A stretch of DNA of 64,000 bases from a bacterium (lineage in GTDB: Bacteria; Hydrothermota; Tepidihabitantia; SM23-42; JAOAFX01), in contig JBNAVN010000002.1 of NCBI GenBank assembly GCA_049700315.1, forward strand, positions 22,002 through 86,001, written 5' to 3'. Positions 1 to 64,000 of the stretch are shown one piece after another. The notes below the pieces were generated by a model, which worked only from the letters and a program-made list of their open reading frames with translations, had not been told where the DNA came from and did no database searches. Position 1 is the first letter of the stretch, and every line of letters starts with the position of its first letter. The translations under genes were made by a program, and so were the position numbers.

Positions 1-324
1 AAAACCAATTGCGTAATTAAAACCTATACCCCATTCTTTGTTGCTGTCCAATTGCCTTGCGATATAATCAAGCCCGGATTCTACAAAAGGTGATACACGC
101 CAATTTGATTTTTTGATCAAGATGCTCAAGCCGTAATTGCTGAATGAATAACCAAGATTTTTTCCGTGATAATAAGAACCACTGAATGCAATACTGATAT
201 TCTGCTTACCAGCGATGGCTTTAAAAATAACACCACTTTGCAGATCATAATCAAGACCGATCATTGGCTGATTCATTCCCGCTTCAATGCCAAGATATAT
301 TCCTACAAGATACAAAATTATCAT
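1..324 (-). CDS. partial outer-membrane beta-barrel-like protein (N-terminal part; ORF runs off window start)
   Basis: Minus-strand frame open from ATG at 324-322 to position 1. Translation MIILYLVGIYLGIEAGMNQPMIGLDYDLQSG...GIGFNYAIGF shows alternating aromatic/hydrophobic beta-strand pattern. Absent from ORF track because no stop lies in the window. Confidence 0.35.
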   Translation of the reverse strand, partial: MIILYLVGIYLGIEAGMNQPMIGLDYDLQSGVIFKAIAGKQNISIAFSGSYYHGKNLGYSFSNYGLSILIKKSNWRVSPFVESGLDYIARQLDSNKEWGIGFNYAIGF

Positions 325-540
325 ACTAAATAATAATCAAAAAAAATAAAAAGTCAACTATGCACTGCACAGAATCTTTTCCACTCTGATAGAAAAGGTA
401 TTCTTGATACCATTAGTTATGATTGTTTGATTTCCAAAATTAAGACAAAATATTGAAAAACCTCTGGTTAAATGTGTTGGTATGGGTTATCAATGCCCCA
501 AATTTTGTCATATCCGCACAATTTTTGTGCATTAAATACA

Positions 541-568
541 AAAAACTCCTGTAATTTCAGGAGTTTTT
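541..568. terminator. perfect hairpin aaaaactcctg-taattt-caggagttttt flanked by A-run and T-run (bidirectional terminator-like)
   Basis: 8-bp stem aactcctg/caggagtt with 6-nt loop; T5 follows on plus strand and T5 on minus strand (A5 at 541-545). Confidence 0.45.
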
Positions 569-609
569 ACTGGCATAGGATTTGCATATGAATATGATAG
601 AGGTGTCAA

Positions 610-1380
610 ATGAAAAGAATCAAAAATATCTTTCAAATAATCCTGGTCTCAACCGGACTGTTGCTTTCACCTTGCTGTTATGAAGAAGCAGATCTTGAGC
701 CACCGGCTGTACCCAGGGGATTAATATCTATCACCGGAGACGAGGAAGTGATGCTTACCTGGTATCATAACAATGAACCGGATCTTGCCGGATACAGAGT
801 CTATCGTGGGCCTGCACCTGAAGGACCATACTATCTTATTGGCGAGACCAATCTTGATTATTTCCTTGATTGTGGATTAATGAATGGACAAACTTACTTT
901 TATGCAATATCAGCATTTGATGTGAATAATAATGAAAGCGAACTTTCCTATGAAATGGTCTATGATACACCCAGGCCTGAAGGATTCAATGAAAAAATCT
1001 TTGACTACACTGAATATCCAACATATGCCGGCTGGGATTTCAGCACCTATTCTGTTGTTCCTTACAATCATGCATACTGTGATTTCTATTTTGGTTATGA
1101 CGAATATGCAGAATCATATTTCTTCTTCATTCGCAAACCAGGTGGTCTTATCCAGGATATGGGCTACACTTCTTCATTTGATGAAATTGGGTACGCACCA
1201 CAGGAAGGCTGGTCGCCAACTGGAATTGTTGAGGCAATTGATGGTCATACCTATGTTATCTGGACCTGGGATAACCATTTTGCAAAAATCAGGGTTGCTT
1301 CAATAAAATCAGGTTATGTCATTTTTGACTGGGCATACCAGGTTGACCCGGGCAACCCAGAACTTGTGAGGAAAAAATGA
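610..1380 (+). CDS. secreted/lipoprotein with fibronectin type III-like domain
   Basis: Signal peptide followed by Cys (LLSPCC). FN3-like stretch LTWYHNNEPDLAGYRVYRG...GQTYFYAISAFDVNNNES. SD gaggtg upstream. Confidence 0.6.
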   Translation: MKRIKNIFQIILVSTGLLLSPCCYEEADLEPPAVPRGLISITGDEEVMLTWYHNNEPDLAGYRVYRGPAPEGPYYLIGETNLDYFLDCGLMNGQTYFYAISAFDVNNNESELSYEMVYDTPRPEGFNEKIFDYTEYPTYAGWDFSTYSVVPYNHAYCDFYFGYDEYAESYFFFIRKPGGLIQDMGYTSSFDEIGYAPQEGWSPTGIVEAIDGHTYVIWTWDNHFAKIRVASIKSGYVIFDWAYQVDPGNPELVRKK

Positions 1381-1454
1381 AAAACAATCAGCGCGAACCC
1401 GCTTTGCAATCCAGGTCTGTCTGCGTTTTGCAAAGCAAAACAAAGGAGGTTAAA

Positions 1455-2447
1455 ATGAAGCGCTATTTATTATTGCTTTTGGCAGCAATCCCACTCTTTG
1501 CCTACAGCGCGAGTTTTGTTTATTGTGATTATGACAGCGATCCATACGATGGGTGGTATGATGAGTACTGGGGTCCTGACCCTGAATACTATTGCGATGG
1601 TTACTGGATCTATTATCCACACGGTTATTACTGCGTGTACTATGTCTGGTATCATCCCTGGTGGTGGGATTGGTATTGGTGGCATTGTCACTGGTGCCAC
1701 CACTTTGACTGGCACTTTTTCCGTGCCGGATTCTATGTGGTCTGGTATGAAGATGGCTGCTGGTGGTGGAGGCCAAGGTACGGTAGGGTTGTCAGATACA
1801 AGCTTCCCTATGCGTATAATGAATTCAGACATAAGGCAAGGTCTTATGGAGTAGATCTTCCTGACAAACCACCAAGACAGGTCAATGTTCCGTATAATGA
1901 GAAGGAAATCCAGCGACTCACAAAAGAAAAAGACCCTGACCTTTATGCCCGGATAGAAAAAGAGCACAAATCAGGAAACCTGGAAAGGATGAAAAGAGAA
2001 TATGAAACAAAAGTCAAAAAAGAGATCGTAGCAAAAAATGAGGAATACAGAAAGACAACAGGCAAAAACCCTGCTGATGAAAAATATGGAACTAAGAAAA
2101 ATGAATCAAACAAGATAATTCAGAGAAAGACAGATGAATCGTACAACCAGGAAAAATCTGAAGATAATAATACAAGAATAATTAGAAGAACAAAGGATAC
2201 ATCTGATGATCAGAATACCAGGACAATAAGAAGACCAGATAGTGAATATGACGACACTGAACAGGATAATCATAATTATATAAGAAGGAATACAACAAAT
2301 CCGCGCAACTCCGAATCACCTGAATCAAACGAAGAGTATGAACAACCAAAAAACCCAAAGACTCCCATAAGAAATCTACCACCTCCAGGCCGAGAAGAAG
2401 AGAAGAGAAAAGTCAAAGATCCTCCTACCCAGAAATCAAGGAGATAA
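1455..2447 (+). CDS. secreted bipartite low-complexity protein: W/Y/H/C/D-rich N-terminal block plus K/E/R/N-rich tail
   Basis: Start placed at the internal ATG preceded by aaggagg (the ORF track starts at 1377). Signal peptide MKRYLLLLLAAIPLFAYSASF. Region YCDYDSDPYDGWYDEYWGP...YHPWWWDWYWWHCHWCHHFDWHFF. C-terminal half is Lys/Glu/Arg/Asn-rich with repeated TRIIRR/TRTIRR units. Confidence 0.6.
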   Translation: MKRYLLLLLAAIPLFAYSASFVYCDYDSDPYDGWYDEYWGPDPEYYCDGYWIYYPHGYYCVYYVWYHPWWWDWYWWHCHWCHHFDWHFFRAGFYVVWYEDGCWWWRPRYGRVVRYKLPYAYNEFRHKARSYGVDLPDKPPRQVNVPYNEKEIQRLTKEKDPDLYARIEKEHKSGNLERMKREYETKVKKEIVAKNEEYRKTTGKNPADEKYGTKKNESNKIIQRKTDESYNQEKSEDNNTRIIRRTKDTSDDQNTRTIRRPDSEYDDTEQDNHNYIRRNTTNPRNSESPESNEEYEQPKNPKTPIRNLPPPGREEEKRKVKDPPTQKSRR

Positions 2448-2449
2448 AA

Positions 2450-3097
2450 ATGTTTCCCCCCATATTCATACTCATAATAGGTCTGAATACCCAGATAGAT
2501 AGTATTCAATCACCAGATACTCCAATTGACATTGAAATGTGGTTGAACAAAGAAGAACCTGCATATATTCCAGGAGAACGGTTAAAGGTCTTCTTCAGAA
2601 CCGACAAAGACTGTTTTGTAGCAGTCTTCAACATTGATGTTGGGGGAAGGGAAAACCTTCTCTTCCCCCAACAAGGGGATAATGGCTTTGTCCAGGCAAA
2701 TAGAGTATATGAATTACCATCTCCTGAGGCAGATTATGAATATGAGATCACCGGTCCTGAAGGAACCGAGAGAATCATCATCCTGGCTTCAACAAAAGAA
2801 CTTCCTGACCTGGATGATATTGAATCAATATCAAAAAAAGAAATAGAGATATCAATTGAAGAACCTGAACCTGCAAAATTGCGAATAATATCAACGCCCT
2901 CAGAATGCCGAATATATATCAAAGAAGTAGTATCAGGTGAAAGGATCTATGTTGGCAAGAGTCCGCATACAATCGTTTTAAGACCTGGTGAATACATAAT
3001 TGAAATCAAAAAACTTGGTTATCAGACAATCAAAAGGAGAATCTTCCTTGAACCGAATGAGAAAAGAAGGGTCTATGTCAGTCTATTACCATGGTAA
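2450..3097 (+). CDS. DUF4384-like plus PEGA domain protein
   Basis: CFVAVFNIDVGGRENLLFPQ is DUF4384-like. C-terminal LRIISTPSECRIYIKEV...LRPGEYIIEIKKLGYQTIKRRIFLEPNEKRRVYV matches the PEGA domain pattern. Confidence 0.5.
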   Translation: MFPPIFILIIGLNTQIDSIQSPDTPIDIEMWLNKEEPAYIPGERLKVFFRTDKDCFVAVFNIDVGGRENLLFPQQGDNGFVQANRVYELPSPEADYEYEITGPEGTERIIILASTKELPDLDDIESISKKEIEISIEEPEPAKLRIISTPSECRIYIKEVVSGERIYVGKSPHTIVLRPGEYIIEIKKLGYQTIKRRIFLEPNEKRRVYVSLLPW

Positions 3098-3139
3098 GCT
3101 TGACAATGATGGAAAATCAAATATAATTAAGGAGCGAAA

Positions 3140-3490
3140 ATGAATAGAATTATTCTAACAATCATATTCATACTCAGTAGCCTGTGGGCAATTCAACCCG
3201 TACCAAAAACTGAAAAAACAAGTACCGATACAAAACCCGGTATAGAGACCGAAGTTCAAGGTAACGAAAGTGAAAACACTGAGCAGAAAAAGACCATAAT
3301 ACACAAGACCTCTTCAAGCAAAAATGACCAGTTTGTTGATGTAGATTCAAACAATGTGAATGACCAGCGTGAAGATGATCTACTCAGGATTAAACAATTG
3401 AAAACAAAATTTAAGGATCTATTCAAAAAAGAAAACAAAGAAACAGAATCCCGAAGCCCTTCAAAACAGAACAAACGGACTAAAAAGTAA
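3140..3490 (+). CDS. small secreted low-complexity (K/T/E/N-rich) protein
   Basis: Signal peptide MNRIILTIIFILSSLWA; SD aaggagcg; otherwise compositionally biased. Confidence 0.4.
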   Translation: MNRIILTIIFILSSLWAIQPVPKTEKTSTDTKPGIETEVQGNESENTEQKKTIIHKTSSSKNDQFVDVDSNNVNDQREDDLLRIKQLKTKFKDLFKKENKETESRSPSKQNKRTKK

Positions 3491-4157
3491 TTGCTTTATA
3501 TTCTTTCAGTATTATTTTGTTTTTACCTGACGAATCCATATATTTGACAAACCGGTGAGGATATTCTTTTTCAATATAAAAATAAAATTTCATTTTTGTA
3601 AATATGACCCTTGGTATCATCATTATTTTCCAGCAATCAAATGAACCTGCTGGGGCATAAACACTATCCTCACCTATCAATTCCAAATCAGCATTGATAA
3701 TCATAAATTCAGGCACATTTAATCTAATTCTTTTTTTGAAATCCTTATGGTACGAAAAACCTCTCAATACAAAATCCAGGGTATGACGATCATAGACTGG
3801 TTCTACTTCTCTGTAATAATTCTTTCTGCCCTGATAATTCACCTCAAAGATATGATTTCTCTTAACGTTCAATTCCCACCGTGAACCAATTATTTTATTC
3901 AGATAAAGCGTCTGGAGATTAATAGTATCAAGAATCGCATCAATGGTACGGTCCGATGTGTAACGAATGTGATAACCAGTTGTATCCTTTACAGAAACTA
4001 CTTCAATCTGGCCGATCTTACCCCTATCATTGGTTTCGTATACAATATGTTCACTATCAGGCAATATGGGTCCACCAGAAACCATATGAAAATGATACAG
4101 AAAAAGAATGCAATAGAGGGAAAAAGGTATTCTGCGAATATTTATCATATTGAACAA
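3480..4157 (-). CDS. hypothetical secreted protein
   Basis: 225-aa ORF with N-terminal hydrophobic segment; no recognisable catalytic motif. Confidence 0.45.
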   Translation of the reverse strand: MFNMINIRRIPFSLYCILFLYHFHMVSGGPILPDSEHIVYETNDRGKIGQIEVVSVKDTTGYHIRYTSDRTIDAILDTINLQTLYLNKIIGSRWELNVKRNHIFEVNYQGRKNYYREVEPVYDRHTLDFVLRGFSYHKDFKKRIRLNVPEFMIINADLELIGEDSVYAPAGSFDCWKIMMIPRVIFTKMKFYFYIEKEYPHRFVKYMDSSGKNKIILKEYKAITF

Positions 4158-4196
4158 TCAAGAAAAGTTTTTCTTATCAAAGTGTGATTTGGATAG

Positions 4197-4892
4197 TTAT
4201 GATAACGAATCTTTATTAGCAAGATTATCTACAATTTCAAGCAATTGGATTATATCATTTATCTCATAATCCGCACCTGAGTTCTCAGTACCAAAAGTAT
4301 CACCATACCGGGCAAAAACTGTTTTCATACCAAGGGTCTTTGCTCCCACAATGTCCCTTTCTGCCCAATCACCAACCATCATTGCCTCTTCTGGTCTCAT
4401 CTTCATTTTATCAAGGGTAATCTTAAAAGGTGCAGAATCAGGTTTTCGTTTATAGGTATCCTCAAAGGTCACAACTACATCAAAAAGGTGATGCAAATTC
4501 AATTGGCACAATCTCAACCAGGCTTGTAATTTGGGTGCATCGGTTACAACTGCAAGTTTCATACCTCTTTTTATCAACTCAATAAGGGTGATATAAACAT
4601 GTGGATAAAGCACCAGGGTTGCCTCTCGTGCCCGGCGATAGCCAACAATGCCGGCAGCGTGTATGCGCGAATCAATATAGCCAAACTCACGCGTCAGGAA
4701 TTTATCAAAGACAGTTTGATCTTCAATGCCGACCTCTCTATATATTTCAAAAATTTTCTGTTTTGCAGTATTTCTGTCCATTTTCAAACCCGCATCAATC
4801 ATTGCGCTGACTGCTGAATCAACCGCGGATTCCTTCATTGCCATAAAATCAACCAGAGTATTATCCAGGTCAAAAATTATTCCTTTTATCAT
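4197..4892 (-). CDS. HAD-superfamily hydrolase (phosphatase)
   Basis: Motif I IIFDLDNTLVDF (DxDxT). Motif IV GDWAERDIVGA near C-terminus. Start moved to MIKGIIFDLD. Confidence 0.75.
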   Translation of the reverse strand: MIKGIIFDLDNTLVDFMAMKESAVDSAVSAMIDAGLKMDRNTAKQKIFEIYREVGIEDQTVFDKFLTREFGYIDSRIHAAGIVGYRRAREATLVLYPHVYITLIELIKRGMKLAVVTDAPKLQAWLRLCQLNLHHLFDVVVTFEDTYKRKPDSAPFKITLDKMKMRPEEAMMVGDWAERDIVGAKTLGMKTVFARYGDTFGTENSGADYEINDIIQLLEIVDNLANKDSLS

Positions 4893-4982
4893 ATGCTGGT
4901 TTGGAGCCTGAGAAAAACCTCCCATTGTATCCCTTTTCCACAAGGGAAAAGGGAATTTTGTGAAAAACTAATCCTTTCTCTA

Positions 4983-5993
4983 TCATAGATTTGCCCTCAA
5001 TATCTTCGCAGATTTTTCCGGACCATATCTGTTGATATAAAAGCCTGTACCAAGTTCAAAGCCAGTGGTCCTGTAAGTGCGGGGAATGATTTCAATATGC
5101 CAGTGAAAATCATGTTCAATTGTCTTCCAGTAATCAGGCCGGGGCAAGAGATTAGGGCTATCTGTAAGCACGAGATTATAAGGTGGATCACCAAACCCGG
5201 CACGAATAGCAGAACCGATCTTTTTCAAAACATAGGCAAGGTCATTCATTTCAATTTTGTCAATCAGTTTGTAAGAGAATGCATGGGACTTGGGTATGAT
5301 CATAACCTCGCCAGGGAACCTTGAGGCATAAGGAGCAAATACAACAAACTTTTCGGTCTGGAAGACAAGCCTCTCGCCCATTTCAATCTCCTGCTGAACA
5401 ATATCGCAAAAAAGGCAACGTTCTTTGTATCGGTAATATTCGTATGCCCCATTTAGTTTTTGTTTTACACGATTCGGTGTTGCAGGCAGGGCAATTAGAT
5501 CTGAATGGATATGACTGATTGTGGAAGAACCGGCAAGCCGTCCATAATTTTTGAAGATTAAGACATACCTAATCCTTTTATCTTTATGCAAATCCTCAAT
5601 CCGGAACCGATATGTATCAAGGACAAGAACAACCTGTTCCTGCGTCAGGTCAGCCATATTTGTGATATGTTGTGGCGATTCAATAATTACCTCATTAGCA
5701 CCTGTACCAGTAACCATATCATATACGCCAACCCCGAATTTCTCCAATTCACCTTCAACTCTCAGAATTGGATGGATATTGGGAACCACTCTGACCTTCC
5801 ATCCAGGACCATTGGGCTGAGATCCGTCTCTGATCGCGTAGATTTCCTTTGGTGTTTTTGATTCATTCCCCTCACAGAACGGACAAGGACTATCTGCAAC
5901 AGGAATTTCAGCAGAAACTTTTGGTATCTCCTCATTATCAGTATCAATGATTACCCAGGTATCAGTTACAATATCCCTTCTTACTTCAGACAT
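4983..5993 (-). CDS. galactose-1-phosphate uridylyltransferase family (GalT/HIT-like nucleotidyltransferase)
   Basis: CPFCEGNE zinc motif and HIHSDLIALP histidine motif. Length 336 aa. Perfect SD aggagg upstream. Confidence 0.6.
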   Translation of the reverse strand: MSEVRRDIVTDTWVIIDTDNEEIPKVSAEIPVADSPCPFCEGNESKTPKEIYAIRDGSQPNGPGWKVRVVPNIHPILRVEGELEKFGVGVYDMVTGTGANEVIIESPQHITNMADLTQEQVVLVLDTYRFRIEDLHKDKRIRYVLIFKNYGRLAGSSTISHIHSDLIALPATPNRVKQKLNGAYEYYRYKERCLFCDIVQQEIEMGERLVFQTEKFVVFAPYASRFPGEVMIIPKSHAFSYKLIDKIEMNDLAYVLKKIGSAIRAGFGDPPYNLVLTDSPNLLPRPDYWKTIEHDFHWHIEIIPRTYRTTGFELGTGFYINRYGPEKSAKILRANL

Positions 5994-6018
5994 TTAACCT
6001 CCTCTAATACATCAAATT

Positions 6019-6039
6019 CCTCTCCCCTCACGGGAGAGG
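6019..6039. other. GC-rich hairpin cctctccc-ctcac-gggagagg between glmS 3' end and galT-like start
   Basis: 8-bp perfect stem with 5-nt loop, seen directly; no strong U-tract. Confidence 0.3.
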
Positions 6040-6200
6040 ATAATCTATTAGATTTCATAAGATTTTCGTGAACCATAAGCCCGTCCCGGTGATATAAAAA
6101 CGGTTTCAAGATGGCTTTTACTGGTTCATTAGATTCGGTTGTCTTTATCTTCTTTGCAATTCCCAATTGCCTTTTTATCAAATGGTGTAGTTTTATTTGA

Positions 6201-8027
6201 CTATTCAACCGTCACACTCTTTGCGAGATTTCTTGGACGGTCAACATCAAGACCCTTAAATGTTGCAATAAAATAGGCGAGTAATTGCAATGGAATGACC
6301 GCAAGAATTGGTGAAACAAACTCACTGCATTCGGGTATTTCAATTACATATTCGCTGATAGAACTCGTTGCCTGATCACCCTCGGTTACCACACTGATAA
6401 CCTGACCTCTGCGGGCAACAACTTCCTGTATATTGTTCAACATCTTCTCATAGACACTTGATTTTGGATTGATACATACTACCGGCATATGTTCATCAAT
6501 CAAAGCAATCGGTCCGTGTTTCATTTCACCTGCTGCATAACCAGTAGCATGAATATAAGAAATTTCCTTTAATTTCAATGCACCTTCAAGTGCAGTAGGA
6601 TAGTTTAAACCCCTGCCCAAAAACAAAAAATCCCTTGAATTATAAAATTGTAGAGCAATTTTTCTGATTTCTTCCTGTTTATTCAATATTGTCTCTATTT
6701 GTCCAGGGATTTTTCTTATCTCATTAAGATGATACAGCAAATCATCTTTCCGCACAAACCCCCTGAGCATTCCAAGATAAAGGCTATATAAATACAGATT
6801 CAAAATTTCTGCCGTGTATGCTTTTGTGGAAGCAACACCGATTTCTGGCCCCGCCATAATGGAAATTGCGCCATCTGATTCTTTATAAATACTTGAATGC
6901 TGAACATTTACTAAAGAAAGAACTCTTAAGAATTTTGCCTTTGCCTCTCTCAAGCCGGCAATCGTATCTGCAGTTTCTCCGGATTGGCTGATTGCCATTA
7001 CCATTGTATCACCATCCAGAACCATATCCCGATAACGGAATTCACTGGATATATCAACCTCCGTGCTGATACGGGCAAATCTTTCAATCAGATACTTACC
7101 GACAACTCCTGCGTGCCAGGAGGTTCCACATGCCTGAATATATATTCGCGAAATCTTTAAAAAATCTTTATCTGAGAAGTGTATTTCCGGACCAAGGTCA
7201 ATGTGGTTGTCAACAATACGTTCTTGAATAATCTGAGAAAGGATACGGGGCTGTTCATATATTTCTTTTAGCATAAAATGGGGAAAGTTGGCTTTTTCAA
7301 TATCCTTGACCTTAATCGTAACTTTTCTTGGTTGAATCACGATTTCATCACCTTTGAAATCTTTGATAGCATAATTTTTCGGTGATATCACTGCAACTGT
7401 ATCATTGGGCAGGTCAATTATTTTATCAAATATCGCAATAACGCCGGAAACATCACTTGCCAGGGCTGCTTCATTATCATTGATACTCAAAACCAGCGGT
7501 GCATCATGCCGTGCACACACAATGTGGTCTGGGTCTTTTGTACATATCACGGCAAAGGCGAAATTTCCTCTAAGCTTAGCAACAGTCTCAAGCACTGCAT
7601 CAAATAAACCGGTTTTTAGATTTTCTTCAATGAGATGAACGATTACTTCAGAATCTGTATAGGAACGGAATAAATGACCCCTTGCTTCCAGTTCATCTTT
7701 TAGTAAATGATAATTTTCTATGATTCCATTCACGACCAGGGCAAGTTCTTCATTGCAGTCAATAAGGGGATGGGTGTTTTCTTCATGAGGACCACCATGG
7801 GTTGCCCAGCGCGTGTGGCCAATACCAATATTACCACTTACCGGCGCTCTTTTCAACAATTCCTGCAGTTCGCTTAACTTGCCAGGAACTTTCCGAATTA
7901 ACAACTCTTCGTTATTAATGACCGCAATACCACTTGAATCATAACCCCGATATTCAAGTCGCCATAATCCACCCAATAGCACACTTGTAATATCGCGCGG
8001 ACCTATGTATCCTACAATCCCACACAT
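6201..8027 (-). CDS. glmS: glutamine--fructose-6-phosphate aminotransferase (isomerizing)
   Basis: N-terminal MCGIVGYIG (Ntn Cys2). Two SIS domains. C-terminal ...KSVTVE. 608 aa. Confidence 0.95.
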   Translation of the reverse strand: MCGIVGYIGPRDITSVLLGGLWRLEYRGYDSSGIAVINNEELLIRKVPGKLSELQELLKRAPVSGNIGIGHTRWATHGGPHEENTHPLIDCNEELALVVNGIIENYHLLKDELEARGHLFRSYTDSEVIVHLIEENLKTGLFDAVLETVAKLRGNFAFAVICTKDPDHIVCARHDAPLVLSINDNEAALASDVSGVIAIFDKIIDLPNDTVAVISPKNYAIKDFKGDEIVIQPRKVTIKVKDIEKANFPHFMLKEIYEQPRILSQIIQERIVDNHIDLGPEIHFSDKDFLKISRIYIQACGTSWHAGVVGKYLIERFARISTEVDISSEFRYRDMVLDGDTMVMAISQSGETADTIAGLREAKAKFLRVLSLVNVQHSSIYKESDGAISIMAGPEIGVASTKAYTAEILNLYLYSLYLGMLRGFVRKDDLLYHLNEIRKIPGQIETILNKQEEIRKIALQFYNSRDFLFLGRGLNYPTALEGALKLKEISYIHATGYAAGEMKHGPIALIDEHMPVVCINPKSSVYEKMLNNIQEVVARRGQVISVVTEGDQATSSISEYVIEIPECSEFVSPILAVIPLQLLAYFIATFKGLDVDRPRNLAKSVTVE

Positions 8028-8105
8028 TGTATTTAATTATATAAAAATTGAGAAGAATGTCAAGATTGGTATTTTCTCAAAAAAATGAAGAGAGAAATAT
8101 TCAAT

Positions 8106-10121
8106 TCACTGAATTGCAATATATTTCATCACTCTGCCGAATTCCTGTCCTGTTACCTCAACGAGTCTTATACCACCCAGGAATTCAAGAAAACCTCCAA
8201 TGTCTAAGTTCAGAAGATGGTCTTCTATCTGCAATTCCACAGGCAAATCATAAAAGAACGCACCGCTACCCAGGGCATCTTCAAACCGGGAAATGTTTTC
8301 TGCAATTACCTTTCTTATTGATTCTTTCTTAGGAGATGGAAATCTATTATCAGACATCTGAAATCCCTGGAGTGTCAAAATCTTTCCTTCAATATCAATT
8401 GCATCAATGCCCTCTTCACACAATGCCTCAGCAACGATAAATCCATAAAGTGAACCAAAAAGATGAAACAGATGCGTACTCTTACCATCATAAAAGAAAG
8501 GAAATTCTGCGGGTTGTAGTTCTGCGAAAAACTTGTTCTTTAATACCGCAGAAAGTAGATAATTGTAGTTGCCTGCACCCTTGCCCTCAAAAATCTTTGA
8601 AAACTCTGGTCCCTCACCAATAAACCGTGCATAAACTTTTTTCTCCTTTTCCATAACCTGAACCTTTTCCCAGCACTTACCACCGAGGATGAATTTTTCA
8701 AGCAGATAATAAATCCTGCCAATCATTATCCCGGTGCTAATATCAAAAACAGCATACTCCCCAAAGGACTTTTCTGCAATATTGGAATGAATCTTACCGT
8801 AGGCAATTTTGCTTTCCAATTTGTCACTCAGATAATAGATACCACGCCGTTGTTCCTTGATAATTCCATCATTGAACAATTTTTTGAAAACATTTTTGAC
8901 TACTTCGTCAGAATAGATTTCGTTGAATATCTGAAAAATACTCCTTAAAGTTGTTCCAATCCTGCGCCTTTGATAAAGATAGGAATAAATCTGCTGTGGA
9001 ATTACTGACAGCAGAGGTTGATATTCCTTTTGGTATAGTTCACCTTTGCGTGCACAATCAAAAAATGTATCAAAAAGATTTTTTTCCCAGTTGTTTGAAT
9101 AAACACCGATCGCAAAGAGTTTGTCAGTTCTGCGATTACCACGACCGGTTCGTTGTAGCAAAGAAGAAATACTATGTGGAGGTCGGTAGAGTACAATACC
9201 ATCAACATCCCCAATATCAATACCAAGTTCCAGAGTTGAAGTTGCCAGAAGTATTGCCCGGTCAGACTGATTCATTATCTTCTCCACTTCTTCCCTTTTT
9301 ATCCTGGGCAAACTCGCATGATGAACAAATACTTTGCCTTCAAATGGAGGTCTGTTAAATTTCTGTGAAAAACTCTCGGCAAAACTTCGGGCATTAAAAA
9401 ATGCGAGAATCTTTTTGAGTTTGTAGACCTGGGCAATTTTGAAGATTGCATTTGCAAATTCATTTGTTGGAATCAAAATATATTCAATCTCCCTTGGTGA
9501 TCTTAGGAAACAAACCTTCGGATTATCAAAATACCTTTCACCTATTTTCAAATCATCAATTGTTGCAGAAAGAGCACAATACTGGATTTTAGTGTCCCTG
9601 TTCTGAAATATCTTTCTCAAGCGAATTAGCAAAATCCTTAACTGGTCACCCCTCGGTGTATTATCAAGAAGATGGATCTCATCCAGAATAATTGCTGATA
9701 ACTGCAAAAAAATCTGGGGTTGTCTGGTGAGCATTGAATCAAAAGACTCCGGTGTAGTCAACAAGATATTTGGCAGTCTGTTTTTATCAATACCTGGGTG
9801 GTCGCCGGTTTTTCTGCCCAAGGTTAAACTCAATGCATTAATTGGTTCTTCAAGTCGACGGAATAGATCATTGACCAGTGCACGGGTTGGTGTAATATAT
9901 ACGACCTTCAGCCCTTTGCTCTGCTCCTTGAGCAAATTCTCAAGGACTGGTGCAATAACTGCCTCAGTCTTACCTGTTGCAGCAGGTGAAATAACAACAA
10001 CATTTTCTTTGTTAAGAATATGAGGAATCGTCAGTTCCTGGATCGGCGTGAAACTTCCGAATCTGCTAAAGAGCGGATTCCAGGTGCGCGGGAGCAAGTC
10101 TTTTATCTGTTGAGACTCCAT
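8106..10121 (-). CDS. DEAD/DEAH-box (Lhr-like) ATP-dependent helicase
   Basis: Walker A PAATGKTEA; DEIH box (ILDEIHLL); SAT-like ALSAT; helicase C region LLATSTLELGIDIGDVD. Confidence 0.7.
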   Translation of the reverse strand: MESQQIKDLLPRTWNPLFSRFGSFTPIQELTIPHILNKENVVVISPAATGKTEAVIAPVLENLLKEQSKGLKVVYITPTRALVNDLFRRLEEPINALSLTLGRKTGDHPGIDKNRLPNILLTTPESFDSMLTRQPQIFLQLSAIILDEIHLLDNTPRGDQLRILLIRLRKIFQNRDTKIQYCALSATIDDLKIGERYFDNPKVCFLRSPREIEYILIPTNEFANAIFKIAQVYKLKKILAFFNARSFAESFSQKFNRPPFEGKVFVHHASLPRIKREEVEKIMNQSDRAILLATSTLELGIDIGDVDGIVLYRPPHSISSLLQRTGRGNRRTDKLFAIGVYSNNWEKNLFDTFFDCARKGELYQKEYQPLLSVIPQQIYSYLYQRRRIGTTLRSIFQIFNEIYSDEVVKNVFKKLFNDGIIKEQRRGIYYLSDKLESKIAYGKIHSNIAEKSFGEYAVFDISTGIMIGRIYYLLEKFILGGKCWEKVQVMEKEKKVYARFIGEGPEFSKIFEGKGAGNYNYLLSAVLKNKFFAELQPAEFPFFYDGKSTHLFHLFGSLYGFIVAEALCEEGIDAIDIEGKILTLQGFQMSDNRFPSPKKESIRKVIAENISRFEDALGSGAFFYDLPVELQIEDHLLNLDIGGFLEFLGGIRLVEVTGQEFGRVMKYIAIQ

Positions 10122-10149
10122 TATTTGCCGTTTACGACGATAGAATATG

Positions 10150-11247
10150 TCATTTGACCAAAACTATTTTTGTAATAGATTTACAACCATTGATTTTCGC
10201 AAAATACACTCCATTCTGCAGTTCAGACATATCAAATTTTTGAATCCTGCAGGTAATTCTCATCTTCTTCGCAAGTCTACCCACAGAATCGTAAATCAAC
10301 AAATCTCCGCTATCTTTTTCTGAGTAAATTATAGCCCAACCACTTATTATTCTGGGTTGAATATAAAAAACTGGTAGCTCATCCTGACCCGCTTCTTCCA
10401 ATGCAACAAGTGGTCCAAAATATATTGAACCTGCAGAACCATTCTCACCATTGCCAAAACCACCAAGACCACCATTGCCACCTGACACTGACAAATTCAA
10501 GTTGTTTGTATCAACAACTGTGTAGAAGACCTTTATTCTACCACCACCTGCACCACCACCACCGCCACCTGCTGCGTCACCTCCAGCACCACCCTTTGCC
10601 AGCACGGTTGAATATCTAAGTCTCACAGTATCAGCCTGCATTTTTACACCGCCACCAGAACCACCACCACCTGCTTCATAACTTCCATCATTACCGCGCA
10701 AGCCACTGGAAAGAATAGACGAAGTATCAACTATTATTTTCTGCGCCTTCAAATATATCAATGACCCACCTTTTCCACCAAAACCATCTACTGAACCAAG
10801 TCTCCCTGCCCCACCCCCTGAACCCATATTGATTACTGTATCACTGATGTTTCCGTAAGGAGCTCCACCAGCACCAGGGTCCAAATCACCACCTTCTCCA
10901 CCAGCACCACCATATGCACCACCTCCACCTCCGCCTCCAACTCCTGCATGTCCATATCCGGGTCCATAACCATCAGGATGCGTATTAGTGCCACCAGCAT
11001 AACCCATACCTGCACCATCAATCATTGAATTATGGATATAAATAAAAGGTGCCTGCAAGATTACCTTTCCGGTTGAGTCAGTTCCATTCCAAGACCGAAC
11101 TTTCAATATAGTGTTATTCGTGAGATGAACCTTTAAATTGTACTGGTGATAACCACAGATAACAAGACTATCATCACTTATCAACAAACTATCACTATCT
11201 TCATAGATATAACCTACAAGAAAGATAATGAAAAATAAACTTGTCAT
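10150..11247 (-). CDS. glycine-rich secreted protein with T9SS C-terminal sorting domain
   Basis: Signal peptide present. Long Gly-rich repeats (GGGGGGGAYGGAGGEGG...). C-terminus ...NGVYFAKINGCKSITKIVLVK is typical of a Por/T9SS CTD. Confidence 0.6.
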   Translation of the reverse strand: MTSLFFIIFLVGYIYEDSDSLLISDDSLVICGYHQYNLKVHLTNNTILKVRSWNGTDSTGKVILQAPFIYIHNSMIDGAGMGYAGGTNTHPDGYGPGYGHAGVGGGGGGGAYGGAGGEGGDLDPGAGGAPYGNISDTVINMGSGGGAGRLGSVDGFGGKGGSLIYLKAQKIIVDTSSILSSGLRGNDGSYEAGGGGSGGGVKMQADTVRLRYSTVLAKGGAGGDAAGGGGGGAGGGRIKVFYTVVDTNNLNLSVSGGNGGLGGFGNGENGSAGSIYFGPLVALEEAGQDELPVFYIQPRIISGWAIIYSEKDSGDLLIYDSVGRLAKKMRITCRIQKFDMSELQNGVYFAKINGCKSITKIVLVK

Positions 11248-11323
11248 CGTTCCTCCTGCGTAATTATAGCAAATCTTTACTGAATGTCAATTGGTTGAAT
11301 CCTCAGATGGCTGAATGGTGCCG

Positions 11324-11351
11324 TTGACAAGCTGACTTTATTAAGTATAAT
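11324..11351 (+). promoter_or_regulatory. sigma70-type promoter TTGACA-N16-TATAAT ending 5 nt before ATG of 11357 (leaderless candidate)
   Basis: ttgaca at 11324-11329 and tataat at 11346-11351, seen directly. Confidence 0.45.
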
Positions 11352-11356
11352 TACTT

Positions 11357-12367
11357 ATGCTGAAGGAATTATGCGAGATAGAAGGTGTCAGCGGTGACGA
11401 AGATAGAATTCGCTCATTCATAAAAGAGAATATCTACAACTATGTTGATGAATTGACTGAGGATGCGTATGGCAATCTTATTGTCCGCAAAGGAAAACCG
11501 AAAAAAACAAAGGTCCTGCTTGCTGCGCACATGGATGAAGTCGGAATGATGATCACCGGGATAGAAAGAAATGGATTATTGAAATTTAAGACCATTGGAC
11601 TTCGCACCCAGTCCATACTTGCTAAAAGAATTGTCATTGGCGAAAAAAGGATACCGGGTGTAATCGGACACAAACCAATCCATTTGACCCAATCTGCAGA
11701 AAGAAATATTATTCCGGAAGTTAAAGAATTATTCATTGATATTGGTGCAAATTCCCGAGAGGAAACAGAAAAATTGATTCAGATCGGTGAGCTCGCAACA
11801 TTTGACACAAAATTTCGCAAAGAAGGTGACTTGATATATGGCAAGGCATTTGACAATCGTATCGGTTGTTATATTCTCATTGAATTGATAAAAAACACAG
11901 ACCTCAATGCCTACTATGCCTTTACAGTTCAGGAAGAAGTAGGACTGAGAGGTGCCCGAATTGTGGGATTTCGCATAAATCCTGATGTCGCCATAGCAGT
12001 GGATACAACTGGCTCTAATGAATTTCCAGAAAAAAAAGATGCTCCAGCATATCCAATCCTGGGCAAGGGTCCTGTACTAACTATTGCAGATGCCACAATA
12101 ATTTGCGACAAAAATCTACTGGGTATATTTGAGAAGACTGCACAAAAAAATAATATTAGATACCAGTATAAACAACCAATGATTGGGGGAACCGATGCTG
12201 GTGCAATTCATCTGACTCGTGAAGGAATTCCATCAGCAGTTTTGTCTGCACCTGCCCGATACATTCACTCGCCTCTATCAATCGCATCAACAAAAGACAT
12301 AAAAAATAGTACAAAATTACTTTATTTGACTGTAGAACAAATTCTAAAAGGAGCAAAATGGAATTAA
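11357..12367 (+). CDS. M42 family metallopeptidase (glutamyl aminopeptidase/FrvX-like)
   Basis: AHMDEVGMMI metal-binding motif; DNRIGCY; EEVGLRGA. 336 aa. Confidence 0.8.
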   Translation: MLKELCEIEGVSGDEDRIRSFIKENIYNYVDELTEDAYGNLIVRKGKPKKTKVLLAAHMDEVGMMITGIERNGLLKFKTIGLRTQSILAKRIVIGEKRIPGVIGHKPIHLTQSAERNIIPEVKELFIDIGANSREETEKLIQIGELATFDTKFRKEGDLIYGKAFDNRIGCYILIELIKNTDLNAYYAFTVQEEVGLRGARIVGFRINPDVAIAVDTTGSNEFPEKKDAPAYPILGKGPVLTIADATIICDKNLLGIFEKTAQKNNIRYQYKQPMIGGTDAGAIHLTREGIPSAVLSAPARYIHSPLSIASTKDIKNSTKLLYLTVEQILKGAKWN

Positions 12368-13353
12368 TCAAGAACCTTACTGAAATCTATGGTCCTTCAG
12401 GTCGTGAAGAAAAAGTCCGTATGCTAATAAAAACACAAATAAAAAAGATCTGTAAGGATATTACGGTTGATGCCTTAGGAAATTTGATTGCCCACATACC
12501 ACCTAAGAATGAGAAAAAGGCAAAAAAGATAATGTTCTGCGCGCATATGGATGAAATTGGTTTAATAGTTAAACACATTGACAAACAGGGATTTTTGAGA
12601 TTTGCCAGTGTCGGAGGTATTTTCCCGGAAAGAATTCTCCACCATCGTGTAATCTTTGAAAATGGCGTCACGGGTGTAATAGGGGTAGAAACAAAGTCAG
12701 AAACACCGAAGCCACCAAATCTTGATAATTTCTATATAGATATTGGTGCACAGAACAAGGAAGAAGCAGAAAAGATGGTCCAGCTTGGGGATATTGCATC
12801 ATTTTACCAGACAACAGAAATCATGAACAGAAAAATTGTATCAAAGGCACTGGATGACCGAATAGGTTGTTATTGTTTGATAGAAACGATGAAGAAAATT
12901 AGGAAAAATCACGCTGATCTTTATTTCGTCTTCTCCACACAGGAAGAAGTGGGATTAAGGGGTGCACGTACAAGTGCATTCAGAATCAGCCCTGATTATG
13001 CAATCGCAGTTGATGTTACTGGAACCGGCGATACTCCAGAATCACCCCAGATGGCGGTAAGTATTGGTAAGGGCGTTGCCATAAAGATAAAAGATAGCGC
13101 ATTCATCACCAGCCCGTTTATAAAAGAAAAATTCTTAACCTATGCAAAAAATTTGAGGATTCCACATCAACTGGAAATTTTGGAAAGAGGAACAACTGAT
13201 GCGGCAATAATCCAGTTAATTAAGGAAGGTGTTTTGAGTGGAGTCCTTTCCATACCGACCCGTTATATCCATTCACCAAATGAAGTCTGTGATCTGAATG
13301 ATGTAAAGGCAACAATCAATCTGCTGATTGCCTGCGCTGAAAAGGGTTTTTGA
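12358..13353 (+). CDS. M42 family metallopeptidase (tandem paralog)
   Basis: CAHMDEIGLIV, DDRIGCYC, QEEVGLRGA. Overlaps the previous gene by 10 nt. Confidence 0.8.
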   Translation: MELIKNLTEIYGPSGREEKVRMLIKTQIKKICKDITVDALGNLIAHIPPKNEKKAKKIMFCAHMDEIGLIVKHIDKQGFLRFASVGGIFPERILHHRVIFENGVTGVIGVETKSETPKPPNLDNFYIDIGAQNKEEAEKMVQLGDIASFYQTTEIMNRKIVSKALDDRIGCYCLIETMKKIRKNHADLYFVFSTQEEVGLRGARTSAFRISPDYAIAVDVTGTGDTPESPQMAVSIGKGVAIKIKDSAFITSPFIKEKFLTYAKNLRIPHQLEILERGTTDAAIIQLIKEGVLSGVLSIPTRYIHSPNEVCDLNDVKATINLLIACAEKGF

Positions 13354-13359
13354 TAATTA

Positions 13360-14124
13360 ATGAAAAAAGGATATTCAATAGTGTTCAGTTCTACAAACTC
13401 TTCTATATCCCGGCATTTTTTCCTGTCAAAAACGGTTTTCTTCAGTTTGGTCGTTTTATTTCTGCTTTTGCTGGCATTCTTAGTTGTGGGATTCGTAAAA
13501 TACGGTACACTTTCATATCGCATAATAGAACTGGAGATATTAAAGAAGCAAAATGCTGAAATGGAAAAAGAATTTGGCAAACTGGAAGCGATCAAGAAAA
13601 GATTAGCACTGACTGAAGCAGAAAACCAGAAGATTAGAATTATGCTGGGTATTGATAAGACACCTGCTGAAGTTACTCCATCTATTGATGAAGTAGAGGA
13701 AAAATATGAAAAGAAAATGAACAACCAGGAGAAAGCCGAAAATCTTCCTTATTTATTACCGGTAATGGGACAGATTTCAAGAAAATTCAGTGAAGAGCAT
13801 AAAGGCATAGATATTGCCGGACCCCTTTACTCACCAGTAATATCAGCAGCGAGTGGTACAGTAATAACCGTAGGTTGGGATTCACTCTATGGAAATTACG
13901 TTGTTATTGAACACAGTTCCAACTATAAAACTTTTTATGGGCATTTGAACTCAATTCTTGTCAAACACGGAGATGTAGTAACAGGTGGCAAGATCATTGG
14001 CACACTCGGTTCAACAGGTCAATCAACCTCACCCCATCTGCATTACGAAGTGATTTTTCAGGGAAAATCTGTTGACCCAATGGTCTATTTACCCACAAAA
14101 ACGGAAATAAAAGGAGGTTTATGA
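13360..14124 (+). CDS. M23 family peptidase (LytM/EnvC-like) with N-terminal TM and coiled coil
   Basis: HKGIDIAG...YGNYVVIEH...GSTGQSTSPHLHYEV are M23 active-site motifs; coiled-coil region upstream. Confidence 0.8.
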   Translation: MKKGYSIVFSSTNSSISRHFFLSKTVFFSLVVLFLLLLAFLVVGFVKYGTLSYRIIELEILKKQNAEMEKEFGKLEAIKKRLALTEAENQKIRIMLGIDKTPAEVTPSIDEVEEKYEKKMNNQEKAENLPYLLPVMGQISRKFSEEHKGIDIAGPLYSPVISAASGTVITVGWDSLYGNYVVIEHSSNYKTFYGHLNSILVKHGDVVTGGKIIGTLGSTGQSTSPHLHYEVIFQGKSVDPMVYLPTKTEIKGGL

Positions 14125-15077
14125 AAGTTTTGATCACAGGCATTTCTGGCTTTGCCGGCAGCCATCTTGCTGATTACCTCTTATCACTTAACAATGTTGA
14201 AGTTTTTGGAACAATCAAATGGCGTTCAAAAATAGACAACATTGAACACATTCTTGATAAGATCAAATTCTATGAATGTGATATCAAAGATGCTTCAGCA
14301 ATAAAGTATGTTATCAATGAGATTAGACCTGACTTTATTTTCCATCTTGCTGCTCAGAGCTATGTTCCTTTTTCCTGGCGTGCTCCTTCTGAGACTTTGA
14401 CAACAAATATCCTGGGCGAGTTGAATCTATTTGAAGCAGTTCGGGAATTAAAACTTGATACAATGATCCACATTGCGGGTTCAAGCGAAGAATACGGACT
14501 TGTATACCCTGAAGAAATACCGATAAGAGAAACAAATCCCTTAAGGCCATTGAGTCCTTATGCAGTAAGCAAGGTTGCTCAGGACCTGCTTGGTTATCAA
14601 TACTACAAAAGCTATGCTCTAAAGATCATAAGAACAAGGGCATTTAACCATACTGGTCCAAGGCGCGGTGAAGTCTTTGTTACTTCCAACTTTGCCCGAC
14701 AGATAATTGAAATTGAAAAGAAAAAAAGAGAACCGGTTATCTATGTAGGCAATCTTGAGGCAGTAAGGGATTTCCTTGATGTGCGTGATGTTGCAAAGGC
14801 ATACTTTCTCGCTTTGAAAAAAGGTACGCCAGGAGAAGTCTACAATATTGCTTCAGGCAAAGGAGTAAAAATAAAAGAGTTACTTAATACAATGCTCAAA
14901 ATGACCAATTGCAATCTGAAGGTCATTCAAGATCCAGCCCGTATGAGACCATCGGATGTTGAGTTGCTCGTTGGCTCAAACGAAAAATTCAAGTCCACCA
15001 CTGGCTGGCAACCGGAAATTCCATTTGAAAAAACAATTAAGGATCTTCTTGATTACTGGCGGTCAAGAATCTCATGA
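14121..15077 (+). CDS. SDR-family NAD-dependent epimerase/dehydratase (GDP-sugar dehydratase/reductase-like)
   Basis: Rossmann motif ITGISGFAGSHL; catalytic YAVSK; 318 aa. Confidence 0.75.
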   Translation: MKVLITGISGFAGSHLADYLLSLNNVEVFGTIKWRSKIDNIEHILDKIKFYECDIKDASAIKYVINEIRPDFIFHLAAQSYVPFSWRAPSETLTTNILGELNLFEAVRELKLDTMIHIAGSSEEYGLVYPEEIPIRETNPLRPLSPYAVSKVAQDLLGYQYYKSYALKIIRTRAFNHTGPRRGEVFVTSNFARQIIEIEKKKREPVIYVGNLEAVRDFLDVRDVAKAYFLALKKGTPGEVYNIASGKGVKIKELLNTMLKMTNCNLKVIQDPARMRPSDVELLVGSNEKFKSTTGWQPEIPFEKTIKDLLDYWRSRIS

Positions 15078-16015
15078 ACCGAATTCTGATTACTGGTGCT
15101 GAAGGCTTTGTTGGTTCCCACCTGATAAAAGTCTTGAAAGAATCTCTTGATATCATTATTCCTACCTGTTTCCCTCTACTGAAACCTAAACGAGGGAAAT
15201 TTGTCAGTATGGACATAATGAATATTGAAATGGTGCGTGAGGTTTTTAAGTCCCATAATCCTGATATCATATTTCATCTTGCTGCTGTTAGTTCGGTTGC
15301 CAAATCATTCCTTGATCGTCCATTCACTTACAATACAAATATTATGGGCACGATCAATCTTCTTGAAGCGGCGCAGTCTCTTAATAAAAAAACCAAATTC
15401 ATCTTTGTTTCTACATGTGAAGTTTATGGTGGCGGTGATAATCTAAAAGAAGATGCAAAAATCACCCTGAAAAATCCTTACGCAGCAAGCAAGTATGCAT
15501 CCGAGCTAATTTGCAGTGAATACGGTAATTCAGGTATAGACATAGTCATCTTAAGGCCATTTAATCATACTGGACCCGGACAATCAGATGACTTCGTTCT
15601 TCCTTCAATTGCCCGGCAGGTGGCTGAGATTGAACGTGGCAAGAAGATACCGCTAATTGAAGTAGGTAATATTGAAATAAGAAGAGAATTCATAAATGTT
15701 ATGGATGTGGTGCTGGCTTACAAACTTGCCATAGAAAAATGCCCTAACGGAGAGATCTATAATATCTCTTCAGGCAAAGGCCATACCCTTGCTGAAGCCA
15801 TTGACCTTTTCAAGAAACTGGCAAAAGTCAATTTTGATATCAAAGTTGATCCGTCCCGCCTGCGTAAGACTGACATTGCAGTGCTTATAGGCAACGGCGA
15901 AAAATTTTCAAAATTGACCGGTTGGGTCCAAAAAATCTCATTTGAAAAGACAATTGAAGACCTGTTAAATTACTGGCGTGCAAAAACACAAAATTCACGC
16001 AGACAAGAACATTGA
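15074..16015 (+). CDS. SDR-family NAD-dependent epimerase/dehydratase (tandem paralog)
   Basis: ITGAEGFVGSHL; YAASK. C-terminal EKTIEDLLNYWRAK parallels EKTIKDLLDYWRSR of the upstream gene. Confidence 0.75.
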   Translation: MNRILITGAEGFVGSHLIKVLKESLDIIIPTCFPLLKPKRGKFVSMDIMNIEMVREVFKSHNPDIIFHLAAVSSVAKSFLDRPFTYNTNIMGTINLLEAAQSLNKKTKFIFVSTCEVYGGGDNLKEDAKITLKNPYAASKYASELICSEYGNSGIDIVILRPFNHTGPGQSDDFVLPSIARQVAEIERGKKIPLIEVGNIEIRREFINVMDVVLAYKLAIEKCPNGEIYNISSGKGHTLAEAIDLFKKLAKVNFDIKVDPSRLRKTDIAVLIGNGEKFSKLTGWVQKISFEKTIEDLLNYWRAKTQNSRRQEH

Positions 16016-16060
16016 AAAACAAAGATATGAATTTTCCCGTTTTTGTTCCTTATTTAAATT

Positions 16061-17152
16061 ATGAATATTTTGGTAATTAATTGGCAGGATTGGCAGAATC
16101 CCTATGCAGGCGGCGCCGAGGTGTATTTTTATGAGATATTTGTGCGTTTGCTTAAAAAGGGCCATAAAATTATGCTTCTTTGCAGTAAAGGACCCGGGCA
16201 GAGCCGTTACGAGATTCTTGAAGGCTTTGAAATTTTTCGTATTGGTAAGAGATTCAATTTCAATTTCTATATACCGTTTGCTCTTCGCTCAATACTACGA
16301 CATAGAAAGGTTGATATCATCATTGACGACCAGAATAAAATTCCATTCTATTCCCCGCTTTATTCGCGAAAAAAGAATTTCATAATGATTATGCATCTTT
16401 TTGGAAAAACAATCTACAAAGAAACCAATTTTGCCTTTGCAAGTTATGTATTCGGAACCGAGCGGCTTATTCCAATGATGTATCCTCACTCCCATTTCAT
16501 TGCCATTTCTCATAGCACGGCTGAAGATTTGAAAAACATGGGCGTGAAAAAAAGAATATCTGTTGTTTATTGTGGAATTCCTGAAGTCACCAATGATTCT
16601 CCTGTTGTGCGCCAGAAAAACCTTGTTGCTTATGTCGGTCGTGTTAAAAAATACAAGTCCATTGATCACCTGATTTATGCCGTAGATAGATTAAGAAAAG
16701 AAATTTCTGTTGAACTGACTGTCGTTGGTGATGGCGATGCCCGGCAGGAATTGGAAAAACTCAGCAAAAAACTGAATTTGCCGGTAGATTTTAGAGGATT
16801 TGTAGATGAAAGAGAAAAATATGAGGTGTATTATCGGGCCAAGATCATTGTTCAACCTTCTATCAAGGAAGGCTGGGGGTTGACAGCAGTTGAAGCTCAG
16901 GCCTGCGGGACACCTGTGGTTTGTGCCGATTCACCGGGGTTAAAAGAAACCCTTATTGATGGAAAGACTGGTTATTTATATGAATATGGGAATATCAACC
17001 AACTGTGTAGCAGAATCAAAGATTTGCTTCTTGATGACAATAAATGGCTTGATTTCTCAAACGCTGCGCGCAGGTGGACAAAAAAATTTTCCTGGGATAA
17101 TTCAGCGGAAACAATGGAAAAGATCCTTTTGGAAAAAAGCAGTACTGTATGA
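16061..17152 (+). CDS. glycosyltransferase family 4 (GT-B)
   Basis: EGWGLTAVEAQACGTPVV...GLKETLIDGKTG is the GT4 EX7E-type motif. Confidence 0.8.
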   Translation: MNILVINWQDWQNPYAGGAEVYFYEIFVRLLKKGHKIMLLCSKGPGQSRYEILEGFEIFRIGKRFNFNFYIPFALRSILRHRKVDIIIDDQNKIPFYSPLYSRKKNFIMIMHLFGKTIYKETNFAFASYVFGTERLIPMMYPHSHFIAISHSTAEDLKNMGVKKRISVVYCGIPEVTNDSPVVRQKNLVAYVGRVKKYKSIDHLIYAVDRLRKEISVELTVVGDGDARQELEKLSKKLNLPVDFRGFVDEREKYEVYYRAKIIVQPSIKEGWGLTAVEAQACGTPVVCADSPGLKETLIDGKTGYLYEYGNINQLCSRIKDLLLDDNKWLDFSNAARRWTKKFSWDNSAETMEKILLEKSSTV

Positions 17153-19407
17153 ACTTTGCAGTAATTCTATTCTCCATAATTGTTAATGAACCCTGTTTAG
17201 TCTTTTTTTCTCTACCCGATAGTCTTACTGATTTTTCCATTGCTCTCCAGAATTACGAAAAAGGCAATTACCGAACCGCTCAGGTCCTCCTGGAGAATTT
17301 TGTTAATGAAAATCCTGATGATACTTTGGTTCCCGAAGCAACCCATTATTTGCTGAAAATCTATGACCAGAAAAACGATTTCACAAAATTCTTTGCTACC
17401 GCAAATCGCTATTTAGAATCTTTCAAATACGATAGAAGAAGAGGTGATATTTTCAATCTACTTTTGAATAAACTTGTGAATACCAATTCATTTTTTCTTG
17501 CTTTTGCATATCTCAGAAAATATGACTATTTGCCTGTTAATGACGCGCTTATCAGTCTCATAGTTTTGAACCTTGGAACCCAGGGTTTTTGCCTTGACGA
17601 ACTGCTACAACTATATCCTGAATACGATTCATTGAAGATACTAAAAGCCCTTTCTCTTGAAAATCTGAAAGACCGACACGAAATATTCAAAACGATTAAA
17701 AACATCAAAGGAAAATTGTACATAATTGAAAATTATCTCGCCTCGGAAGACACCGTCAGCGCCTTTAATGAATACCGAACTGTGAAACTTGAAGAAATCC
17801 CTGCAGATATGCTCTATCAATGGGCACAGATATCACTCGTCCTCAACCCGTCTGACTTAGCAAACATAATTTCTCATATGCAAATATACCCATTCATGAA
17901 AGAAAAGATAAAAATTCTGAATATTTTTGTCACGAATGAATTACCCGATGATATTAATATTCAGGATAAAAAGGACATAGATGTCATTCAGAAGTTCATC
18001 AGGACCCACCACATTGATTCAAACCGGCTATTTCTGCCCGAAAGCATCAATATTGATTCAATTCTTACTGATACTACGAAGGCCGAAGACATTCTTGTAT
18101 TTTTCAGGGAAAATTCACCGAGAAATTTCTGCCTGGATTCAATATACTGCACATTATTATTGAAAAAACAAAGATACTCTGATGCTTATGATGTCATCAA
18201 AGAATATCTTGAATATCCTGAAACAAAACATTATGCCCGGATGGTCAGGGCACTAAAGTGTTTTGGAGAAAAAGACTACAAATCGGCGCTTAATGATTTT
18301 ATCTTCATTTCAAACAAAGACCAATTCTCTAAAGTGGTATATGCAGAATGCCTTCAATATACAAATCATGATCCATCAACGATCTACGAAGAATTGCTTG
18401 GTAGTTGCAGTGATTCACTGCTCCGCCAGAGAATCCTGAGCAACTACATCAGCCATAAATTCCAGAATTATGAATACTCGGCAATAGCAAAACTGGATCA
18501 AAAGGAATTCAGCGGTGATTCGCACCTGGTCAAACTCTATCTTTTGAGTCTTGTCCATAACGGCAAGAGAGAATATGCAAAAACACAATATGTAAAATTG
18601 AATGGTCAACTTGACCTTGATTTCTACATTGCTGAAGTACAATATCTCATTGAAAGTAAAAACTGGAAAAGAGCCAACTTTATCCTGGATTCATTACTGA
18701 ATATCCCGGCATATAAAAATAATGAAATCCTGAATTATAATGCCTGCCTGGTTCCTTTTCGCAGTGAAGACTACACACTTGCTGAAACTCGCCTTGCAAA
18801 GTTTTGCAAAAAATTCAAGAGTAGTAAATACTACTATCAAGCATTATTTAAATTGGGTACACTAAAATATTTAAGACAGGAATTTGATTCTGCCGCATAT
18901 TACTATGGTCTTGCCTCAAACGATAGTTCGTTATATATAGAAGCCACTCAGAACCAGCTGCTTGCCTGCAAAAAAGCAGAAAAATGGCAGGATGTGATAC
19001 AGATTGGGAAAAAACTTGCTGATATTAGTTCTGATTCAATCAAAGCAGAATTCCATTTTGAAATTGGCTATGCCTTTTTAAGACGTGGTATGGTCGACAA
19101 CGCTATTGTACATCTAAAAATGGCTACAGCGTTGAACTCACTCGTTGATTACCACTACTGGCTCGGTGAGGCATATCTAACAAAAGGTGATTTTGCAAGG
19201 GCACTGTATCAATACGAAAAGATTGTCAACAACTTCAAGAAAGATGAGATGTGGTATCCTACCGCCTTTTTTAAAATCGGGTTGAGTCTGGAAATGCTCA
19301 ATGAAATTCAAGAAGCAAAGAAAATATACACCACCCTCCTTAAAGAGCGGGGCGCGGCTGATGTCTGGGGTAGCGAAGCCAAAAAAAGACTGGAGTTGCT
19401 AAGATGA
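17149..19407 (+). CDS. large TPR-repeat protein
   Basis: 752 aa with multiple TPR-like helical repeats (e.g. WLGEAYLTKGDFARALYQYEKIV); N-terminal hydrophobic segment. Confidence 0.55.
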   Translation: MNFAVILFSIIVNEPCLVFFSLPDSLTDFSIALQNYEKGNYRTAQVLLENFVNENPDDTLVPEATHYLLKIYDQKNDFTKFFATANRYLESFKYDRRRGDIFNLLLNKLVNTNSFFLAFAYLRKYDYLPVNDALISLIVLNLGTQGFCLDELLQLYPEYDSLKILKALSLENLKDRHEIFKTIKNIKGKLYIIENYLASEDTVSAFNEYRTVKLEEIPADMLYQWAQISLVLNPSDLANIISHMQIYPFMKEKIKILNIFVTNELPDDINIQDKKDIDVIQKFIRTHHIDSNRLFLPESINIDSILTDTTKAEDILVFFRENSPRNFCLDSIYCTLLLKKQRYSDAYDVIKEYLEYPETKHYARMVRALKCFGEKDYKSALNDFIFISNKDQFSKVVYAECLQYTNHDPSTIYEELLGSCSDSLLRQRILSNYISHKFQNYEYSAIAKLDQKEFSGDSHLVKLYLLSLVHNGKREYAKTQYVKLNGQLDLDFYIAEVQYLIESKNWKRANFILDSLLNIPAYKNNEILNYNACLVPFRSEDYTLAETRLAKFCKKFKSSKYYYQALFKLGTLKYLRQEFDSAAYYYGLASNDSSLYIEATQNQLLACKKAEKWQDVIQIGKKLADISSDSIKAEFHFEIGYAFLRRGMVDNAIVHLKMATALNSLVDYHYWLGEAYLTKGDFARALYQYEKIVNNFKKDEMWYPTAFFKIGLSLEMLNEIQEAKKIYTTLLKERGAADVWGSEAKKRLELLR

Positions 19408-19928
19408 AACGCTGCCGGATCTTCAACATTAACTCACTACCCTGCCTACTGCTTATCATCAACTACTTACTGCTTGCTGTTTACTACTTACTAATTTCTG
19501 GTTGCTGTGGTTATTCTACTCGCTCTTTACTTCCCGGCTATATCAGAAAGGTTCATATAAAAATATTTGAGAATCAGACTTACAAACCAGGTCTCAATGA
19601 AATAGCAACCGAGACTACAATTGAGGCATTCCGCAATAACTCATCGCTTAAGATCGTCAGTGAGGAACAGGCAGACATTGTAGTAAATGGTAAAGTCACA
19701 GGTTTTTCTAAAGATCCTCATGTGTATACGGGTGCCCTGGATGTGACACAATACAAGATAACAGTCAAACTATCAGTAACCTGCCTTGATCAGGTAAAGA
19801 ATACAATCTTCTGGCAGGGTGATATTTCAGACTGGGCAATATATACGACTGACGAAGATGAAAGCATTAAGGAAGCAATCAAACGGGCTGCTGAAAGATT
19901 GGTGACTACGATATTGACAAATTGGTAA
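19404..19928 (+). CDS. lipoprotein, possibly LptE-like
   Basis: Lipobox-like LISGCCG; size 174 aa; position between glycan-synthesis genes. Similarity to LptE is weak. Confidence 0.35.
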   Translation: MKRCRIFNINSLPCLLLIINYLLLAVYYLLISGCCGYSTRSLLPGYIRKVHIKIFENQTYKPGLNEIATETTIEAFRNNSSLKIVSEEQADIVVNGKVTGFSKDPHVYTGALDVTQYKITVKLSVTCLDQVKNTIFWQGDISDWAIYTTDEDESIKEAIKRAAERLVTTILTNW

Positions 19929-19972
19929 GTATCGGCTTGACACAATTATTTTAATATCTATAATTATCTGAA

Positions 19973-22018
19973 ATGGAACCGGAGATTTCAATTGTTATAG
20001 TCAACTATAATGTTAGACATTTTGTAGAACAGTGCCTCATGGCGATTGAGCGCGCCAGGCACAATCTCGCCCTTGAAATCATTGTCGTTGATAACGCTTC
20101 GGTTGATGGTAGCCAGGCAATGATTAAAAGAAAATTCCCCCAAGTTTTGCTTCTTGAAAATCATAAGAATCTTGGTTTTGCAAAAGCAAATAATCAAGCA
20201 TTAAAGATCGCCCGGGGTAAATATGTATTGATCCTCAATCCAGATACTTTGATTCAGGAAGATACGCTCGTCGCATTGAAGGACTTCCTTGATAAAAATC
20301 AAGATGTTAGTGCAGTCGGATGCAAGTTGATCAACCCGGATGGCTCTTTCCAGATTGCAAGCAGGCGTAGTATTCCAACACCCTGGGTCGCATTTACAAA
20401 GATCACTGGGTTAAGCAGGATTTTTCCAAGGAGCAAAATCTTTGCACGTTATAATCTTACCTATATCTCACCTGATATTGGGTGTGAAGTAGAAGTGCTT
20501 TCTGGTTCATTGATGATGGTTCGAAAGCAGGTCCTGACTGATGTTGGCTATTTTGATGAAGATTATTTTCTATACGGAGAAGATATTGATCTGTGTTACA
20601 AGATAAAGAAGGCTGGTGGGAAAATTTACTACACTCCTGTTACTAAGGCTATCCATTACAAAGGAGAAAGTACAAAAAAAGGAGAATTTTCATATATTAC
20701 AAATTTTTATTCGTCAATGTTGATATTCATTGATAAACATTTCAAAAATTATTATTCGGTGTTTGTAAAATTTATTCTGACTGTCGGCATATATTTGCGG
20801 GCTTGCCTTGCTTATCTTTCTTCTCTCGTGAAAAACATCGCAACACCGCTCTTTGATTTTTTTCTAATCATTTTGAGCATCTATCTGGCAATTAAACTAT
20901 GGCTCCCCCATTATCAATTAGCGCGATTCCAGATGATCATTCCTGTGTATACCTTTGTTTGGTTCATTAGCATTTATCTTGCCGGCGCCTACCATCCAGG
21001 GGGGAAATACCACCTGAAACAGTTGATTGGTGGAGCCACAGTTGGTTTTCTGTTAAACTCTACTTTCACCTATTTCTTTAAGCAGTTTGCCTATTCGCGG
21101 GTTGTAGTATTAATTGCCTTCTTGCTTATTATACTGGTTCTGGGTATCTGGCGTGTTGCCTACCGCTGGATTGGTCCGCATTCAGTCAAACATCCAATTT
21201 CCAAATTAAGGCGTACAATCATTGTTGGCGCTGGCAAAGAGGGTACAAGGATCCTGAAGAAACTGAGAACCAGACCTGATATACCCTACGAAGTTTGTGG
21301 TTTTGTTGATTTTGACGAGAAGAATATCGGTAAAGAAATTGATGGTATTGAGGTTCTTTCAACCATTGAGAACATAAAAGATGTCATAAAAGTACAGAAG
21401 CTTGATGATGTGATATTCTCAAGTGACCGTTTGAGCAATAAACAGATCCTTGAAACAATTTCGTACGCAAGTGGTACTGGTGTGAACTTCCGTATCGTTC
21501 CCCACGAATTAGAATACATCATAGCAAAATCTTCTGTTGACGAAATCGATAGCCTGCCATTATTGGACTTAATAAGCACGTACGACCCAATAGATCTTAT
21601 GATAAAAAGACTCTTTGATATCTTTTCATCCCTGATTATTATCGTAGCTTCCTCGCCATTAATTCTTATCAATTTTATTGCCGGAGCAAAAATTATCAGC
21701 AAGAAAATCCTTATTGAAAATGGCAGAGAAGAAAATATCAGTTTATTTGAAGGCGGTATCTCATTTTTGAGGAACCTGCCATTATTTTTCTCTGTATTAA
21801 AAGGTATTATAAGCCTGGTTGGTGCGGAAATAAGTGAACCTGAAAAAAACAAACATAAACCTGCTTACAAGCCAGGATTAACCGGTTTTGTTCAGATCAA
21901 GGAACGTGAGAAGAAAAAACAATTAAGTTCTCAGGAAAAAGATTATTATAATCTCTACTATTTGAGAAATCGTTCTTTGATTACTGACCTGCAAATTTTG
22001 ATTAAATCCCTGATTTAG
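19973..22018 (+). CDS. fusion: GT2 glycosyltransferase plus WbaP-like polyprenyl-phosphate sugar transferase architecture (C-terminal PGT domain apparently degenerate)
   Basis: N-terminus SIVIVNYN...VVDNASVDGS (GT2). Several TM segments. Rossmann-like IIVGAGKEGTRIL. C-terminal LIKRLFDIFSSLIIIVASSPLIL ... KPGLTGFVQI ... YYLRNRSLITDLQILIKSL (bacterial sugar transferase). Confidence 0.7.
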   Translation: MEPEISIVIVNYNVRHFVEQCLMAIERARHNLALEIIVVDNASVDGSQAMIKRKFPQVLLLENHKNLGFAKANNQALKIARGKYVLILNPDTLIQEDTLVALKDFLDKNQDVSAVGCKLINPDGSFQIASRRSIPTPWVAFTKITGLSRIFPRSKIFARYNLTYISPDIGCEVEVLSGSLMMVRKQVLTDVGYFDEDYFLYGEDIDLCYKIKKAGGKIYYTPVTKAIHYKGESTKKGEFSYITNFYSSMLIFIDKHFKNYYSVFVKFILTVGIYLRACLAYLSSLVKNIATPLFDFFLIILSIYLAIKLWLPHYQLARFQMIIPVYTFVWFISIYLAGAYHPGGKYHLKQLIGGATVGFLLNSTFTYFFKQFAYSRVVVLIAFLLIILVLGIWRVAYRWIGPHSVKHPISKLRRTIIVGAGKEGTRILKKLRTRPDIPYEVCGFVDFDEKNIGKEIDGIEVLSTIENIKDVIKVQKLDDVIFSSDRLSNKQILETISYASGTGVNFRIVPHELEYIIAKSSVDEIDSLPLLDLISTYDPIDLMIKRLFDIFSSLIIIVASSPLILINFIAGAKIISKKILIENGREENISLFEGGISFLRNLPLFFSVLKGIISLVGAEISEPEKNKHKPAYKPGLTGFVQIKEREKKKQLSSQEKDYYNLYYLRNRSLITDLQILIKSLI

Positions 22019-22039
22019 AAAAAAATCCGCGTTGTTTTT

Positions 22040-22507
22040 TCACTCGTCTGGTGCCGGAGGCATATGGCGACCTCTTACTTCCCTTATCAAATCTCTTATT
22101 TCTCTCTCAAAGTCTTCCTGGAATATCAGGAATTTTGCCTGCTGAAGCGGAGTGAGCAAGTTTTTCAAATCCTTCATCTCTTCCATTTGTGCCACCATTC
22201 TTTTCTTCTGCAATTCCTGAAATCTATCCAAGACCTTCGCTATTTCTTGTTCTTTAGCGTTTGCCTTTATTAAATCCTTCAACTCCTTAAGTATTTCAAG
22301 TCTCTGCTTATGGAACTCCTGTTCATTCTTTCTCATCTCTTTTAAATGAGGAAAGAATTTTGTAACCTGTTCGTCACTGAGATCAAGCACCTCGGTCAAT
22401 TTATAAATTCTCACCTTTTCAATTATCTCCCTTGGGTCTTTTTCATTACACCGTTCCTGAGCAGATAACATTAATAAAGGCAATATCAGAAAAATCAATT
22501 TTTTCAT
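22040..22507 (-). CDS. periplasmic LTXXQ-motif (Spy/CpxP-like) protein
   Basis: Signal peptide; two LTxxQ motifs (LTEVLDLSDEQ, LTPLQQAKF); helical, charged. Confidence 0.65.
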   Translation of the reverse strand: MKKLIFLILPLLMLSAQERCNEKDPREIIEKVRIYKLTEVLDLSDEQVTKFFPHLKEMRKNEQEFHKQRLEILKELKDLIKANAKEQEIAKVLDRFQELQKKRMVAQMEEMKDLKNLLTPLQQAKFLIFQEDFEREIRDLIREVRGRHMPPAPDE

Positions 22508-22550
22508 AAATACCTCCTGAGGTTAAAATTTCTCAACAATTGCAAAAATT

Positions 22551-23093
22551 TCATAGATATTCTTCGCCATACTTCTCACCTATGAGTTTTAGAAGTTTCT
22601 GTCTTTCATCTGTAGTCAATTCCCTGATACCATCATCAATATCCACAACAAAATATTGATCAAGCACTGCAAATTGATTGACAATTCCACTATCAACTAT
22701 TTTTTCCAGTAGTAATTTATTAAGATATTCATCCTGCGAAAAGTAGGAAATAGGTATTGCTATTTCTACAGATTGTTCTTTTCTAAAATTGATGAAAAGA
22801 ATAAATACCAGTATACCAAGTACAGGTGCCAGGATTCCTAAAATTTTCCAGAGCGGTCTTCTGAAACTAATTTCTTTCCGGCGAATATCATCTTTTAATC
22901 TTTCAAAAAATTCCTTTTCAGGAATAGGGATTTCATCTTTATCTATTATTTTATAGATTTTCTGAATTGCTGATAATTCTTCCTGACAGGTAACACAATC
23001 TCTAAGATGATTTCCAAAGATAGTCCTGCCCTGATTATCCATCAATCCTTCAAAATAATCAATCACCTTATCTTTGAATCTGCAGTTCTTCAT
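22551..23093 (-). CDS. putative zinc-finger anti-sigma factor (single-pass membrane)
   Basis: N-terminal HLRDCVTCQEEL (zf-HC2-like); central TM segment; directly downstream of the ECF sigma factor. Confidence 0.55.
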   Translation of the reverse strand: MKNCRFKDKVIDYFEGLMDNQGRTIFGNHLRDCVTCQEELSAIQKIYKIIDKDEIPIPEKEFFERLKDDIRRKEISFRRPLWKILGILAPVLGILVFILFINFRKEQSVEIAIPISYFSQDEYLNKLLLEKIVDSGIVNQFAVLDQYFVVDIDDGIRELTTDERQKLLKLIGEKYGEEYL

Positions 23094-23161
23094 AAAATTA
23101 TCCTACTCGTTAAATCTAAATCCCTGAATCCACTCATCGTCCAATTTACCTTCTCTCAGTT

Positions 23162-23692
23162 TCATATCCAGTCTTTGAGGAAAACTCTTAATTTACTAAT
23201 TGCCTGGAAATGATTTGCCTTTGCAGCACCTGAAGATATACCCATTATTTCTCCAATTTCGTCAAAAGTGTATCCTTCATAGTACCTCAGGATAAAAGCC
23301 ATTTTTTGTCGACCTGGTAACTTTGCCAGGGCATCATCTATTGCCTTTTTCAAAATCAAATTCCTTTCTGAAGGATTGGACATTGAGCTGTCAAGTACAA
23401 TCTCATTACGCGACCTTCTCTTAAATGAGATACACGTATTGACCGCAATCCGATAGGCCCAGGTAAAAAATTTGCTTTTCTCGTTGAACTTCTTAAGGTT
23501 TCTATAAATCTTAATAAAAATATCCTGCGTGAGTTCTCGAGCATCTGCATCATTTCTAACATATCTGTAGCAAATCGAATAAACAGGCTGCTGATATTTC
23601 TCAAACAATGCATCAAATGCCTTTTCTTCGCCATCTTTATATCTTCTAACCAAAGATAAATCACTGTCATCATTCATTGTAATTAGACGCAA
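23162..23692 (-). CDS. RNA polymerase ECF-type sigma-70 factor
   Basis: Region 2 ELTQDIFIKIYRNLKKF; region 4 HTH GYTFDEIGEIMGISSGAAKANHFQAISKLR. Confidence 0.85.
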   Translation of the reverse strand: MRLITMNDDSDLSLVRRYKDGEEKAFDALFEKYQQPVYSICYRYVRNDADARELTQDIFIKIYRNLKKFNEKSKFFTWAYRIAVNTCISFKRRSRNEIVLDSSMSNPSERNLILKKAIDDALAKLPGRQKMAFILRYYEGYTFDEIGEIMGISSGAAKANHFQAISKLRVFLKDWI

Positions 23693-23803
23693 ATGTTCGC
23701 CCCGTAGGTTTAATTGTGGCTACTGTTAGTTTTGCGTATTCAGAAAAACAAAACAGCTCAAAATCTGACCGACTGTGCGAATGAACTGTAATTCAATATA
23801 GAC

Positions 23804-23977
23804 TTAATACTCCTCCTCGGTATATGGCTCAAATTGCTCTTTCTCTGCACCACACTCAGGACAAAGCCAATCTTCCGGTAAATGCTCAAAAAGTGTTCCT
23901 GGTTCAACACCATTATCTGGATCCCCATATTCAGGGTCGTAAATATAACCACAAATAGTGCACTGCCATTTGCCCAT
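23804..23977 (-). CDS. rub: rubredoxin (57 aa; missing from ORF track because under 60 aa)
   Basis: Reverse-strand translation [57 protein letters not shown]. Both CxxCG and CPxCG knuckles are present. Confidence 0.8.
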
Positions 23978-24045
23978 TATACCCCCTTTAAAGCATTTTA
24001 TTATATTTATTAATTTATGACTGTCAACACAAAAATGGCATTCAA

Positions 24046-24429
24046 TTATCTATGTTCAGAACACATTACAGTTCCATTTTCAGAATTATATATATAAGGA
24101 GCGCCGGTTACCGGACAGAATGTTTCCTGAAATTGAATGTCTGACAAATCCTCAAGTCTCTCTGGATATTTGCTGTTCTCTACATAGTACAGTTGTATCG
24201 CTCCTTCAATCTTTCTTATTTGCGTTTGACACCTCAAGATATTAGCCCGCTCAGGTGGTGCAACTGCAGATTGAGATTCCCTGGTACCCCGGGTATAAAT
24301 AGTACCCGCTTTATAGATTAGAATGCCCACAATGACAAGTCCAAGTAGTAATCCAATAAGTGCGTAGGTTCTCAAGAGCTCTCCAAATTGTCGGATTATA
24401 AACAATTTGCGCACAATGTCAATCCTCAA
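24046..24429 (-). CDS. type II secretion/type IV pilin-like pseudopilin (GspG-like C-terminal domain)
   Basis: N-terminal hydrophobic helix; [28 protein letters not shown] resembles the T2SS-G domain. Non-canonical prepilin motif. Confidence 0.45.
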
Positions 24430-24469
24430 AATGTGCTTGCGTGCAAATCAATTTTGTGTAGAATTGGTT

Positions 24470-25135
24470 ATGTCTGAATTTGATAAGATTATCCCGGTTT
24501 ACAAACCTGTGGGACCAGCAACATTTGACCTAATTAGAATTTTCAAGAAAAAAACAAATTTCAAAGGGAAGATCGGACACGGCGGTTCACTTGACCCGTT
24601 TGCCTGCGGTTTAGTGCTTCTACTCTTGGGTAAAACAACTGAGAGATTTGAAGAGATAAGAACCTGGGAAAAAGTCTATACTGCCGGTATACGACTGGGT
24701 GCAAAATCAACAACCGGGGATGTAACAGGAGAAATCAGTATTGATAGATCTCAGGATTTGACAAAGATCAGGCGAAGGCTTATTGAAAATATTTTGGGAA
24801 TGTTTATCGGCGAAACCGAACAAAAAGTTCCTGCTTATTCAGCTGCAAAGTTTCAAGGCATACCACTTTACAAATTAGCACTGCAAGGAGTGAAAGTTGA
24901 AAAAACAAAAAAAGTGAGAATCTTTAATATTGAACTTATTGATTTGAAAATTCCAATTATGACGATCAAAATCACCTGCGCGGGCGGTGTTTACATAAGA
25001 CAACTGGCACAGGATATTGCCCAGCAAATGGGAACCAATGGATTTCTCTGCTTTTTGGAACGTGAAAAAATCGGAAATTTTACTATCAACAATTGTATTG
25101 AAATTGAAGAATTTGAAAAGATCACTATTCCATAA
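24470..25135 (+). CDS. truB: tRNA pseudouridine(55) synthase
   Basis: HGGSLDPFACGLVLLLLGKTT (catalytic Asp motif). Start moved to in-frame ATG at 24470, avoiding overlap with the upstream gene. Confidence 0.85.
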   Translation: MSEFDKIIPVYKPVGPATFDLIRIFKKKTNFKGKIGHGGSLDPFACGLVLLLLGKTTERFEEIRTWEKVYTAGIRLGAKSTTGDVTGEISIDRSQDLTKIRRRLIENILGMFIGETEQKVPAYSAAKFQGIPLYKLALQGVKVEKTKKVRIFNIELIDLKIPIMTIKITCAGGVYIRQLAQDIAQQMGTNGFLCFLEREKIGNFTINNCIEIEEFEKITIP

Positions 25136-25215
25136 CCAATCCTTGAAAATTGTGTTTTTCAATAGTTGACGGAACAAAAAAAATATATATAATCTCTCAG
25201 AAAGGAGGTTATCCT

Positions 25216-25311
25216 ATGCCTTGCGGAAGAAAGAGAAAATTGAGAAAGATCAAGCGTCATAAATATAAAAAGAGAAGAAAGGCAATGCGCCATAAGAAGA
25301 AAATAAGATAA
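25216..25311 (+). CDS. 31-aa hyper-basic peptide (MPCGRKRKLRKIKRHKYKKRRKAMRHKKKIR)
   Basis: Strong SD aaaggagg 6 nt upstream of ATG; 21 of 31 residues K/R/H; intergenic location. Confidence 0.4.
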   Translation: MPCGRKRKLRKIKRHKYKKRRKAMRHKKKIR

Positions 25312-25391
25312 AGGTCTATTTAAAAATTTTAAATCCGAATCTGCCAGCCGCGAATTTGCGTGACGGGTGCCGGAAGTATGGCGGATAACTA

Positions 25392-26156
25392 TTATATGCC
25401 GATAATGCCTCGGTGAGATGATTTGATAAAATCAATTATTTCCTGAGAATGCTTTGGATGAAGTTCACTTTTCAAAAGGTTAATAATTTCCTTCATATTT
25501 TTGTTTGTTTTATAAATCAACCGGAATATCCGTTTCATCTCTTCTATCTCTTCATTATTGAAACCATAACGTAAAAGCCCTTGTCTATTGATACCATATA
25601 TCCTTGCCCGATTTCCACGGGCAAGGAAATAGGGCGGAAGGTCTTTATTCAAATATGATTTGGCACCAAGCATTGCATACTTCCCCACCCGGCAGAATTG
25701 ATGGATTCCAACAAGCCCGCCAATATAGGCAAAATCATCGATCTCAACATACCCAGCAATCTGGGCGCCGCTTGCAATCACGGTATTATTTCCAATTTTC
25801 ACATTGTGGGCGATATGGACATAGGTCATAATGAAATTGTTATTGCCGATTATCGTTCTTTTGTTTTTACCTGTTGCCCTTGAAATTGTAGCATATTCTC
25901 TGATTATATTATTATCACCGATAATACACTCTGAATATTCGCCTTTGAAATGATAATCCTGCGGATCTGTTCCCAACTGAACACCGGAATAAATTTTATT
26001 ATTCCTGCCAATTATCGTCCCTTTTTTTATGACAACAAAATTACCAATTCCTGTTCCCTCCCCAATCTCCACACCTTTTTCAATTATTGAATATTTGCCA
26101 ATCTTAACTGATTTATGTATCTTTGCCTTTTTGCTGATCATTGATTTTTCTATCAT
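25392..26156 (-). CDS. lpxA: acyl-ACP--UDP-N-acetylglucosamine O-acyltransferase
   Basis: Left-handed beta-helix hexapeptide repeats. Closely parallels E. coli LpxA (IAHNVKIGNNTVIASGAQIAGYVEIDDFAYIGGLVGIHQFCRVG...PPYFLARGN). Confidence 0.9.
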   Translation of the reverse strand: MIEKSMISKKAKIHKSVKIGKYSIIEKGVEIGEGTGIGNFVVIKKGTIIGRNNKIYSGVQLGTDPQDYHFKGEYSECIIGDNNIIREYATISRATGKNKRTIIGNNNFIMTYVHIAHNVKIGNNTVIASGAQIAGYVEIDDFAYIGGLVGIHQFCRVGKYAMLGAKSYLNKDLPPYFLARGNRARIYGINRQGLLRYGFNNEEIEEMKRIFRLIYKTNKNMKEIINLLKSELHPKHSQEIIDFIKSSHRGIIGI

Positions 26157-26210
26157 CCCCGCCTCTATCTTCTACCTACTATATACTACATTAGTCCTCT
26201 TACTTACCAA

Positions 26211-26627
26211 TTACTTCCTCTTTATCCCGGCCAGAATTACTGCTTCACATACTATTTGGTTATCTACCTTTGCAATCCCAGAAATCTTTACAATCGTTCC
26301 GCGTTCCTGCAGTAATTCTACCTCCATAACAAGTGTATCACCGGGTTTAACAATCTTTCTGAAGCGCGCCTTATCAATCCCCATAAATAATGGAATCGCA
26401 CCAGGATATTTTCTCAATAACATCACCCCACCGGTCTGGGCAATCGCCTCAACAATCAAAACCCCGGGCATTATCGGCTCAGCAGGGAAGTGCCCTTGAA
26501 AGAAGAACTCATCTGGATGAATTTTTCGCTGGGCAACAATTTTTCTGTCGCTGATTTCCAGGACTTCATCCACAAACAAAAAAGGCTCACGATGGGGTAA
26601 AATTTTTTTTATTTCTTCTGAATCCAT
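26211..26627 (-). CDS. fabZ: 3-hydroxyacyl-ACP dehydratase
   Basis: ILPHREPFLFVDEV...GHFP..PIMPGVLIVEAIAQ hot-dog fold motifs; 138 aa. Confidence 0.9.
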   Translation of the reverse strand: MDSEEIKKILPHREPFLFVDEVLEISDRKIVAQRKIHPDEFFFQGHFPAEPIMPGVLIVEAIAQTGGVMLLRKYPGAIPLFMGIDKARFRKIVKPGDTLVMEVELLQERGTIVKISGIAKVDNQIVCEAVILAGIKRK

Positions 26628-26651
26628 GCAGTCACTCCTTGTTCAAAAAAT

Positions 26652-27491
26652 TCAGGGATGAACAGAATGTCTTCTTGCCCACTCTCTTAAATTGATGACT
26701 TCTGTACGTTGACAACCACAATCCCCGATCTTACAATATCCCCGAGGAAAGCCATGAAAATCAGAACCACCGGTTATCAACAAACCGTGCTTCATCGCAA
26801 TCTCATAAAAATCATCTTCCTGTTTATGCGTGTGTTCAGGATGCCATACTTCAATACCCTGGGCACCATCACTGATCAATTTATAGATCATTCCATTATC
26901 AGCACCAATCATTCCCGGATGAGCAATGATTGGCACACCACCGCATTCTCTAATTTTTTGCATAACTTTTTTGGGACTGGTTTCTTTTTTAGGTTCATAG
27001 TAAGGACAATGGTAACCAAGATACCGAGAAAAAGCCTCATTACGCGAGCGCACATATCCACATTCCAATAATGCCTCAGCAATATGGGGACGTCCCATAG
27101 AACTATTTTGAGCAATCCTTTTCACCTGTGAAAAATCTACCCTTACACCATCCTGGGCAAGATTTTCAACAATCTTTTTTGCCCGCGTTAATCTATATTC
27201 TTTGAATTCTTCAAGATAGTCCAGAAAATCCCGACAATGATGGTCAATATAATAACCAAGGATATGAATGTCACGATTTCCAACATTGGCACTTAACTCA
27301 ACTGCAGGAATAATCTCAATGTTGTCTTTACTGCTGACGATTGCCTCATCAATACCTGCTACCGAATCGTGGTCAGTAATGGCAATGACCGATACTCCGG
27401 ATTTCTTGGCAATATCAACTATTTCCTGAGGTCTGAAAACACCGTCTGAATACAATGTATGGATATGTAAATCTGCGTAATAATCAGTCAA
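26652..27491 (-). CDS. PHP-domain phosphoesterase
   Basis: DLHIHTLYSDG N-terminal PHP motif; further His/Asp metal ligands (HPEHTH, GGSDFHG). Confidence 0.75.
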   Translation of the reverse strand: MTDYYADLHIHTLYSDGVFRPQEIVDIAKKSGVSVIAITDHDSVAGIDEAIVSSKDNIEIIPAVELSANVGNRDIHILGYYIDHHCRDFLDYLEEFKEYRLTRAKKIVENLAQDGVRVDFSQVKRIAQNSSMGRPHIAEALLECGYVRSRNEAFSRYLGYHCPYYEPKKETSPKKVMQKIRECGGVPIIAHPGMIGADNGMIYKLISDGAQGIEVWHPEHTHKQEDDFYEIAMKHGLLITGGSDFHGFPRGYCKIGDCGCQRTEVINLREWARRHSVHP

Positions 27492-27519
27492 TGTCTCAAT
27501 AAGACAAGCACGGAAAAAT

Positions 27520-28332
27520 TTAGGCTAAACCGAGATCGCGACACACATCAATGACAACCTTTTCATCAACCATTTCCTTTTTCAAAAGAAAACCTTCAAG
27601 TAATGCGTTATCACATATTGCATTTATCATACGAGGAATTCCCTTTGAGAATTGAAAGATATTTTTCATAGCACCGCCGGTAAATAATGGACGAGAACAT
27701 CCAGCCACCCGGAGACGATGAACAACATAATTCTGAGTAGTCTCCTGATCAAGCGCTTCAAGAACACATCTAACAGCAATCCTCTGGTACAATGCTGGAT
27801 CAAGTTTCAGATAGTCTTCCATCTCAGGCAGCCCAAAAAGAATGAAGTTCAGAAGTTTGCCCCGCTCTGATTCAAGATTCAAAAGCCCTCTGATTTCTTC
27901 CATCAAATCCTTTCTCTGCAACATATTCGCTTCATCAATCAGAATAACAACCTTCTTGTTCTTGCCTGTAAGATCGAGTAACCTGTGATAAACTGCGGTA
28001 ATGATCTCAATCTTATTTTCGGATTCAACCGGTGTCTCCAGCATCAAGGAAATTTTTTTAAGAAACCATAGAGATGTAATCTCAGAATGTATAATAACCA
28101 GAAGTGTTGCCTCAACACTATTATTGATCAATTGATCAAGTAATCGCCGTGAAAGGGTTGTTTTCCCGGTGCCAATATCACCGATCAGCAACGCCAGACC
28201 TTTTTCTGTTTCCACCGCATGTGTAAGTTTTGCCAGCGCCTTGGCATGCTGGGGTGAATTATAATAGAACTTCTCATCAGTGGTGAAACTGAATGGATGT
28301 TCTTTCAATTTATAAAAACTTTCATATCCCAT
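27520..28332 (-). CDS. ExeA/GspA/MshM-like AAA ATPase (copy 1)
   Basis: MGYESFYKLKEHPF...LLIGDIGTGKTTL (Walker A), ILIDEAN (Walker B). Overall colinear with the ExeA N-terminal ATPase; no peptidoglycan-binding extension. Confidence 0.75.
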   Translation of the reverse strand: MGYESFYKLKEHPFSFTTDEKFYYNSPQHAKALAKLTHAVETEKGLALLIGDIGTGKTTLSRRLLDQLINNSVEATLLVIIHSEITSLWFLKKISLMLETPVESENKIEIITAVYHRLLDLTGKNKKVVILIDEANMLQRKDLMEEIRGLLNLESERGKLLNFILFGLPEMEDYLKLDPALYQRIAVRCVLEALDQETTQNYVVHRLRVAGCSRPLFTGGAMKNIFQFSKGIPRMINAICDNALLEGFLLKKEMVDEKVVIDVCRDLGLA

Positions 28333-28348
28333 AGCTTCTCACCATTCC

Positions 28349-30226
28349 CTACAAATATGTTACCTTTGATTTCTTAGGTTTTGCTACTTCTTCCGGTTGG
28401 ATTTTCTTGACTTCTTTCGGTGGCGGAGTGGGTGTAACCTCGGTCCGTTTTCTCAATTCCTCTGTGAGTTTGTCTTTCAATTCATTTATTTTCTTTAAAA
28501 GGTCAGGAACACTCTTATCAATATTTGCTGCATTGATATATGATTTAATTGCCATTTTTAAATTCTTCTGCATTTCATAGGCATTTCCTAAGAGAAAATG
28601 CAGACCAAAATATTCCCCGGCCGGGCGTTTGGGTATTGCCAATCCTTCACTCAATACCTTAATTGCCTCATCTATTTTGCCCTTATCAAGCAAACAAGAA
28701 CCAATCATCTCAAAGGACTTTAATTTGAGGTTATCATCCTTTGCCGCAATTTCAAATTCTTCAATTGCCTCCTGATGCAATCCCATTCCTTTATAAGCAA
28801 CGCCCAGGTCATAATGAGAACGATAGTCGCCTTCGCCGATAGATTCAAACACTTCCTTGCGAAACTGCGATATCAAGTCATTGATATTTTGAATACCTGA
28901 CGAGACTGGCTCGCCTTCAATTTCAGTACGCAATACCTGCCCTAAATCAATGAATTCTCTTGCCTTTGTCTCTTCTTCAATCATACTCTGGGCAATGGCG
29001 TTTTGCGGTTCCATTTCCAGAACCTTTCTCAATACTGATTGCGCTTCGGTTCTTGCTTCACGTCTATTTAGAGTTTCCGCAAGATCCAGCATAAAATCTA
29101 TCTGCAGTTTCTTGTCATTTTTAAGTTTAGCGATTTCTATGAGACGTTGCCGGGACTTTAAGTCAAGAGGTCTTAAATCTGCTACTTTCTTATACAAATC
29201 CAGCGCCTGATCATATTTCTTTTCTTTAAATGCCATCCCTGCAGCATCGCGGAAACAACTGATTGCTTCTTCTTCTTCGCCTAAATTCAGGTAAATCTCA
29301 GCCAATTCCTGTGTCCTGACAATTTCGGAAACTTCTTCCTCAGCAGGCTTTTCTTCAATAACTTCAACCTCTGGTTCTGCTTCCTTTGTCTCCACTTCAT
29401 CTTTGAGTAATTCAGCCACCTCAGGAGATACAAAATCCTCTAACGAAAGTTGCCCTTTAACCGGTTCAGGCTCGTGAATTGCTTCTTTTGATTCTTTGAC
29501 TTCCTCTTCTATTTCCATCCGGGGAATTTCAGTTTCTTTTGGCGAAACCTCAATTTCAACTTCTTTGGGAGGTTCGACCTTGACTTCTGGTGTTACTACT
29601 TCCTCAACTACCGGAGCCTCCACTATTGGAGGTTTTTCAACCTCAGGTGTAGTAACAACCTGGGCAGTAACAGTCTCTTTCAACTCCCTCTGTTTTGTTT
29701 CAATTTTCTCTGCCTCTTTTCGCAGGTCAACACTTTGTTCTTTTTTTCCAATCTTTTCGTAGATTGCCGAGATCATTTGAATTACCTTGTAGTTGTTGGG
29801 GACCAAATCTTTTATTGCTTCATAGGTTTTTAAAGCTGCATCAACCTCATTATTCTTCATCTTTCTGTCAGCATACTCAAGATAGTAGTTTGCCGCTTCA
29901 ACAAACTGCCCGAGTTCTTTGTGTAATTCACCCAACAAATTGTAGATTTCTGTCCTTTCCTTATCAAGCCTTAATATTTTTTTGCACAGTGCAATCGCAT
30001 TTGGATAGTATGTTTCTTCAGCAAGGGCATAAGCACCTTTTTCATAAATATCAATTGCTTCTTTTTGACGATTTACTTTGATGTACAGGTCACCCAATTT
30101 GTTAAAGAGTGAACCCTCTTTAGGAAATTCCTGCACCGCCTTCTCAAGTTCAACAATTGCCTTATTGACATCACCTTTTGCTTCTAATTCTGCAACTGTT
30201 CTTTTTATCGTACCTAAATCAGCCAT
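28349..30226 (-). CDS. TPR-repeat protein with central acidic Glu/Pro/Val/Lys-rich low-complexity region (MshN-like partner, copy 1)
   Basis: N- and C-terminal TPR repeats. Central VVTTPEVEKPPIVEAPVVEEVVTPEVKVEPPKEVEIEV... Immediately follows the ATPase with a 1-nt overlap. Confidence 0.6.
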   Translation of the reverse strand: MADLGTIKRTVAELEAKGDVNKAIVELEKAVQEFPKEGSLFNKLGDLYIKVNRQKEAIDIYEKGAYALAEETYYPNAIALCKKILRLDKERTEIYNLLGELHKELGQFVEAANYYLEYADRKMKNNEVDAALKTYEAIKDLVPNNYKVIQMISAIYEKIGKKEQSVDLRKEAEKIETKQRELKETVTAQVVTTPEVEKPPIVEAPVVEEVVTPEVKVEPPKEVEIEVSPKETEIPRMEIEEEVKESKEAIHEPEPVKGQLSLEDFVSPEVAELLKDEVETKEAEPEVEVIEEKPAEEEVSEIVRTQELAEIYLNLGEEEEAISCFRDAAGMAFKEKKYDQALDLYKKVADLRPLDLKSRQRLIEIAKLKNDKKLQIDFMLDLAETLNRREARTEAQSVLRKVLEMEPQNAIAQSMIEEETKAREFIDLGQVLRTEIEGEPVSSGIQNINDLISQFRKEVFESIGEGDYRSHYDLGVAYKGMGLHQEAIEEFEIAAKDDNLKLKSFEMIGSCLLDKGKIDEAIKVLSEGLAIPKRPAGEYFGLHFLLGNAYEMQKNLKMAIKSYINAANIDKSVPDLLKKINELKDKLTEELRKRTEVTPTPPPKEVKKIQPEEVAKPKKSKVTYL

Positions 30227-31047
30227 TATTCAAATTTTAGTCCCAAATTACTAATAACCCTCTCAATAATTGTCTCATCAATGGTCTGTTTGCGTTGAAC
30301 ATAGCCTTCCAGAAGTGCATTATCGCAAATTATGTTTACAAGTCGGGGACGGCCATCAGAATACCGACAGATGAGTTCTTGTGCCATGGGTGCAAAAATC
30401 TGTCGCTGGGTACCAGCAACTGTGAGTCTATGTGATATATACGCCCTTATTGTCTCAGTACCCAACGGTTTCAACTTAACCTTTATGGCAATTCTTTGAT
30501 ACAATGCCCGATTCATCATAAGAAATGACTCTAACTCAGGCAATCCGCTCAGAACGAATGAAATCAATCTCGTATCAGCGATCTCTAAGTTCAACAAACC
30601 TCTTATCTCTTCAAGAATTTCGGGGCTCTTGAGTTTATTCGCCTCATCAATAATGATTATAGTTCTTTCATTTCTTCTATAAATTTCCCGCAATCTGCTT
30701 GAAATGCGAGATACTATTTCAGTCGTAGATGTCCCCAAATCACTCAAACCGATCAAATTTGCGATTTTGGAAAATAACCAGCCGGTGGGAAATTCCGAAT
30801 GGGTTAGAACAATGAGACCGGCTTGATATTTACCGAGGCTCTGAAGTTCCGTAAGCAATTTTCTTACAAGCATTGTTTTGCCAGTCCCAATATCTCCTAC
30901 CAGTATTGCAAGGCCCCGGGTGCCCCGTGCTGCATGCAACAGATATTCCTTGGCAAGCGCATGCTGCGGAGAATTGAAATAAAATTTAGGATCCGGGAGA
31001 TTTGCGAATGGTTCAAATTTTAGTTGATAAAATTCTTGATAACCCAC
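30226..31047 (-). CDS. ExeA/GspA/MshM-like AAA ATPase (copy 2)
   Basis: MGYQEFYQLKFEPF...ILVGDIGTGKTML, IIIDEAN; paralog of 27520-28332. Confidence 0.75.
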   Translation of the reverse strand: MGYQEFYQLKFEPFANLPDPKFYFNSPQHALAKEYLLHAARGTRGLAILVGDIGTGKTMLVRKLLTELQSLGKYQAGLIVLTHSEFPTGWLFSKIANLIGLSDLGTSTTEIVSRISSRLREIYRRNERTIIIIDEANKLKSPEILEEIRGLLNLEIADTRLISFVLSGLPELESFLMMNRALYQRIAIKVKLKPLGTETIRAYISHRLTVAGTQRQIFAPMAQELICRYSDGRPRLVNIICDNALLEGYVQRKQTIDETIIERVISNLGLKFE

Positions 31048-31060
31048 TTAGCCTCCTGTT

Positions 31061-32977
31061 TTATAGAAAAGTAATATTATCCGTCTTTTCTTCAACATCA
31101 ATTTTTCCTTCTTCAGAAAATCCTTCTTTTACCGGTATTCTTTCTTCAATCAATGGTTCTTCAACAACTGGTTTTACTAACTCTTCTTTCGGTTTTTCAA
31201 TTATCACTTCAGGTTCTTGATAAAAAGCTTCTTCCACTTTTTCTGATGTAGCAATTGGCTCTACCTCCGGTGTTTCTTCCTTGATCTCCACGGGTTCAAT
31301 GGCCGCTGGTTTTTCTTCAGGAACCGGTGATGCAGTCTGCGTTTTTGAAATTTCCATTTTACCACCGAGCAATGTATAGATTTCTCTGATGTCCCGGTAG
31401 TCTGGGTTGATCGCCAGAATATGCTCTATTTCCCTTAAGGCATTTTCAAAATCGCCAACACCTTCATAGCCTGAAGCAAGTAGATATCTCAATTCGGTCT
31501 TCTGATCCTCCGGTATCTCTTCAAGCAATATTATCGGTCCGATCACCTTTATGGCTTCATTATACCTGCCTAATTTGATAAGCGATTCCCCAACTATTTC
31601 TAATGAAGCCGGCCAGAACTCTTTTTTGTCCTTTTCACCCTGCAGATAAGAAAGTGCAATTTCAAATAATCCTGAATCAACCGCCATCCTTGCCAAAGGA
31701 ATTTTCTTTTTCGTATCATCTATCTCCCAGGTAATGTTTGTACGAAAATCATCAAATTGTTTTGCCACTTCAAAATTCCTCGGAGTAGGACCAACCTCTG
31801 ATTCCTTAAGCAAAAATTCAATATCCGCAATCTGACCTTCAAGCGGAGGTATCTCTGCTGGCTTCGCTTCAGGAACCTGTTCAACCGGTGGTTCTTCAGC
31901 GACTTTCTCTTCAGATTTGACTTCTTCTTCAGGCTTTTTTTCAATTTCAGAGGGAAATGCAAATCCCTCAATCTCTTTGCTCAGGTCCTTCAATATTTCA
32001 AGGTCACTTTGAATCGCTGTAATTGTTTCATCCGCTTGCTGAAGAGACGGTGGTACCTCAGATTTTATTTCTTCAGTCTTTTCCGTAGAAACTGGGGCGG
32101 GTTCCTCAGGCTCTTTTGTTGGTTTTATCTCAATCTTTTCCTCTACCTTTGGTCTTGCACCCGGCCTTAGTTCATTGAGTTTCTTCAATGCCTCACTATT
32201 ATTGGGGTCAATCTCAAGGATACGATTGAGAACATTGACTGCATCATCAACCTTGCCTTCACGAATTAAATCGTCTGATGCCTTTTTGAATTCAATAATT
32301 GCCTCATCCCGGGAGCCAATTTCATATAATAAATTGCCAAGTTCAATACGACTCCTCGGATCCAGCTCCTCACCACCATCAGTTTGAGGTAGTAACTTCC
32401 GTATCTCATTAAGAATTGTCTCATCATTTATTTCCGCTGCCAAACCCCTTAATTTCACCAATTCATCCTGTGCCTCGCGGTTACGATTTACAGAAAAAAG
32501 TAATTTTGCAAGGGATAAACGCAGTGGTAAATTCTTGGGCTGAAATTCAGCCACCTTGCGTAGTGCTGAGACAAAAAGGGTTTCATCTTTTTTCTCCAGT
32601 GCCCGGGAAGCAAACTCAATTAACCTCTTAAGCGCTTCATTTCGTAGACCATAGAAGTGATATAAGTCAACAAGGCGGAACAATACACTATCATTCATTT
32701 CGTCAATCATCAAAATCTTTTCCAGACAGATAACCGCCTCTGCATACTGCCCGTTGTGCGTATAGTTTTCAAAAGCGTGTTCATAACGAGAAATTGCCTC
32801 ATTGGCTTTTCCCAATTTTATTGCCAAATCCCCGCATAACTCCAGTACTCGGGCACGATTTGGATTTTCATCAAGGGCACGCCTTAAAATAATCTGCGCC
32901 TTTTCATATTTGCCTTCTCTTATATACTGCTGACCTTTTTCCAAGATTTCTGTTTCCATAGTTAACCTACCTTGCAA
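31061..32977 (-). CDS. TPR-repeat protein with central acidic Glu/Pro-rich region (MshN-like partner, copy 2)
   Basis: TPR repeats at both ends; central EEPAPVSTEKTEEIKSEVPP...EEKVAEEPPVEQVPEAKPAEIPP; paralog of 28349-30226. Confidence 0.6.
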   Translation of the reverse strand: MQGRLTMETEILEKGQQYIREGKYEKAQIILRRALDENPNRARVLELCGDLAIKLGKANEAISRYEHAFENYTHNGQYAEAVICLEKILMIDEMNDSVLFRLVDLYHFYGLRNEALKRLIEFASRALEKKDETLFVSALRKVAEFQPKNLPLRLSLAKLLFSVNRNREAQDELVKLRGLAAEINDETILNEIRKLLPQTDGGEELDPRSRIELGNLLYEIGSRDEAIIEFKKASDDLIREGKVDDAVNVLNRILEIDPNNSEALKKLNELRPGARPKVEEKIEIKPTKEPEEPAPVSTEKTEEIKSEVPPSLQQADETITAIQSDLEILKDLSKEIEGFAFPSEIEKKPEEEVKSEEKVAEEPPVEQVPEAKPAEIPPLEGQIADIEFLLKESEVGPTPRNFEVAKQFDDFRTNITWEIDDTKKKIPLARMAVDSGLFEIALSYLQGEKDKKEFWPASLEIVGESLIKLGRYNEAIKVIGPIILLEEIPEDQKTELRYLLASGYEGVGDFENALREIEHILAINPDYRDIREIYTLLGGKMEISKTQTASPVPEEKPAAIEPVEIKEETPEVEPIATSEKVEEAFYQEPEVIIEKPKEELVKPVVEEPLIEERIPVKEGFSEEGKIDVEEKTDNITFL

Positions 32978-33040
32978 ATTATAATTGATTTTGCGAATTT
33001 GTCAATACACAACATCGCCCTGGCGAGATTGATTACCATA

Positions 33041-34555
33041 TTAATCCTGTTGCTGTCCTTTGCTGAAAATCTCATCAAGTTCTTCATAAGCTGAAGATTC
33101 CTTTTTCCTCATTTCATCCATATTATTCCTCATTAAATCAACAAAATTCATATCGGTAATGGAAGGCAGATTTATCAGAACATTTGCCCGGGCACTCAAA
33201 AAACCACTATGCAGTGTATATATGGCTACTCCCACATCAGAAAGAGCCGTTTTCAAACCTTTATTTAATAAAATTTTTGCATATTGATAAAGTGTTGTTA
33301 TTTTTTCACATACCGAATACGGCACATTAGTAGCGTGCTTTAGGGCATCCTGGATCGCCTGCGTTCTAACCTTCTTCTCTTCTTCAGTGTTCTTGGGCAA
33401 CCGATAAGCTTTCATTACCCCATCAAACGCATTTTTGTCCTGCTCAATCATTTTGTAGAATTCACTCACTCTTGCCTTGAGCAAACCATGGAAACCTTTC
33501 AGTTCCTGATCATCATTCTTTTTCAATGTAATGCCTGTAACCATTGACATAAGAGCAGAAGCCAACGCACCCTGTAAAGCAGCCACACTACCACCTCCTG
33601 GTGTCGGTGTTGCATCAGAAAGTTGATTCAGAAAATCAAATACGCTTTCCTTCTTTGCTGTTCCTCTTAAATGGTATTCAAGAATTTGATTTTCATTAAA
33701 CCGATTGAGTTGTAGATAATGAATTGCAGTATCAATCAATGCCTTTTCTGGCACCAATCCCACAATCTCTGATTCCCTTATGTTCACTCCATATCTCTGG
33801 GCTTCAAATTTAACCAATTCAAAAACCCTGTATAGCGGAGTACCGAGATAATTTGTCATATTGATTGAAACCTGGGCAAGTCCTTCTTCTTTCAATTCAA
33901 AACCAAGTGCCTTTGCATATCGGAAACCACCGTCTTTGAATCTTATGGCACGTGCTATATTCTTCGCCACACTTACATCACTGGTATTCAGGTTTATGTT
34001 ATAGGCAATCAATGGGAAACGAACACCAACTACAGTAGCACCGGCCGTAGGATGAATCTTTGGTTTGCCAAAATCCGGAAATCGATCAGGATTGGTTTCT
34101 ATTTCCCGACCCAAACCCTCAAATTCACCCTTTCTTATATTGGCGAGGTTCTCACGCTCAGGTCTTGTTGCTGCTGCCTCATAGAGATATACCGGAATTC
34201 CGAGTTCCTCAGCAATTCTTTTGCCAAGCCGTCGCGCAAACTCAACGCATTCTTCAGTAGAAATGTCGCTGATGGGAATAAATGGAATCACATCAGTAGC
34301 ACCAATGCGGGGATGTTCACCCTTGTGTTTTGTTAAATCTATCAACTCTGAAGCCCTCTTTGTTGCATTAAATGCTGCCTCTAATACATTGTCCGGCTCC
34401 CCAATAAAAGTAAGAACTGCGCGATTATGATCCGCATTCATCTCCACATCAAGAATTTGTACTCCGCTTGCCTCAATAATTTTCACAATATCATCTATCT
34501 TTGTTTTATCACGCCCTTCACTAAAATTTGGCACGCATTCAATTATTTGTCTCAT
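33041..34555 (-). CDS. bifunctional glutamate formimidoyltransferase / formimidoyltetrahydrofolate cyclodeaminase (FTCD-like fusion)
   Basis: Hallmark N-terminus MRQIIECVPNFSEGRD of formiminotransferase. About 200-aa C-terminal helical cyclodeaminase-like domain. 504 aa. Confidence 0.8.
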   Translation of the reverse strand: MRQIIECVPNFSEGRDKTKIDDIVKIIEASGVQILDVEMNADHNRAVLTFIGEPDNVLEAAFNATKRASELIDLTKHKGEHPRIGATDVIPFIPISDISTEECVEFARRLGKRIAEELGIPVYLYEAAATRPERENLANIRKGEFEGLGREIETNPDRFPDFGKPKIHPTAGATVVGVRFPLIAYNINLNTSDVSVAKNIARAIRFKDGGFRYAKALGFELKEEGLAQVSINMTNYLGTPLYRVFELVKFEAQRYGVNIRESEIVGLVPEKALIDTAIHYLQLNRFNENQILEYHLRGTAKKESVFDFLNQLSDATPTPGGGSVAALQGALASALMSMVTGITLKKNDDQELKGFHGLLKARVSEFYKMIEQDKNAFDGVMKAYRLPKNTEEEKKVRTQAIQDALKHATNVPYSVCEKITTLYQYAKILLNKGLKTALSDVGVAIYTLHSGFLSARANVLINLPSITDMNFVDLMRNNMDEMRKKESSAYEELDEIFSKGQQQD

Positions 34556-35738
34556 ATATTACGGTCCCCTTTTTGATTACTTTTTTTATCATGTCTTCAC
34601 CAAATTGATAGGGAATTTTCTTGTAATTGTCCGTGTTCCAGACAACCAGATCTGCCTGAAAACCTGACTGTATCTTGCCAATTTTGTTTTCTCTTTTTAT
34701 TGCCTTTGCAGCATTAATCGTTGCACCCATTAATGCTAATTCAACAGGAATTCTATAAAGTAGACAGGCAAGAGAAATAACCTTGGGCATTGAATAAATC
34801 ATGCATGTTCCGGGGTTAAAGTCCGAAGCAATCGCTATTGGCAATCCATATTTCACAAAATCTTTAGTCCGGGGCTCGCGCTTGTTTCGCAAATAAAGTG
34901 AAGTCCCCGGTAGCAGTACTGGTATGACACCAGCTTTTTCCATTGACTTAATACCTGATTTTGTAGTATATACAAGGTGATCGGCTGAAACACAATTGAG
35001 TTCAGCAGCAAGTCTTGCGCCATCAAAATTACATAACTCATCAGTATGAATCTTCAGTGAAAATCCTAATTCTCTTGCCCATTTTAGAATTTTCTTGCTC
35101 TCCTTTCTTGTGAAAGCAGTTTTGTCACAAAAGATATCACAAAATTCAGCAAGCCGGGTCCGCCCAATTTCTGGTAGCATCTCCGCACACTGCACATCCA
35201 CATAATCCCGTCGTTTCATCAGCCTTGGTATCGTGTGAACAAGATAAGTAGAGACCACATCTATCGGAGCAATCTGCTTTAGTTTATTGATCACACGTAG
35301 CATTTTTAGTTCCTCAGCAAGTGATAGTCCATAACCACTTTTTATTTCCACCGTGGTTGTTCCGTGCCTAATAATCTTACCAATCCTCTCCATCGCCAAT
35401 CTAAACAACATATCTTCTGAAGCTGCGCGGGTCGTAGAAACTGTCTTCAGAATGCCACCCCCCTTTTTGGCAATGGTTTCATATTTAGTTCCTGCAATAC
35501 GCATGGCAAATTCATCCTCACGGGTTCCGGCAAAAACAAGATGGGTATGGGAATCTACAAGCCCCGGAGTTACCACACATCCTGAACAATCAATGGTTTT
35601 TCCCCTAAAGCCAGTCTCAGGAAATTTGCCCACTTTCTTAATCAGACCATCCTCAATAAGTATTGAACCATCGTGTATCAAACCAATGCCATCGGTCATT
35701 GTTAGAATCTGCACAGCATTGTAAATCAATATGTTCAT
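34539..35738 (-). CDS. hutI: imidazolonepropionase
   Basis: Amidohydrolase fold with DSHTHLVFAGTRE motif; start moved to MNILIYNAVQ (SD-like aaagga upstream). Confidence 0.8.
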   Translation of the reverse strand: MNILIYNAVQILTMTDGIGLIHDGSILIEDGLIKKVGKFPETGFRGKTIDCSGCVVTPGLVDSHTHLVFAGTREDEFAMRIAGTKYETIAKKGGGILKTVSTTRAASEDMLFRLAMERIGKIIRHGTTTVEIKSGYGLSLAEELKMLRVINKLKQIAPIDVVSTYLVHTIPRLMKRRDYVDVQCAEMLPEIGRTRLAEFCDIFCDKTAFTRKESKKILKWARELGFSLKIHTDELCNFDGARLAAELNCVSADHLVYTTKSGIKSMEKAGVIPVLLPGTSLYLRNKREPRTKDFVKYGLPIAIASDFNPGTCMIYSMPKVISLACLLYRIPVELALMGATINAAKAIKRENKIGKIQSGFQADLVVWNTDNYKKIPYQFGEDMIKKVIKKGTVIYETNN

Positions 35739-35864
35739 TAAACTATATTTTATTCCTTTTTTTGCATAAGTCAATACATAATATACTATGGTATAATGAA
35801 GCATTGAGAAAATTTACCAGTGCGCATATCAATGTTGACTAATCAACAGGTTTGAATACAATAA

Positions 35865-36857
35865 ATGATGCGTCATTTTGGATTTCAGTGGCATATCACC
35901 AATTTTTGCAATCTACGCTGTTTCCATTGTTATCAAGATGTATTCACACCCAAAAATGAATTGCAATTGACAGACATTGAAACAGCAGTAAAGAGAATAT
36001 CAGATGCATTGAGAGACTATCAAATAACAATTAATGTCACCGGTGGTGAACCATTACTTTATCCTGATATTTTCAAGGTATTGGATCTTCTTGAAAATAC
36101 TGGTAATGTTAAACGAATCAATATTATTACCAATGGTTTAATGTTCAATCATAATATGATCAAGGAATTGAATCGCATGAAGAAAATAAGAGAACTCAAG
36201 GTCTCGCTTGAGGGTGGTGATATTGAAACAAATGATAAGATCAGAGGCAGAGGCGTATTTGAGCGATTGATGAATAATATCAGGTTTGTTCAGAAGAACA
36301 GTGACAAAGAAATAATTCTGATGTTTACTTTAGGAAGTTATAATCATGCCAATCTGAATGAAATGTTGAACCTCGCCTTAAAGCTTAATGTCAGTGGTGT
36401 AATAATTGAACGCTTTGTTCCCTGGGGTAAAGGGCTTCTGTTGAAAGATCAGTATTTAAAAAAAGAAGAATGGCGCAGAGTTATTGAGACTATTGTGCAA
36501 TTTGTGAAACTTGACTACGCACCACCCGAATTAATTCCGTACAAGGCATTTCACATTGTGCTAAAAAATTCAAGAGAATTAAGGGGAGCCTTGTGTAATC
36601 TTGGTGATGAATCAATGGCATTGATGCCCAATGGTGATGTTTATCCCTGCAGAAGGTTTCCCACGAAAATTGGAAATGCCATTGATGATGACTTCAAGGA
36701 AATTTTGCTAAGATTAAAGATTTTGAAAGAAAATATTATGGAAAATCTGAAGGGTAGGTGTGCAAGATGTAAGATTGAAGGATGTTTTGGATGCCGGGCT
36801 ATAGCATATGCACTGAGTGGTGATTTTTATGCTGAAGATCCGCAATGCTTTTTATAA
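35865..36857 (+). CDS. radical SAM enzyme with C-terminal SPASM-like Cys cluster
   Basis: CNLRCFHC (CxxxCxxC). Glycine-rich SAM motif VTGGEPL. C-terminal CRRFP...CARCKIEGCFGC. Confidence 0.8.
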   Translation: MMRHFGFQWHITNFCNLRCFHCYQDVFTPKNELQLTDIETAVKRISDALRDYQITINVTGGEPLLYPDIFKVLDLLENTGNVKRINIITNGLMFNHNMIKELNRMKKIRELKVSLEGGDIETNDKIRGRGVFERLMNNIRFVQKNSDKEIILMFTLGSYNHANLNEMLNLALKLNVSGVIIERFVPWGKGLLLKDQYLKKEEWRRVIETIVQFVKLDYAPPELIPYKAFHIVLKNSRELRGALCNLGDESMALMPNGDVYPCRRFPTKIGNAIDDDFKEILLRLKILKENIMENLKGRCARCKIEGCFGCRAIAYALSGDFYAEDPQCFL

Positions 36858-36868
36858 AAGGAGGTATT

Positions 36869-37345
36869 ATGCGTATCGGCATTATTTATTATTCTGTTAC
36901 AGGCACAACAGAAGAACTTGCAAACCGTATTGCAAATGGATTAATCAAGGAGAAGCACCATGTGGAGGTGGTTAAGATAAGACCCAACATCAATGTGACC
37001 GGCCCAGGGCAAGAGTTTGAAATACAGAATGAGCCGGATTGCTCAAAATTTGATTTGATACTGTTTGGCGGTCCGGTCTGGGCATTTTCAGCCTGTCCCG
37101 TTGTATTACAGTTTATCAAGAAATCAAAGGGGCTGGCTGGTAAAAAAATAATTCCATTTGTCACAATGGGTTTCCCATTCAAATCCTTGGGTGGCAAAAA
37201 CGCCATAAATCAGATTGGTAAAACCGCAAAGGCATTCGGTGCAGAAGTTGTCTCTTGTATAATCATTCCCAAATTGTTTCATGACTACAGAAAACTTATG
37301 GACAAAGAAGTGCTGGGAGTCATATCAAAAATCAAAAACCCTTGA
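36869..37345 (+). CDS. flavodoxin-like protein
   Basis: MRIGIIYYSVTGTTEELA FMN-binding loop; start at ATG preceded by aaggagg. Confidence 0.65.
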   Translation: MRIGIIYYSVTGTTEELANRIANGLIKEKHHVEVVKIRPNINVTGPGQEFEIQNEPDCSKFDLILFGGPVWAFSACPVVLQFIKKSKGLAGKKIIPFVTMGFPFKSLGGKNAINQIGKTAKAFGAEVVSCIIIPKLFHDYRKLMDKEVLGVISKIKNP

Positions 37346-37375
37346 CCTTAAGTATTTTTTAACTATAATGACCTA

Positions 37376-37822
37376 ATGAATGATATACCTTCTAATGAAC
37401 GAAAAAAGAAAAAACCTTATGTAGTAATTGAATGTCCGGAAAAAATTCCCTGTGATCCCTGTGTTAATGCCTGCCCTCATGGTGCAATCACAATAAAAGG
37501 CAGTATCATTGAATTGCCTGAGGTTGACTATGATAAGTGTACTGGTTGTCTGCTGTGTATACCAAAATGTCCTGGTCTGGCAATATTTGTTATTGATGAA
37601 AGACCAGAAGATCACTCAATTGTGTATATCCCCTATGAATTACTGCCTATCCCCAAAAAAGGCGATAGCGCAATAGGCATTGACCGCAATGGTGCAGAAA
37701 AGTGTGCAAGCAAAATTGTAAAAGTTCTTCAATCACAAAAATTCAACCACTGTGTGGTTGTTGGCATCTCTGTTCCCAAGGGTATGGAACAGGATATAAG
37801 ATTTTTTAGACTCAAGAATTGA
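37376..37822 (+). CDS. 4Fe-4S dicluster ferredoxin-domain protein
   Basis: CDPCVNACP and CTGCLLCIPKCP cysteine motifs. Confidence 0.65.
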   Translation: MNDIPSNERKKKKPYVVIECPEKIPCDPCVNACPHGAITIKGSIIELPEVDYDKCTGCLLCIPKCPGLAIFVIDERPEDHSIVYIPYELLPIPKKGDSAIGIDRNGAEKCASKIVKVLQSQKFNHCVVVGISVPKGMEQDIRFFRLKN

Positions 37823-38355
37823 AATTCTCAGTAATGAACAAAGAAAAGTCATTCTCCCAAATTTTAAGAACTCAAATCGGGAAGGTTGGTATTATTTGGA
37901 GAGAACGGGACAAGGAGATAAAGATCATCCAGATCATTTTGCCGACATTTTCACTAAACTCAATCAAGAAAAGTTATCCGGGAATCCAGTCAGGTAGAAA
38001 CAAACTGATTGATAGGATTGCAAGGCAAATCAGTCTGTATATCAATGGGAAAAGTGTTCAATTTTCTACTGATATTCTTGATCTGAAACAATTAGGAAAT
38101 TTCCAGAGAAAAGTTTTGCAATCAACCTTCAAAATTCATAGGGGCAGGATTGAAACCTATGGTTCAATTGCAAAAAAAGTCGGCACTCCCAAGGGGGCAA
38201 GGGCGGTTGGACAGGCACTGGCAAAAAATCCATTTCCGATCATCATTCCCTGTCACCGTGTGATAAAATCTGATGGCACCATAGGTGGATTTGGCAACAA
38301 TCCTGATCTGAAGAGAAAATTGCTATCCATTGAGGGTGCCTGTATCAAAAAATGA
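37819..38355 (+). CDS. methylated-DNA--protein-cysteine methyltransferase (Ogt/MGMT family)
   Basis: Active-site IPCHRVI with GGFG downstream. Confidence 0.7.
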   Translation: MKFSVMNKEKSFSQILRTQIGKVGIIWRERDKEIKIIQIILPTFSLNSIKKSYPGIQSGRNKLIDRIARQISLYINGKSVQFSTDILDLKQLGNFQRKVLQSTFKIHRGRIETYGSIAKKVGTPKGARAVGQALAKNPFPIIIPCHRVIKSDGTIGGFGNNPDLKRKLLSIEGACIKK

Positions 38356-39239
38356 AGTTCGTCTATTCACCAAAATATTGTGTAGATTTGAAAGGACATA
38401 TATTTCCAACAGAAAAATATCGTTTAATCTATGATACACTGAAAAAAGAAAAAATCATTACCAAAGAAAATATCTTTGAGCCAGAGATGCCGACTATGCA
38501 GGATCTGCGAAAAATGCTTGATCCTGAATATCTTGATGATCTGATACACACCAGAACAACATCCAGAACCTGGCGTTCTGAACTACCTGTGGAGCAGGAC
38601 ATTATTAAATGGCAAATGCTTGGGTGCGGAGGTTCTCATCTTGCCGGAAGACTTGCTCTTGAGTCTGGTGCCTGTTATCATATCGGTGGTGGACTGCACC
38701 ATGCATTTTCCGATCATGCTGAAGGATTCTGCTATCTCAATGATGTTGTTTTTGCAGCAGTAAAGCTCCTTGAAGAAGGTATAAAGAAAATTGCGGTCAT
38801 TGATTGCGATCTGCATCAAGGTAATGGAACAGCAAGATTTTTCCAGAATGAAGAAAAGGTTTTCACATTCTCAATCCATCAAGAGCAACTTTATCCTGTT
38901 AAAGAAAAATCAAAATTGGACATTGGACTTGATTTCAATGTGGGTGATGAAGAATACCTTGAGAAGTTGGACTTTGCGGTGAAAAAGATTTTTAATGAGT
39001 TCAAACCTGAATTTGTGATCTATCTTGCCGGCGCTGATCCTTATATGTTTGACCAGTTAGGAAACCTTAGATTAACGATTGAAGGTCTGATTAAAAGGGA
39101 TGAGCTGATAATCAGTTCTGCACATAATAATGGACTACCAATGATTGTAGTATTAGGTGGTGGCTATGCACAGGAAATTGAAGATACAGTTGACATTCAT
39201 TGTAATACAGCAAGGGTTATGAGAAGAATTTATGGATAA
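38352..39239 (+). CDS. histone deacetylase/acetoin-utilization (HDAC/AcuC) family protein
   Basis: HHAFSDHAEGFCYLNDV and DCDLHQGNG zinc/charge-relay motifs. Confidence 0.75.
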   Translation: MKFVYSPKYCVDLKGHIFPTEKYRLIYDTLKKEKIITKENIFEPEMPTMQDLRKMLDPEYLDDLIHTRTTSRTWRSELPVEQDIIKWQMLGCGGSHLAGRLALESGACYHIGGGLHHAFSDHAEGFCYLNDVVFAAVKLLEEGIKKIAVIDCDLHQGNGTARFFQNEEKVFTFSIHQEQLYPVKEKSKLDIGLDFNVGDEEYLEKLDFAVKKIFNEFKPEFVIYLAGADPYMFDQLGNLRLTIEGLIKRDELIISSAHNNGLPMIVVLGGGYAQEIEDTVDIHCNTARVMRRIYG

Positions 39240-39305
39240 GAAGTTTGGATTTAGATGCTGGAATATTGCATAATTTTGTTGATGCTCCTCAGCATAGGAG
39301 GAGAA

Positions 39306-39881
39306 ATGATTGATTTGCCAGAACCACAATTTACAAATGCGTCCTTAGAAAATTGCATCCAGAGAAGACGCTCAATAAGGAATTTTCAGAACAAAGAGCT
39401 GGCGATTGAGCAGATATCCAATCTTTTGTGGTCTGCCCAGGGAATCACCGATTCGGTAATGGAATTCCGAGCTGTTCCTTCAGCAGGTGCAACCTATCCA
39501 TTAGAAATTTTTCTCGCTAAGAAAGATGGATTGTTCCGTTACATTGTTGATGGACATAAATTGAAGAAAGAGCAGGACGTTGATTTGAGAAGAGATATTG
39601 CCCGTGCTGCATTAAACCAGATGTTCATTGCTGATGCCGGGGTTGTAATCATAATTACTGCAGTCTATAAACGTACTGCCTGGCGCTACGGTGAAAAGGC
39701 GTATCGGTATATCAATAACGAAGTGGGGCATTGCGCGCAAAACATCCATCTTGAAGCAGTTGCCTTAGGACTTGGGTCTGTGCCAATTGGTGCATTTAAT
39801 GATGAAAAGATAAAAAAACTCTTAAAATTAGAGGAAGAAGAACCCTTATATATTGTTCCCGTAGGTTACATTAAAAATTAA
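39306..39881 (+). CDS. SagB/ThcOx-type nitroreductase-family dehydrogenase
   Basis: RRSIRNF and PSAGATYPLE motifs; start at ATG preceded by aggagg (the ORF track starts at 39255). Confidence 0.7.
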   Translation: MIDLPEPQFTNASLENCIQRRRSIRNFQNKELAIEQISNLLWSAQGITDSVMEFRAVPSAGATYPLEIFLAKKDGLFRYIVDGHKLKKEQDVDLRRDIARAALNQMFIADAGVVIIITAVYKRTAWRYGEKAYRYINNEVGHCAQNIHLEAVALGLGSVPIGAFNDEKIKKLLKLEEEEPLYIVPVGYIKN

Positions 39882-39905
39882 GAAATACTGAAGAAATAGC
39901 TATTT

Positions 39906-39944
39906 TGCAACATTTTTCTGCCTGCTGAAAAAATGTTGCATTTT
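39906..39944 (+). terminator. perfect 12-bp palindrome tgcaacattttt-N10-aaaaatgttgca followed by TTTT (rho-independent terminator-like)
   Basis: Seen directly, 25 nt after the SagB-like stop and about 60 nt before the TonB-like start. Confidence 0.45.
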
Positions 39945-40000
39945 GAGGAGGGAATTTTTTTCCAAACTTCCTGTATATATAGATAGAAAAGGAGGTTAAA

Positions 40001-40618
40001 ATGCGCGACCATAAGAAGATGTATGGAATATATATAAGGGCAGGTTTTCTCATTGCTATTGGATTGATCATCGCCTTTTTCCTCACCCTTCCCTATGCCG
40101 AACCTGAACCTTACAAATTGAAACAAGAAGTCGTGGGTATAATCAATGAAGTCACAATGCAGATTGATAAACAGATAGAACCCATTGATAATACTGAAAG
40201 ACCCAAACCTCAACCTGCAGTCACACCTGCTGATAATCCAGATGATGGTGTGGAGACAATAAACCCTACGGATCTCGTGGAGAATATCATTCCAACCAAT
40301 CCAATTGGACCTGATATTGAAATCGTTCCGTATTACAAAGTAGAGGTTAAACCTCAACCCATATCAATGCCTGCACCGGAATATCCGCCACTTGCCGTTA
40401 AAGCCGGGATTGAAGGCAAAGTCGTGGTCAAAATGCTCGTTGATATTGATGGTAGTGTGATTGCCGTAGAAATAATCAAGTCGAGCGAAAATCAAATGCT
40501 TGATGAATCCGCAATCAGTGCAGCAAAGAAATCCAAATTTACTCCCGCGAAACAAAGAGACAAGTCTGTACGCGTCTGGGTAGTCAGACAGATTGAGTTC
40601 AAACTTAAGAATGGATGA
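40001..40618 (+). CDS. TonB C-terminal-domain energy transducer
   Basis: N-terminal TM; Pro-rich spacer; C-terminal PEYPPLAVKAGIEGKVVVKMLVDIDGSV...ESAISAAKKSKFTPA is a TonB_C fold signature. Strong SD aaggagg. Confidence 0.7.
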   Translation: MRDHKKMYGIYIRAGFLIAIGLIIAFFLTLPYAEPEPYKLKQEVVGIINEVTMQIDKQIEPIDNTERPKPQPAVTPADNPDDGVETINPTDLVENIIPTNPIGPDIEIVPYYKVEVKPQPISMPAPEYPPLAVKAGIEGKVVVKMLVDIDGSVIAVEIIKSSENQMLDESAISAAKKSKFTPAKQRDKSVRVWVVRQIEFKLKNG

Positions 40619-41629
40619 TCACTTTGTTCTTGATAATTCTTTTTTCAGATAGTCTATCCTCTTGACCGGCATTGGGTCAATGCCGGTTTTCAGGGCAACA
40701 AAACAGCTCAAGAAATCGCCCAGCATAATTGTGCTGAAAACTCGCTCCAGCGGATTCCTGCCCAAAGGATTGATATCAAGATATCTCAGCCCTTTGATCT
40801 CCTGGTTGATCAACTTCTTGATTATCCTGACCCTCAGTCTGTTACGCACAAAAGCATTAGGGTCATTGATGAATATTACAATCAATTCTCTGGTAATCTG
40901 TTTGGGTCGGCCGATACCAACAATCTCATTATGATTCATTTCAGGGATGACATTGGTGTGGCATAAGACTTTTGAATTCTCATTCAGCTGACACTGCCAT
41001 CTTCTTGCCACCACTGCGAATACATTTGAATTTGTGTAGATTACCGGCAGTTTGTTTTCAATAAGCCTTGCAATAATTCTCCCCCTTTTTTCAAGAGTTC
41101 TCATTTTGCTTTTCAAAAACATTGCCATCTTCGCCAGTTCTATCCTGGGACTTTTTGCAAGTAAGCCAGTGCGAAAAAGCAGAAGAGGTATCGGTGTAAA
41201 AAGATACCCTAATGCACCCCTGGGAGGAAATCCTTGAGGAATCTGAATTTTCAAAAATGCCTTATTCTTCATAAGTTGTCCGTCTGACGAAATCACCGCA
41301 ACTTGCATACCCTTTTTCGTTAAAACACTATAATTGCTCAAAGTTTCTTCTGTATTTCCTGAATAACTAACAAGGATACCAAGGGTATTTTTATCAACAT
41401 AAGCAGGTATCTGATAATCTTTATTGACAATAATGTTGATTTCAGGATACAGAGCTGAAACAATATCACCACTGATACCAGAACCACCCATCCCACATAT
41501 TAAAACCTTTTCAAACCCTTTGTTGAAATAAGATTTATTTGCCGCATTTTTCCAGGCAGAATCAAAAAGATTGATTGACTCTTCAATCTGTTCAGGTAAT
41601 GAATAGATTATTTTTCTCATATCTTTCAC
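40619..41629 (-). CDS. SIS-domain bifunctional phosphoglucose/phosphomannose isomerase (archaeal-type)
   Basis: VLICGMGGSGISGDI SIS motif; about 336 aa, size and organisation of the PGI/PMI family. Confidence 0.6.
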   Translation of the reverse strand: MKDMRKIIYSLPEQIEESINLFDSAWKNAANKSYFNKGFEKVLICGMGGSGISGDIVSALYPEINIIVNKDYQIPAYVDKNTLGILVSYSGNTEETLSNYSVLTKKGMQVAVISSDGQLMKNKAFLKIQIPQGFPPRGALGYLFTPIPLLLFRTGLLAKSPRIELAKMAMFLKSKMRTLEKRGRIIARLIENKLPVIYTNSNVFAVVARRWQCQLNENSKVLCHTNVIPEMNHNEIVGIGRPKQITRELIVIFINDPNAFVRNRLRVRIIKKLINQEIKGLRYLDINPLGRNPLERVFSTIMLGDFLSCFVALKTGIDPMPVKRIDYLKKELSRTK

Positions 41630-43377
41630 TTCATCACCCCTTCAATCCCCGGAAATCTTTTCCTCACCACCCGATTCAAATATTTCTTTACCTCAAGTGC
41701 TGTACGGAAATTCAATGACTCCTGGGCAATCTCTTGACACTGTGGTATGGTAAGCGTCCTCAAGACAAGTTTTGCCCTTGGTATTGAGGATGGACTCATT
41801 GATAGTTCATCAATTCCAAGACCAAGCAAAAGCGGAATTGCCAGAGGATCACCAGCAAGTTCTCCGCATAATCCTATCCAGATGTGTGCATTATGTCCTG
41901 CTTGTGCAGTTTCTCTTATCAATTTGAGAACTGCGGGATGATAATGGTCAAACAGTTTGCTTATCTTTTCATTACCCCGATCAACTGCCAGTGCATACTG
42001 GGTTAAATCATTAGAGCCAATGCTGAAAAAATCAACTTCCTGGGCAAGAAATGGGCTCAGCAATGCAGCCGAAGGTGTTTCAACCATAATGCCCAATTGA
42101 ATTCCATCATCAAATTCAAGTTTCTTTGATCTCAATTCCTGCTTCACTTCGTTGAAGATCAGTCTTGTCCGCTTGATCTCTTCATAGGTTGCAATCATTG
42201 GAAACATGATCTTGATATTTTTATTCACTGATGCGCGTAAAATGGCCCGGATCTGAGTTTTAAAGAATTCCTTCTCTTGAAGGCAAACACGGATTGCCCT
42301 CCAACCCAAAAAGGGATTTGCCTCACGATAGTCAGAAAATATCTTATCGCCACCCAAATCGTAAGTCCTGATAATCACCGGATGAGGTTTCATTTTTTTT
42401 GCAAGGGCATTGTAAACCCGGAATTGTTCTTCTTCCGAAGGGCTACCACGCCTTGCCAGATACAAAAATTCAGTTCTGAATAATCCAATGCCAATTGCAC
42501 CATATTTCAGGGCATGTTCGGCTTCTGCAAAAAATTCAATATTTGCAGATACATCTACGTGTTTGCCATCCCTTGTTTCAGGTGGCAGTTCACACACCGG
42601 TAATAACGCCTTTTCAATCTGCAGGTTTTTCTTTTGCTGGTTCTCATAAAAACTTATTCTCCCCTCACTCGGGTTTATGATCACGATGCCCCGCTCTCCA
42701 TCAACGATTATTTCATCACCATTCTGAACCTTGCTCAACAAATCACCAATGCCCAATATTGCAGGTATTTCAAGTGCACGGGCTGTGATTGCAGTGTGCG
42801 ACGTTCTTCCACCTAATTCCATTGCGATACCGATAACATTTTTAGGATTAATAAGCGTTGCTTCTGAAGGTGGAATATCACGGGCAACAACAATTGAACC
42901 CGCAGGTGCCTCAAGAACCGATGAATGGGACACTCCTAAAAGGTTCTTCAAAACTCGTTCCGCGACATCATATATGTCAATTACCCTTTCTTTGAAGTAG
43001 GCGTTTTTGCTTTCACCAAGTTTTTTCGCATACTCGCTGACCACTTCATAATATATGTATTCGGCATTCTTTTTCTCATCAAATATCCGTTGTTTTACTG
43101 TCTCAATTATTGTATCATCCTCAAGCATCATAATCTGGGCATCAAGAAACTGTCCAAAATCTTCACCGATCTCACGATTGATCTGTTCTTTAATCTCTTT
43201 CAGTTCCTCTTTTGTCTTACTGATTGCCTGGACAAATCTTGTCACTTCTTCTTTCAGATAAACCGACAGAATAGGCGTCTGGAAAACTTCGGTCTTTTTT
43301 ATCTCGTAAATAAATGCTTTACCTTTAGCTACACCTTTTGAGGCGGCAACACCGTGTAGTATCTTTTCTTTAGGCAT
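41626..43377 (-). CDS. ptsI: phosphoenolpyruvate--protein phosphotransferase (PTS enzyme I)
   Basis: GGRTSHTAITARALEIPAILG (active-site His) and PEP-utilising C-terminal TIM-barrel motifs. Confidence 0.9.
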   Translation of the reverse strand: MPKEKILHGVAASKGVAKGKAFIYEIKKTEVFQTPILSVYLKEEVTRFVQAISKTKEELKEIKEQINREIGEDFGQFLDAQIMMLEDDTIIETVKQRIFDEKKNAEYIYYEVVSEYAKKLGESKNAYFKERVIDIYDVAERVLKNLLGVSHSSVLEAPAGSIVVARDIPPSEATLINPKNVIGIAMELGGRTSHTAITARALEIPAILGIGDLLSKVQNGDEIIVDGERGIVIINPSEGRISFYENQQKKNLQIEKALLPVCELPPETRDGKHVDVSANIEFFAEAEHALKYGAIGIGLFRTEFLYLARRGSPSEEEQFRVYNALAKKMKPHPVIIRTYDLGGDKIFSDYREANPFLGWRAIRVCLQEKEFFKTQIRAILRASVNKNIKIMFPMIATYEEIKRTRLIFNEVKQELRSKKLEFDDGIQLGIMVETPSAALLSPFLAQEVDFFSIGSNDLTQYALAVDRGNEKISKLFDHYHPAVLKLIRETAQAGHNAHIWIGLCGELAGDPLAIPLLLGLGIDELSMSPSSIPRAKLVLRTLTIPQCQEIAQESLNFRTALEVKKYLNRVVRKRFPGIEGVMK

Positions 43378-43634
43378 CAGTCCTGACCTTCCAGAATCTG
43401 CCTTAAGGCATTGAAGGCCTCTTTCTCATCTTTGCCATTGCAAATCAATGTTACTTTTGCGCCTTTTTCGCAAGCCAGGGTCAATATGCCCATAATTGAT
43501 TTTCCATTCACCTTTACCCCATCCCTTATTATCTCAACCCTACTCGTAAACTTTTCCGCGAGTTTTACAAAACGGGACGCAGGCAAAGCATGGAGGCCAT
43601 TTTCATTCAATATTGTTATCGTTTCTTTTATCAT
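43377..43634 (-). CDS. ptsH: phosphocarrier protein HPr
   Basis: NENGLHALPASRFV (His15 region) and ILTLACEKG (Ser46 region); 85 aa. Confidence 0.85.
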   Translation of the reverse strand: MIKETITILNENGLHALPASRFVKLAEKFTSRVEIIRDGVKVNGKSIMGILTLACEKGAKVTLICNGKDEKEAFNALRQILEGQD

Positions 43635-44323
43635 ATCAAAATCAGATTAATTATTATCAAAATAAAGACAAAAGTCAAGATTAGGATTGGTGCAACCTTT
43701 TTCCATAAGAGTATGAGGAAAATACCTACCAGGGGTAATAAAAAAAATAGATTGAAATTTTTCTGTAATACAATGGGCAATAATCCTGCAAAAAACGCAC
43801 CCAGTGATTCAAATAGTCTCTGCATAAATACAACCTTTCTGCTTTTTATTATATAAACGACATCCCATCCCTGTTCATAACCGCAAACAAAACCATCAAA
43901 CCTGAAGTATACATGAATAATGTTATAAATTATAACAAAGATCAATGGTCCGGCAATCCCATATTTCAAACCTATTATCGTCGCCACCAACAAAAGGACA
44001 GGTCTGATGGTCTGCCAGAACAACAGATCGCCTGCCGAAGCAAAGACTGATTGTCCAACCATAATATGATTTTTTATTTCTTCAGGGTCTTCGTTCTTTT
44101 CATATGCCCTTAACACTGCACCAATAATATACCCAACCATATAGGGATGGGTATTGAAAAAAACTCGGCTGTTTTGTAATAGTAAATCCTTCTTTTCTTT
44201 GCTCAATCCAAGAATAACATTGAACAAAAATCCCATTGATTGCATTGAATGGAATGACCAGGAACACTGCAAAAAAATGCTCGCAAAAAATAGTTTTATA
44301 AGACGAAAAACGCCAAGCCGCAT
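43631..44323 (-). CDS. PTS mannose/fructose/sorbose-family IID component
   Basis: LQCSWSFHSMQSMGFLF matches the IID signature (GSWNYERMQNLGF). Confidence 0.8.
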   Translation of the reverse strand: MRLGVFRLIKLFFASIFLQCSWSFHSMQSMGFLFNVILGLSKEKKDLLLQNSRVFFNTHPYMVGYIIGAVLRAYEKNEDPEEIKNHIMVGQSVFASAGDLLFWQTIRPVLLLVATIIGLKYGIAGPLIFVIIYNIIHVYFRFDGFVCGYEQGWDVVYIIKSRKVVFMQRLFESLGAFFAGLLPIVLQKNFNLFFLLPLVGIFLILLWKKVAPILILTFVFILIIINLILI

Positions 44324-44937
44324 AACACTCCAATGACAAACAAATAAAATCCTTTCTCTCTTATAAATAGATAGATCCCATTGGCGATACCTAATGCTAC
44401 GATAACGATCATCAGAAATTCCTTGCTGAAAGAACTTGTAAGGATCTCAAATCGCAGTACACTCACAATTGCAAAGATCGGCAAAAGCAATATGACACCC
44501 CTTAAGAACGAAGTCAAAATCCCGGTAAAATGGCATAAAGAAAGACAGGATTTGTCTCGCAAAAACCGATAATAGAACTGTTCATTAAGTCTGCGAACAA
44601 GCGTATCAAGAAAACTACCCAAGACTGCGGCAAGTATGCCAGTGAGAAAGATGATTACAAGATTGGGTTCTGATTGATTGACCTGTTTCATGATAAAATA
44701 AGAACCGCAACCAGCAATACCTGCAGCCTGGGCATCAGGTGGTACATCCCTTCCGATTGGAAGATTGGCAAGAAAAATCATCTGAAATAAAGCACCAATG
44801 AATATGCCGGTTCTCAGGTCACCACAGAATGCACCTATTATAACCCCCGCAACTATCGGCTGCGATATGCCAAATTCACCAACAGCGTATTTATCAAGCA
44901 AAACAAGAGCACCAAACAGAGTAAGCAGCAGAATCAT
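44296..44937 (-). CDS. PTS mannose/fructose/sorbose-family IIC component
   Basis: Polytopic membrane protein; GAFCGDLRTGIFIGALFQMIFL parallels ManY. Start moved to MILLLT. Confidence 0.75.
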   Translation of the reverse strand: MILLLTLFGALVLLDKYAVGEFGISQPIVAGVIIGAFCGDLRTGIFIGALFQMIFLANLPIGRDVPPDAQAAGIAGCGSYFIMKQVNQSEPNLVIIFLTGILAAVLGSFLDTLVRRLNEQFYYRFLRDKSCLSLCHFTGILTSFLRGVILLLPIFAIVSVLRFEILTSSFSKEFLMIVIVALGIANGIYLFIREKGFYLFVIGVLCGLAFFVL

Positions 44938-46850
44938 AGTTCTATCTCTATCCTGGGGCATTCAGAAAAAATCAGCATTATTGAGAAACCTTGAAAGATC
45001 TTTTCAAATCCTGATTCACTTGATGAAATTGTTTCAATTGGATATGACAATAATACAAATTTTTCTGAGGCACTAAATTTTATCGGTCTAAAATCATCGG
45101 CATCAATTGTGAAAGATTGCAGATCTGAAAGTTCCTGTAGTTCATAGACACTATATTCACGATTTATTTTTAAGTTAGCATTGAAAATTCCAAGGGAAAA
45201 TTCAACACCTAAGTGATTTATCTTCCCTTCATAACCGATCTTTATCGCCGGAGTTGAATCTTCAATTTTTATCATCTTTTTCAGATTCGCAGACTCATTT
45301 AACCAGGTAAATTCACAGGGTTTGAGGTTTACCAATCTATAATGGACTATTTCACCAAGATTTTCCTGATAGTAAAAATCCTGTTTTTGCGGAATTGTTT
45401 CAAGCTGTCTTTCAATCGCAAATGCCCTTTTGTATTTATCATAAATCAAGTATTTTTCAAGGTCTTTCCCTTTTGACCGAATAACCTCATGGATTGATTT
45501 GATTTCCTCATCACCGGTAGATTGGGGAATCAGTTCATGATATTTTTCTCTTCTTCTACTAAGATAATTTAGAATATTCATTCTCCGATGACGGTCATCA
45601 ATCTCAATGAAACCTCCGGTATCTCTATCAATAATACAGAAATAATACAGAGTGCTGACAACAAGCTCATTCTTTCCGTCAGCGTCAATATCAAAATCTC
45701 TAACACCAGTTTCAATATTGTATGACTCAGCCTCAATAAGATTGCGGTACACTGCCTCCCTTAAATGAGGCAGATATAATCCACCAAAAATACCGTGCCA
45801 GTAAGCACAGGAACATTGCCCGCGCCACAAACTTAATTTTGCTGAAGGTTCATTTTTTATGTTATTGGAGACATATAACATACGCTTGTGCATAATATTT
45901 GCCTCTGGATACCTGGTCAAAAAGTTCTTGAAATAGCCACCATGGACAAGATGATAATACCTGTGGTCAATTGCCCTTTTTAGTTCTACATAATTTTTAC
46001 CAGCTTTCAAAGGTAAAACCCATTCTCCCATTTCTTCATAGGAAGCAGTGGGAATGTAGATTCTACCTGCAGGCGGTTCGTTTTCAATGATATCCTTGAG
46101 GTGAACAGTTTTTATCCATTGTTCATTCTTCACAAAATGTAAAAATTTTTCCAGCCATTGTTCTTTGTAAACCCAGGTATATGTACCGGGCCAGACTCCA
46201 AATTTTTCACCATCATCACCCAGCACCTTCAGAATATTCTCACACCTGCTGCCCTCTTCCTCAAGATAACGACGAACTTCTTCAACCGGATGGAATGGAA
46301 TTAAATAGCGCAATTTCATGGAAATTGGAAACAACTTTAAAACTCTGCCATTATCTTCAGTGATAAAGTAATTGTTTAATTCATCATCACTCAATCCTGC
46401 GTAGAGAAAATGTGTATCATCAAGAAGAGTATAGTCAACACCTGCTTCTGCAAGCAAAGGGACCAACCCTGGTTCCCAGACCCTTTCCGTCAACCACAGA
46501 CCATGAGCTTCATAATCAAATGTCTTGTGGATAAATTCTCTGTAGTATTTTATCTGTTCAATAAGATCACGCGCAGGGATTAGAGAAAGAATCGGTTCGC
46601 TGTATGCAGAAATCAATATCTCTGCCTGCTTGTTTTTTACCGCTTCCTTCAAATAATCAAAGTATTCAGGATGTTTCTGTGATAACCACTCACATAATGG
46701 TCCTGAGTTGTGAATACCAAATTTTATTGAAGGATATTCTAACAATGTCTTTATCAAAGGCAGGTAAGAATGTTCATAGGCAAACTGAAATACTTCGTCA
46801 AAATTTCCTACCGGTTGATGATTATGTATGTATAATGCAAGTCTTACCAT
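44934..46850 (-). CDS. glycoside hydrolase family 57 protein (alpha-glucan active)
   Basis: N-terminus VRLALYIHNHQPVGNF is the GH57 hallmark; 638 aa. Confidence 0.8.
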   Translation of the reverse strand: MVRLALYIHNHQPVGNFDEVFQFAYEHSYLPLIKTLLEYPSIKFGIHNSGPLCEWLSQKHPEYFDYLKEAVKNKQAEILISAYSEPILSLIPARDLIEQIKYYREFIHKTFDYEAHGLWLTERVWEPGLVPLLAEAGVDYTLLDDTHFLYAGLSDDELNNYFITEDNGRVLKLFPISMKLRYLIPFHPVEEVRRYLEEEGSRCENILKVLGDDGEKFGVWPGTYTWVYKEQWLEKFLHFVKNEQWIKTVHLKDIIENEPPAGRIYIPTASYEEMGEWVLPLKAGKNYVELKRAIDHRYYHLVHGGYFKNFLTRYPEANIMHKRMLYVSNNIKNEPSAKLSLWRGQCSCAYWHGIFGGLYLPHLREAVYRNLIEAESYNIETGVRDFDIDADGKNELVVSTLYYFCIIDRDTGGFIEIDDRHRRMNILNYLSRRREKYHELIPQSTGDEEIKSIHEVIRSKGKDLEKYLIYDKYKRAFAIERQLETIPQKQDFYYQENLGEIVHYRLVNLKPCEFTWLNESANLKKMIKIEDSTPAIKIGYEGKINHLGVEFSLGIFNANLKINREYSVYELQELSDLQSFTIDADDFRPIKFSASEKFVLLSYPIETISSSESGFEKIFQGFSIMLIFSECPRIEIEL

Positions 46851-47324
46851 TTACACTCCTGTCAATTTCTTAATTATATCAATAGGTTGGGAATTGGGCA
46901 GTTGTTTACCAGTTACTTTTATGCCCAGTTCATGCAACCTGACCACTGCCTCTATATCCTCAGGAACAAGATATATAAATGGCGCGATTGAACGTGCGCC
47001 CTCACGATAACTTAAGCCACCAATAAAGACTTCGTTTATCGCCAACCCATTCTTTACAAGATGATAAGCATCCTTCACTTTGTCTACAACAATCATAATT
47101 CTCTTCTTATCCATTCCATCTTTCAAATACTGGGCACAAGTCCCTATGTCAAAACAATTGAAAACGATATTTTCCGGTACTGCAAGACGATAAGCACTGC
47201 ATGCCCAATTATCCTTGCTGATTGTATCACTGGCAATTATCAACTCTTCAATTCCCAGGGGTCGTGCCCAGCCAGCAACAACCTGACCATGAATTAGTCG
47301 GTCATCAATACGGAGGATGAACAT
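46851..47324 (-). CDS. PTS mannose/sorbose-family IIB component
   Basis: MFILRIDDRLIHGQVVAGW (phosphorylatable His in RIDDRLIHGQ). Confidence 0.85.
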   Translation of the reverse strand: MFILRIDDRLIHGQVVAGWARPLGIEELIIASDTISKDNWACSAYRLAVPENIVFNCFDIGTCAQYLKDGMDKKRIMIVVDKVKDAYHLVKNGLAINEVFIGGLSYREGARSIAPFIYLVPEDIEAVVRLHELGIKVTGKQLPNSQPIDIIKKLTGV

Positions 47325-47325
47325 T

Positions 47326-49011
47326 TCAATCCCAGAATTCCCATTTTACTTCCAAACCAAACATGCGACCCATATTAGGAAAATCAGCTACATTTTCATC
47401 CAGCATATTTTCCAGAATCATTCCTATATTCAAGGTAATGAATCTAATTGATAGCCCTGGTGATATTGTCCAATATTGCTTGTAATGATTACCCGCAATA
47501 TCATTCCTTTCGCTTACAAAATCAAAACGTGTAAAAAACCAAACCAATGATCGTTCTGTCTTTTTCCTGGCACTTAACCCCAATCTTAGAGTTGTTTTAG
47601 GAAACACCGTATAAATTTCAGGCTTTAACAAATAGTTGAAAGCACCACTAATTGAAAACCACCTCCAGATGGGCATTTCAAAAAATCCGTCAAAACCAGA
47701 CAAATAATCGTTGTCAATGTTGACTGCTGAAAAGTGATCTGCACTATCCCTTTCATAGACAATTTGATTGGTGATTGCAGAATGATAAAAAGAGAAAATC
47801 GATTTTTTGATCTCAAAACCAATCTCTTTGTATAGATGTTCTTCGTCCTTTATGCCCGGCTCTCCTGTGATATTAATCAATCTTTCAGTCAGCTTCTCAT
47901 TGCCGTATCTTGCAACAAAATTTGCCCGTTTATGAAATTGTTTTAAACAACCAAAAATTTCTAAATTATTTAATGCATTGTAGTTTAACTTCAACTCAGG
48001 ATTAAAATAAACACGCCTGTCAGTCTCATAGGTTATTGAGTACCCTAAACCTGCAGTCAACCGATTTAATCCATAATTTAACCTTTGATAGAAATCCATC
48101 TGTTCGTCGTCTGAGGGTTTGCTTGCATCAAACTTGAATCTGCTTGTTGAGGCATAAAGGCCAATGATATTCTCAAAACCCTTCAATGAAAACATTATCC
48201 GCTGATTTACACCGTAGATTGTCAATTGGTTATTCAAAATTGTAGCACTTGTTGTATCAAAATACTCACTCCGATTGATGGTTTGGAAAGCAGCAATTCT
48301 ATAAAAATCATTTCCCATTGTCAGTGTGATATCGCTGAATTTAAGATTACGCAAGGTATCATAACTATTGTCTGTATATAGCAGGTCAATGCGCGAGGGA
48401 ATGAATTGATTGTAATAAAAGTTTGCATAACCTGCATTTGTGCGCAGATGACCACGGTCAGAATACTTATACTGTCGGGAATATAAACCACTAAGATAAA
48501 AACCTGCAAAATTCGTGATTGCACGTGTGAAATCAAGATTATATTTGCTTTCACCAAACAAGGTAAAATAAAGACAGGAATATGGTTGATCATAGGTATT
48601 CACTTTTGTGTCAATCTCCAGGTTTTTTACACCTTCATCAGCAATCACCTTGTTCAATTTCACAGGTTTAAGAAAATTCATAGGCAACGAAAGAAAATTG
48701 AAGTTTTCTAAGAAATAGTTGTCCAGATAATGTGAATGAAGAAACATCTTTACTTGATATGGACTAACAATTTCAAGTGAATAGCCCCTGTCTCTTACCA
48801 GATATGGCGTGAGATAAGCAAACTCTTTAAATTCATTGAAAAAAAGCACGGGTTCAATAACCCGTGTCTGATTCAGTGAACTATCATACATACCCATCTT
48901 TCCAAAATCTATGATTTCAGGAATTTCATATCTCTTGATTTGGGTTGAATCAACAGGTGCTGTATCCTGCTCAATTCCATTGCCAATAAAAATCAATAAC
49001 CAGAAAAACAC
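47326..49011 (-). CDS. hypothetical secreted/outer-membrane beta-rich protein (GTG start)
   Basis: 561 aa; N-terminal hydrophobic segment; aromatic-rich alternating pattern; C-terminal ...VKWEFWD. Confidence 0.45.
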   Translation of the reverse strand: MFFWLLIFIGNGIEQDTAPVDSTQIKRYEIPEIIDFGKMGMYDSSLNQTRVIEPVLFFNEFKEFAYLTPYLVRDRGYSLEIVSPYQVKMFLHSHYLDNYFLENFNFLSLPMNFLKPVKLNKVIADEGVKNLEIDTKVNTYDQPYSCLYFTLFGESKYNLDFTRAITNFAGFYLSGLYSRQYKYSDRGHLRTNAGYANFYYNQFIPSRIDLLYTDNSYDTLRNLKFSDITLTMGNDFYRIAAFQTINRSEYFDTTSATILNNQLTIYGVNQRIMFSLKGFENIIGLYASTSRFKFDASKPSDDEQMDFYQRLNYGLNRLTAGLGYSITYETDRRVYFNPELKLNYNALNNLEIFGCLKQFHKRANFVARYGNEKLTERLINITGEPGIKDEEHLYKEIGFEIKKSIFSFYHSAITNQIVYERDSADHFSAVNIDNDYLSGFDGFFEMPIWRWFSISGAFNYLLKPEIYTVFPKTTLRLGLSARKKTERSLVWFFTRFDFVSERNDIAGNHYKQYWTISPGLSIRFITLNIGMILENMLDENVADFPNMGRMFGLEVKWEFWD

Positions 49012-49016
49012 GCTTG

Positions 49017-49045
49017 ATTATAGACCAAATTTGCCGTTTTGTCAA
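49017..49045 (-). promoter_or_regulatory. sigma70 consensus promoter TTGACA-N17-TATAAT (minus strand), -10 ends 5 nt before GTG at 49011
   Basis: Reverse complement of 49017-49045 reads ttgacaaaacggcaaatttggtctataat. Confidence 0.5.
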
Positions 49046-49067
49046 GCAAAAATTCCCGAATAGTGCA

Positions 49068-49095
49068 TTGACTTGAGACGAATTTTGACTAAAAT
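49068..49095 (+). promoter_or_regulatory. sigma70-type promoter TTGACT-N16-TAAAAT, -10 ends 5 nt before recR ATG
   Basis: ttgact 49068-49073 and taaaat 49090-49095, seen directly. Confidence 0.45.
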
Positions 49096-49100
49096 CTACT

Positions 49101-49688
49101 ATGCCTTTGTTAAATGACTTAATTGAAAAACTTCAGTTGCTTCCGGGTATCGGCAGGAAAACTGCTCAGCGATTGGCTTTTTATCTTCAGAAGATGGATG
49201 TATCAAGGGTCAAGGAGCTTACCGATGCAATTCTGAAGGCAAGGCTTGAATTAAAGGAATGCTCAATTTGCCACAATCTCGGAGAGGTGGATCCCTGTGA
49301 AATTTGTTCTGCAGCAAACAGAAATAAAGAGATTATCTGCGTTGTTGAACAACCTGCCGATGTAATGGTGATAGAAAAAATTGGTGAATATAAGGGTTTA
49401 TATCATATTCTCCATGGTGTTATTTCACCGATTGATAATGTTGGTCCTGAAGACCTCCGGATCGACAGTTTAATTCAAAGAGTAAAATCACGCAATATCA
49501 GTGAAGTAATCATCGCCACAAATCCAACAACGGAAGGCGATGTGACCGCACTCTACATTGCAAAATTGCTAAAACCACTGGATATTAAGATCACAAGAAT
49601 AGCCCGGGGATTGCCAATGGGTAGTGACCTTGGGCTTGCTGATGGCACGACCATTTTAAGGGCATTTGAAGGCCGACGCGAATTGTGA
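49101..49688 (+). CDS. recR: recombination protein RecR
   Basis: N-terminal LIEKLQLLPGIGRKTAQRLAFYL (HhH); CxxC...CxxC zinc finger; Toprim domain. Confidence 0.9.
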   Translation: MPLLNDLIEKLQLLPGIGRKTAQRLAFYLQKMDVSRVKELTDAILKARLELKECSICHNLGEVDPCEICSAANRNKEIICVVEQPADVMVIEKIGEYKGLYHILHGVISPIDNVGPEDLRIDSLIQRVKSRNISEVIIATNPTTEGDVTALYIAKLLKPLDIKITRIARGLPMGSDLGLADGTTILRAFEGRREL

Positions 49689-49705
49689 GTCTAAACACAT
49701 CCGTA

Positions 49706-49733
49706 TTGACTTCTGTCTAAATCTAAGTATAAT
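49706..49733 (+). promoter_or_regulatory. sigma70-type promoter TTGACT-N16-TATAAT upstream of yajC
   Basis: ttgact 49706-49711 and tataat 49728-49733, followed by SD aaggag and ATG at 49756. Confidence 0.5.
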
Positions 49734-49755
49734 TAAGTGTTAAAGGAGTAAGATA

Positions 49756-50070
49756 ATGGAATTTCTATATGGACAAACATCTGGTCAGGGCCAGAGTAAT
49801 CCGATTTTCAGTCTATTACCGCTGATTTTGATATTTGTGGTTTTTTACTTTCTGCTCATCCTTCCTCAGCAGAAAAGACAGAAACAACACCAGCAATTAC
49901 TTAATTCATTGAAAAAAGGAGACCGGGTTATGACATCTTCAGGTATATATGGCACAATTGCCAATATTAAAGATAATGTCATCAGTCTTGTAATTGCTGA
50001 TGGAGTAAAAGTTGATTTTGAACGAAGTCATATAGTTTCTAAGATTGGTTCATTGGAGGAAGGTAAGTAA
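49756..50070 (+). CDS. yajC: preprotein translocase subunit YajC
   Basis: Single TM followed by LILPQQKRQKQHQQLLNSLKKGDRVMTSSGIYGTI, matching the YajC consensus. Confidence 0.85.
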   Translation: MEFLYGQTSGQGQSNPIFSLLPLILIFVVFYFLLILPQQKRQKQHQQLLNSLKKGDRVMTSSGIYGTIANIKDNVISLVIADGVKVDFERSHIVSKIGSLEEGK

Positions 50071-50187
50071 ATTAACTGAAAATAGTAATTATAGAAAGAA
50101 ATGTTCTTTGTAGAAGATGCAGCTAAATTTTGAAAAGACAAAAATATATGTAAAAATTGAAAAGGTAAGATTTGAAAGAAAAATTTT

Positions 50188-50685
50188 ATGACGATAATTA
50201 AGTATCCTGAAAAAATATTAAGACAAAAAACAACGCCGATTGAAAAAATAACAAAGGAAATTTTTGATCTGAGTGAAACTATGATTCAGACCATGTTAGA
50301 GAACGATGGCATTGGTCTTGCTGCAAATCAAATAGGTAGTTTGCACAAATTGTTTGTTCTGAATCTCAAACCATTTGAAGATAAACCCGAACCAATCGTC
50401 GTCATCAATCCCCGGATAATCAAAACAGAAGAGAATCATGAAGATGAAGAAGGTTGTCTGAGTTTTCCTGGATTATATCTGCATATCCCAAGATTCAAAC
50501 GCACTGTTCTTCATTATCAGAGTTTGTACAATGAAAAATTTGTCATTGAAACTGACGGACTTGTATCAAGGGCAATCCAGCATGAATATGATCACCTGAA
50601 TGGCATCCTCTTCATTGATTATGTCAATAAAAACGAAAAAGAAAAATTGGACCAGTATCTTTCAAATCTTAAAACAGAGCAATGA
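50188..50685 (+). CDS. def: peptide deformylase
   Basis: Motifs GIGLAANQ, EGCLSFPG, HEYDHLNG. Confidence 0.9.
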   Translation: MTIIKYPEKILRQKTTPIEKITKEIFDLSETMIQTMLENDGIGLAANQIGSLHKLFVLNLKPFEDKPEPIVVINPRIIKTEENHEDEEGCLSFPGLYLHIPRFKRTVLHYQSLYNEKFVIETDGLVSRAIQHEYDHLNGILFIDYVNKNEKEKLDQYLSNLKTEQ

Positions 50686-51602
50686 AGATAGTATTCTTCG
50701 GTTCCACTGATTTTTCCCTGCCCATTGTCCAGAAAATTTCTGAGCAGTATGAACTTTCTGGAGTGGTCATTTCAAAACCCAAACCAAAAGGAAGAGGTCT
50801 GAAGATTGAACTCCCTGATATTGGAAAATGGGCACAAAACAAAGGCATAAAGATATTCGACCCTGAAAACCCAAATGACCTGGAATTCATAAAAACTCTA
50901 TCAGCACTTGAACCCGACCTGTTTGTACTCTCTGCATACGGGCACATTCTCAGTGGTGAATTACTCAGAGTGCCAAAATTTGGCGGAGTAAATATCCATC
51001 CCTCACTTCTTCCAAAATATCGTGGTGCTGCACCAATCCAGCGGGCAATAATGGCAGGAGAAAGAATAACCGGCATTACAATTTTTTTTATGGACGAAAA
51101 AATTGATCATGGAAAAATAATCTTGCGCAAGGAAATAGAAATTGACAAAAATGATACTTATGGTTCCCTTTCAAACCGCCTTGCTTTGTTAGGTGCTGAG
51201 GCTATCATTGATGCCTTGAAAATGATTGAAAAAAATGACTATGAGCCGATTGAGCAGAGTGAATCAGAGATGACCTATGCAAAGAAGATCCAAAAAGAAG
51301 AAATGTTTATCAACTGGCAGGACAGCACTGAGAAGATTTACAATCTGATTCGCGCCCTTAATCCAAATCCTGGTGCACGTACTAATTTTAGAAATACTGA
51401 GTTGATAATACTTGAAGCAGATTTAGGAGAAAAAAGATTAGAACCCGGTATTTTTCACATTGAGCATAAAAAACTATATGTTGGCACCGGAAATGGTTCA
51501 ATAATCATAAAGACTTTGAAACCAGAAAATCGCCGGGCAATGACTGCCCAGGATTTTTTGAACGGATTTCGTATTAAAGATGGTGAAAGGATAGATAAAT
51601 GA
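50682..51602 (+). CDS. fmt: methionyl-tRNA formyltransferase
   Basis: MKIVFFGSTDFS N-terminus; SLLPKYRGAAPIQ; C-terminal domain; 4-nt overlap with def. Confidence 0.9.
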   Translation: MKIVFFGSTDFSLPIVQKISEQYELSGVVISKPKPKGRGLKIELPDIGKWAQNKGIKIFDPENPNDLEFIKTLSALEPDLFVLSAYGHILSGELLRVPKFGGVNIHPSLLPKYRGAAPIQRAIMAGERITGITIFFMDEKIDHGKIILRKEIEIDKNDTYGSLSNRLALLGAEAIIDALKMIEKNDYEPIEQSESEMTYAKKIQKEEMFINWQDSTEKIYNLIRALNPNPGARTNFRNTELIILEADLGEKRLEPGIFHIEHKKLYVGTGNGSIIIKTLKPENRRAMTAQDFLNGFRIKDGERIDK

Positions 51603-52855
51603 ATGCACGAGAAGCATCCCTAAGTGCACTTTGTGAAGTAGACGAAGGCACGAATTTGAAAGTTGCTTTAGGAAAAATCTTTGAAAAAGATGAATTGTCA
51701 GATGATGACCGTGCCCTGGCAAATGAAATTGCCTTTGGCACACTACGCCATCGCGAAGAAATTGACCAGATCATAAGAGAAACATTTATCGGTGACTTCA
51801 ATGCCTCTGATCCTATACTAAAAAATACCCTGCGCATAGCAGTCTATCAATACCTTTTTCTGGACCGCATCCCGGTCTATGCTGTAGTCAATGAAGCTGT
51901 GAATTTGGGCAGAAATGTTAAAGAAAAATCCTTGATTAACGCGGTACTCCGGGGTGTTATACGCAACAAAAAAGTTCAGTCAATGCGCGAACCTCAGGCA
52001 TGGGTTCTGCGCAAAATACTGGAAGCATACCCAGTAGAAGGTGAAAAGATAATTGAATCTTTCAAAAATCGCCCGATTCCATATATCAGAATTAATATGT
52101 TGAAGGCAAAACCAGCAGCAGTTGAAAAAGAATTGCAGGAAATGGGAATTGAACCAAGACCCGCAAATTGGCTTACCGAGTTCCGCAGGATAAGTCGCCT
52201 GGGAACGCTTATCAATAATTCCTTGTTGAAACAAGGTTTGCTCTCAATCCATGATGAAGCACAGGGTATGATATGTCACCTTCTGGCTCCGAAACCGGGC
52301 GAACGGATTGTGGATGTGTGTTCTGCACCCGGTAGTAAAACTACTTATATTGCTGAGCTAATGAAAAACCAGGGAGTTATTATTGCCTGCGAAGTAAGCA
52401 GTTCCCGGCTTAAACTCGTTGTAGAAAATGCGGAAAGATTAGGGTTGTCAATCATCAAATATGTCCTTGCTGACGGTCAACATTATTTGGTTAATGATTT
52501 TGACAAAGTCCTTGTTGATGCACCGTGCACGAATTCGGGAGTGATTGCCAAAAGGCCTGAGGTTAAAGAAAGAGTCAACAAGAAAGTACTTGCACGTTTG
52601 TCCAATCTGCAATTTAACCTGCTGTCAAATGCCGCAAGATTTTTGAAAGTCGGGGGTTCAATCGTCTATTCAACCTGCAGCGTATTGCCCCGCGAAAACG
52701 AAGAAGTAATAGAGAAATTTCTGAAGAATAACGATAATTTTGTCGTTGAACCAGCAAAGGATTTCATAGAAAGCGCGGATACATATTTGAAGATCCTGCC
52801 GGGTTTTCATGATACCGATGGTGTTTTTGCTGCACGACTGAAAAGGTTAAAATAG
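51599..52855 (+). CDS. rsmB: 16S rRNA (cytosine-C5)-methyltransferase RsmB/Sun family
   Basis: NusB-like N-terminal domain; DVCSAPGSKTT SAM motif; VYSTCSVLPRENE catalytic Cys. Confidence 0.85.
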   Translation: MNAREASLSALCEVDEGTNLKVALGKIFEKDELSDDDRALANEIAFGTLRHREEIDQIIRETFIGDFNASDPILKNTLRIAVYQYLFLDRIPVYAVVNEAVNLGRNVKEKSLINAVLRGVIRNKKVQSMREPQAWVLRKILEAYPVEGEKIIESFKNRPIPYIRINMLKAKPAAVEKELQEMGIEPRPANWLTEFRRISRLGTLINNSLLKQGLLSIHDEAQGMICHLLAPKPGERIVDVCSAPGSKTTYIAELMKNQGVIIACEVSSSRLKLVVENAERLGLSIIKYVLADGQHYLVNDFDKVLVDAPCTNSGVIAKRPEVKERVNKKVLARLSNLQFNLLSNAARFLKVGGSIVYSTCSVLPRENEEVIEKFLKNNDNFVVEPAKDFIESADTYLKILPGFHDTDGVFAARLKRLK

Positions 52856-52906
52856 CATATTGAAATTTGGTGTTGACTTTTCTGAAAATTTCAATTATAA
52901 TTTACT

Positions 52907-53314
52907 ATGAAAGAACCAAGCACGACAATTACCCTGACAAGTGTAGAAATTGAAAAATTGGAAAAACTGCTCAATGACTTCTTTTCACAGACAAATGTCG
53001 TGTGGTCTATGCTGATAACCAGTGCCGGGCACCTTCTTGTGCAAAGGGGCTTTACCCGTTCTTTTGATGTCTTCACAATTGCAGCGCTAACTTGTAATAT
53101 TTTCAATTCCACAATGGAACTGGCGCGGATTGTTGGTGAGAAAAATTTTTCTGAGCTTTTGCAGGAAGGCAAAAGGGCAAGTGTCTATTATGTTTCACTT
53201 GATGGCAATTACCTTCTTGTTTCTCTCTTTGATGACCGAACCATCCCCGGAGTTGTCAAAGTGGCATCCGAAGAGTTTTCCAAAGGTATCAAGGGCATTT
53301 TGAGGACGGTATGA
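52907..53314 (+). CDS. Roadblock/LC7 (MglB-like) domain protein
   Basis: 135 aa; VVWSMLITSAGHLLVQRG...YLLVSLFDD pattern typical of the Roadblock/LC7 fold. Confidence 0.7.
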   Translation: MKEPSTTITLTSVEIEKLEKLLNDFFSQTNVVWSMLITSAGHLLVQRGFTRSFDVFTIAALTCNIFNSTMELARIVGEKNFSELLQEGKRASVYYVSLDGNYLLVSLFDDRTIPGVVKVASEEFSKGIKGILRTV

Positions 53315-55215
53315 CCAAGAAAACCATAGATTTTGAGAACCTCTATGTATACGAAGGCAATAAAGTTGCATATATGGCCGGGCAAAAGATCTTACAATTT
53401 CCGGGAGAAATCTTTAATCCCTTTTATGTATATGCTACAGGTAGTTTTGGTAAGACCTATTTTCTCTGGGCGTTGCATACGGAATTTACAAAGAAGGAAC
53501 CAGCCCTATTTTTTACACCCAAGGAATTTGAAGATTATCTACAGAATACAAATCAATATGACTCAGCGATATTTGTTGATGATATAAATAGAATCAATGA
53601 AAAATATCAAGAACAGATGCTGGCAATGATTGATATACTGATTGCCAAAAACAAACAATTATGCTTTAGTGGTAACGCACCACCCCGGGAACTCAAAAAT
53701 GTAAATGCAAAAATTATCTCACGCCTTGAAGGTGGACTCGTGTGTGATCTACAGGCACCAAGGGAAATGGCACTGGTTGATTTTATCAAAAAGAAATCTG
53801 AAGAAAGAGGAATAATCATACCGGATGATATTGCGCTTGAACTCACCCAGCTTTCTGCAGGCTCTTTTCGGATGATTGATGGTATGTTGAATAGACTCGT
53901 CGCCTATGCTTCATTGGGAAATATCAGTTTTGATTTAAATAGCATTCGTCTAATTTTGAAAGAGTTCTATCCCCGCGGGATATATAGTCCAGTTACTTCG
54001 CTTGTTGAGGAACTGAAAAAAAGCGCGGATGCAGTTTTATCTGAAATTTCTGAGAAAAAAGATCCCCTCAGTGAATATAAAGAAAAGATCTATATCTGGG
54101 AAATGAAGGGATTTGATACATCCGAACTGAAACCTTTTCTTGACGGCGATATTGAGACGGTCGCCAGTGCCTATAACACCTTTATAAAAAGGGTTGAAAG
54201 ACTCATTGAATTGCAGAAGGAATTTGGTGCTATTGATATTTCAAAAGACCCTGAGACAAGCATGAAAATAGAAACCATGCTCTTCTCACCTGATAAAATA
54301 GAAGAAATTGAACAGCTACTTTCAGGTATGAAAGAAAAGGCTCAGGCAGAAGAAAGAAAACCTTTTGAAAACTATATTTTAAGCGAATGTAATAGAACTG
54401 CAATTGAACTTTATGAAAAAACGATACTGCCCAATTTAGGTAAGAAATTTAACCCCTATGTTATTTTCGGAAACAAAGGAACAGGTAAGACCACCTTATG
54501 CCGGGAGATATTTGATGACTTGAAGGCGAGAGGTTTCCGTCCAGTTGTATGTGATTTTGCCCAGGGAATTAAAGAACCCTTTAAGAGCATTAGCGATAAA
54601 AATGCATTGTTAATTGATAATTTTCATAAGATATTTGAAATGGAAGAAAATGTGCGCAATGAATACGCAGAAATGATTCTTGGTTTTATCAAGAATGAAA
54701 ACGCCGTTTTCTTTTTTTGTGAACCGATAAATCCTGATCTCAAACTCACTGAAAGCGAAAAACTGATCTTTGAGTTTGGCGTTGAGGCATCACTAAAGGA
54801 ACCTGATCCGGAGATGGTAAAAAGAATACTCAATTCAAAGTTAAGTCCCACGGAATTTGAAGAAATTCAGAAAAAGGGAATGCCACAATTTAAGAATTTC
54901 AATGAAATTGATGACTTTGTAAGAAACTTGAGAGCGCCCGTTGCTGAACCCGAACCGGTGCCTGCACAAGAAATCATCAGTCTGGGTCTGCCTGGCGAAG
55001 AATCCGCTCAGCCGGTTCCTGAAGTATCAGCAGTACAAAAACCTGAACCCGAACAAAAAGAATTTGTCCAGCCCATTGAACAACCGCCAGTTCCGGAACC
55101 AATAGCGTCAGTTGAAGTACCATTAAGAAAACTGAAAGAGCAGAGATTGCTTGTTCAGGAAATTGCTGACGAATTACTTGAAGAAAATTATGAACCATTG
55201 GGCAAGAAGGAATAA
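53311..55215 (+). CDS. protein with two tandem DnaA/Hda-type AAA+ ATPase modules and a Pro/Glu-rich tail; no DnaA DNA-binding domain IV
   Basis: Module 1: FENLYVYEGNKVA...NPFYVYATGSFGKTYFL (Walker A), IFVDDINRI (Walker B), CFSGN (sensor I), ISRLEGGLVCDL (box VII-like), SAGSFRMIDGMLNRL (sensor II-like), colinear with DnaA domain III. Module 2: NYILSECNRTA...NPYVIFGNKGTGKTTL, LLIDNFHKI. Confidence 0.65.
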   Translation: MTKKTIDFENLYVYEGNKVAYMAGQKILQFPGEIFNPFYVYATGSFGKTYFLWALHTEFTKKEPALFFTPKEFEDYLQNTNQYDSAIFVDDINRINEKYQEQMLAMIDILIAKNKQLCFSGNAPPRELKNVNAKIISRLEGGLVCDLQAPREMALVDFIKKKSEERGIIIPDDIALELTQLSAGSFRMIDGMLNRLVAYASLGNISFDLNSIRLILKEFYPRGIYSPVTSLVEELKKSADAVLSEISEKKDPLSEYKEKIYIWEMKGFDTSELKPFLDGDIETVASAYNTFIKRVERLIELQKEFGAIDISKDPETSMKIETMLFSPDKIEEIEQLLSGMKEKAQAEERKPFENYILSECNRTAIELYEKTILPNLGKKFNPYVIFGNKGTGKTTLCREIFDDLKARGFRPVVCDFAQGIKEPFKSISDKNALLIDNFHKIFEMEENVRNEYAEMILGFIKNENAVFFFCEPINPDLKLTESEKLIFEFGVEASLKEPDPEMVKRILNSKLSPTEFEEIQKKGMPQFKNFNEIDDFVRNLRAPVAEPEPVPAQEIISLGLPGEESAQPVPEVSAVQKPEPEQKEFVQPIEQPPVPEPIASVEVPLRKLKEQRLLVQEIADELLEENYEPLGKKE

Positions 55216-56802
55216 ATGGCGATTAAAGGTTCACTAACTGAAGCCACCCTACCTGATGTCATTCAACTCTTGAGTTATTCTTTACGGTCAGGGTGTCTTT
55301 CTGTAACAGATGGCAAGAACTTTGGAAATATCTTTATTAAAGATGGCCGAATCATTTATGCGACATTACTAAATCGCAAAGACCGACTCGGTGATATGCT
55401 GGTGCGTAAACAAATCATTGACGAATCTACCCTGAAATCAGTACTTGAAGAGCAGCGCCGAACCAACAAACGAGTAGGAGAAATATTGGTGGATAAAGGA
55501 CATATCACGAAAGAAATATTGGAAGGTGAACTGGCAAATCAAATTGCTGAAACCATTTTTACCATGCTCACCTGGGAAACCGGTTATTTCAATTTTGAAG
55601 CTGATTTATTACCTGGCAATGAAGACTTTCTGGTTCAATTATCTCCTCAGGAATTACTCCTGGAAGGTGCAAGACGTATTGATGAATGGCGAAAAATAGA
55701 GAAAAGACTTCCTCCTTTTGAAACCCTGCTGGCTGTGAAAAAAGACTATGCTGGTGTCCCTTTGACTGCCGAAGAAGAAAAAGTATTAAAACTCATTGAT
55801 GGAAATCGCACAATTGATGACATCCTGAAGCTTTCAGAATTTGACTTTTTTGAAACCTGTCGCACAATATATGGGTTGATTTCTGCGGGTATTGTGGAAA
55901 AGCCTGAGAAAACTGAACTCGCAAGGAAAACTGTTGGCGATATTACAGAATATAGAAATCTTGGCTTTGCCTTTTATAAGACTGGAATGTTTGATGAAGC
56001 AGAAAGGGAATTCAAAAAAATTCTGGAGATAACGCCAGATAGTCCTGAAGCACTTATGTATTGCGGGCTTATTGAGATAAGAAGAAAAAATCTTGAAAAA
56101 GCAAAGGAATTTTTGTTTAAGGCAGTCGGTTTAGAAAAAAATCCCGCTATATTAAATAATCTGGGATATGTTTATAATAATCTTAAGTTATTTGACGACG
56201 CACTTAATAATCTAAATCAGGCAAAGCAAGCCTTACCTGATAATCCCAGGATAAGTTGCAATCTGGGTATTTCACTTTTTAACAATGGAGAATTGGAAGA
56301 TGCGAAATCTATCTTCAGGCAGGTTATTGAAAAGAAACCTGAATATATTACACCACATATTTATCTTTCCCTGATATATATAAAATCCAATGATATGGAA
56401 AAGGCAATAGATTTCTTGAAAGAATGTGTGAACAAATTCCCGCGCACCGCAGTATTCAAGAATAACCTCGCAGTTGTTTATGAAGCGCTTGACTTGCCTG
56501 AAGAAGCAGAAAAGACATATCGTCAGGCAGTCAATGATGAACCTCAAAACTATGATATCTGCCGGAATCTCGCTGATTTCTATTATGAATCACAAATACT
56601 GGGTGCCGCAAAAGAACTATATGAAAAGATTCCTGACGAAGAAAAAAACTGGGAGGTTCTCTTTAAATTAGGAAATATTTTGATGCGTTTGGGTGATGCT
56701 GATGGCGCTCTGAATCATTGGGAAAAGGCACAGAGTCTGCATCCTGACCAGCAACTCATAGCCCAGAACATAGAATTATTAAAGAAATCGCGTGGAACAT
56801 AG
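55216..56802 (+). CDS. DUF4388 (N-terminal) plus TPR-repeat protein
   Basis: GSLTEATLPDVIQLLSYSLRSGCLSVTDGKNFGNIFIKDGRIIYA matches the DUF4388 pattern; TPR repeats through the C-terminal 300 aa. Confidence 0.6.
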   Translation: MAIKGSLTEATLPDVIQLLSYSLRSGCLSVTDGKNFGNIFIKDGRIIYATLLNRKDRLGDMLVRKQIIDESTLKSVLEEQRRTNKRVGEILVDKGHITKEILEGELANQIAETIFTMLTWETGYFNFEADLLPGNEDFLVQLSPQELLLEGARRIDEWRKIEKRLPPFETLLAVKKDYAGVPLTAEEEKVLKLIDGNRTIDDILKLSEFDFFETCRTIYGLISAGIVEKPEKTELARKTVGDITEYRNLGFAFYKTGMFDEAEREFKKILEITPDSPEALMYCGLIEIRRKNLEKAKEFLFKAVGLEKNPAILNNLGYVYNNLKLFDDALNNLNQAKQALPDNPRISCNLGISLFNNGELEDAKSIFRQVIEKKPEYITPHIYLSLIYIKSNDMEKAIDFLKECVNKFPRTAVFKNNLAVVYEALDLPEEAEKTYRQAVNDEPQNYDICRNLADFYYESQILGAAKELYEKIPDEEKNWEVLFKLGNILMRLGDADGALNHWEKAQSLHPDQQLIAQNIELLKKSRGT

Positions 56803-57577
56803 TTTTCAAAATTTAATAAAGCTTGTAGAAGAGAAAACCGGATTCAAATGCGGAAGTTATAAAGAAAAACCCCTGACCCGCCGAATAAGAGTTCGTATGC
56901 GCGCCCTTGGTTTTAATGAATTCTCTCAGTATCATGATTATCTTATCAATAATCCTGAAGAATTTGGAAAACTTCTTGATACGCTTACCATAAAACTGTC
57001 ATACTTCTTCAGAAACTCAGAAACATTTGAGTATCTGAAAAATGAAATTATGCCACGCCTGGCAGAAAATGAACAGATTACGATCTGGAGTGCGGGCTGT
57101 GCCCAGGGTGAAGAACCCTATTCACTGGCGATCATTGCTGCGGAATCAAACATCCTGGAAAAACTCGTTATTTATGCAACAGACATTGACGAACAAGCAT
57201 TGATGAAAGCCAGACAGGGGACTTATCCTTCGTTAGTTTTTCAATATACTCCCAAGCCATATATTGAAAAATACTTTATCAAGTGTAGCGATGGCTATCA
57301 GATAAAAGATAATTTAAAATCAGTTATTCAGTTCAGTCACCTTGACCTCTTTGATAATTTCCCGTTCGGATTATGTAATCTGATTATGTGCCGCAATGTT
57401 CTTATCTATATGGATCGCAGTGCACAATCAACCCTGGTGCGTAAACTTTACGAAACACTTAAACCGGGTGGTTATCTTGTCATTGGCAAAGTAGAACTTC
57501 TCCTTGGAATCCCTGAGGCAAAGCTATTTGAAATCGTTAATCGCTCGGAAAGGGTATATCAAAAAATTGATAGGTGA
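56792..57577 (+). CDS. cheR: protein-glutamate O-methyltransferase CheR
   Basis: N-terminal helical domain (LTRRIRVRMRALG); SAM-binding IWSAGCAQGEEPYSLAI; 261 aa. Confidence 0.85.
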   Translation: MEHSFQNLIKLVEEKTGFKCGSYKEKPLTRRIRVRMRALGFNEFSQYHDYLINNPEEFGKLLDTLTIKLSYFFRNSETFEYLKNEIMPRLAENEQITIWSAGCAQGEEPYSLAIIAAESNILEKLVIYATDIDEQALMKARQGTYPSLVFQYTPKPYIEKYFIKCSDGYQIKDNLKSVIQFSHLDLFDNFPFGLCNLIMCRNVLIYMDRSAQSTLVRKLYETLKPGGYLVIGKVELLLGIPEAKLFEIVNRSERVYQKIDR

Positions 57578-57603
57578 TATGAAACAAAACTTCCTCAAAT
57601 AAT

Positions 57604-58065
57604 ATGGCGATTGAACAGAAAGTTGGCATTGGTGAGATTATGATTGCACAGGGTGATGTAATCCTTTCTGCATACGGTGTTGGGTCCTGCGTTGTATTAA
57701 CATTCTATGATGCAAAAACCAAAACCGGCGGACTTGCTCACATCCTCCTTCCCCATGGTGCTGATGGCAGTTTTAAACACCCTAAAGGTGCAATTGAAGA
57801 AATGATAAAACAGTTCACAACCCGGGGCATAGATAGAAAACAGATTGTTGCAAAGATTGCCGGTGGTTCTACAATGTTCAGTGATTTAATACAATCATCT
57901 ATTGGCCAGCGAAATGTAACTGAAACCAGAGAACAGTTAAGGAAGTTTTCAATTACCCTGATCGCTGAAGATGTGTATGGCAACTGGGGCAGAACAATCT
58001 TCTTCAATCTCAACACGGGCGAAGTCTTGATAAAATCCTATCGTCATGGAGAAAAAGTCATTTAG
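57604..58065 (+). CDS. cheD: chemoreceptor glutamine deamidase CheD
   Basis: VGIGEIMIA...GVGSCVVLTFYD...GGLAHILLP matches the CheD signature. Confidence 0.8.
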   Translation: MAIEQKVGIGEIMIAQGDVILSAYGVGSCVVLTFYDAKTKTGGLAHILLPHGADGSFKHPKGAIEEMIKQFTTRGIDRKQIVAKIAGGSTMFSDLIQSSIGQRNVTETREQLRKFSITLIAEDVYGNWGRTIFFNLNTGEVLIKSYRHGEKVI

Positions 58066-59073
58066 ATGAAGAAAAAAATTCTTATTGTGGAAGATTCTGT
58101 GTTGATGCAAAGGGTGATTGCAGATATTATCCAATCATCGGGTGAATTTGAGGTGTGTGGTTATGCACGGGATGTTAATGAGGCATGGGCAAAATTTAGT
58201 AAGTTGAAACCTGATGTTATAACACTTGATTTTGAACTGCCCGGTGAAAACGGACTTGTATTTCTACAAAAAATTATGGGTATAAGTCCTACTCCGGTTC
58301 TGATGCTTTCCGCCCACACCAGACAGGGTGCAGATATTACAATAAAATCCCTCCAAATGGGTGCGATTGATTTCTTTCCAAAACCTTCTGGCCCCATATC
58401 AATTGACCTTTATGATTTTAAAGAGGAACTATTGTCAAAACTCAAAGGGGTTGCCAATGCAAATCTGAGACCGATTGTCTCAGTCACCAATATCAAGCCC
58501 GTGACAAAAAAATCCGAATATGTCATTGGAATTGCGTCTTCTACAGGCGGTGTCAAGGCATTAAATTTTTTGATATCATCTTTGAATAATGAACCCGGTT
58601 ATAGAATTATTGTGGTTCAGCATATGCCAAAGTTCTTTACTACAAGTCTTGCCATGCATCTAAATGAGAAAACAAGTCTTTCAGTAAAAGAAGCAACAAA
58701 TGGTGAGCCAATAGTGTCTGGAACTGTCTTTATTGCGCCGGGCGGAAATCACATAAAAGTTCATCCCTCAGGCAAAATGCTTGTTCTAACTGATGACCCT
58801 CCAAAATATGGTCTAAAACCCTGTGCAGATTTACTTTTTGAATCCATGGCTGAAACATTTAAGAACAAATCACTGGGTATCGTTCTTTCTGGAATGGGAC
58901 GGGACGGAACCGCGGGACTGAGAAGAATTAGAGCATACGGTGGTATTACAATTGCCCAGGAACCATCTGAAGCAACAATCGCAAGTATGCCACAATCGGC
59001 AATAGATGCTGGAGTCATTGATTATGTTCTGCCCTTGCGCTTAATACTAAATAAATTAGCAGAGATTGAATGA
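58066..59073 (+). CDS. cheB: protein-glutamate methylesterase/response regulator CheB
   Basis: REC domain (ILIVEDS, phospho-acceptor in VITLDFELPG); methylesterase Ser (IASSTGG), His (VVQHMP), Asp (GMGRDG). Confidence 0.85.
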   Translation: MKKKILIVEDSVLMQRVIADIIQSSGEFEVCGYARDVNEAWAKFSKLKPDVITLDFELPGENGLVFLQKIMGISPTPVLMLSAHTRQGADITIKSLQMGAIDFFPKPSGPISIDLYDFKEELLSKLKGVANANLRPIVSVTNIKPVTKKSEYVIGIASSTGGVKALNFLISSLNNEPGYRIIVVQHMPKFFTTSLAMHLNEKTSLSVKEATNGEPIVSGTVFIAPGGNHIKVHPSGKMLVLTDDPPKYGLKPCADLLFESMAETFKNKSLGIVLSGMGRDGTAGLRRIRAYGGITIAQEPSEATIASMPQSAIDAGVIDYVLPLRLILNKLAEIE

Positions 59074-59948
59074 TTATGATTGAAAAGATAAGACAACAGT
59101 TAAATGAACTTGCCAAATTGGTCAAGGAATATACCCCGGATAAAGAAAACAGGATTAAGGAATTGATAAGAAAGTTGTATATTGATATTGTCAATGAAAT
59201 GAAATATCTTAATCAAACCCAGGATGAACTGCACCGGCTTGCCCAAGAATTCCGCAATCGAAAAACGAGCAAAGTAGAAATGGATCGTTTTTACTCTTTT
59301 ATCAAGGCGCGCACATCACCCGAACTTGACATTGCTACACTCCTTGACCGTGCCTGGAATTTAATCGTAATGGAGGAATACGATGAAGCAACAAGTATTT
59401 TGAAGAAGGTTCTGGATATAGACCCCAAGAACATACGTGGTCTGGGTTTGATTGGCCTTACCTTAATGAACAAAGAAATGTACGATGATGCAATGCTTTA
59501 TTTTCAAAAGGTCATTTTGATCGAACCGGACAACCCATTTGCCCTTAATAATCTGGGTTATATTTGTTACAAGAAAGGTATCTGGGGAGAGGCGATTGAA
59601 CACCTGAGCAAAGTTGCGAAGCAAACAAAAGACAAAATGGCAAAACTATATGCCAATTATTACCTTGGGCTGGTCTATAGTGAACGGGGGATGACTGATG
59701 ATGCCATCAAATTCTTCCAGGAGGCGCTAAAACTTGGTCCCAACTTACAAGAAGTCTATTATTATCTGGGACTCGCCGAATTGAAAAGATATGAATTTCA
59801 TAAGGCAGTTGAATACTTTGACAAGTGTATCAAGATTGATATGGAATCAAAATATGGAAAACTTGCTGAGGAAGAAGCAAAAAAGATAAGGCCAATCCTT
59901 GAACCCGAAAAGATTTTGAAAAATAGAAATAAAGATGAATCTAAGTAG
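59070..59948 (+). CDS. TPR-repeat protein
   Basis: Multiple TPR motifs (ALNNLGYICYKKGIWGEAIEHL etc.); 4-nt overlap with cheB. Confidence 0.6.
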   Translation: MIMIEKIRQQLNELAKLVKEYTPDKENRIKELIRKLYIDIVNEMKYLNQTQDELHRLAQEFRNRKTSKVEMDRFYSFIKARTSPELDIATLLDRAWNLIVMEEYDEATSILKKVLDIDPKNIRGLGLIGLTLMNKEMYDDAMLYFQKVILIEPDNPFALNNLGYICYKKGIWGEAIEHLSKVAKQTKDKMAKLYANYYLGLVYSERGMTDDAIKFFQEALKLGPNLQEVYYYLGLAELKRYEFHKAVEYFDKCIKIDMESKYGKLAEEEAKKIRPILEPEKILKNRNKDESK

Positions 59949-60726
59949 CATTCTGGAACAAGTAACAAAAATTGTTGTCAATACCGGTGACCATATACAC
60001 CGTCTTTCAAATCAGAGAAAATACATATCCTACAAAGGTGTTGTAGACCTTGTAACCCAATTTGATAAGCTCGCCCAAACAAGGATTGTAACCTATTTAA
60101 GAAGAAATTTCCCAGAATACAGTATCTTGAGTGAAGAGAATTTCAGTCATAATACGAAAACACCAATGAAATGGCTCCTTGATCCACTGGACGGTACGAC
60201 TAACTTTGCCCACAATCTACCAATATGGGCAATTTCACTTGGTCTGGAAGTAGAAGGCAGAATTGTACTTGGGCTGGTCTATGATCCAACAAGAAAAGAA
60301 TTGTTCTCCGCAATCAAACGAAAAGGAGCATTTTTAAACAAGAAAAAGATAACTGTATCAAATACAAAAAAATTAAACCAGAGTCTTCTGGTAACTGGAT
60401 TTCCTTATGACATAAGAGAAAGCAAAGAGAATAATCTGAATTACTTTGCGCGATTTTGCATTTGTGCCCAGGCAGTAAGAAGATTGGGTTCAGCTGCCCT
60501 TGACCTGTGCTATACTGCCTGTGGCAGGTTTGATGGTTACTGGGAACTCAAATTATCACCCTGGGATCAGGCAGCAGGTTCATTGATTTTGACAGAAGCC
60601 GGTGGAGAGATCACTGATTTTAAGGGTCGTCCATTCACTATCTATGGCAGGGAAGTTCTGGGAACAAATGGATTGATCCATGAACAGATGATAAAAATCT
60701 TACAGGGTTCAGGGCACGGCAGTTAG
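59935..60726 (+). CDS. inositol monophosphatase family protein (SuhB-like)
   Basis: WLLDPLDGTTNFAH metal-binding motif; GSAALDLCYTACG. Confidence 0.8.
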   Translation: MNLSSILEQVTKIVVNTGDHIHRLSNQRKYISYKGVVDLVTQFDKLAQTRIVTYLRRNFPEYSILSEENFSHNTKTPMKWLLDPLDGTTNFAHNLPIWAISLGLEVEGRIVLGLVYDPTRKELFSAIKRKGAFLNKKKITVSNTKKLNQSLLVTGFPYDIRESKENNLNYFARFCICAQAVRRLGSAALDLCYTACGRFDGYWELKLSPWDQAAGSLILTEAGGEITDFKGRPFTIYGREVLGTNGLIHEQMIKILQGSGHGS

Positions 60727-60761
60727 ATGAAACAAGATTATGGTCTGCAATTTATAGCCCC

Positions 60762-60789
60762 TTGACATAAAACGAGATATTATTATAAT
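60762..60789 (+). promoter_or_regulatory. sigma70 consensus promoter TTGACA-N16-TATAAT upstream of 60806
   Basis: ttgaca 60762-60767 and tataat 60784-60789, followed by SD aggagg and ATG. Confidence 0.5.
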
Positions 60790-60805
60790 ATAGACAGGAG
60801 GCTCC

Positions 60806-61921
60806 ATGAAATCTATTATTGTTTTTTTAATGTTATTTGTGCCCTGGGTCGGTTTCTCAAATCCGTATATGATGGAGGTGATAAACGAATTTCAGACTGC
60901 CATCTCAGATTCACAAAGAATTGAATTTCGTTATTTCCAGATTCCTGCTTATGATACAATCTTTTTAGACCAGCCTCTCTTGAATGGAGTGATCACTACT
61001 CCAGCTGGCACTGCCTATATTGATACAGGAATAACCCTGCCAGGTTGTGGCTATGCAGTAATTGACACATCGGTACTAACCGGGTCTTTCAGTCTACCCG
61101 GGGACAGCGGATTTATTCATTCCTATCTTCCTTATTCCTGGGATAGTATCTGTTATCCCTGTTCCTCTTTTTCGTGGAAGCATCTGATAATCCCAGCACC
61201 ACCTGCAGGCGCATCTGCTGCAAAGTATCATTGTTGGTTATATGATAGTACAGAAGGTTATTTGTTGATTACTGATTGGTATATTGATTATACACCTACC
61301 TTCGGTTCTGATAATGATGATTATCCAGGGTGTAATATATCGGGTTATGTTTGTGAAAGTGGTTCTGGTTTACCGATTGTCGGAGCAACTGTTCAGGCAA
61401 TCCTGCCACCATATTATGAAGTTTGTAATTATGAACCGTATTACATTGCCTGCACAACACACACCCAATCTGACGGCTCATATTCACTGGATAGCCTCTT
61501 ACCACTACCTTATTATATAAATGTTTCAATTCCGGGCTATCAATCAATTAGCGATTCCGTTCCTGTTCTGCGTGCATTAAAACCATTGACCGGTTTCAAT
61601 TTTTATCTTGTTGGGATTGGAGAGAACAACACAGCACAGAGTCTGAGAATAAGAAATCCAGAGCTGGAAGTTTATCCAATTCTTTTCAGCAACAATCTGC
61701 TGATCAGGTTCTTGCCCGGTACAATGTCTGCCGGACAAAACAGGTATGATTTAAGAATCTATGATGCAACCGGCAGGCTGGTCAGGCAGTGGAATGTTGA
61801 AACAATAAGGCAAGGATACCAGGTTATCTGGGATGGTACTGATGATTTTGGCAAAGCGGTTTCCAAGGGTGCTTATTTCATCTGTATGGCGGACATCCGG
61901 GTAAAGGTGATTAGATTATAA
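60806..61921 (+). CDS. secreted protein with CarboxypepD_reg-like beta-sandwich and putative T9SS C-terminal domain
   Basis: Signal peptide; GYVCESGSGLPIVGATVQA; C-terminal ...DGTDDFGKAVSKGAYFICMADIRVKVIRL resembles the Por-sorting CTD. Confidence 0.5.
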   Translation: MKSIIVFLMLFVPWVGFSNPYMMEVINEFQTAISDSQRIEFRYFQIPAYDTIFLDQPLLNGVITTPAGTAYIDTGITLPGCGYAVIDTSVLTGSFSLPGDSGFIHSYLPYSWDSICYPCSSFSWKHLIIPAPPAGASAAKYHCWLYDSTEGYLLITDWYIDYTPTFGSDNDDYPGCNISGYVCESGSGLPIVGATVQAILPPYYEVCNYEPYYIACTTHTQSDGSYSLDSLLPLPYYINVSIPGYQSISDSVPVLRALKPLTGFNFYLVGIGENNTAQSLRIRNPELEVYPILFSNNLLIRFLPGTMSAGQNRYDLRIYDATGRLVRQWNVETIRQGYQVIWDGTDDFGKAVSKGAYFICMADIRVKVIRL

Positions 61922-61962
61922 CCAAGGATAGTTTTTTCCAGCTACTTCTGGCATTACTGCTT

Positions 61963-62472
61963 GTGATTTCCTTTGTCTTCTGCCAGAAAAGGGAACCCAT
62001 TGATTTTTGCAAAGAAGATATAAAGATTGAAATCAACAGAAACAAAGCAAGGGTTACCGGTACTTATTTTTTTAAGAACTTAACTCCATATTCCAAACGA
62101 ATAAAATTCTATTATCCATTCCCCGTTGACTCCAATTACCTGTTTCCTGATACAATTTTACTTGCTTATCCTTACGAAAAAGATACTGTAGGAATATATT
62201 TTACAATGGTGATTGAGCCGAACACTACGGATTCATTTACAATTGCCTATGAGCAAAAATTGAAAAATAATGTGTTCCGCTATATAACCACAACCACCAG
62301 GAAGTGGCACAGACCAATCAAGGAGGTAAGATTTACGGTGATTTTGCATCAAGATTTATCACCTCAAATCAATTACCAGATCACCAGAGAACAAACCATT
62401 GGCAACAATCGTTACTACATTATAAAGCAAGAAAGATTCTATCCGAGTGAGGACCTGATTATTAAATGGTAA
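61963..62472 (+). CDS. hypothetical protein (GTG start; N-terminus uncertain)
   Basis: 169-aa ORF; upstream in-frame LLLALLLVISFVFC suggests a longer signal peptide with an unresolved start. Confidence 0.35.
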   Translation: MISFVFCQKREPIDFCKEDIKIEINRNKARVTGTYFFKNLTPYSKRIKFYYPFPVDSNYLFPDTILLAYPYEKDTVGIYFTMVIEPNTTDSFTIAYEQKLKNNVFRYITTTTRKWHRPIKEVRFTVILHQDLSPQINYQITREQTIGNNRYYIIKQERFYPSEDLIIKW

Positions 62473-62501
62473 ATTTCAATGAATATAAATATTAACGGGA
62501 T

Positions 62502-63521
62502 TTAGCAGTTTGACAACTGGATGCTACCGATATTTCTTCTGAATGGCTTTCTTATTATCCCCTTTTCGGTTATGAATCCGTTAATCAATTCTGCAGGTGT
62601 AACATCAAATGCTGGATTACACACTTTTGCCTTCTCTGCAACAATACATCTGTTATTGAAATAGGCAATCTCACGCCTTTCACGAAACTCAATCGGTATA
62701 TCAGCACCTGATTTTATATTAAAATCAAATGTAGAAATTGGTGCAGCGACATAAAAAGGTATTCTGTAATATTTAGCAATGATCGCCAGGCCCCTCGTTC
62801 CAATTTTGTTCGCGGTGTCTCCATTACGGGCAATACGGTCAGCACCAACCAGAACCAGATTCATTTCAGGCATAAAAGATGCTGCCATATTATCACATAT
62901 CGTATGGGTCTCAATGCCGTTCTTGGTTAGTTCCCAGGTCGTGAGCCTTGCGCCCTGTAAAAGAGGTCTTGTTTCACAGGAATAGACTGAAAATTTCCTA
63001 CCCATTTCTTTCGCAGTGTATAGCACACCAAGCGCAGTGCCAATACCACTCGTTGCCAGTGCGCCTGCATTGCAATGAACCATTATCTTGTAACCATCTT
63101 TGATCAGTTTTGCACCAAGGTAGCCGATTTTTCTGCAGGCTACTTTGTCTTCTCTTTCAATTGCCTTTGCCTCCTCTAACAACGTTTTGTATAATTTACC
63201 TCTATTTCTTTCTTTTTTTATCAAAGCCTTCATTCGCTCAATTGCCCAGGCAAGATTTATGGCTGTTGGTCTTGCAGATTTCAAATATTCAGCATCTTTC
63301 ATTACTTTCGCAGGTGAATTGTCATAGGCTGATAATACCACACCATATGCGGATGCCACACCAATGAGTGGTGCACCCCGAATCTGTAAAGTCTTTATTG
63401 CTTGATAAACATCCTTTATGTTTTCTAATCGCCTATAAACTTCCTTATCAGGCAACTTTGTCTGATCAAGTATGATTATTTCATTCTTTCTCTGATTATA
63501 TACTATGGTCCTGAATTTCAC
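62502..63521 (-). CDS. mtnA: S-methyl-5-thioribose-1-phosphate isomerase (eIF-2B-like family)
   Basis: TLQIRGAPLIGVASAYGV and overall eIF-2B alpha/beta/delta-like fold; 339 aa. Confidence 0.75.
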   Translation of the reverse strand: MKFRTIVYNQRKNEIIILDQTKLPDKEVYRRLENIKDVYQAIKTLQIRGAPLIGVASAYGVVLSAYDNSPAKVMKDAEYLKSARPTAINLAWAIERMKALIKKERNRGKLYKTLLEEAKAIEREDKVACRKIGYLGAKLIKDGYKIMVHCNAGALATSGIGTALGVLYTAKEMGRKFSVYSCETRPLLQGARLTTWELTKNGIETHTICDNMAASFMPEMNLVLVGADRIARNGDTANKIGTRGLAIIAKYYRIPFYVAAPISTFDFNIKSGADIPIEFRERREIAYFNNRCIVAEKAKVCNPAFDVTPAELINGFITEKGIIRKPFRRNIGSIQLSNC

Positions 63522-63541
63522 TGCTAATTTGAAATCAAATT

Positions 63542-64000
63542 TTATGATATACCCGCATGTCTTTTTGCGGAAAGAATCGTATTATATAGAAGCATTGTTA
63601 TGGTCATTGGACCTACACCACCTGGCACAGGTGAAATAGCGCTTGCTTTCTTGCTCACCTCTTCAAATTCCACATCACCAATCAGTCTGAAGCCACTCTT
63701 CTTGGTTGAATCTTCTATACGGTTAACACCCACATCAATCACTACCGCACCTTCTCTTACCATCTCACCATTTACTGTATGTGGTCTGCCTGCAGCCACG
63801 ATAAGTATATCTGCCTGTCTTGTGTATTCTCCCATATTCTTGGTTCCTGTGTGACACATTGTTACGGTTGCATTTGCACCAGATCTTTTCTGAATGAGAA
63901 TCATTGCCAGAGGTTTCCCTACAATATTACTCCTGCCCACAATGACTACATGCTTTCCTGCTATTTCAATCCCATTACGCAACAACAACTGCTGGATACC
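63542..64000 (-). CDS. folD: bifunctional methylenetetrahydrofolate dehydrogenase/cyclohydrolase, C-terminal part (continues beyond window)
   Basis: [21 protein letters not shown]...CHTGT...[14 protein letters not shown]. Frame is open through the window end ([12 protein letters not shown]...). Confidence 0.85.

Follow-up and report, generated by a model that had tools for sequence, protein, structure and literature searches.

Two tandem modules of an SgmX-like TPR scaffold and an ExeA-family ATPase upstream of fabZ and lpxA: an ancient duplication and a proposed scaffold-plus-switch role

Four adjacent minus-strand genes, encoding two ATPases and two TPR proteins, are found in the 64,000-nucleotide stretch of DNA analyzed here (hereafter, the window), and they raise the question of whether such a module serves a pilus or a secretion system, as proposed in the initial annotation on the basis of a resemblance to MshM/MshN of MSHA pili, or whether its partners and history lie elsewhere. 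The four open reading frames have the positions and sizes (270, 625, 273, and 638 aa) reported in that annotation, and the ATPase N-termini quoted there are correct. The features referred to below are the following, from the promoter to the distal end of the gene string.

32978-33005, minus strand: sigma-70 promoter TTGACA-16-TATAAT, 12/12 consensus matches
31061-32977, minus strand: TPR638, 638 aa, divergent SgmX-like cytoplasmic TPR scaffold, partner of ATPase273
31064-31087, minus strand: C-terminal tail of TPR638, KTDNITFL-COOH, class B
30226-31047, minus strand: ATPase273, 273 aa, GTG start, Walker A at nt 30874-30897, net charge +6
28349-30226, minus strand: TPR625, 625 aa, SgmX-family cytoplasmic TPR scaffold
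28352-28375, minus strand: C-terminal tail of TPR625, KKSKVTYL-COOH, class A, basic
27520-28332, minus strand: ATPase270, 270 aa, AAA+ core and lid only, Walker A at nt 28159-28182, net charge -2
26652-27491, minus strand: PHP-domain phosphoesterase gene, 28 nt downstream of ATPase270
26211-26627, minus strand: fabZ, distal end of the gene string
25392-26156, minus strand: lpxA, distal end of the gene string

Each unit had been described as an ATPase followed by a TPR protein, but transcription proceeds the other way round, from TPR638 through ATPase273, TPR625, ATPase270, and PHP to fabZ and lpxA. The genes are tightly packed, with 13 nt between TPR638 and ATPase273, a 1-nt overlap (TAATG) in which the start codon of TPR625 overlaps the stop codon of ATPase273, and 16 nt between TPR625 and ATPase270. 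The promoter sequence falls within the 63 nt that separate the FTCD gene from TPR638, the first TPR gene, and likely marks the start of the operon. Because this 12/12 promoter match ends at 32978, the true start of TPR638 is probably the ATG at 32959, which is preceded at 6 nt by GGTAGG and would give a protein of 632 aa. The PHP gene keeps its position relative to the module in WOR-3, Cloacimonadota, and UBA-type WOR-3 and is probably co-transcribed with it. The proximity to lpxA-fabZ pointed out initially is genuine, both genes lying downstream, and this linkage is kept in WOR-3, Stahlbacteria, and TA06 but absent in other phyla. Among the approximately 45 window ORFs scanned, no T2SS or type IV pilus core family was detected, in agreement with the initial annotation, and the window showed no MglA, FrzS, PilB, or other pilus genes. 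At 20-25 kb from the module there are a Roadblock/LC7 gene and a PATAN-TPR gene.

Regarding the ATPases, AAA_22 is matched by ATPase270 and ATPase273 with E values of 3e-19 and 2e-20 (Pfam profile search), and they are, respectively, 37 and 33% identical to the ATPase domain (aa 3-248) of Aeromonas caviae ExeA. The motifs shared with ExeA comprise the N-terminal Y..F..L...PF, Walker A and B, and the lid motif GxPRxIN..CD (also GIPRxIN..CD). On these grounds both are genuine ExeA-family (COG3267/AAA_22) domains, as first proposed, and they do lack the peptidoglycan-binding extension: neither a peptidoglycan-binding domain (PF01471), nor PF21327, nor a transmembrane segment was detected in either of them. 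All four module proteins are predicted to be soluble and cytoplasmic, with a maximal 19-residue hydropathy of no more than 1.45. Walker A, Walker B, R148, N152, R184, R206, and R234 are invariant across 67 + 47 sequences, and the catalytic residues are intact in both paralog classes. The AF2 model of ATPase270 (pLDDT 93.8) finds its best PDB folds in ORC2/Cdc6, MuB, and TnsC (TM 0.64-0.74). Full-length comparison of ATPase270 with a Myxococcaceae protein encoded between SgmX and TamB, at the MXAN_5765 position (P0354), gives 48% identity (E 2e-92), and ATPase273 is 41% identical to the sgmX-adjacent ATPase of Myxococcaceae. The ATPase is under strong purifying selection, with an identity of 48-54% maintained across phyla. 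In databases it is named "ExeA family" or "general secretion pathway protein A." A natural ATPase-TPR fusion (P0172) exists, and REC-ATPase, dCache-ATPase, and double-ATPase fusions were also found.

The partner proteins lead to another known system, namely SgmX, which binds MglA-GTP and FrzS, recruits PilB, and activates type IV pili. The Myxococcota pair is sgmX (MXAN_5766) together with the next gene (MXAN_5765). Both TPR proteins of the window harbor the Glu/Pro/Val-rich low-complexity spacer noticed initially. In TPR625 it is acidic and located between TPR blocks at approximately aa 175-300 (approximately nt 29327-29704), while in TPR638 an acidic, Pro-rich spacer at approximately aa 265-380 (approximately nt 31838-32185) separates N- and C-terminal TPRs, the C-terminal region being itself acidic. 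The best NCBIfam match of TPR625 is SgmX (NF052243) with 100 bits (E 1e-28), against a curated equivalog cut-off of 1800; TPR638 reaches an E value of 9e-10, a Nitrospirae partner TPR protein 303 bits, and a protein of a Myxococcaceae locus 906 bits. TPR625 is 29% identical over 179 aa to Myxococcaceae SgmX and colinear with an intact Myxococcota SgmX in two segments (9-193 vs. 8-193 and 427-590 vs. 748-917; 54 + 42 bits), the N-terminal TPR block matching the start of the SgmX pilus-activating domain and the C-terminal TPR block the C-terminal region of SgmX. No counterpart of the middle part of SgmX (TPR9-11, the FrzS-binding part) was detected in TPR625. The N-terminus of TPR638 is likewise colinear with Myxococcota SgmX (aa 10-173 vs. 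5-168, 40 bits), and the other TPR proteins of the window, used as a control, score at most 25 bits in this comparison. The similarity of TPR625 to SgmX is modest in these alignments. The Myxococcus sgmX operon, and not MshM/MshN, is taken to be the closest characterized relative of the module. Concerning the identity and homology of both cassettes, our confidence is high.

The tandem duplication that was initially described is real and involves the whole ATPase plus TPR module, but it cannot be a recent event, since the two ATPases share only 46% protein identity and the arrangement is syntenic in other lineages. At the DNA level the ATPase genes are approximately 53% identical, TPR625 and TPR638 can be aligned only over their N-terminal approximately 150 residues (23% identity), and no long DNA repeats are present; by these measures the duplication is ancient and not an assembly artefact, a collapsed repeat having been the concern at the outset. 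WOR-3, Stahlbacteria, TA06, and Cloacimonadota all retain the order HutI-(FTCD)-TPR-ATPase-TPR-ATPase-PHP with both copies, and the duplication predates their divergence. A single TPR plus ATPase pair is found in Nitrospirota, NC10, FCPU426, and Myxococcota. According to the identity matrix and the tree, in which ATPase270 groups with the single-copy orthologs of other phyla, TPR625/ATPase270 is the ortholog of that single pair, and TPR638/ATPase273 is an old, faster-evolving duplicate limited to the four lineages with the doubled layout. By the same comparison, ATPase273 is the faster-evolving paralog, and ATPase270 is the conserved one, orthologous to the single-copy ATPase encoded behind SgmX-like genes in other phyla. 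The SgmX-type scaffold family occurs in at least seven phylum-level lineages, and the TPR gene is located directly upstream of the ATPase gene, on the same strand, in 80/80 loci with enough sequence. Some relatives of the ATPase (L090, L091) are encoded without an adjacent TPR gene and carry long disordered tails instead.

The two scaffolds also have their last residues in common with the wider family. A tail of the form [ILV]-x-[YF]-[LIVM], a motif defined in the present analysis, ends 115/120 partner TPR proteins vs. 12/1008 other ORFs; it reads KKSKVTYL in TPR625, TDNITFL in TPR638, and RKVGYL or RKVGYV in Myxococcota SgmX. This shared C-terminal tail is a new observation. Two classes can be distinguished, class A with the consensus K-K-x-[KR]-[IV]-[TS]-Y-[LIM], common to the SgmX-like proteins of Nitrospirota, NC10, and Myxococcota, and class B with the consensus G-E-N-I-[AS]-F-L; all 44 motif-bearing partners of ATPase273-type proteins (45 in total) have I at -4 and [FY] at -2. 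The basic class A tail is paired with the acidic ATPase270 type and the acidic class B tail with the basic ATPase273 type. Tail charge is thus opposite to the net charge of the downstream ATPase, with a Spearman coefficient of -0.79 over 106 pairs, a pairwise statistic that is inflated by relatedness, and of -0.96 over 7 lineage-by-paralog group means, which represent few independent lineages.

On the whole, we infer a function in WOR-3 as two paralogous, insulated scaffold-plus-switch pairs, a reading that we regard as somewhat favored by the evidence. The ATPase would act as an ATP-dependent switch or assembly factor, not as an unfoldase, and would bind its own scaffold, most likely via the scaffold's C-terminal tail. 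In the structurally nearest families, MuB and TnsC, the ATPase is regulated by a C-terminal peptide of its partner that docks on it. Such binding could control the oligomeric state, localization, or turnover of the scaffold, whose TPR blocks and disordered acidic spacer would recruit client proteins to a cell-envelope machine; in Myxococcus, this machine is PilB, the polar motor of the type IV pilus. Because tail and ATPase charge have diverged between them, the two pairs may work side by side with no cross-talk. The tail-docking switch itself is put forward only tentatively. Similarly speculative is the broader proposal that the ATPase is an ancestral ATP-driven switch of SgmX-type scaffolds, relying on charge-matched tail docking, whose core job would be independent of type IV pili, e.g., positioning an envelope-biogenesis machine, and which WOR-3 has split into two insulated pairs. 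Against the switch reading, deletion of mxan_5765 in M. xanthus causes no S-motility defect, so that the ATPase is dispensable for the one known SgmX function, and insertions in MXAN_5765-5761 cause no developmental defect (PMC7668184; PMC11580455; bioRxiv 10.64898/2026.08.28.747804).

Other readings have to be weighed against the scaffold-plus-switch pairs. The pair could be a cytoplasmic organizer of outer-membrane or lipid biogenesis and not of pili, in which case its operon partners would point to its function and the pilus role of SgmX would be a Myxococcus specialization. The absence of a motility phenotype in the Myxococcus ATPase deletion would fit, as would the position of the module directly upstream of PHP-fabZ-lpxA, on one strand and with gaps of 13-54 nt, in the window and approximately 35 WOR-3, Stahlbacteria, and TA06 loci; moreover, SgmX in Myxococcota or Bd2492 in Bdellovibrio lies upstream of TamB/TamA and an acyltransferase, and a CDP-alcohol phosphatidyltransferase follows the pair in an NC10 locus. 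Nevertheless, no third partner is shared by all phyla, and queries with TamB, TamA, and PilQ gave no match in 86 loci searched, none of them from Myxococcota. The neighbors in Nitrospirota, encoded on the opposite strand, include RadA, those in FCPU426 are DUF4301 and ThrRS, and those in UBA-type WOR-3 are a phosphoglycerate mutase and Era; the module of Cloacimonadota has no adjoining fabZ-lpxA, and a linkage to housekeeping genes may be plain inherited synteny. We regard this organizer role as unlikely. Less probable still is an accessory role, similar to that of MshM/MshN or ExeA/ExeB, in which the proteins would help to assemble the secretin or pilus of a T2SS or type IV pilus encoded elsewhere. 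The identity to ExeA, the database names, the weak matches of the TPR partners to PilW and Tgl models, and the activation of type IV pili by SgmX speak for such a role, but the ExeAB mechanism requires periplasmic parts, and the four proteins are predicted to be cytoplasmic and are devoid of C39-like and peptidoglycan-binding domains and of an ExeB. The initial analogy with MshM/MshN is not supported, the gene order being reversed and no msh, pil, or gsp gene being adjacent to the pair here or in 80 related loci. The same applies to the link with the supposed pseudopilin at 24046-24429: this ORF, which has one transmembrane helix, scores 20.8 bits on T2SSG, below the cut-off of 21, and has no G-F/M-T-L-x-E prepilin motif.

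A PEP-CTERM/exosortase exopolysaccharide system, with the ATPase as the XrtA-associated ATPase and the TPR protein as a PrsT-like partner, is suggested by the best NCBIfam match of both ATPases, TIGR03015 over their full length (E 1e-58 and 2e-55), by weak TIGR02917 (PrsT) matches of both TPR proteins, and by a cluster of glycosyltransferase and sugar-transferase genes 6-16 kb from the module. The scores of 198.6 and 188.4 bits are, however, far under the curated cut-off of 324.5, and the identity to bona fide members from Nitratidesulfovibrio vulgaris is approximately 30%. The Myxococcota sgmX-adjacent ATPase is equally sub-threshold with 195 bits, which reduces the match to a family-level resemblance. 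PrsT is a lipoprotein, while TPR625 and TPR638 have no signal peptide, and the window ORFs scanned include no exosortase, all of which makes this system very improbable. Finally, the closest solved structures by sequence and fold, TnsC and MuB, and some plasmid relatives of approximately 30% identity that adjoin DDE transposases (H13, H18, and H24) could point to TniB/TnsC/MuB/IstB-type helpers of mobile elements, whose TPR neighbors would be unrelated. Yet transposase, integrase, and terminal repeats are all absent, the GC content is uniform, the ATPases share far more identity with ExeA and the SgmX-adjacent ATPases, and Pfam TniB, a family that the initial annotation had singled out as a possible objection, is matched with only 16.4 and 19.9 bits (E 5e-4 to 7e-3), below its cut-off of 22.4. 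The stable syntenic chromosomal position across phylum-level lineages effectively refutes this helper role, to which we attach next to no probability.

With the scaffold-plus-switch pairs retained as the preferred reading, the outcome for the initial annotation is that the duplicated module and its ExeA-family ATPases are upheld and the MshM/MshN analogy and the pseudopilin link are not supported. SgmX is a central polarity effector for Myxococcus type IV pili; its operon partner MXAN_5765, whose loss leaves motility unaffected, has for that reason been left aside. The scaffold and ATPase pair is far older and more widespread than Myxobacteria. For WOR-3, the database label "type II secretion protein A" is corrected, the gene having no secretion context. 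Should no partner-switch function exist, what is left is a conserved pair with no assigned function and an old duplication of the ordinary kind.

Compared with known systems, ORC/Cdc6, MuB, and TnsC/TniB, which are ATP-dependent assembly switches and not unfoldases, have the same predicted AAA+ core plus lid as the window ATPases, at a sequence identity of only 14-18%; unlike that group, the window ATPases have neither a winged-helix or DNA-binding extension nor a mobile-element context. In the MSHA operon of Vibrio, an ExeA-like ATPase is also found beside a TPR protein, but in mshIJKLMNEGF the ATPase precedes the TPR protein, the reverse of the module, and MshM/MshN is set apart by gene order and context. 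The XrtA/PEP-CTERM-associated ATPase profile, although the best curated one over the full length of both ATPases, is scored at approximately 60% of its cut-off. Aeromonas ExeA, with 547-571 aa, harbors a membrane segment and C39-like and peptidoglycan-binding domains, all three of which are missing in the window ATPases. Its partner is ExeB (T2SSB), and ExeA acts on the secretin (PMC4098917), whereas the partner in the window is a cytoplasmic TPR protein; the window ORFs scanned contain neither T2SSB nor a secretin.

The nearest comparison is with the sgmX operon. Three Myxococcota loci (L088, L089, and L092) have the order pilQ, efp, accBC, SgmX, ATPase, TamB, TamA, with which the published MXAN_5766-5763 operon agrees (PMC3983030; PMC7668184). 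SgmX, of approximately 1060 aa and 14 TPRs, is longer than the window scaffolds of 625 and 638 aa, and the Myxococcota ATPase has a C-terminal extension of 100-190 aa that the window ATPases lack. The sgmX operon continues with TamB/TamA beside a pil cluster, the window module with PHP-fabZ-lpxA, and the pair is single in Myxococcota but duplicated in the window. As in the module, however, a TPR scaffold gene is followed closely and on the same strand by an ATPase gene, the scaffold has a Pro-rich or acidic linker between TPR blocks as TPR625 and TPR638 do, and, like TPR625, it ends in [IV]-x-Y-[LV].

The four ORFs of the module are arranged head to tail, all on the minus strand, and are named by the length of their products in amino acids, TPR625 and TPR638 being SgmX-like TPR scaffolds and ATPase270 and ATPase273 small ExeA-family ATPases. 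Each scaffold gene is followed by an ATPase gene, and the string runs on into a PHP-domain gene, fabZ and lpxA:

33005-32978, minus strand: perfect promoter match (TTGACA-16-TATAAT, 12/12), within the 63-nt gap before TPR638
31061-32977, minus strand: TPR638 gene, from ORF calling, transcribed first of the four
30226-31047, minus strand: ATPase273 gene, from ORF calling, GTG start
28349-30226, minus strand: TPR625 gene, from ORF calling
27520-28332, minus strand: ATPase270 gene, from ORF calling, fourth in transcription order
26652-27491, minus strand: PHP-domain gene, directly after ATPase270
26211-26627, minus strand: fabZ, after the PHP-domain gene
25392-26156, minus strand: lpxA, after fabZ

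In transcription order, the module genes are separated by 13 nt, a 1-nt overlap (TAATG) and 16 nt, and the gaps onward to PHP, fabZ and lpxA are 28, 24 and 54 nt. On its 5' side the module is flanked by genes for a formiminotransferase-cyclodeaminase and an imidazolonepropionase-like amidohydrolase, and GC content is level throughout the region. The -10 hexamer of the promoter ends at 32978, one base ahead of the TTG codon, which leaves no space for a TPR638 start at 32977; the TTG listed is probably wrong and the true start probably the ATG at 32959, 18 nt downstream, which is preceded by a Shine-Dalgarno-like GGTAGG and at whose equivalent position several TPR638 orthologs start with METE or MEVD. 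Three perfect TTGACA-16-TATAAT matches can be found within 12.5 kb (33005-32978, 24422-24395 and 24027-24000, all on the minus strand), while promoter-like sites overall show no excess (40 observed versus 33 ± 6 in shuffled sequence).

The initial annotation had read the region as a tandem duplication of an ATPase plus TPR module resembling MshM/MshN of pili, with a pseudopilin-like gene near it. The duplicated module is confirmed by the ORFs and by the two ATPases, which align over their full length with 46% protein identity (E 4e-87) and about 53% identity at the DNA level; for TPR625 and TPR638, significant alignment is limited to the first ~150 residues (23%, E 4e-10). A repeat search returned no long direct repeat and no meaningful tandem repeat. 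Taken together, the low DNA identity and the absence of such repeats rule out both a recent duplication and a repeat collapsed or created in assembly.

The MshM/MshN and pseudopilin part of that interpretation is right only in part. Both ATPases match AAA_22 (Pfam) and, over their full length, TIGR03015 (198 and 188 bits), missing its cut-off of 324.5; true TIGR03015 members on Nitratidesulfovibrio plasmids share about 30% identity with them. For ExeA itself, the comparator was exeAB of Aeromonas caviae, where a 571-aa ORF with AAA_22, GspA_C39-like and PG_binding_1 domains is followed by a T2SSB protein; GspA from E. coli K-12, with 21-25% identity across 130 aa and without an NCBIfam match, was discarded as too divergent. 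The replicon carrying this chromosomal operon (NZ_AP026896.1, L093) is listed in PLSDB as a plasmid, at 4.94 Mb and with 18 annotated features. ATPase270 shares 37% identity with the ATPase domain of this ExeA (E 9e-48) and ATPase273 33%, so that on sequence grounds the ExeA-family label is correct for the ATPase domain, whereas the features that make ExeA a secretin-assembly factor are all missing from the window ATPases. No pilus or secretion core gene was seen among the ~45 window ORFs scanned (of 50-odd likely genes), and a literature search for WOR-3 type IV pili gave nothing usable. The supposed pseudopilin (24046-24429, minus strand) is sub-threshold, scoring 20.8 bits against T2SSG (cut-off 21), and lacks a prepilin-peptidase motif; it has one transmembrane helix (aa 21-39), is conserved solely in the closest WOR-3 relatives, and probably starts further downstream, because the perfect promoter match at 24422-24395 falls inside its first codons.

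No membrane-spanning hydrophobic segment was detected in any of the four module proteins (maximum 19-residue hydropathy 1.45), which are predicted to be cytoplasmic. In both scaffolds, Glu/Pro/Val-rich spacers separate the TPR blocks, and the net charges of the two proteins are -33 and -51. The AlphaFold2 model of ATPase270, built with 50 homologs, has a mean pLDDT of 93.8, and its predicted fold consists of an AAA+ core and a lid without further parts. Of the solved structures, those it matches best are archaeal ORC2/Cdc6, MuB and TnsC (TM 0.64-0.74, 14-18% identity), TnsC being the best solved relative by sequence (E 1.5e-7).

The closest contig is JBDRWH010000002.1 from a candidate division WOR-3 bacterium (~98% identity). 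The ATPases belong to a very large family: 25,986 cluster representatives were returned with a Nitrospirae homolog (P0110) as query when the threshold was E ≤ 0.001, and 5,093 when it was E ≤ 1e-30. Genes were called at 80 genome loci and labelled with the window proteins; wherever the contig is long enough, the ATPase gene is immediately preceded by a TPR gene on the same strand. Most loci of WOR-3, Stahlbacteria and TA06 read HutI-FTCD-TPR-ATPase-TPR-ATPase-PHP-fabZ-lpxA; Cloacimonadota have HutI-TPR(~425)-ATPase-TPR(~660)-ATPase-PHP, a few WOR-3 genomes have one TPR-ATPase pair, and Nitrospirota, NC10 and FCPU426 have one pair whose TPR protein is long (775-1123 aa). The genes around the pair are housekeeping genes that differ by lineage (RadA, ThrRS, Era, phosphoglycerate mutase, DUF4301, CDP-alcohol phosphatidyltransferase, SMC), and a search of all loci for a conserved third partner among SMC, RadA, DUF4301, PgsA, TamB, TamA and PilQ returned lineage-specific neighbours alone. 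In all listed Cloacimonadota loci (L003, L046, L047, L050) and on one Nitrospirae contig (L005), the module is preceded at a distance of a few kb by an SMC gene, and none was seen near the module in WOR-3 loci; this linkage is probably lineage synteny.

As to which copy is original, the WOR-3 ATPase270 type shares 53-54% identity with the single-copy ATPases of Nitrospirota, NC10 and FCPU426 and 48% with that of Myxococcaceae, but just 45% with the ATPase273 type, whose members share just 43-46% among themselves across WOR-3, Cloacimonadota and UBA-type WOR-3. ATPase270 is therefore the conserved ortholog and ATPase273 a faster-evolving paralog class. This assignment is based on the identity matrix and synteny rather than on the root of the NJ tree, whose rooting is unreliable as the single distant outgroup joined within the ATPase270 clade. 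By sequence comparison, the duplication, in itself ordinary, is older than the split of the WOR-3, Cloacimonadota and UBA-type WOR-3 lineages. Both classes (67/67 ATPase270-class and 47/47 ATPase273-class sequences) keep Walker A, Walker B, R148, N152, R184, R206 and R234 without variation, and both copies should therefore be active.

The best curated match of TPR625 is the NCBIfam model of SgmX, the type IV pilus activator of Myxococcus (E 1e-28; residues 7-176 on model 6-176), and the long Nitrospirae TPR partner reaches 303 bits on the same model. A homolog search with residues 1-185 of TPR625 was uninformative (14 short fragments, no SgmX), and the link was reached via NCBIfam and via the ATPase. 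The Myxococcota ATPases were obtained by taking a high-GC relative from the representative search as query for a homolog search, which led to a Myxococcaceae genome and Archangium, where the loci read pilP-pilQ-...-efp-accB-accC-TPR(982/985 aa)-ATPase-TamB-Omp85; a third Myxococcota genome has the identical pilP-pilQ...SgmX-ATPase-TamB layout. On the SgmX model, the TPR protein of the Myxococcaceae locus reaches 906 bits. The adjacent ATPase, whose TIGR03015 score lies as far below the cut-off as those of the window ATPases, shares 48% identity with ATPase270 (267 residues aligned, E 2e-92) and 41% with ATPase273. TPR625 aligns in register with intact Myxococcota SgmX at its N-terminus (9-193 on 8-193, 54 bits) and at its C-terminus (427-590 on 748-917, 42 bits), and TPR638 at its N-terminus (40 bits) with a weak C-terminal match, while three other window TPR proteins taken as controls give at most 25 bits or no match.

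In Myxococcus, sgmX (MXAN_5766) heads a putative operon of four genes, in which the second gene, MXAN_5765, is given just as a putative Sec system ATPase and is followed by TamB-like and TamA-like genes (PMC3983030; PMC7668184). Deletion of mxan_5765 leaves S-motility unaffected, and insertions in MXAN_5765-5761 cause no developmental defect (PMC7668184; PMC11580455; bioRxiv 10.64898/2026.08.28.747804). In STRING, MXAN_5763-5765 co-occur with SgmX (PMC11580455). Within SgmX, TPR1-8 form the pilus-activating domain and are followed by a proline-rich region, TPR9-11 bind FrzS and TPR12-14 bind MglA-GTP (PMC9811614). The supplements of two 2020 SgmX papers, searched for an annotation of or primers for MXAN_5765, yielded strain and plasmid names alone.

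The C-terminal ends of all TPR proteins preceding an ATPase were surveyed across the loci, and [ILV]-x-[YF]-[LIVM]-COOH ends 115/120 of these partners versus 12/1008 other ORFs of ≥100 aa at the same loci. The class A tail, K-K-x-[KR]-[IV]-[TS]-Y-[LIM], is found in partners of ATPase270-type and single-copy ATPases, as in KKSKVTYL (TPR625), RKDRVSYL (Nitrospirota), KKKISFI (NC10) and RKVGYL or RKVGYV (Myxococcota SgmX); partners of ATPase273-type ATPases have a class B tail, G-E-N-I-[AS]-F-L in WOR-3 and R-I-[LF]-Y-I in Cloacimonadota. In one Myxococcaceae MAG, the SgmX gene (L088, 6948-9896) seems frameshifted near its 3' end, the model covering residues 1-807 alone, and it lacks the RKVGY[LV] tail that L089 and L092 carry. 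At L058, L064, L067, L072 and L086 (UBA-type WOR-3 or 'Bacteroidales' MAGs), the first scaffold of the doubled module has shrunk to ~265 aa with no Pfam match. These ~265-aa scaffolds still have an N-I-H-F-(L) type tail, which suggests that the tail is the part under strongest constraint.

Tail residues -14 to -4 have a net charge that runs counter to that of the ATPase encoded just downstream (Spearman -0.79 over 106 pairs, a figure inflated by relatedness; -0.96 over lineage-by-paralog group means, which are seven points). Net charges of ATPase and tail are -10.6 and +5.7 for the Cloacimonadota 270 type, -4.9 and +3.5 for the WOR-3 270 type, and +3.5 and -2.5 for the WOR-3 273 type. This pattern fits a scaffold paired with the following ATPase and does not fit one paired with the preceding ATPase. 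Class-specific charge-swap positions occupy 29 alignment columns.

[quoted passage not shown] Such a spread is as would be expected of a regulatory switch module wired to different inputs. Long-tailed ATPases of 565-612 aa at two loci (L090, 9001-10839; L091, 9001-10698, a MAG named Deltaproteobacteria bacterium) have no adjacent TPR gene and follow a peptidase M28 gene, with MoxR/VWA genes near and CheW genes as well in L091; across the wider family, therefore, not every ATPase is paired with a TPR gene.

Elsewhere in the window, two tandem M42 aminopeptidase paralogs (11357-13353) are followed by a glycosyltransferase cluster (within 11357-22018), and a polarity- or chemosensory-type cluster, in which no MglA-like GTPase was seen, occupies 52907-59948 (plus strand):

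17149-19407: 752-aa protein with C-terminal TPRs, in the glycosyltransferase cluster
19973-22018: 681-aa GT2, CoA-binding and sugar-transferase fusion, in the glycosyltransferase cluster
52907-53314, plus strand: Roadblock/LC7 protein, MglB fold
53311-55215, plus strand: 634-aa protein with a DnaA-type ATPase N-terminus and a second AAA domain
55216-56802, plus strand: DUF4388/PATAN plus TPR protein
After 56802, within 52907-59948, plus strand: CheR, CheD, CheB and a 292-aa TPR protein

In M. xanthus, the partners that STRING lists as co-occurring with SgmX include PATAN proteins (PMC11580455).

It can be hypothesized that the ATPase is a nucleotide-dependent switch that would bind its own scaffold, probably via the scaffold tail, that the scaffold would recruit clients to an envelope machine, and that the two scaffold-ATPase pairs may be insulated from each other. 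In MuB and TnsC, a C-terminal peptide of the partner protein regulates the ATPase; as a guide to the window ATPases, this analogy may serve only as a lead. Alternatively, the pair may be tied to envelope biogenesis. This reading draws on its linkage to fabZ-lpxA in the window, to TamAB in both Myxococcota and Bdellovibrio and, in a single NC10 locus, to a gene of phospholipid synthesis; such linkage is not conserved across phyla. No published description of the cross-phylum pair conservation, the tail motif or the charge matching was found in the literature searched. These observations bear on the mode of action of SgmX and the role of MXAN_5765, the switch mechanism itself being one that we infer.

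With regard to known systems, the ATPase270 pair is best read as orthologous to the Myxococcota sgmX/MXAN_5765 position. The window scaffolds appear to match both ends of the SgmX plan and have an analogous disordered linker, whereas no counterpart of the FrzS-binding middle was detected in them. SgmX is the sole studied member of this scaffold-plus-ATPase kind, its ATPase partner being uncharacterised; compared with the SgmX cassette, the module is duplicated, has shorter scaffolds and lies in a different operon context.

Follow-up and report, generated by a model that had tools for sequence, protein, structure and literature searches.

A conserved WOR-3 operon combines an MglB-type protein, a DnaA-fold ATPase and a PATAN/TPR protein with CheR, CheD and CheB

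The window analysed here, a stretch of DNA of 64 kb, holds seven tightly packed open reading frames on the forward strand (52907-59948). They represent a reduced form of a larger cluster, common to the candidate phylum WOR-3 and Gemmatimonadota, which unites a Ras-like polarity switch with a DnaA-fold ATPase, a predicted c-di-GMP sensor and enzymes of the chemotaxis type. We read the operon as the adaptation arm of a more extensive pathway instead of a free-standing methylation system. The balance tips modestly towards a hub that combines Frz-like chemosensing with MglAB polarity and is probably linked to pili; its kinase, receptor and MglA lie outside this operon. The initial annotation proposed an undescribed signalling module; the cluster is indeed conserved and co-transcribed, and no description of its WOR-3/Gemmatimonadota form was found in the literature.

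Layout and conservation of the operon

The gene order is MglB-type Roadblock, tandem ATPase (AAA2), PATAN/TPR, CheR, CheD, CheB and a TPR protein (TPR7), followed by a co-transcribed inositol monophosphatase (IMPase) gene that extends the operon to 52907-60726. An ORF check gave the same coordinates as the initial annotation, and its domain calls for all seven genes and the IMPase hold in Pfam and NCBIfam scans. As described before, rsmB borders the cluster upstream. The rsmB-mglB spacer of 51 nt contains a promoter-like site (TTGACT-17-TATAAT, match 11/12; 52873..52901, forward strand) of which the -10 box ends 5 nt 5' of the mglB ATG. The next strong promoter-like site on this strand (12/12) is located at 60762-60789, beyond the IMPase stop, and no terminator-like sites on the forward strand were found within 52907-60726. 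Junctions had been described throughout as ATGA overlaps or gaps of 0-1 nt. This is correct for four of them (ATGA overlaps at Roadblock/AAA2 and CheB/TPR7, 0-nt gaps at AAA2/PATAN and CheD/CheB), but PATAN and CheR, which starts with GTG, overlap by 11 nt, and 26 nt separate CheR from CheD. TPR7 and IMPase overlap by 14 nt.

The same order is repeated in approximately 20 WOR-3 contigs at identities down to 38-45%, and the cluster genes are under strong purifying selection (dN/dS 0.02-0.10). The arrangement is therefore not due to chance. The ATPase and Roadblock genes are firmly linked to cheRDB across relatives, so a lack of conserved linkage, which the initial annotation had named as evidence against its proposal, was not observed. 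The WOR-3 versions of the cluster show a modular make-up: cheRDB and the TPR7 gene are jointly missing from three loci (L013, L030 and L031) and form a separable block, and in CP070795 the PATAN/TPR gene, the most persistent one of the cluster in WOR-3, is the only gene that remains.

A 19-gene operon of Gemmatimonadales carries orthologues of every WOR-3 signalling component at protein identities of 24-38%, and the relative order AAA2 - PATAN/TPR - CheR - CheD - CheB - ... - TPR7 is common to both phyla. Additionally it encodes CheA, CheY, CheC, three CheW, MglB, MglA and extra Roadblock/PATAN/TPR proteins. Its Che set (CheW, CheY, CheA, CheC, CheR, CheD, CheB and two more CheW) makes up a Bacillus/Thermotoga-type chemosensory pathway. 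Because the orthologous operon includes CheA, CheY, CheC and the CheW proteins, CheRDB belongs to a chemosensory pathway, as its adaptation branch, and is not a stand-alone toolkit; the absence of CheA, CheW and CheY from the WOR-3 operon is a derived, local state.

The Roadblock, ATPase and PATAN/TPR proteins

The first gene (52907..53314, forward strand) encodes an MglB-type Roadblock/LC7 protein of 135 aa (Pfam Robl_LC7 25 bits, cutoff 23). It scores 47.7 bits against the NCBIfam MglB model, which is under the equivalog cutoff. Its significant PDB matches are MglB proteins only (6h5b_B, E=1.8e-10; 1j3w), and it shares 31% identity (E=2e-12) with the MglA-adjoining protein of Gemmatimonadales. 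In eight other WOR-3 lineages mglA is found immediately 5' of the Roadblock gene, which identifies the latter as mglB. The protein is thus an MglB orthologue, and the analogy to Myxococcus MglB/PATAN polarity control drawn in the initial annotation is well founded. The WOR-3 MglA proteins are bona fide (233 bits to 3t12 and 5ymx); all of them miss the intrinsic arginine finger, so their GTPase cycle may differ from the Myxococcus model. MglA was found neither in the window nor, in its clade, at less than 10 kb from the cluster. Given its adjacency in the eight lineages and in Gemmatimonadales, the module is not GTPase-free by design.

AAA2 (53311..55215, forward strand; 634 aa) is a tandem DnaA/Hda-fold AAA+ ATPase in which Pfam Bac_DnaA matches two stretches (94.5 bits). 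Motif conservation was assessed across 22 orthologues. Module 1 (residues 1-220) has the canonical DnaA Walker A/B, box VII Arg and sensor 2, and module 2 (residues 355-541) an Hda-like D-N Walker B; between them lies a helical domain (residues 252-348) with an invariant KIYIWEMKGF. The AF2 model reaches a pLDDT of 74.6 overall and 80-94 in both modules, with Foldseek matches to DnaA domain III (8bv3, TM 0.83), 2z4r and Hda (3bos). The tail (residues 544-634) is disordered, rich in Pro and Glu, and contains two short motifs. LGLPGEE (residues 558-564; 54982..55002, forward strand) occurs in most WOR-3 orthologues, in some with two to three copies, and is absent from L013 and L015. The conserved acidic-aromatic ELLEENY (residues 621-627; 55171..55191, forward strand) is situated near the C-terminus, and in most other WOR-3 lineages its counterpart (ELIEENF/ELIEDNY) is the exact C-terminus. 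The Gemmatimonadales orthologues have a C-terminal ..RILEELR or ..RMIEDFR. The family counts approximately 50 representatives, of which the named ones belong to WOR-3/TA06 and Gemmatimonadota only.

The PATAN (DUF4388)/TPR protein (55216..56802, forward strand; 528 aa; Pfam DUF4388 119 bits plus TPR families; AF2 pLDDT 89.8) consists of a PATAN domain with an inserted MshEN-type four-helix unit and approximately 14 C-terminal TPR helix pairs. Its full-length Gemmatimonadales orthologue shows 38% identity. Following the motif definition of PMC5013675, the insert contains MshEN-like tandem 24-residue motifs at residues 57-109 (RLGDMLVRKQIIDESTLKSVLEEQ ... RVGEILVDKGHITKEILEGELANQ; 55384..55542, forward strand; NCBIfam NF053729 54.5 bits, cutoff 38). 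Of 64 homologues, 54-64 retain each of the key residues R57-L-G, Q80, R86-x-G88 and Q109, and the insert aligns to residues 7-66 of V. cholerae MshE (5htl, E=1.2e-5) and also to PilF GSPII domains. Judged by these residues the insert is intact and is predicted to bind c-di-GMP. In Synechocystis, PATAN domains bind the pilus motor ATPase (bioRxiv 10.1101/2021.06.11.447907), and PATAN genes are known as neighbours of mglA/mglB (PMC4316618).

The CheR-CheD-CheB-TPR7 block and its substrate

The modifying enzymes had initially been described as looking catalytically intact, and the catalytic residues are present and conserved across 15-22 orthologues. CheR (56792..57577, forward strand; 261 aa) is a protein-glutamate O-methyltransferase (Pfam CheR 175.6 bits, CheR_N 53 bits) with B. 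subtilis CheR as its best PDB match (5ftw, E=5e-37) and a SAM motif, WSAGC..GEEPYS, that is invariant in 17 orthologues. The glutamine deamidase CheD (57604..58065, forward strand; 153 aa; Pfam CheD 85 bits) matches T. maritima CheD (2f9z, E=1.2e-24) with GSC and AH(I/V)(L/M)LP aligned, and its Cys/His motifs are conserved in 16 orthologues. The methylesterase CheB, with an N-terminal REC domain (58066..59073, forward strand; 335 aa; NCBIfam NF001965 327.5 bits, cutoff 293), aligns end-to-end to Salmonella CheB (1a2o, 213 bits); 16 orthologues show no variation in its REC Asp10/Asp55/Lys and esterase Ser/His/Asp motifs. TPR7 (59070..59948, forward strand; 292 aa), assigned through Pfam TPR families and orthologue conservation, has approximately 90 helical, variable N-terminal residues and a nearly invariant TPR core (NNLGYICYKKGIWGEAIEHL). 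Its Gemmatimonadales orthologue ('GYICLKKRIFGEAIEHLSK', 34-38% identity) is positioned after CheB-CheW-CheW.

The cluster had been reported to lack MCP, CheA, CheW and CheY, and this extends to the whole window: none of these, nor MglA, was found by Pfam scans of the non-obvious ORFs, reading of all translations and tblastn with Gemmatimonadales Che proteins, WOR-3 MglA and the Tsr signalling domain. Likewise, CheA, CheW, CheC and MCP were not detected in 488 kb of WOR-3 DNA, mostly the same region from many genomes. This raises the possibility that CheR, CheD and CheB modify Glu/Gln residues on the ATPase, PATAN/TPR or TPR7, with the tandem ATPase or a TPR scaffold replacing the chemoreceptor. 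No version of the cluster contains an MCP gene, not even the 19-gene operon, despite its CheA and three CheW that normally need a receptor; no MCP, CheA or CheW is found near the cluster in approximately 25 WOR-3 contigs, and TPR7 is gained or lost jointly with cheRDB. A search for methylation-like Glu/Gln segments, suggested in the initial annotation, yields a conserved AAA2 half-site ([ST]SL[LV]EE, residues 229-234) and the conserved Glu-rich tail motifs, but no conserved canonical MCP-type consensus in the proteins of either phylum. Moreover, the tail motifs are kept in loci without CheRDB (LGLPGEE in L030 and L031), no Glu/Gln pair is conserved within the variable N-terminal part of TPR7, and the best matches of the three enzymes mark them as ordinary family members. 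Also, che operons often have no MCP gene, the receptors being encoded elsewhere. The earlier suggestion of a TPR or Hda-like methyl acceptor thus gains no positive support, and we consider such a substrate unlikely.

Less probable still is that the neighbours are functionally unrelated: CheR, CheD and CheB would belong to a canonical chemotaxis system whose other genes lie elsewhere, with only the operon in common with an independent MglB/ATPase/PATAN polarity module. Separability of the block and the canonical nature of the enzymes would fit. However, adjacency and order have been kept between two phyla in spite of the low identity, with translational coupling, and in Gemmatimonadales the MglAB/PATAN/ATPase genes are placed between cheA-cheC and cheR-cheW in one operon. 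In addition, flagella are unreported for the cultured WOR-3 strain (PMC12285271).

The folds of AAA2 and its D-N Walker B could point to a DnaA/Hda-type regulator by which the cluster couples replication or partitioning to signalling, and in L030 and L031 the cluster lies directly 3' of parA-parB. This adjacency is nevertheless restricted to one sub-lineage. AAA2 is without DnaA domain I or IV (Pfam gives no Bac_DnaA_C match) and its sequence has no visible Hda-like N-terminal clamp-binding motif. True DnaA proteins match at E ~1e-16, whereas almost every full-length member of the family reaches ~1e-150 or better and the most divergent ones still 1e-105. Without exception the gene is coupled translationally to mglB or mglA, with PATAN/TPR next. 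We hold this role to be very improbable. That the Che genes are decaying remnants, left from a larger ancestral operon when CheA, CheW and CheY disappeared, would suit the stepwise reduction within WOR-3, but is close to refuted by dN/dS values of cheR, cheD and cheB (0.03-0.10) at the level of neighbouring housekeeping genes, invariant catalytic and phospho-acceptor residues in 16-17 orthologues and intact, translationally coupled reading frames.

Proposed pathway and the adjoining IMPase gene

For the favoured chemosensory and polarity hub, the Myxococcus Frz-to-MglA/MglB circuit is taken as the model. A chemosensory-type phosphorelay, together with c-di-GMP acting via the MshEN insert, would set or switch cell-pole identity and thereby, by analogy, probably control type IV pilus activity. 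Here, MglB, the ATPase and PATAN/TPR would form the persistent hub, with AAA2 as a putative ATP-dependent assembly switch whose disordered acidic tail may dock to the TPR domain. CheR, CheD, CheB and TPR7 would then be the adaptation module, separable from this hub, and act on a receptor-like substrate by methylation, deamidation and demethylation. Genes for MglA, for the methyl-accepting substrate and for the kinase acting on the CheB receiver most likely lie at other sites of the genome, unless kinase and receptor have been lost. Recruitment of MglAB to a chemosensory system was proposed by Guzzo et al. (PMC4546325). Pili occur on the single WOR-3 strain in culture, which showed no motility and whose description does not mention flagella (PMC12285271).

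The IMPase gene (59935..60726, forward strand; 263 aa, inositol monophosphatase family; Pfam Inositol_P 221.6 bits) follows the cluster in all WOR-3 versions, even those reduced to PATAN/TPR, and is missing from the Gemmatimonadales operon. It is probably a passenger outside the signalling module. An inositol-1-phosphate synthase gene is present nearby in loci L030 and L031.

Layout of the cluster

The initial annotation had placed seven co-directional genes at 52907-59948, and the ORF listing reproduces them exactly. It also confirms the translationally coupled IMPase gene downstream (59935-60726), which overlaps by 14 nt with the gene of TPR7, the 292-aa TPR protein at 59070-59948. Each domain call is borne out by both Pfam and NCBIfam: in cluster order these are Roadblock/LC7, a 634-aa protein with two Bac_DnaA/AAA modules (53311-55215), DUF4388 (PATAN) with TPR, CheR_N with CheR, CheD, a receiver (REC) with CheB methylesterase, a TPR protein and Inositol_P. 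The junctions had been described as ATGA overlaps or gaps of 0-1 nt. Packing is indeed tight, with two ATGA overlaps and two 0-nt gaps, but it is not uniform: besides the overlap between TPR7 and IMPase there is an 11-nt overlap at the GTG start of cheR and a 26-nt gap between cheR and cheD.

Upstream the cluster borders on def-fmt-rsmB. The 51-nt spacer between rsmB and the Roadblock gene holds a near-consensus promoter-like site (11/12; 52873-52901, + strand), and a perfect promoter-like site lies downstream of the IMPase stop. Since no terminator-like sites were found on the + strand between these two, the arrangement fits a single transcription unit (52907-60726). The -10 box of the upstream site stops 5 nt before the Roadblock ATG, where a Shine-Dalgarno has no room. 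For this reason the operon mRNA may have little or no leader.

The initial annotation had noted that the cluster is without MCP, histidine kinase, CheW and CheY; no MCP, CheA, CheW or CheY was found anywhere in the 64-kb window, and MglA is absent as well. The remainder of the window consists of housekeeping, envelope and secreted-protein genes. Secreted proteins with C-terminal domains of the FlgD_ig/Por_Secre_tail type are encoded at 60806-61921 and 10150-11247, and also in two loci fetched from other WOR-3 genomes (L024:5127-6590; L030:6991-7227); such ends suggest that WOR-3 sorts secreted proteins by a type IX-like route. Glycine is extremely abundant in the protein at 10150-11247.

The Gemmatimonadales operon and the WOR-3 variants

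A search with the PATAN/TPR protein yielded full-length homologues in Gemmatimonadales at 38-40% identity. Their neighbourhoods, walked to both ends, form a 19-gene operon, with ileS-dksA-lspA-rluD on its upstream side and a peptidase gene and division genes past its downstream end. The first part reads CheW-CheY-CheA-CheC-TPR (896 aa)-PATAN/TPR (383 aa)-TPR+Roadblock (300 aa)-Roadblock (117 aa)-MglB-like (156 aa)-MglA, and is followed by a tandem DnaA-like ATPase (649 aa)-PATAN/TPR (538 aa)-CheR-CheD-CheB-CheW-CheW-TPR (287 aa). Identity to the Gemmatimonadales counterpart is 38% for PATAN/TPR, for CheR and for CheB, 34% for CheD and for TPR7 (with the core GYIC.KK.I.GEAIEHLSK kept), 31% for MglB and 24-30% for the ATPase, which is collinear over 545 residues (E=7e-42). 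For MglA, taken from WOR-3 loci other than the window, it is approximately 51%. Because each WOR-3 component has a counterpart in the same relative order, the WOR-3 cluster is a subset of a Che + MglAB supercluster. The window copy, without MglA, CheA, CheW and CheY, is a trimmed form that on its own appears stranger than the actual case.

According to Pfam, the extra proteins of the Gemmatimonadales operon contain TPR and Roadblock domains only. The operon encodes CheA and three CheW, the CheA being without a fused REC in the Pfam table and the CheY being a separate 120-aa protein; an MCPsignal domain was found nowhere in the 19 genes. The three Roadblock proteins that stand in a row before MglA (L028:16373-18092) recall the multi-Roadblock GAP complexes of Myxococcus (MglB, MglC and RomY).

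Databases contain about 100 close relatives of the tandem ATPase, of which the named ones belong to 'candidate division WOR-3' or TA06. They are annotated as 'DnaA/Hda family protein' or as hypothetical, and true DnaA appears only from E ~1e-16. From GTDB species representatives 21 genomic loci were fetched, among them two complete WOR-3 chromosomes (CP070664.1 and CP070834.1). In tblastn searches with the proteins of the window, the order Roadblock-ATPase-PATAN/TPR-CheR-CheD-CheB-TPR-IMPase is seen in all sufficiently flanked loci except L013, L019 and L021, with ATPase identity across the syntenic loci down to 38-45%. The Pfam-annotated neighbourhoods of these orthologous loci agree with the gene order. 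All eight genes are under strong purifying selection in comparison to two relatives (pN much lower than pS, dN/dS 0.02-0.10), and the constraint on the three Che enzymes equals that on rsmB or IMPase. The initial annotation had let its proposal depend on whether the ATPase and Roadblock genes are linked to cheRDB (cheR-cheD-cheB) in related genomes. Gene order, purifying selection and invariant catalytic residues together indicate that this linkage is conserved across WOR-3.

Reduced forms are found as well. Three loci (L013, L030 and L031) carry MglB-ATPase-PATAN/TPR-IMPase without cheRDB and without TPR7, and the syntenic site of a third complete WOR-3 chromosome (CP070795.1) retains PATAN/TPR-IMPase only. 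In a Ca. Hydrothermales locus (L021, 13352-15939) the place of CheD and CheB after CheR is taken by an unrelated protein of 606 aa without a Pfam match; the ATPase of this locus has diverged strongly (29% identity), with a degenerate second P-loop. These modular absences show that CheR-CheD-CheB-TPR7 is one separable module and MglB-ATPase another, and that PATAN/TPR is the most persistent cluster gene within WOR-3. The progressively reduced versions provide a natural series for working out the dependencies between the parts. We considered a functional role of the IMPase in the module and rejected it, as the gene is present after every WOR-3 variant, including PATAN/TPR alone, and absent in Gemmatimonadales. 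Given this absence and the inositol-phosphate synthase gene near it in L030 and L031, it is probably a WOR-3-specific neighbour gene, in other words a passenger. In the same two loci parA-parB directly precede the reduced cluster MglB-ATPase-PATAN/TPR (L030:7961-9563; L031:5448-7050). This adjacency, noteworthy because the ATPase has a DnaA fold, is seen in one WOR-3 sub-lineage only.

The component proteins

The window Roadblock protein scores above the Pfam cutoff for Robl_LC7, and the only solved structures that it matches significantly are those of MglB (E=2e-10). Against the NCBIfam MglB equivalog model it reaches 47.7, under the cutoff of 200, so that it is a divergent MglB member. In 8 more divergent WOR-3 loci, both complete chromosomes included, a 198-aa gene lies directly 5' of the Roadblock gene; its product matches the MglA structures solved for Thermus and Myxococcus with 233 bits. 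Judged from its sequence, the Roadblock gene is mglB. The upstream mglA in the divergent loci, together with the MglB-only structure matches, points to an ancestral WOR-3 arrangement that includes mglA-mglB, and a cognate mglA is found alongside mglB in 8 other WOR-3 lineages as well as in Gemmatimonadales. In the clade of the window def-fmt-rsmB take the upstream position otherwise held by mglA. Neither the 64-kb window nor the 10 kb around the cluster in seven sister contigs of this clade was found to contain mglA.

A separate surprise is the replacement of Arg53 by Gln in WOR-3 MglA (...TDRTLFFDF to ...LDQTLFFDF). It is seen in nine out of nine genes (L010, L013-L018, L020 and L024, for example L013:8851-9447), with Gln82 kept. 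Arg53 itself is kept in the MglA of Myxococcus, Thermus and Gemmatimonadales. Miertzschke et al. describe this residue as an intrinsic arginine finger that is absolutely conserved in MglA and required for both intrinsic and MglB-stimulated GTP hydrolysis (PMC3199381).

The AlphaFold model of the tandem ATPase, based on 58 homologues, contains confident AAA+ modules at residues 1-220 and 355-541 and a helical inter-module domain at 252-348; the linker (222-250) has low confidence and the tail (544-634) is fully disordered. Closest among the solved folds are DnaA domain III (TM 0.83, B. subtilis DnaA-III) and Hda. Likeness extends to module 1, which retains Walker A, the DD Walker B, the box VII arginine and sensor 2, and to module 2, which has an Hda-like D-N Walker B (its P-loop Lys is changed to Arg in one sub-clade). 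Unlike DnaA and Hda, however, the protein fuses two modules around a unique helical domain. The EKIYIWEMKGF block of this domain is invariant in WOR-3 and recognisable in Gemmatimonadales as VMRWEGQGY. Another difference is the disordered acidic tail with short linear motifs: it is variable and Pro/Glu-rich and holds one to three copies of LGLPGEE; at its end stands ...ELIE(E/D)N(Y/F), in most lineages as the very last residues of the protein. Pfam gives no match to DnaA_N or Bac_DnaA_C, corresponding to DnaA domains I and IV, and the clamp-binding motif of Hda (QL[SP]LPL-type) is absent from the N-terminus (MTKKTIDFENLYVYEG). We therefore do not assign the ATPase as DnaA or Hda. As the protein is without domains I and IV, the public labels 'DnaA/Hda family protein' and 'chromosomal replication initiation ATPase DnaA' are misleading for the annotation of origins and of DnaA in WOR-3 and Gemmatimonadota; the cluster provides a first functional context for the family behind the former label. 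The inter-module domain constitutes a small family (approximately 50 representatives at 50% clustering) with named members only from WOR-3/TA06 and Gemmatimonadota. About half of its matches in the representative library are long coiled-coil-like repeat proteins at 22-26% identity, which were discounted as compositional.

Elsewhere in the window (27520-32977, - strand) there are two tandem pairs of an ExeA-like AAA_22 ATPase of approximately 270 aa (27520-28332 and 30226-31047) and a TPR protein of approximately 630 aa (28349-30226 and 31061-32977). The TPR partners have a Pro/Glu/Lys-rich low-complexity middle, and their P/E-rich linkers resemble the tail of the tandem DnaA-like ATPase in style. 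We considered these pairs as MshM/MshN pilus genes and dropped the idea: the nearest NCBIfam model for the ATPases is the PEP-CTERM-associated ATPase TIGR03015 (188-199 bits, under cutoff), so that no pilus inference is made from them.

The PATAN domain matches PF14332 with 119 bits. In the model of the PATAN/TPR protein (pLDDT 89.8) a beta-core with a four-helix insert (58-118) is followed by a small helical domain and then by roughly 14 TPR helix pairs. Foldseek against the PDB was swamped by TPR matches and thus uninformative on the N-terminal domain; hence a PDB sequence search was used. The insert scores above the cutoff of the NCBIfam domain model NF053729, has both of the 24-residue c-di-GMP-binding motifs by which Wang et al. 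2016 (PMC5013675) define MshEN, and aligns to 5htl (the MshE-c-di-GMP crystal structure sequence) and to the GSPII domains of PilF. Its key Arg, Gly, Leu and Gln are kept in 54-64 of 64 homologues. We therefore predict the insert to be a c-di-GMP receptor unit. All key residues of RLGxx(L/V/I)(L/V/I)xxG(L/V/I)(L/V/I)xxxxLxxxLxxQ are shared, in both motifs, with the MshEN/GSPII units of MshE, PilF and PilB, whereas the predicted binding unit here sits inside the PATAN domain of a non-ATPase scaffold rather than N-terminal on a secretion or pilus ATPase. The cyanobacterial PatA-type PATAN-REC regulators (PixG, PixE, LsiR and PatA) likewise have a PATAN with a helical insertion. In contrast to these, the present protein has no receiver (no Response_reg match in Pfam) but a long C-terminal TPR, its insert is a complete MshEN motif pair, and its gene lies between an AAA+ ATPase gene and cheR.

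The initial annotation considered CheR, CheD and CheB catalytically intact, and their catalytic residues are indeed invariant in 16-17 orthologues, as are the phospho-acceptor residues of the CheB receiver. CheB exceeds its NCBIfam subfamily cutoff (327.5 against 293). The three align end to end with the solved enzymes of B. subtilis (CheR), T. maritima (CheD) and Salmonella (CheB). With intact catalytic residues, a CheR nearest to B. subtilis and a CheD nearest to T. maritima, the set resembles the Bacillus/Thermotoga-type CheR-CheB-CheD(-CheC), and the Gemmatimonadales version has CheC too. It differs in that no MCP gene is linked, that PATAN/TPR and TPR7 flank it and that the WOR-3 version is without CheC.

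In the local neighbourhoods covered (the window, approximately 25 WOR-3 loci and the Gemmatimonadales operon) no MCP was found, and neither the window nor any of the WOR-3 loci examined contains CheA or CheW. Tblastn with the Gemmatimonadales CheA, CheW1-3 and CheC and with the Tsr signalling domain gave no match in 488 kb of WOR-3 DNA. The WOR-3 genome literature searched is silent on chemotaxis and motility, and its supplements are without KEGG che entries.

Proposed function and alternatives

MglB is the GAP of MglA, and the pair sets the cell poles of Myxococcus under control of the Frz chemosensory pathway (PMC3199381, PMC4546325). PATAN genes adjoin mglA/mglB (PMC4316618), PATAN domains bind the type IV pilus motor PilB1 in Synechocystis (bioRxiv 10.1101/2021.06.11.447907), and c-di-GMP is bound by MshEN units (PMC5013675). 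A single WOR-3 bacterium has been cultured, a thin, piliated rod; no motility was observed and flagella are unmentioned (PMC12285271). Taken together, these facts make us lean towards a Frz-like chemosensory/MglAB polarity hub whose receptor and kinase are located elsewhere. Its core would be MglB-ATPase-PATAN/TPR, with c-di-GMP as an additional input and the output probably on pili. The DnaA-like module would self-assemble with ATP, the Hda-like module would tune hydrolysis, and the acidic tail may dock to a TPR domain. PATAN/TPR would be the likeliest partner, since loci without TPR7 still have the tail motifs. CheR, CheD, CheB and TPR7 would then provide methylation-based adaptation. The strictly conserved CheB receiver implies a cognate kinase, which in Gemmatimonadales would be the CheA of the operon and in WOR-3 has to be encoded elsewhere or replaced.

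Literature searches found no description of the cluster, in line with the earlier view of it as undescribed, and the tandem ATPase family and the cheRDB-linked PATAN-MshEN-TPR architecture are likewise undescribed in the literature searched. The components come from families already known, and in its overall design the cluster is akin to Frz/MglAB. In Frz, too, a TPR goes with the methyltransferase, as FrzF has a TPR domain. Common to the cluster and to the M. xanthus Frz and MglA/MglB(/RomR) systems are a Che pathway with CheR and CheB (FrzF and FrzG), an MglA GTPase and the Roadblock GAP MglB; the Frz/MglAB output, cell-pole identity and control of pili or gliding, is what we propose for the cluster too (PMC4546325, PMC4316618). 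The makeup differs. Whereas frz and mglBA are separate loci in Myxococcus, here the genes are physically fused in one operon. Frz has a dedicated cytoplasmic MCP (FrzCD), a CheA-CheY hybrid (FrzE) and FrzZ; the cluster has no MCP gene but does have CheD (plus CheC in Gemmatimonadales). Its core adds a tandem DnaA-fold ATPase and PATAN/MshEN/TPR proteins, RomR was not seen, and the window version also lacks CheA, CheW, CheY and MglA. Given that no MCP was found and that in Gemmatimonadales CheA has no fused REC and CheY is separate, the cluster would work like Frz but falls outside the Frz family. Actinobacterial conservons (CvnA-D) are likewise conserved operons with a Roadblock protein, an MglA-family GTPase and an ATP-using signalling protein (PMC4316618; PMC12236503). 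Their CvnA, however, is a histidine-kinase-like membrane protein instead of a DnaA-fold ATPase, and they are without Che enzymes, PATAN and TPR proteins.

Outside Myxococcus, the link between chemosensory pathways and MglA/MglB has hitherto only been inferred; here both are joined in one operon that spans two deep-branching, mostly uncultured phyla. Three of its parts had no known role in such circuits: the DnaA-fold tandem ATPase with its putative docking tail, the PATAN protein with its predicted c-di-GMP unit, and the TPR protein that covaries with cheRDB.

The initial annotation suggested a methylation substrate other than an MCP, which we regard as unlikely. In its favour, an MCP gene is missing from every version of the cluster, the 19-gene operon included; as the latter has CheA and three CheW, it is a test case for whether Che methylation enzymes can act without a classical receptor. 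Against it, all cluster proteins were scanned for the MCP methylation consensus [ASTG][ASTG]xx[EQ][EQ]xx[ASTG][ASTG] and for half-sites, and no conserved canonical site was found in either phylum, which counts against a classical substrate within the cluster. The sole conserved match is a half-site, [ST]SL[LV]EE, in the ATPase. The tail motifs LGLPGEE and C-terminal ELIE[ED]x[YF] were also considered as a docking or substrate site for the Che enzymes and set aside, since they do not track the Che module.

It might further be speculated, though we hold this to be quite improbable, that we are dealing with a chemosensory machine that has no receptor. The ATPase with the PATAN/TPR and TPR7 scaffolds would then stand in for a transmembrane or cytoplasmic MCP in both phyla, as an oligomeric platform that binds CheW/CheA and is the substrate of CheR, CheD and CheB, with assembly dependent on ATP and c-di-GMP in place of ligand binding. 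For the WOR-3 MglA, whose intrinsic arginine finger is lost, the ATPase or MglB would catalyse in trans, and the clade of the window would operate without an adjacent MglA and possibly without CheA. We attach smaller weight to functionally unrelated neighbours that share an operon, and to a role in replication or segregation for an ATPase whose gene context, unlike that of DnaA and Hda, is signalling and not replication. Decay of the Che genes is essentially refuted by dN/dS.

Around mglA some additional genes recur. Partner-switching genes lie a few kb upstream in two loci (L022:2835-6488; L024:1-4131), comprising a sCache-HAMP-SpoIIE phosphatase, STAS proteins and HATPase_c_2 anti-sigma-type kinases, together with a PAS-HD-GYP protein of the c-di-GMP phosphodiesterase type in L022. 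Possibly these are further inputs, or their position is a coincidence. Wherever mglA is present in WOR-3, two genes always precede it (L022:6917-8846, with equivalents in L013-L020 and L024). One encodes a conserved 142-aa protein without a family match, the other a DHH/DHHA1 protein of approximately 500 aa (RecJ- or NrnA-like), a phosphoesterase that, going by its family, could have a role in pGpG or c-di-NMP turnover.
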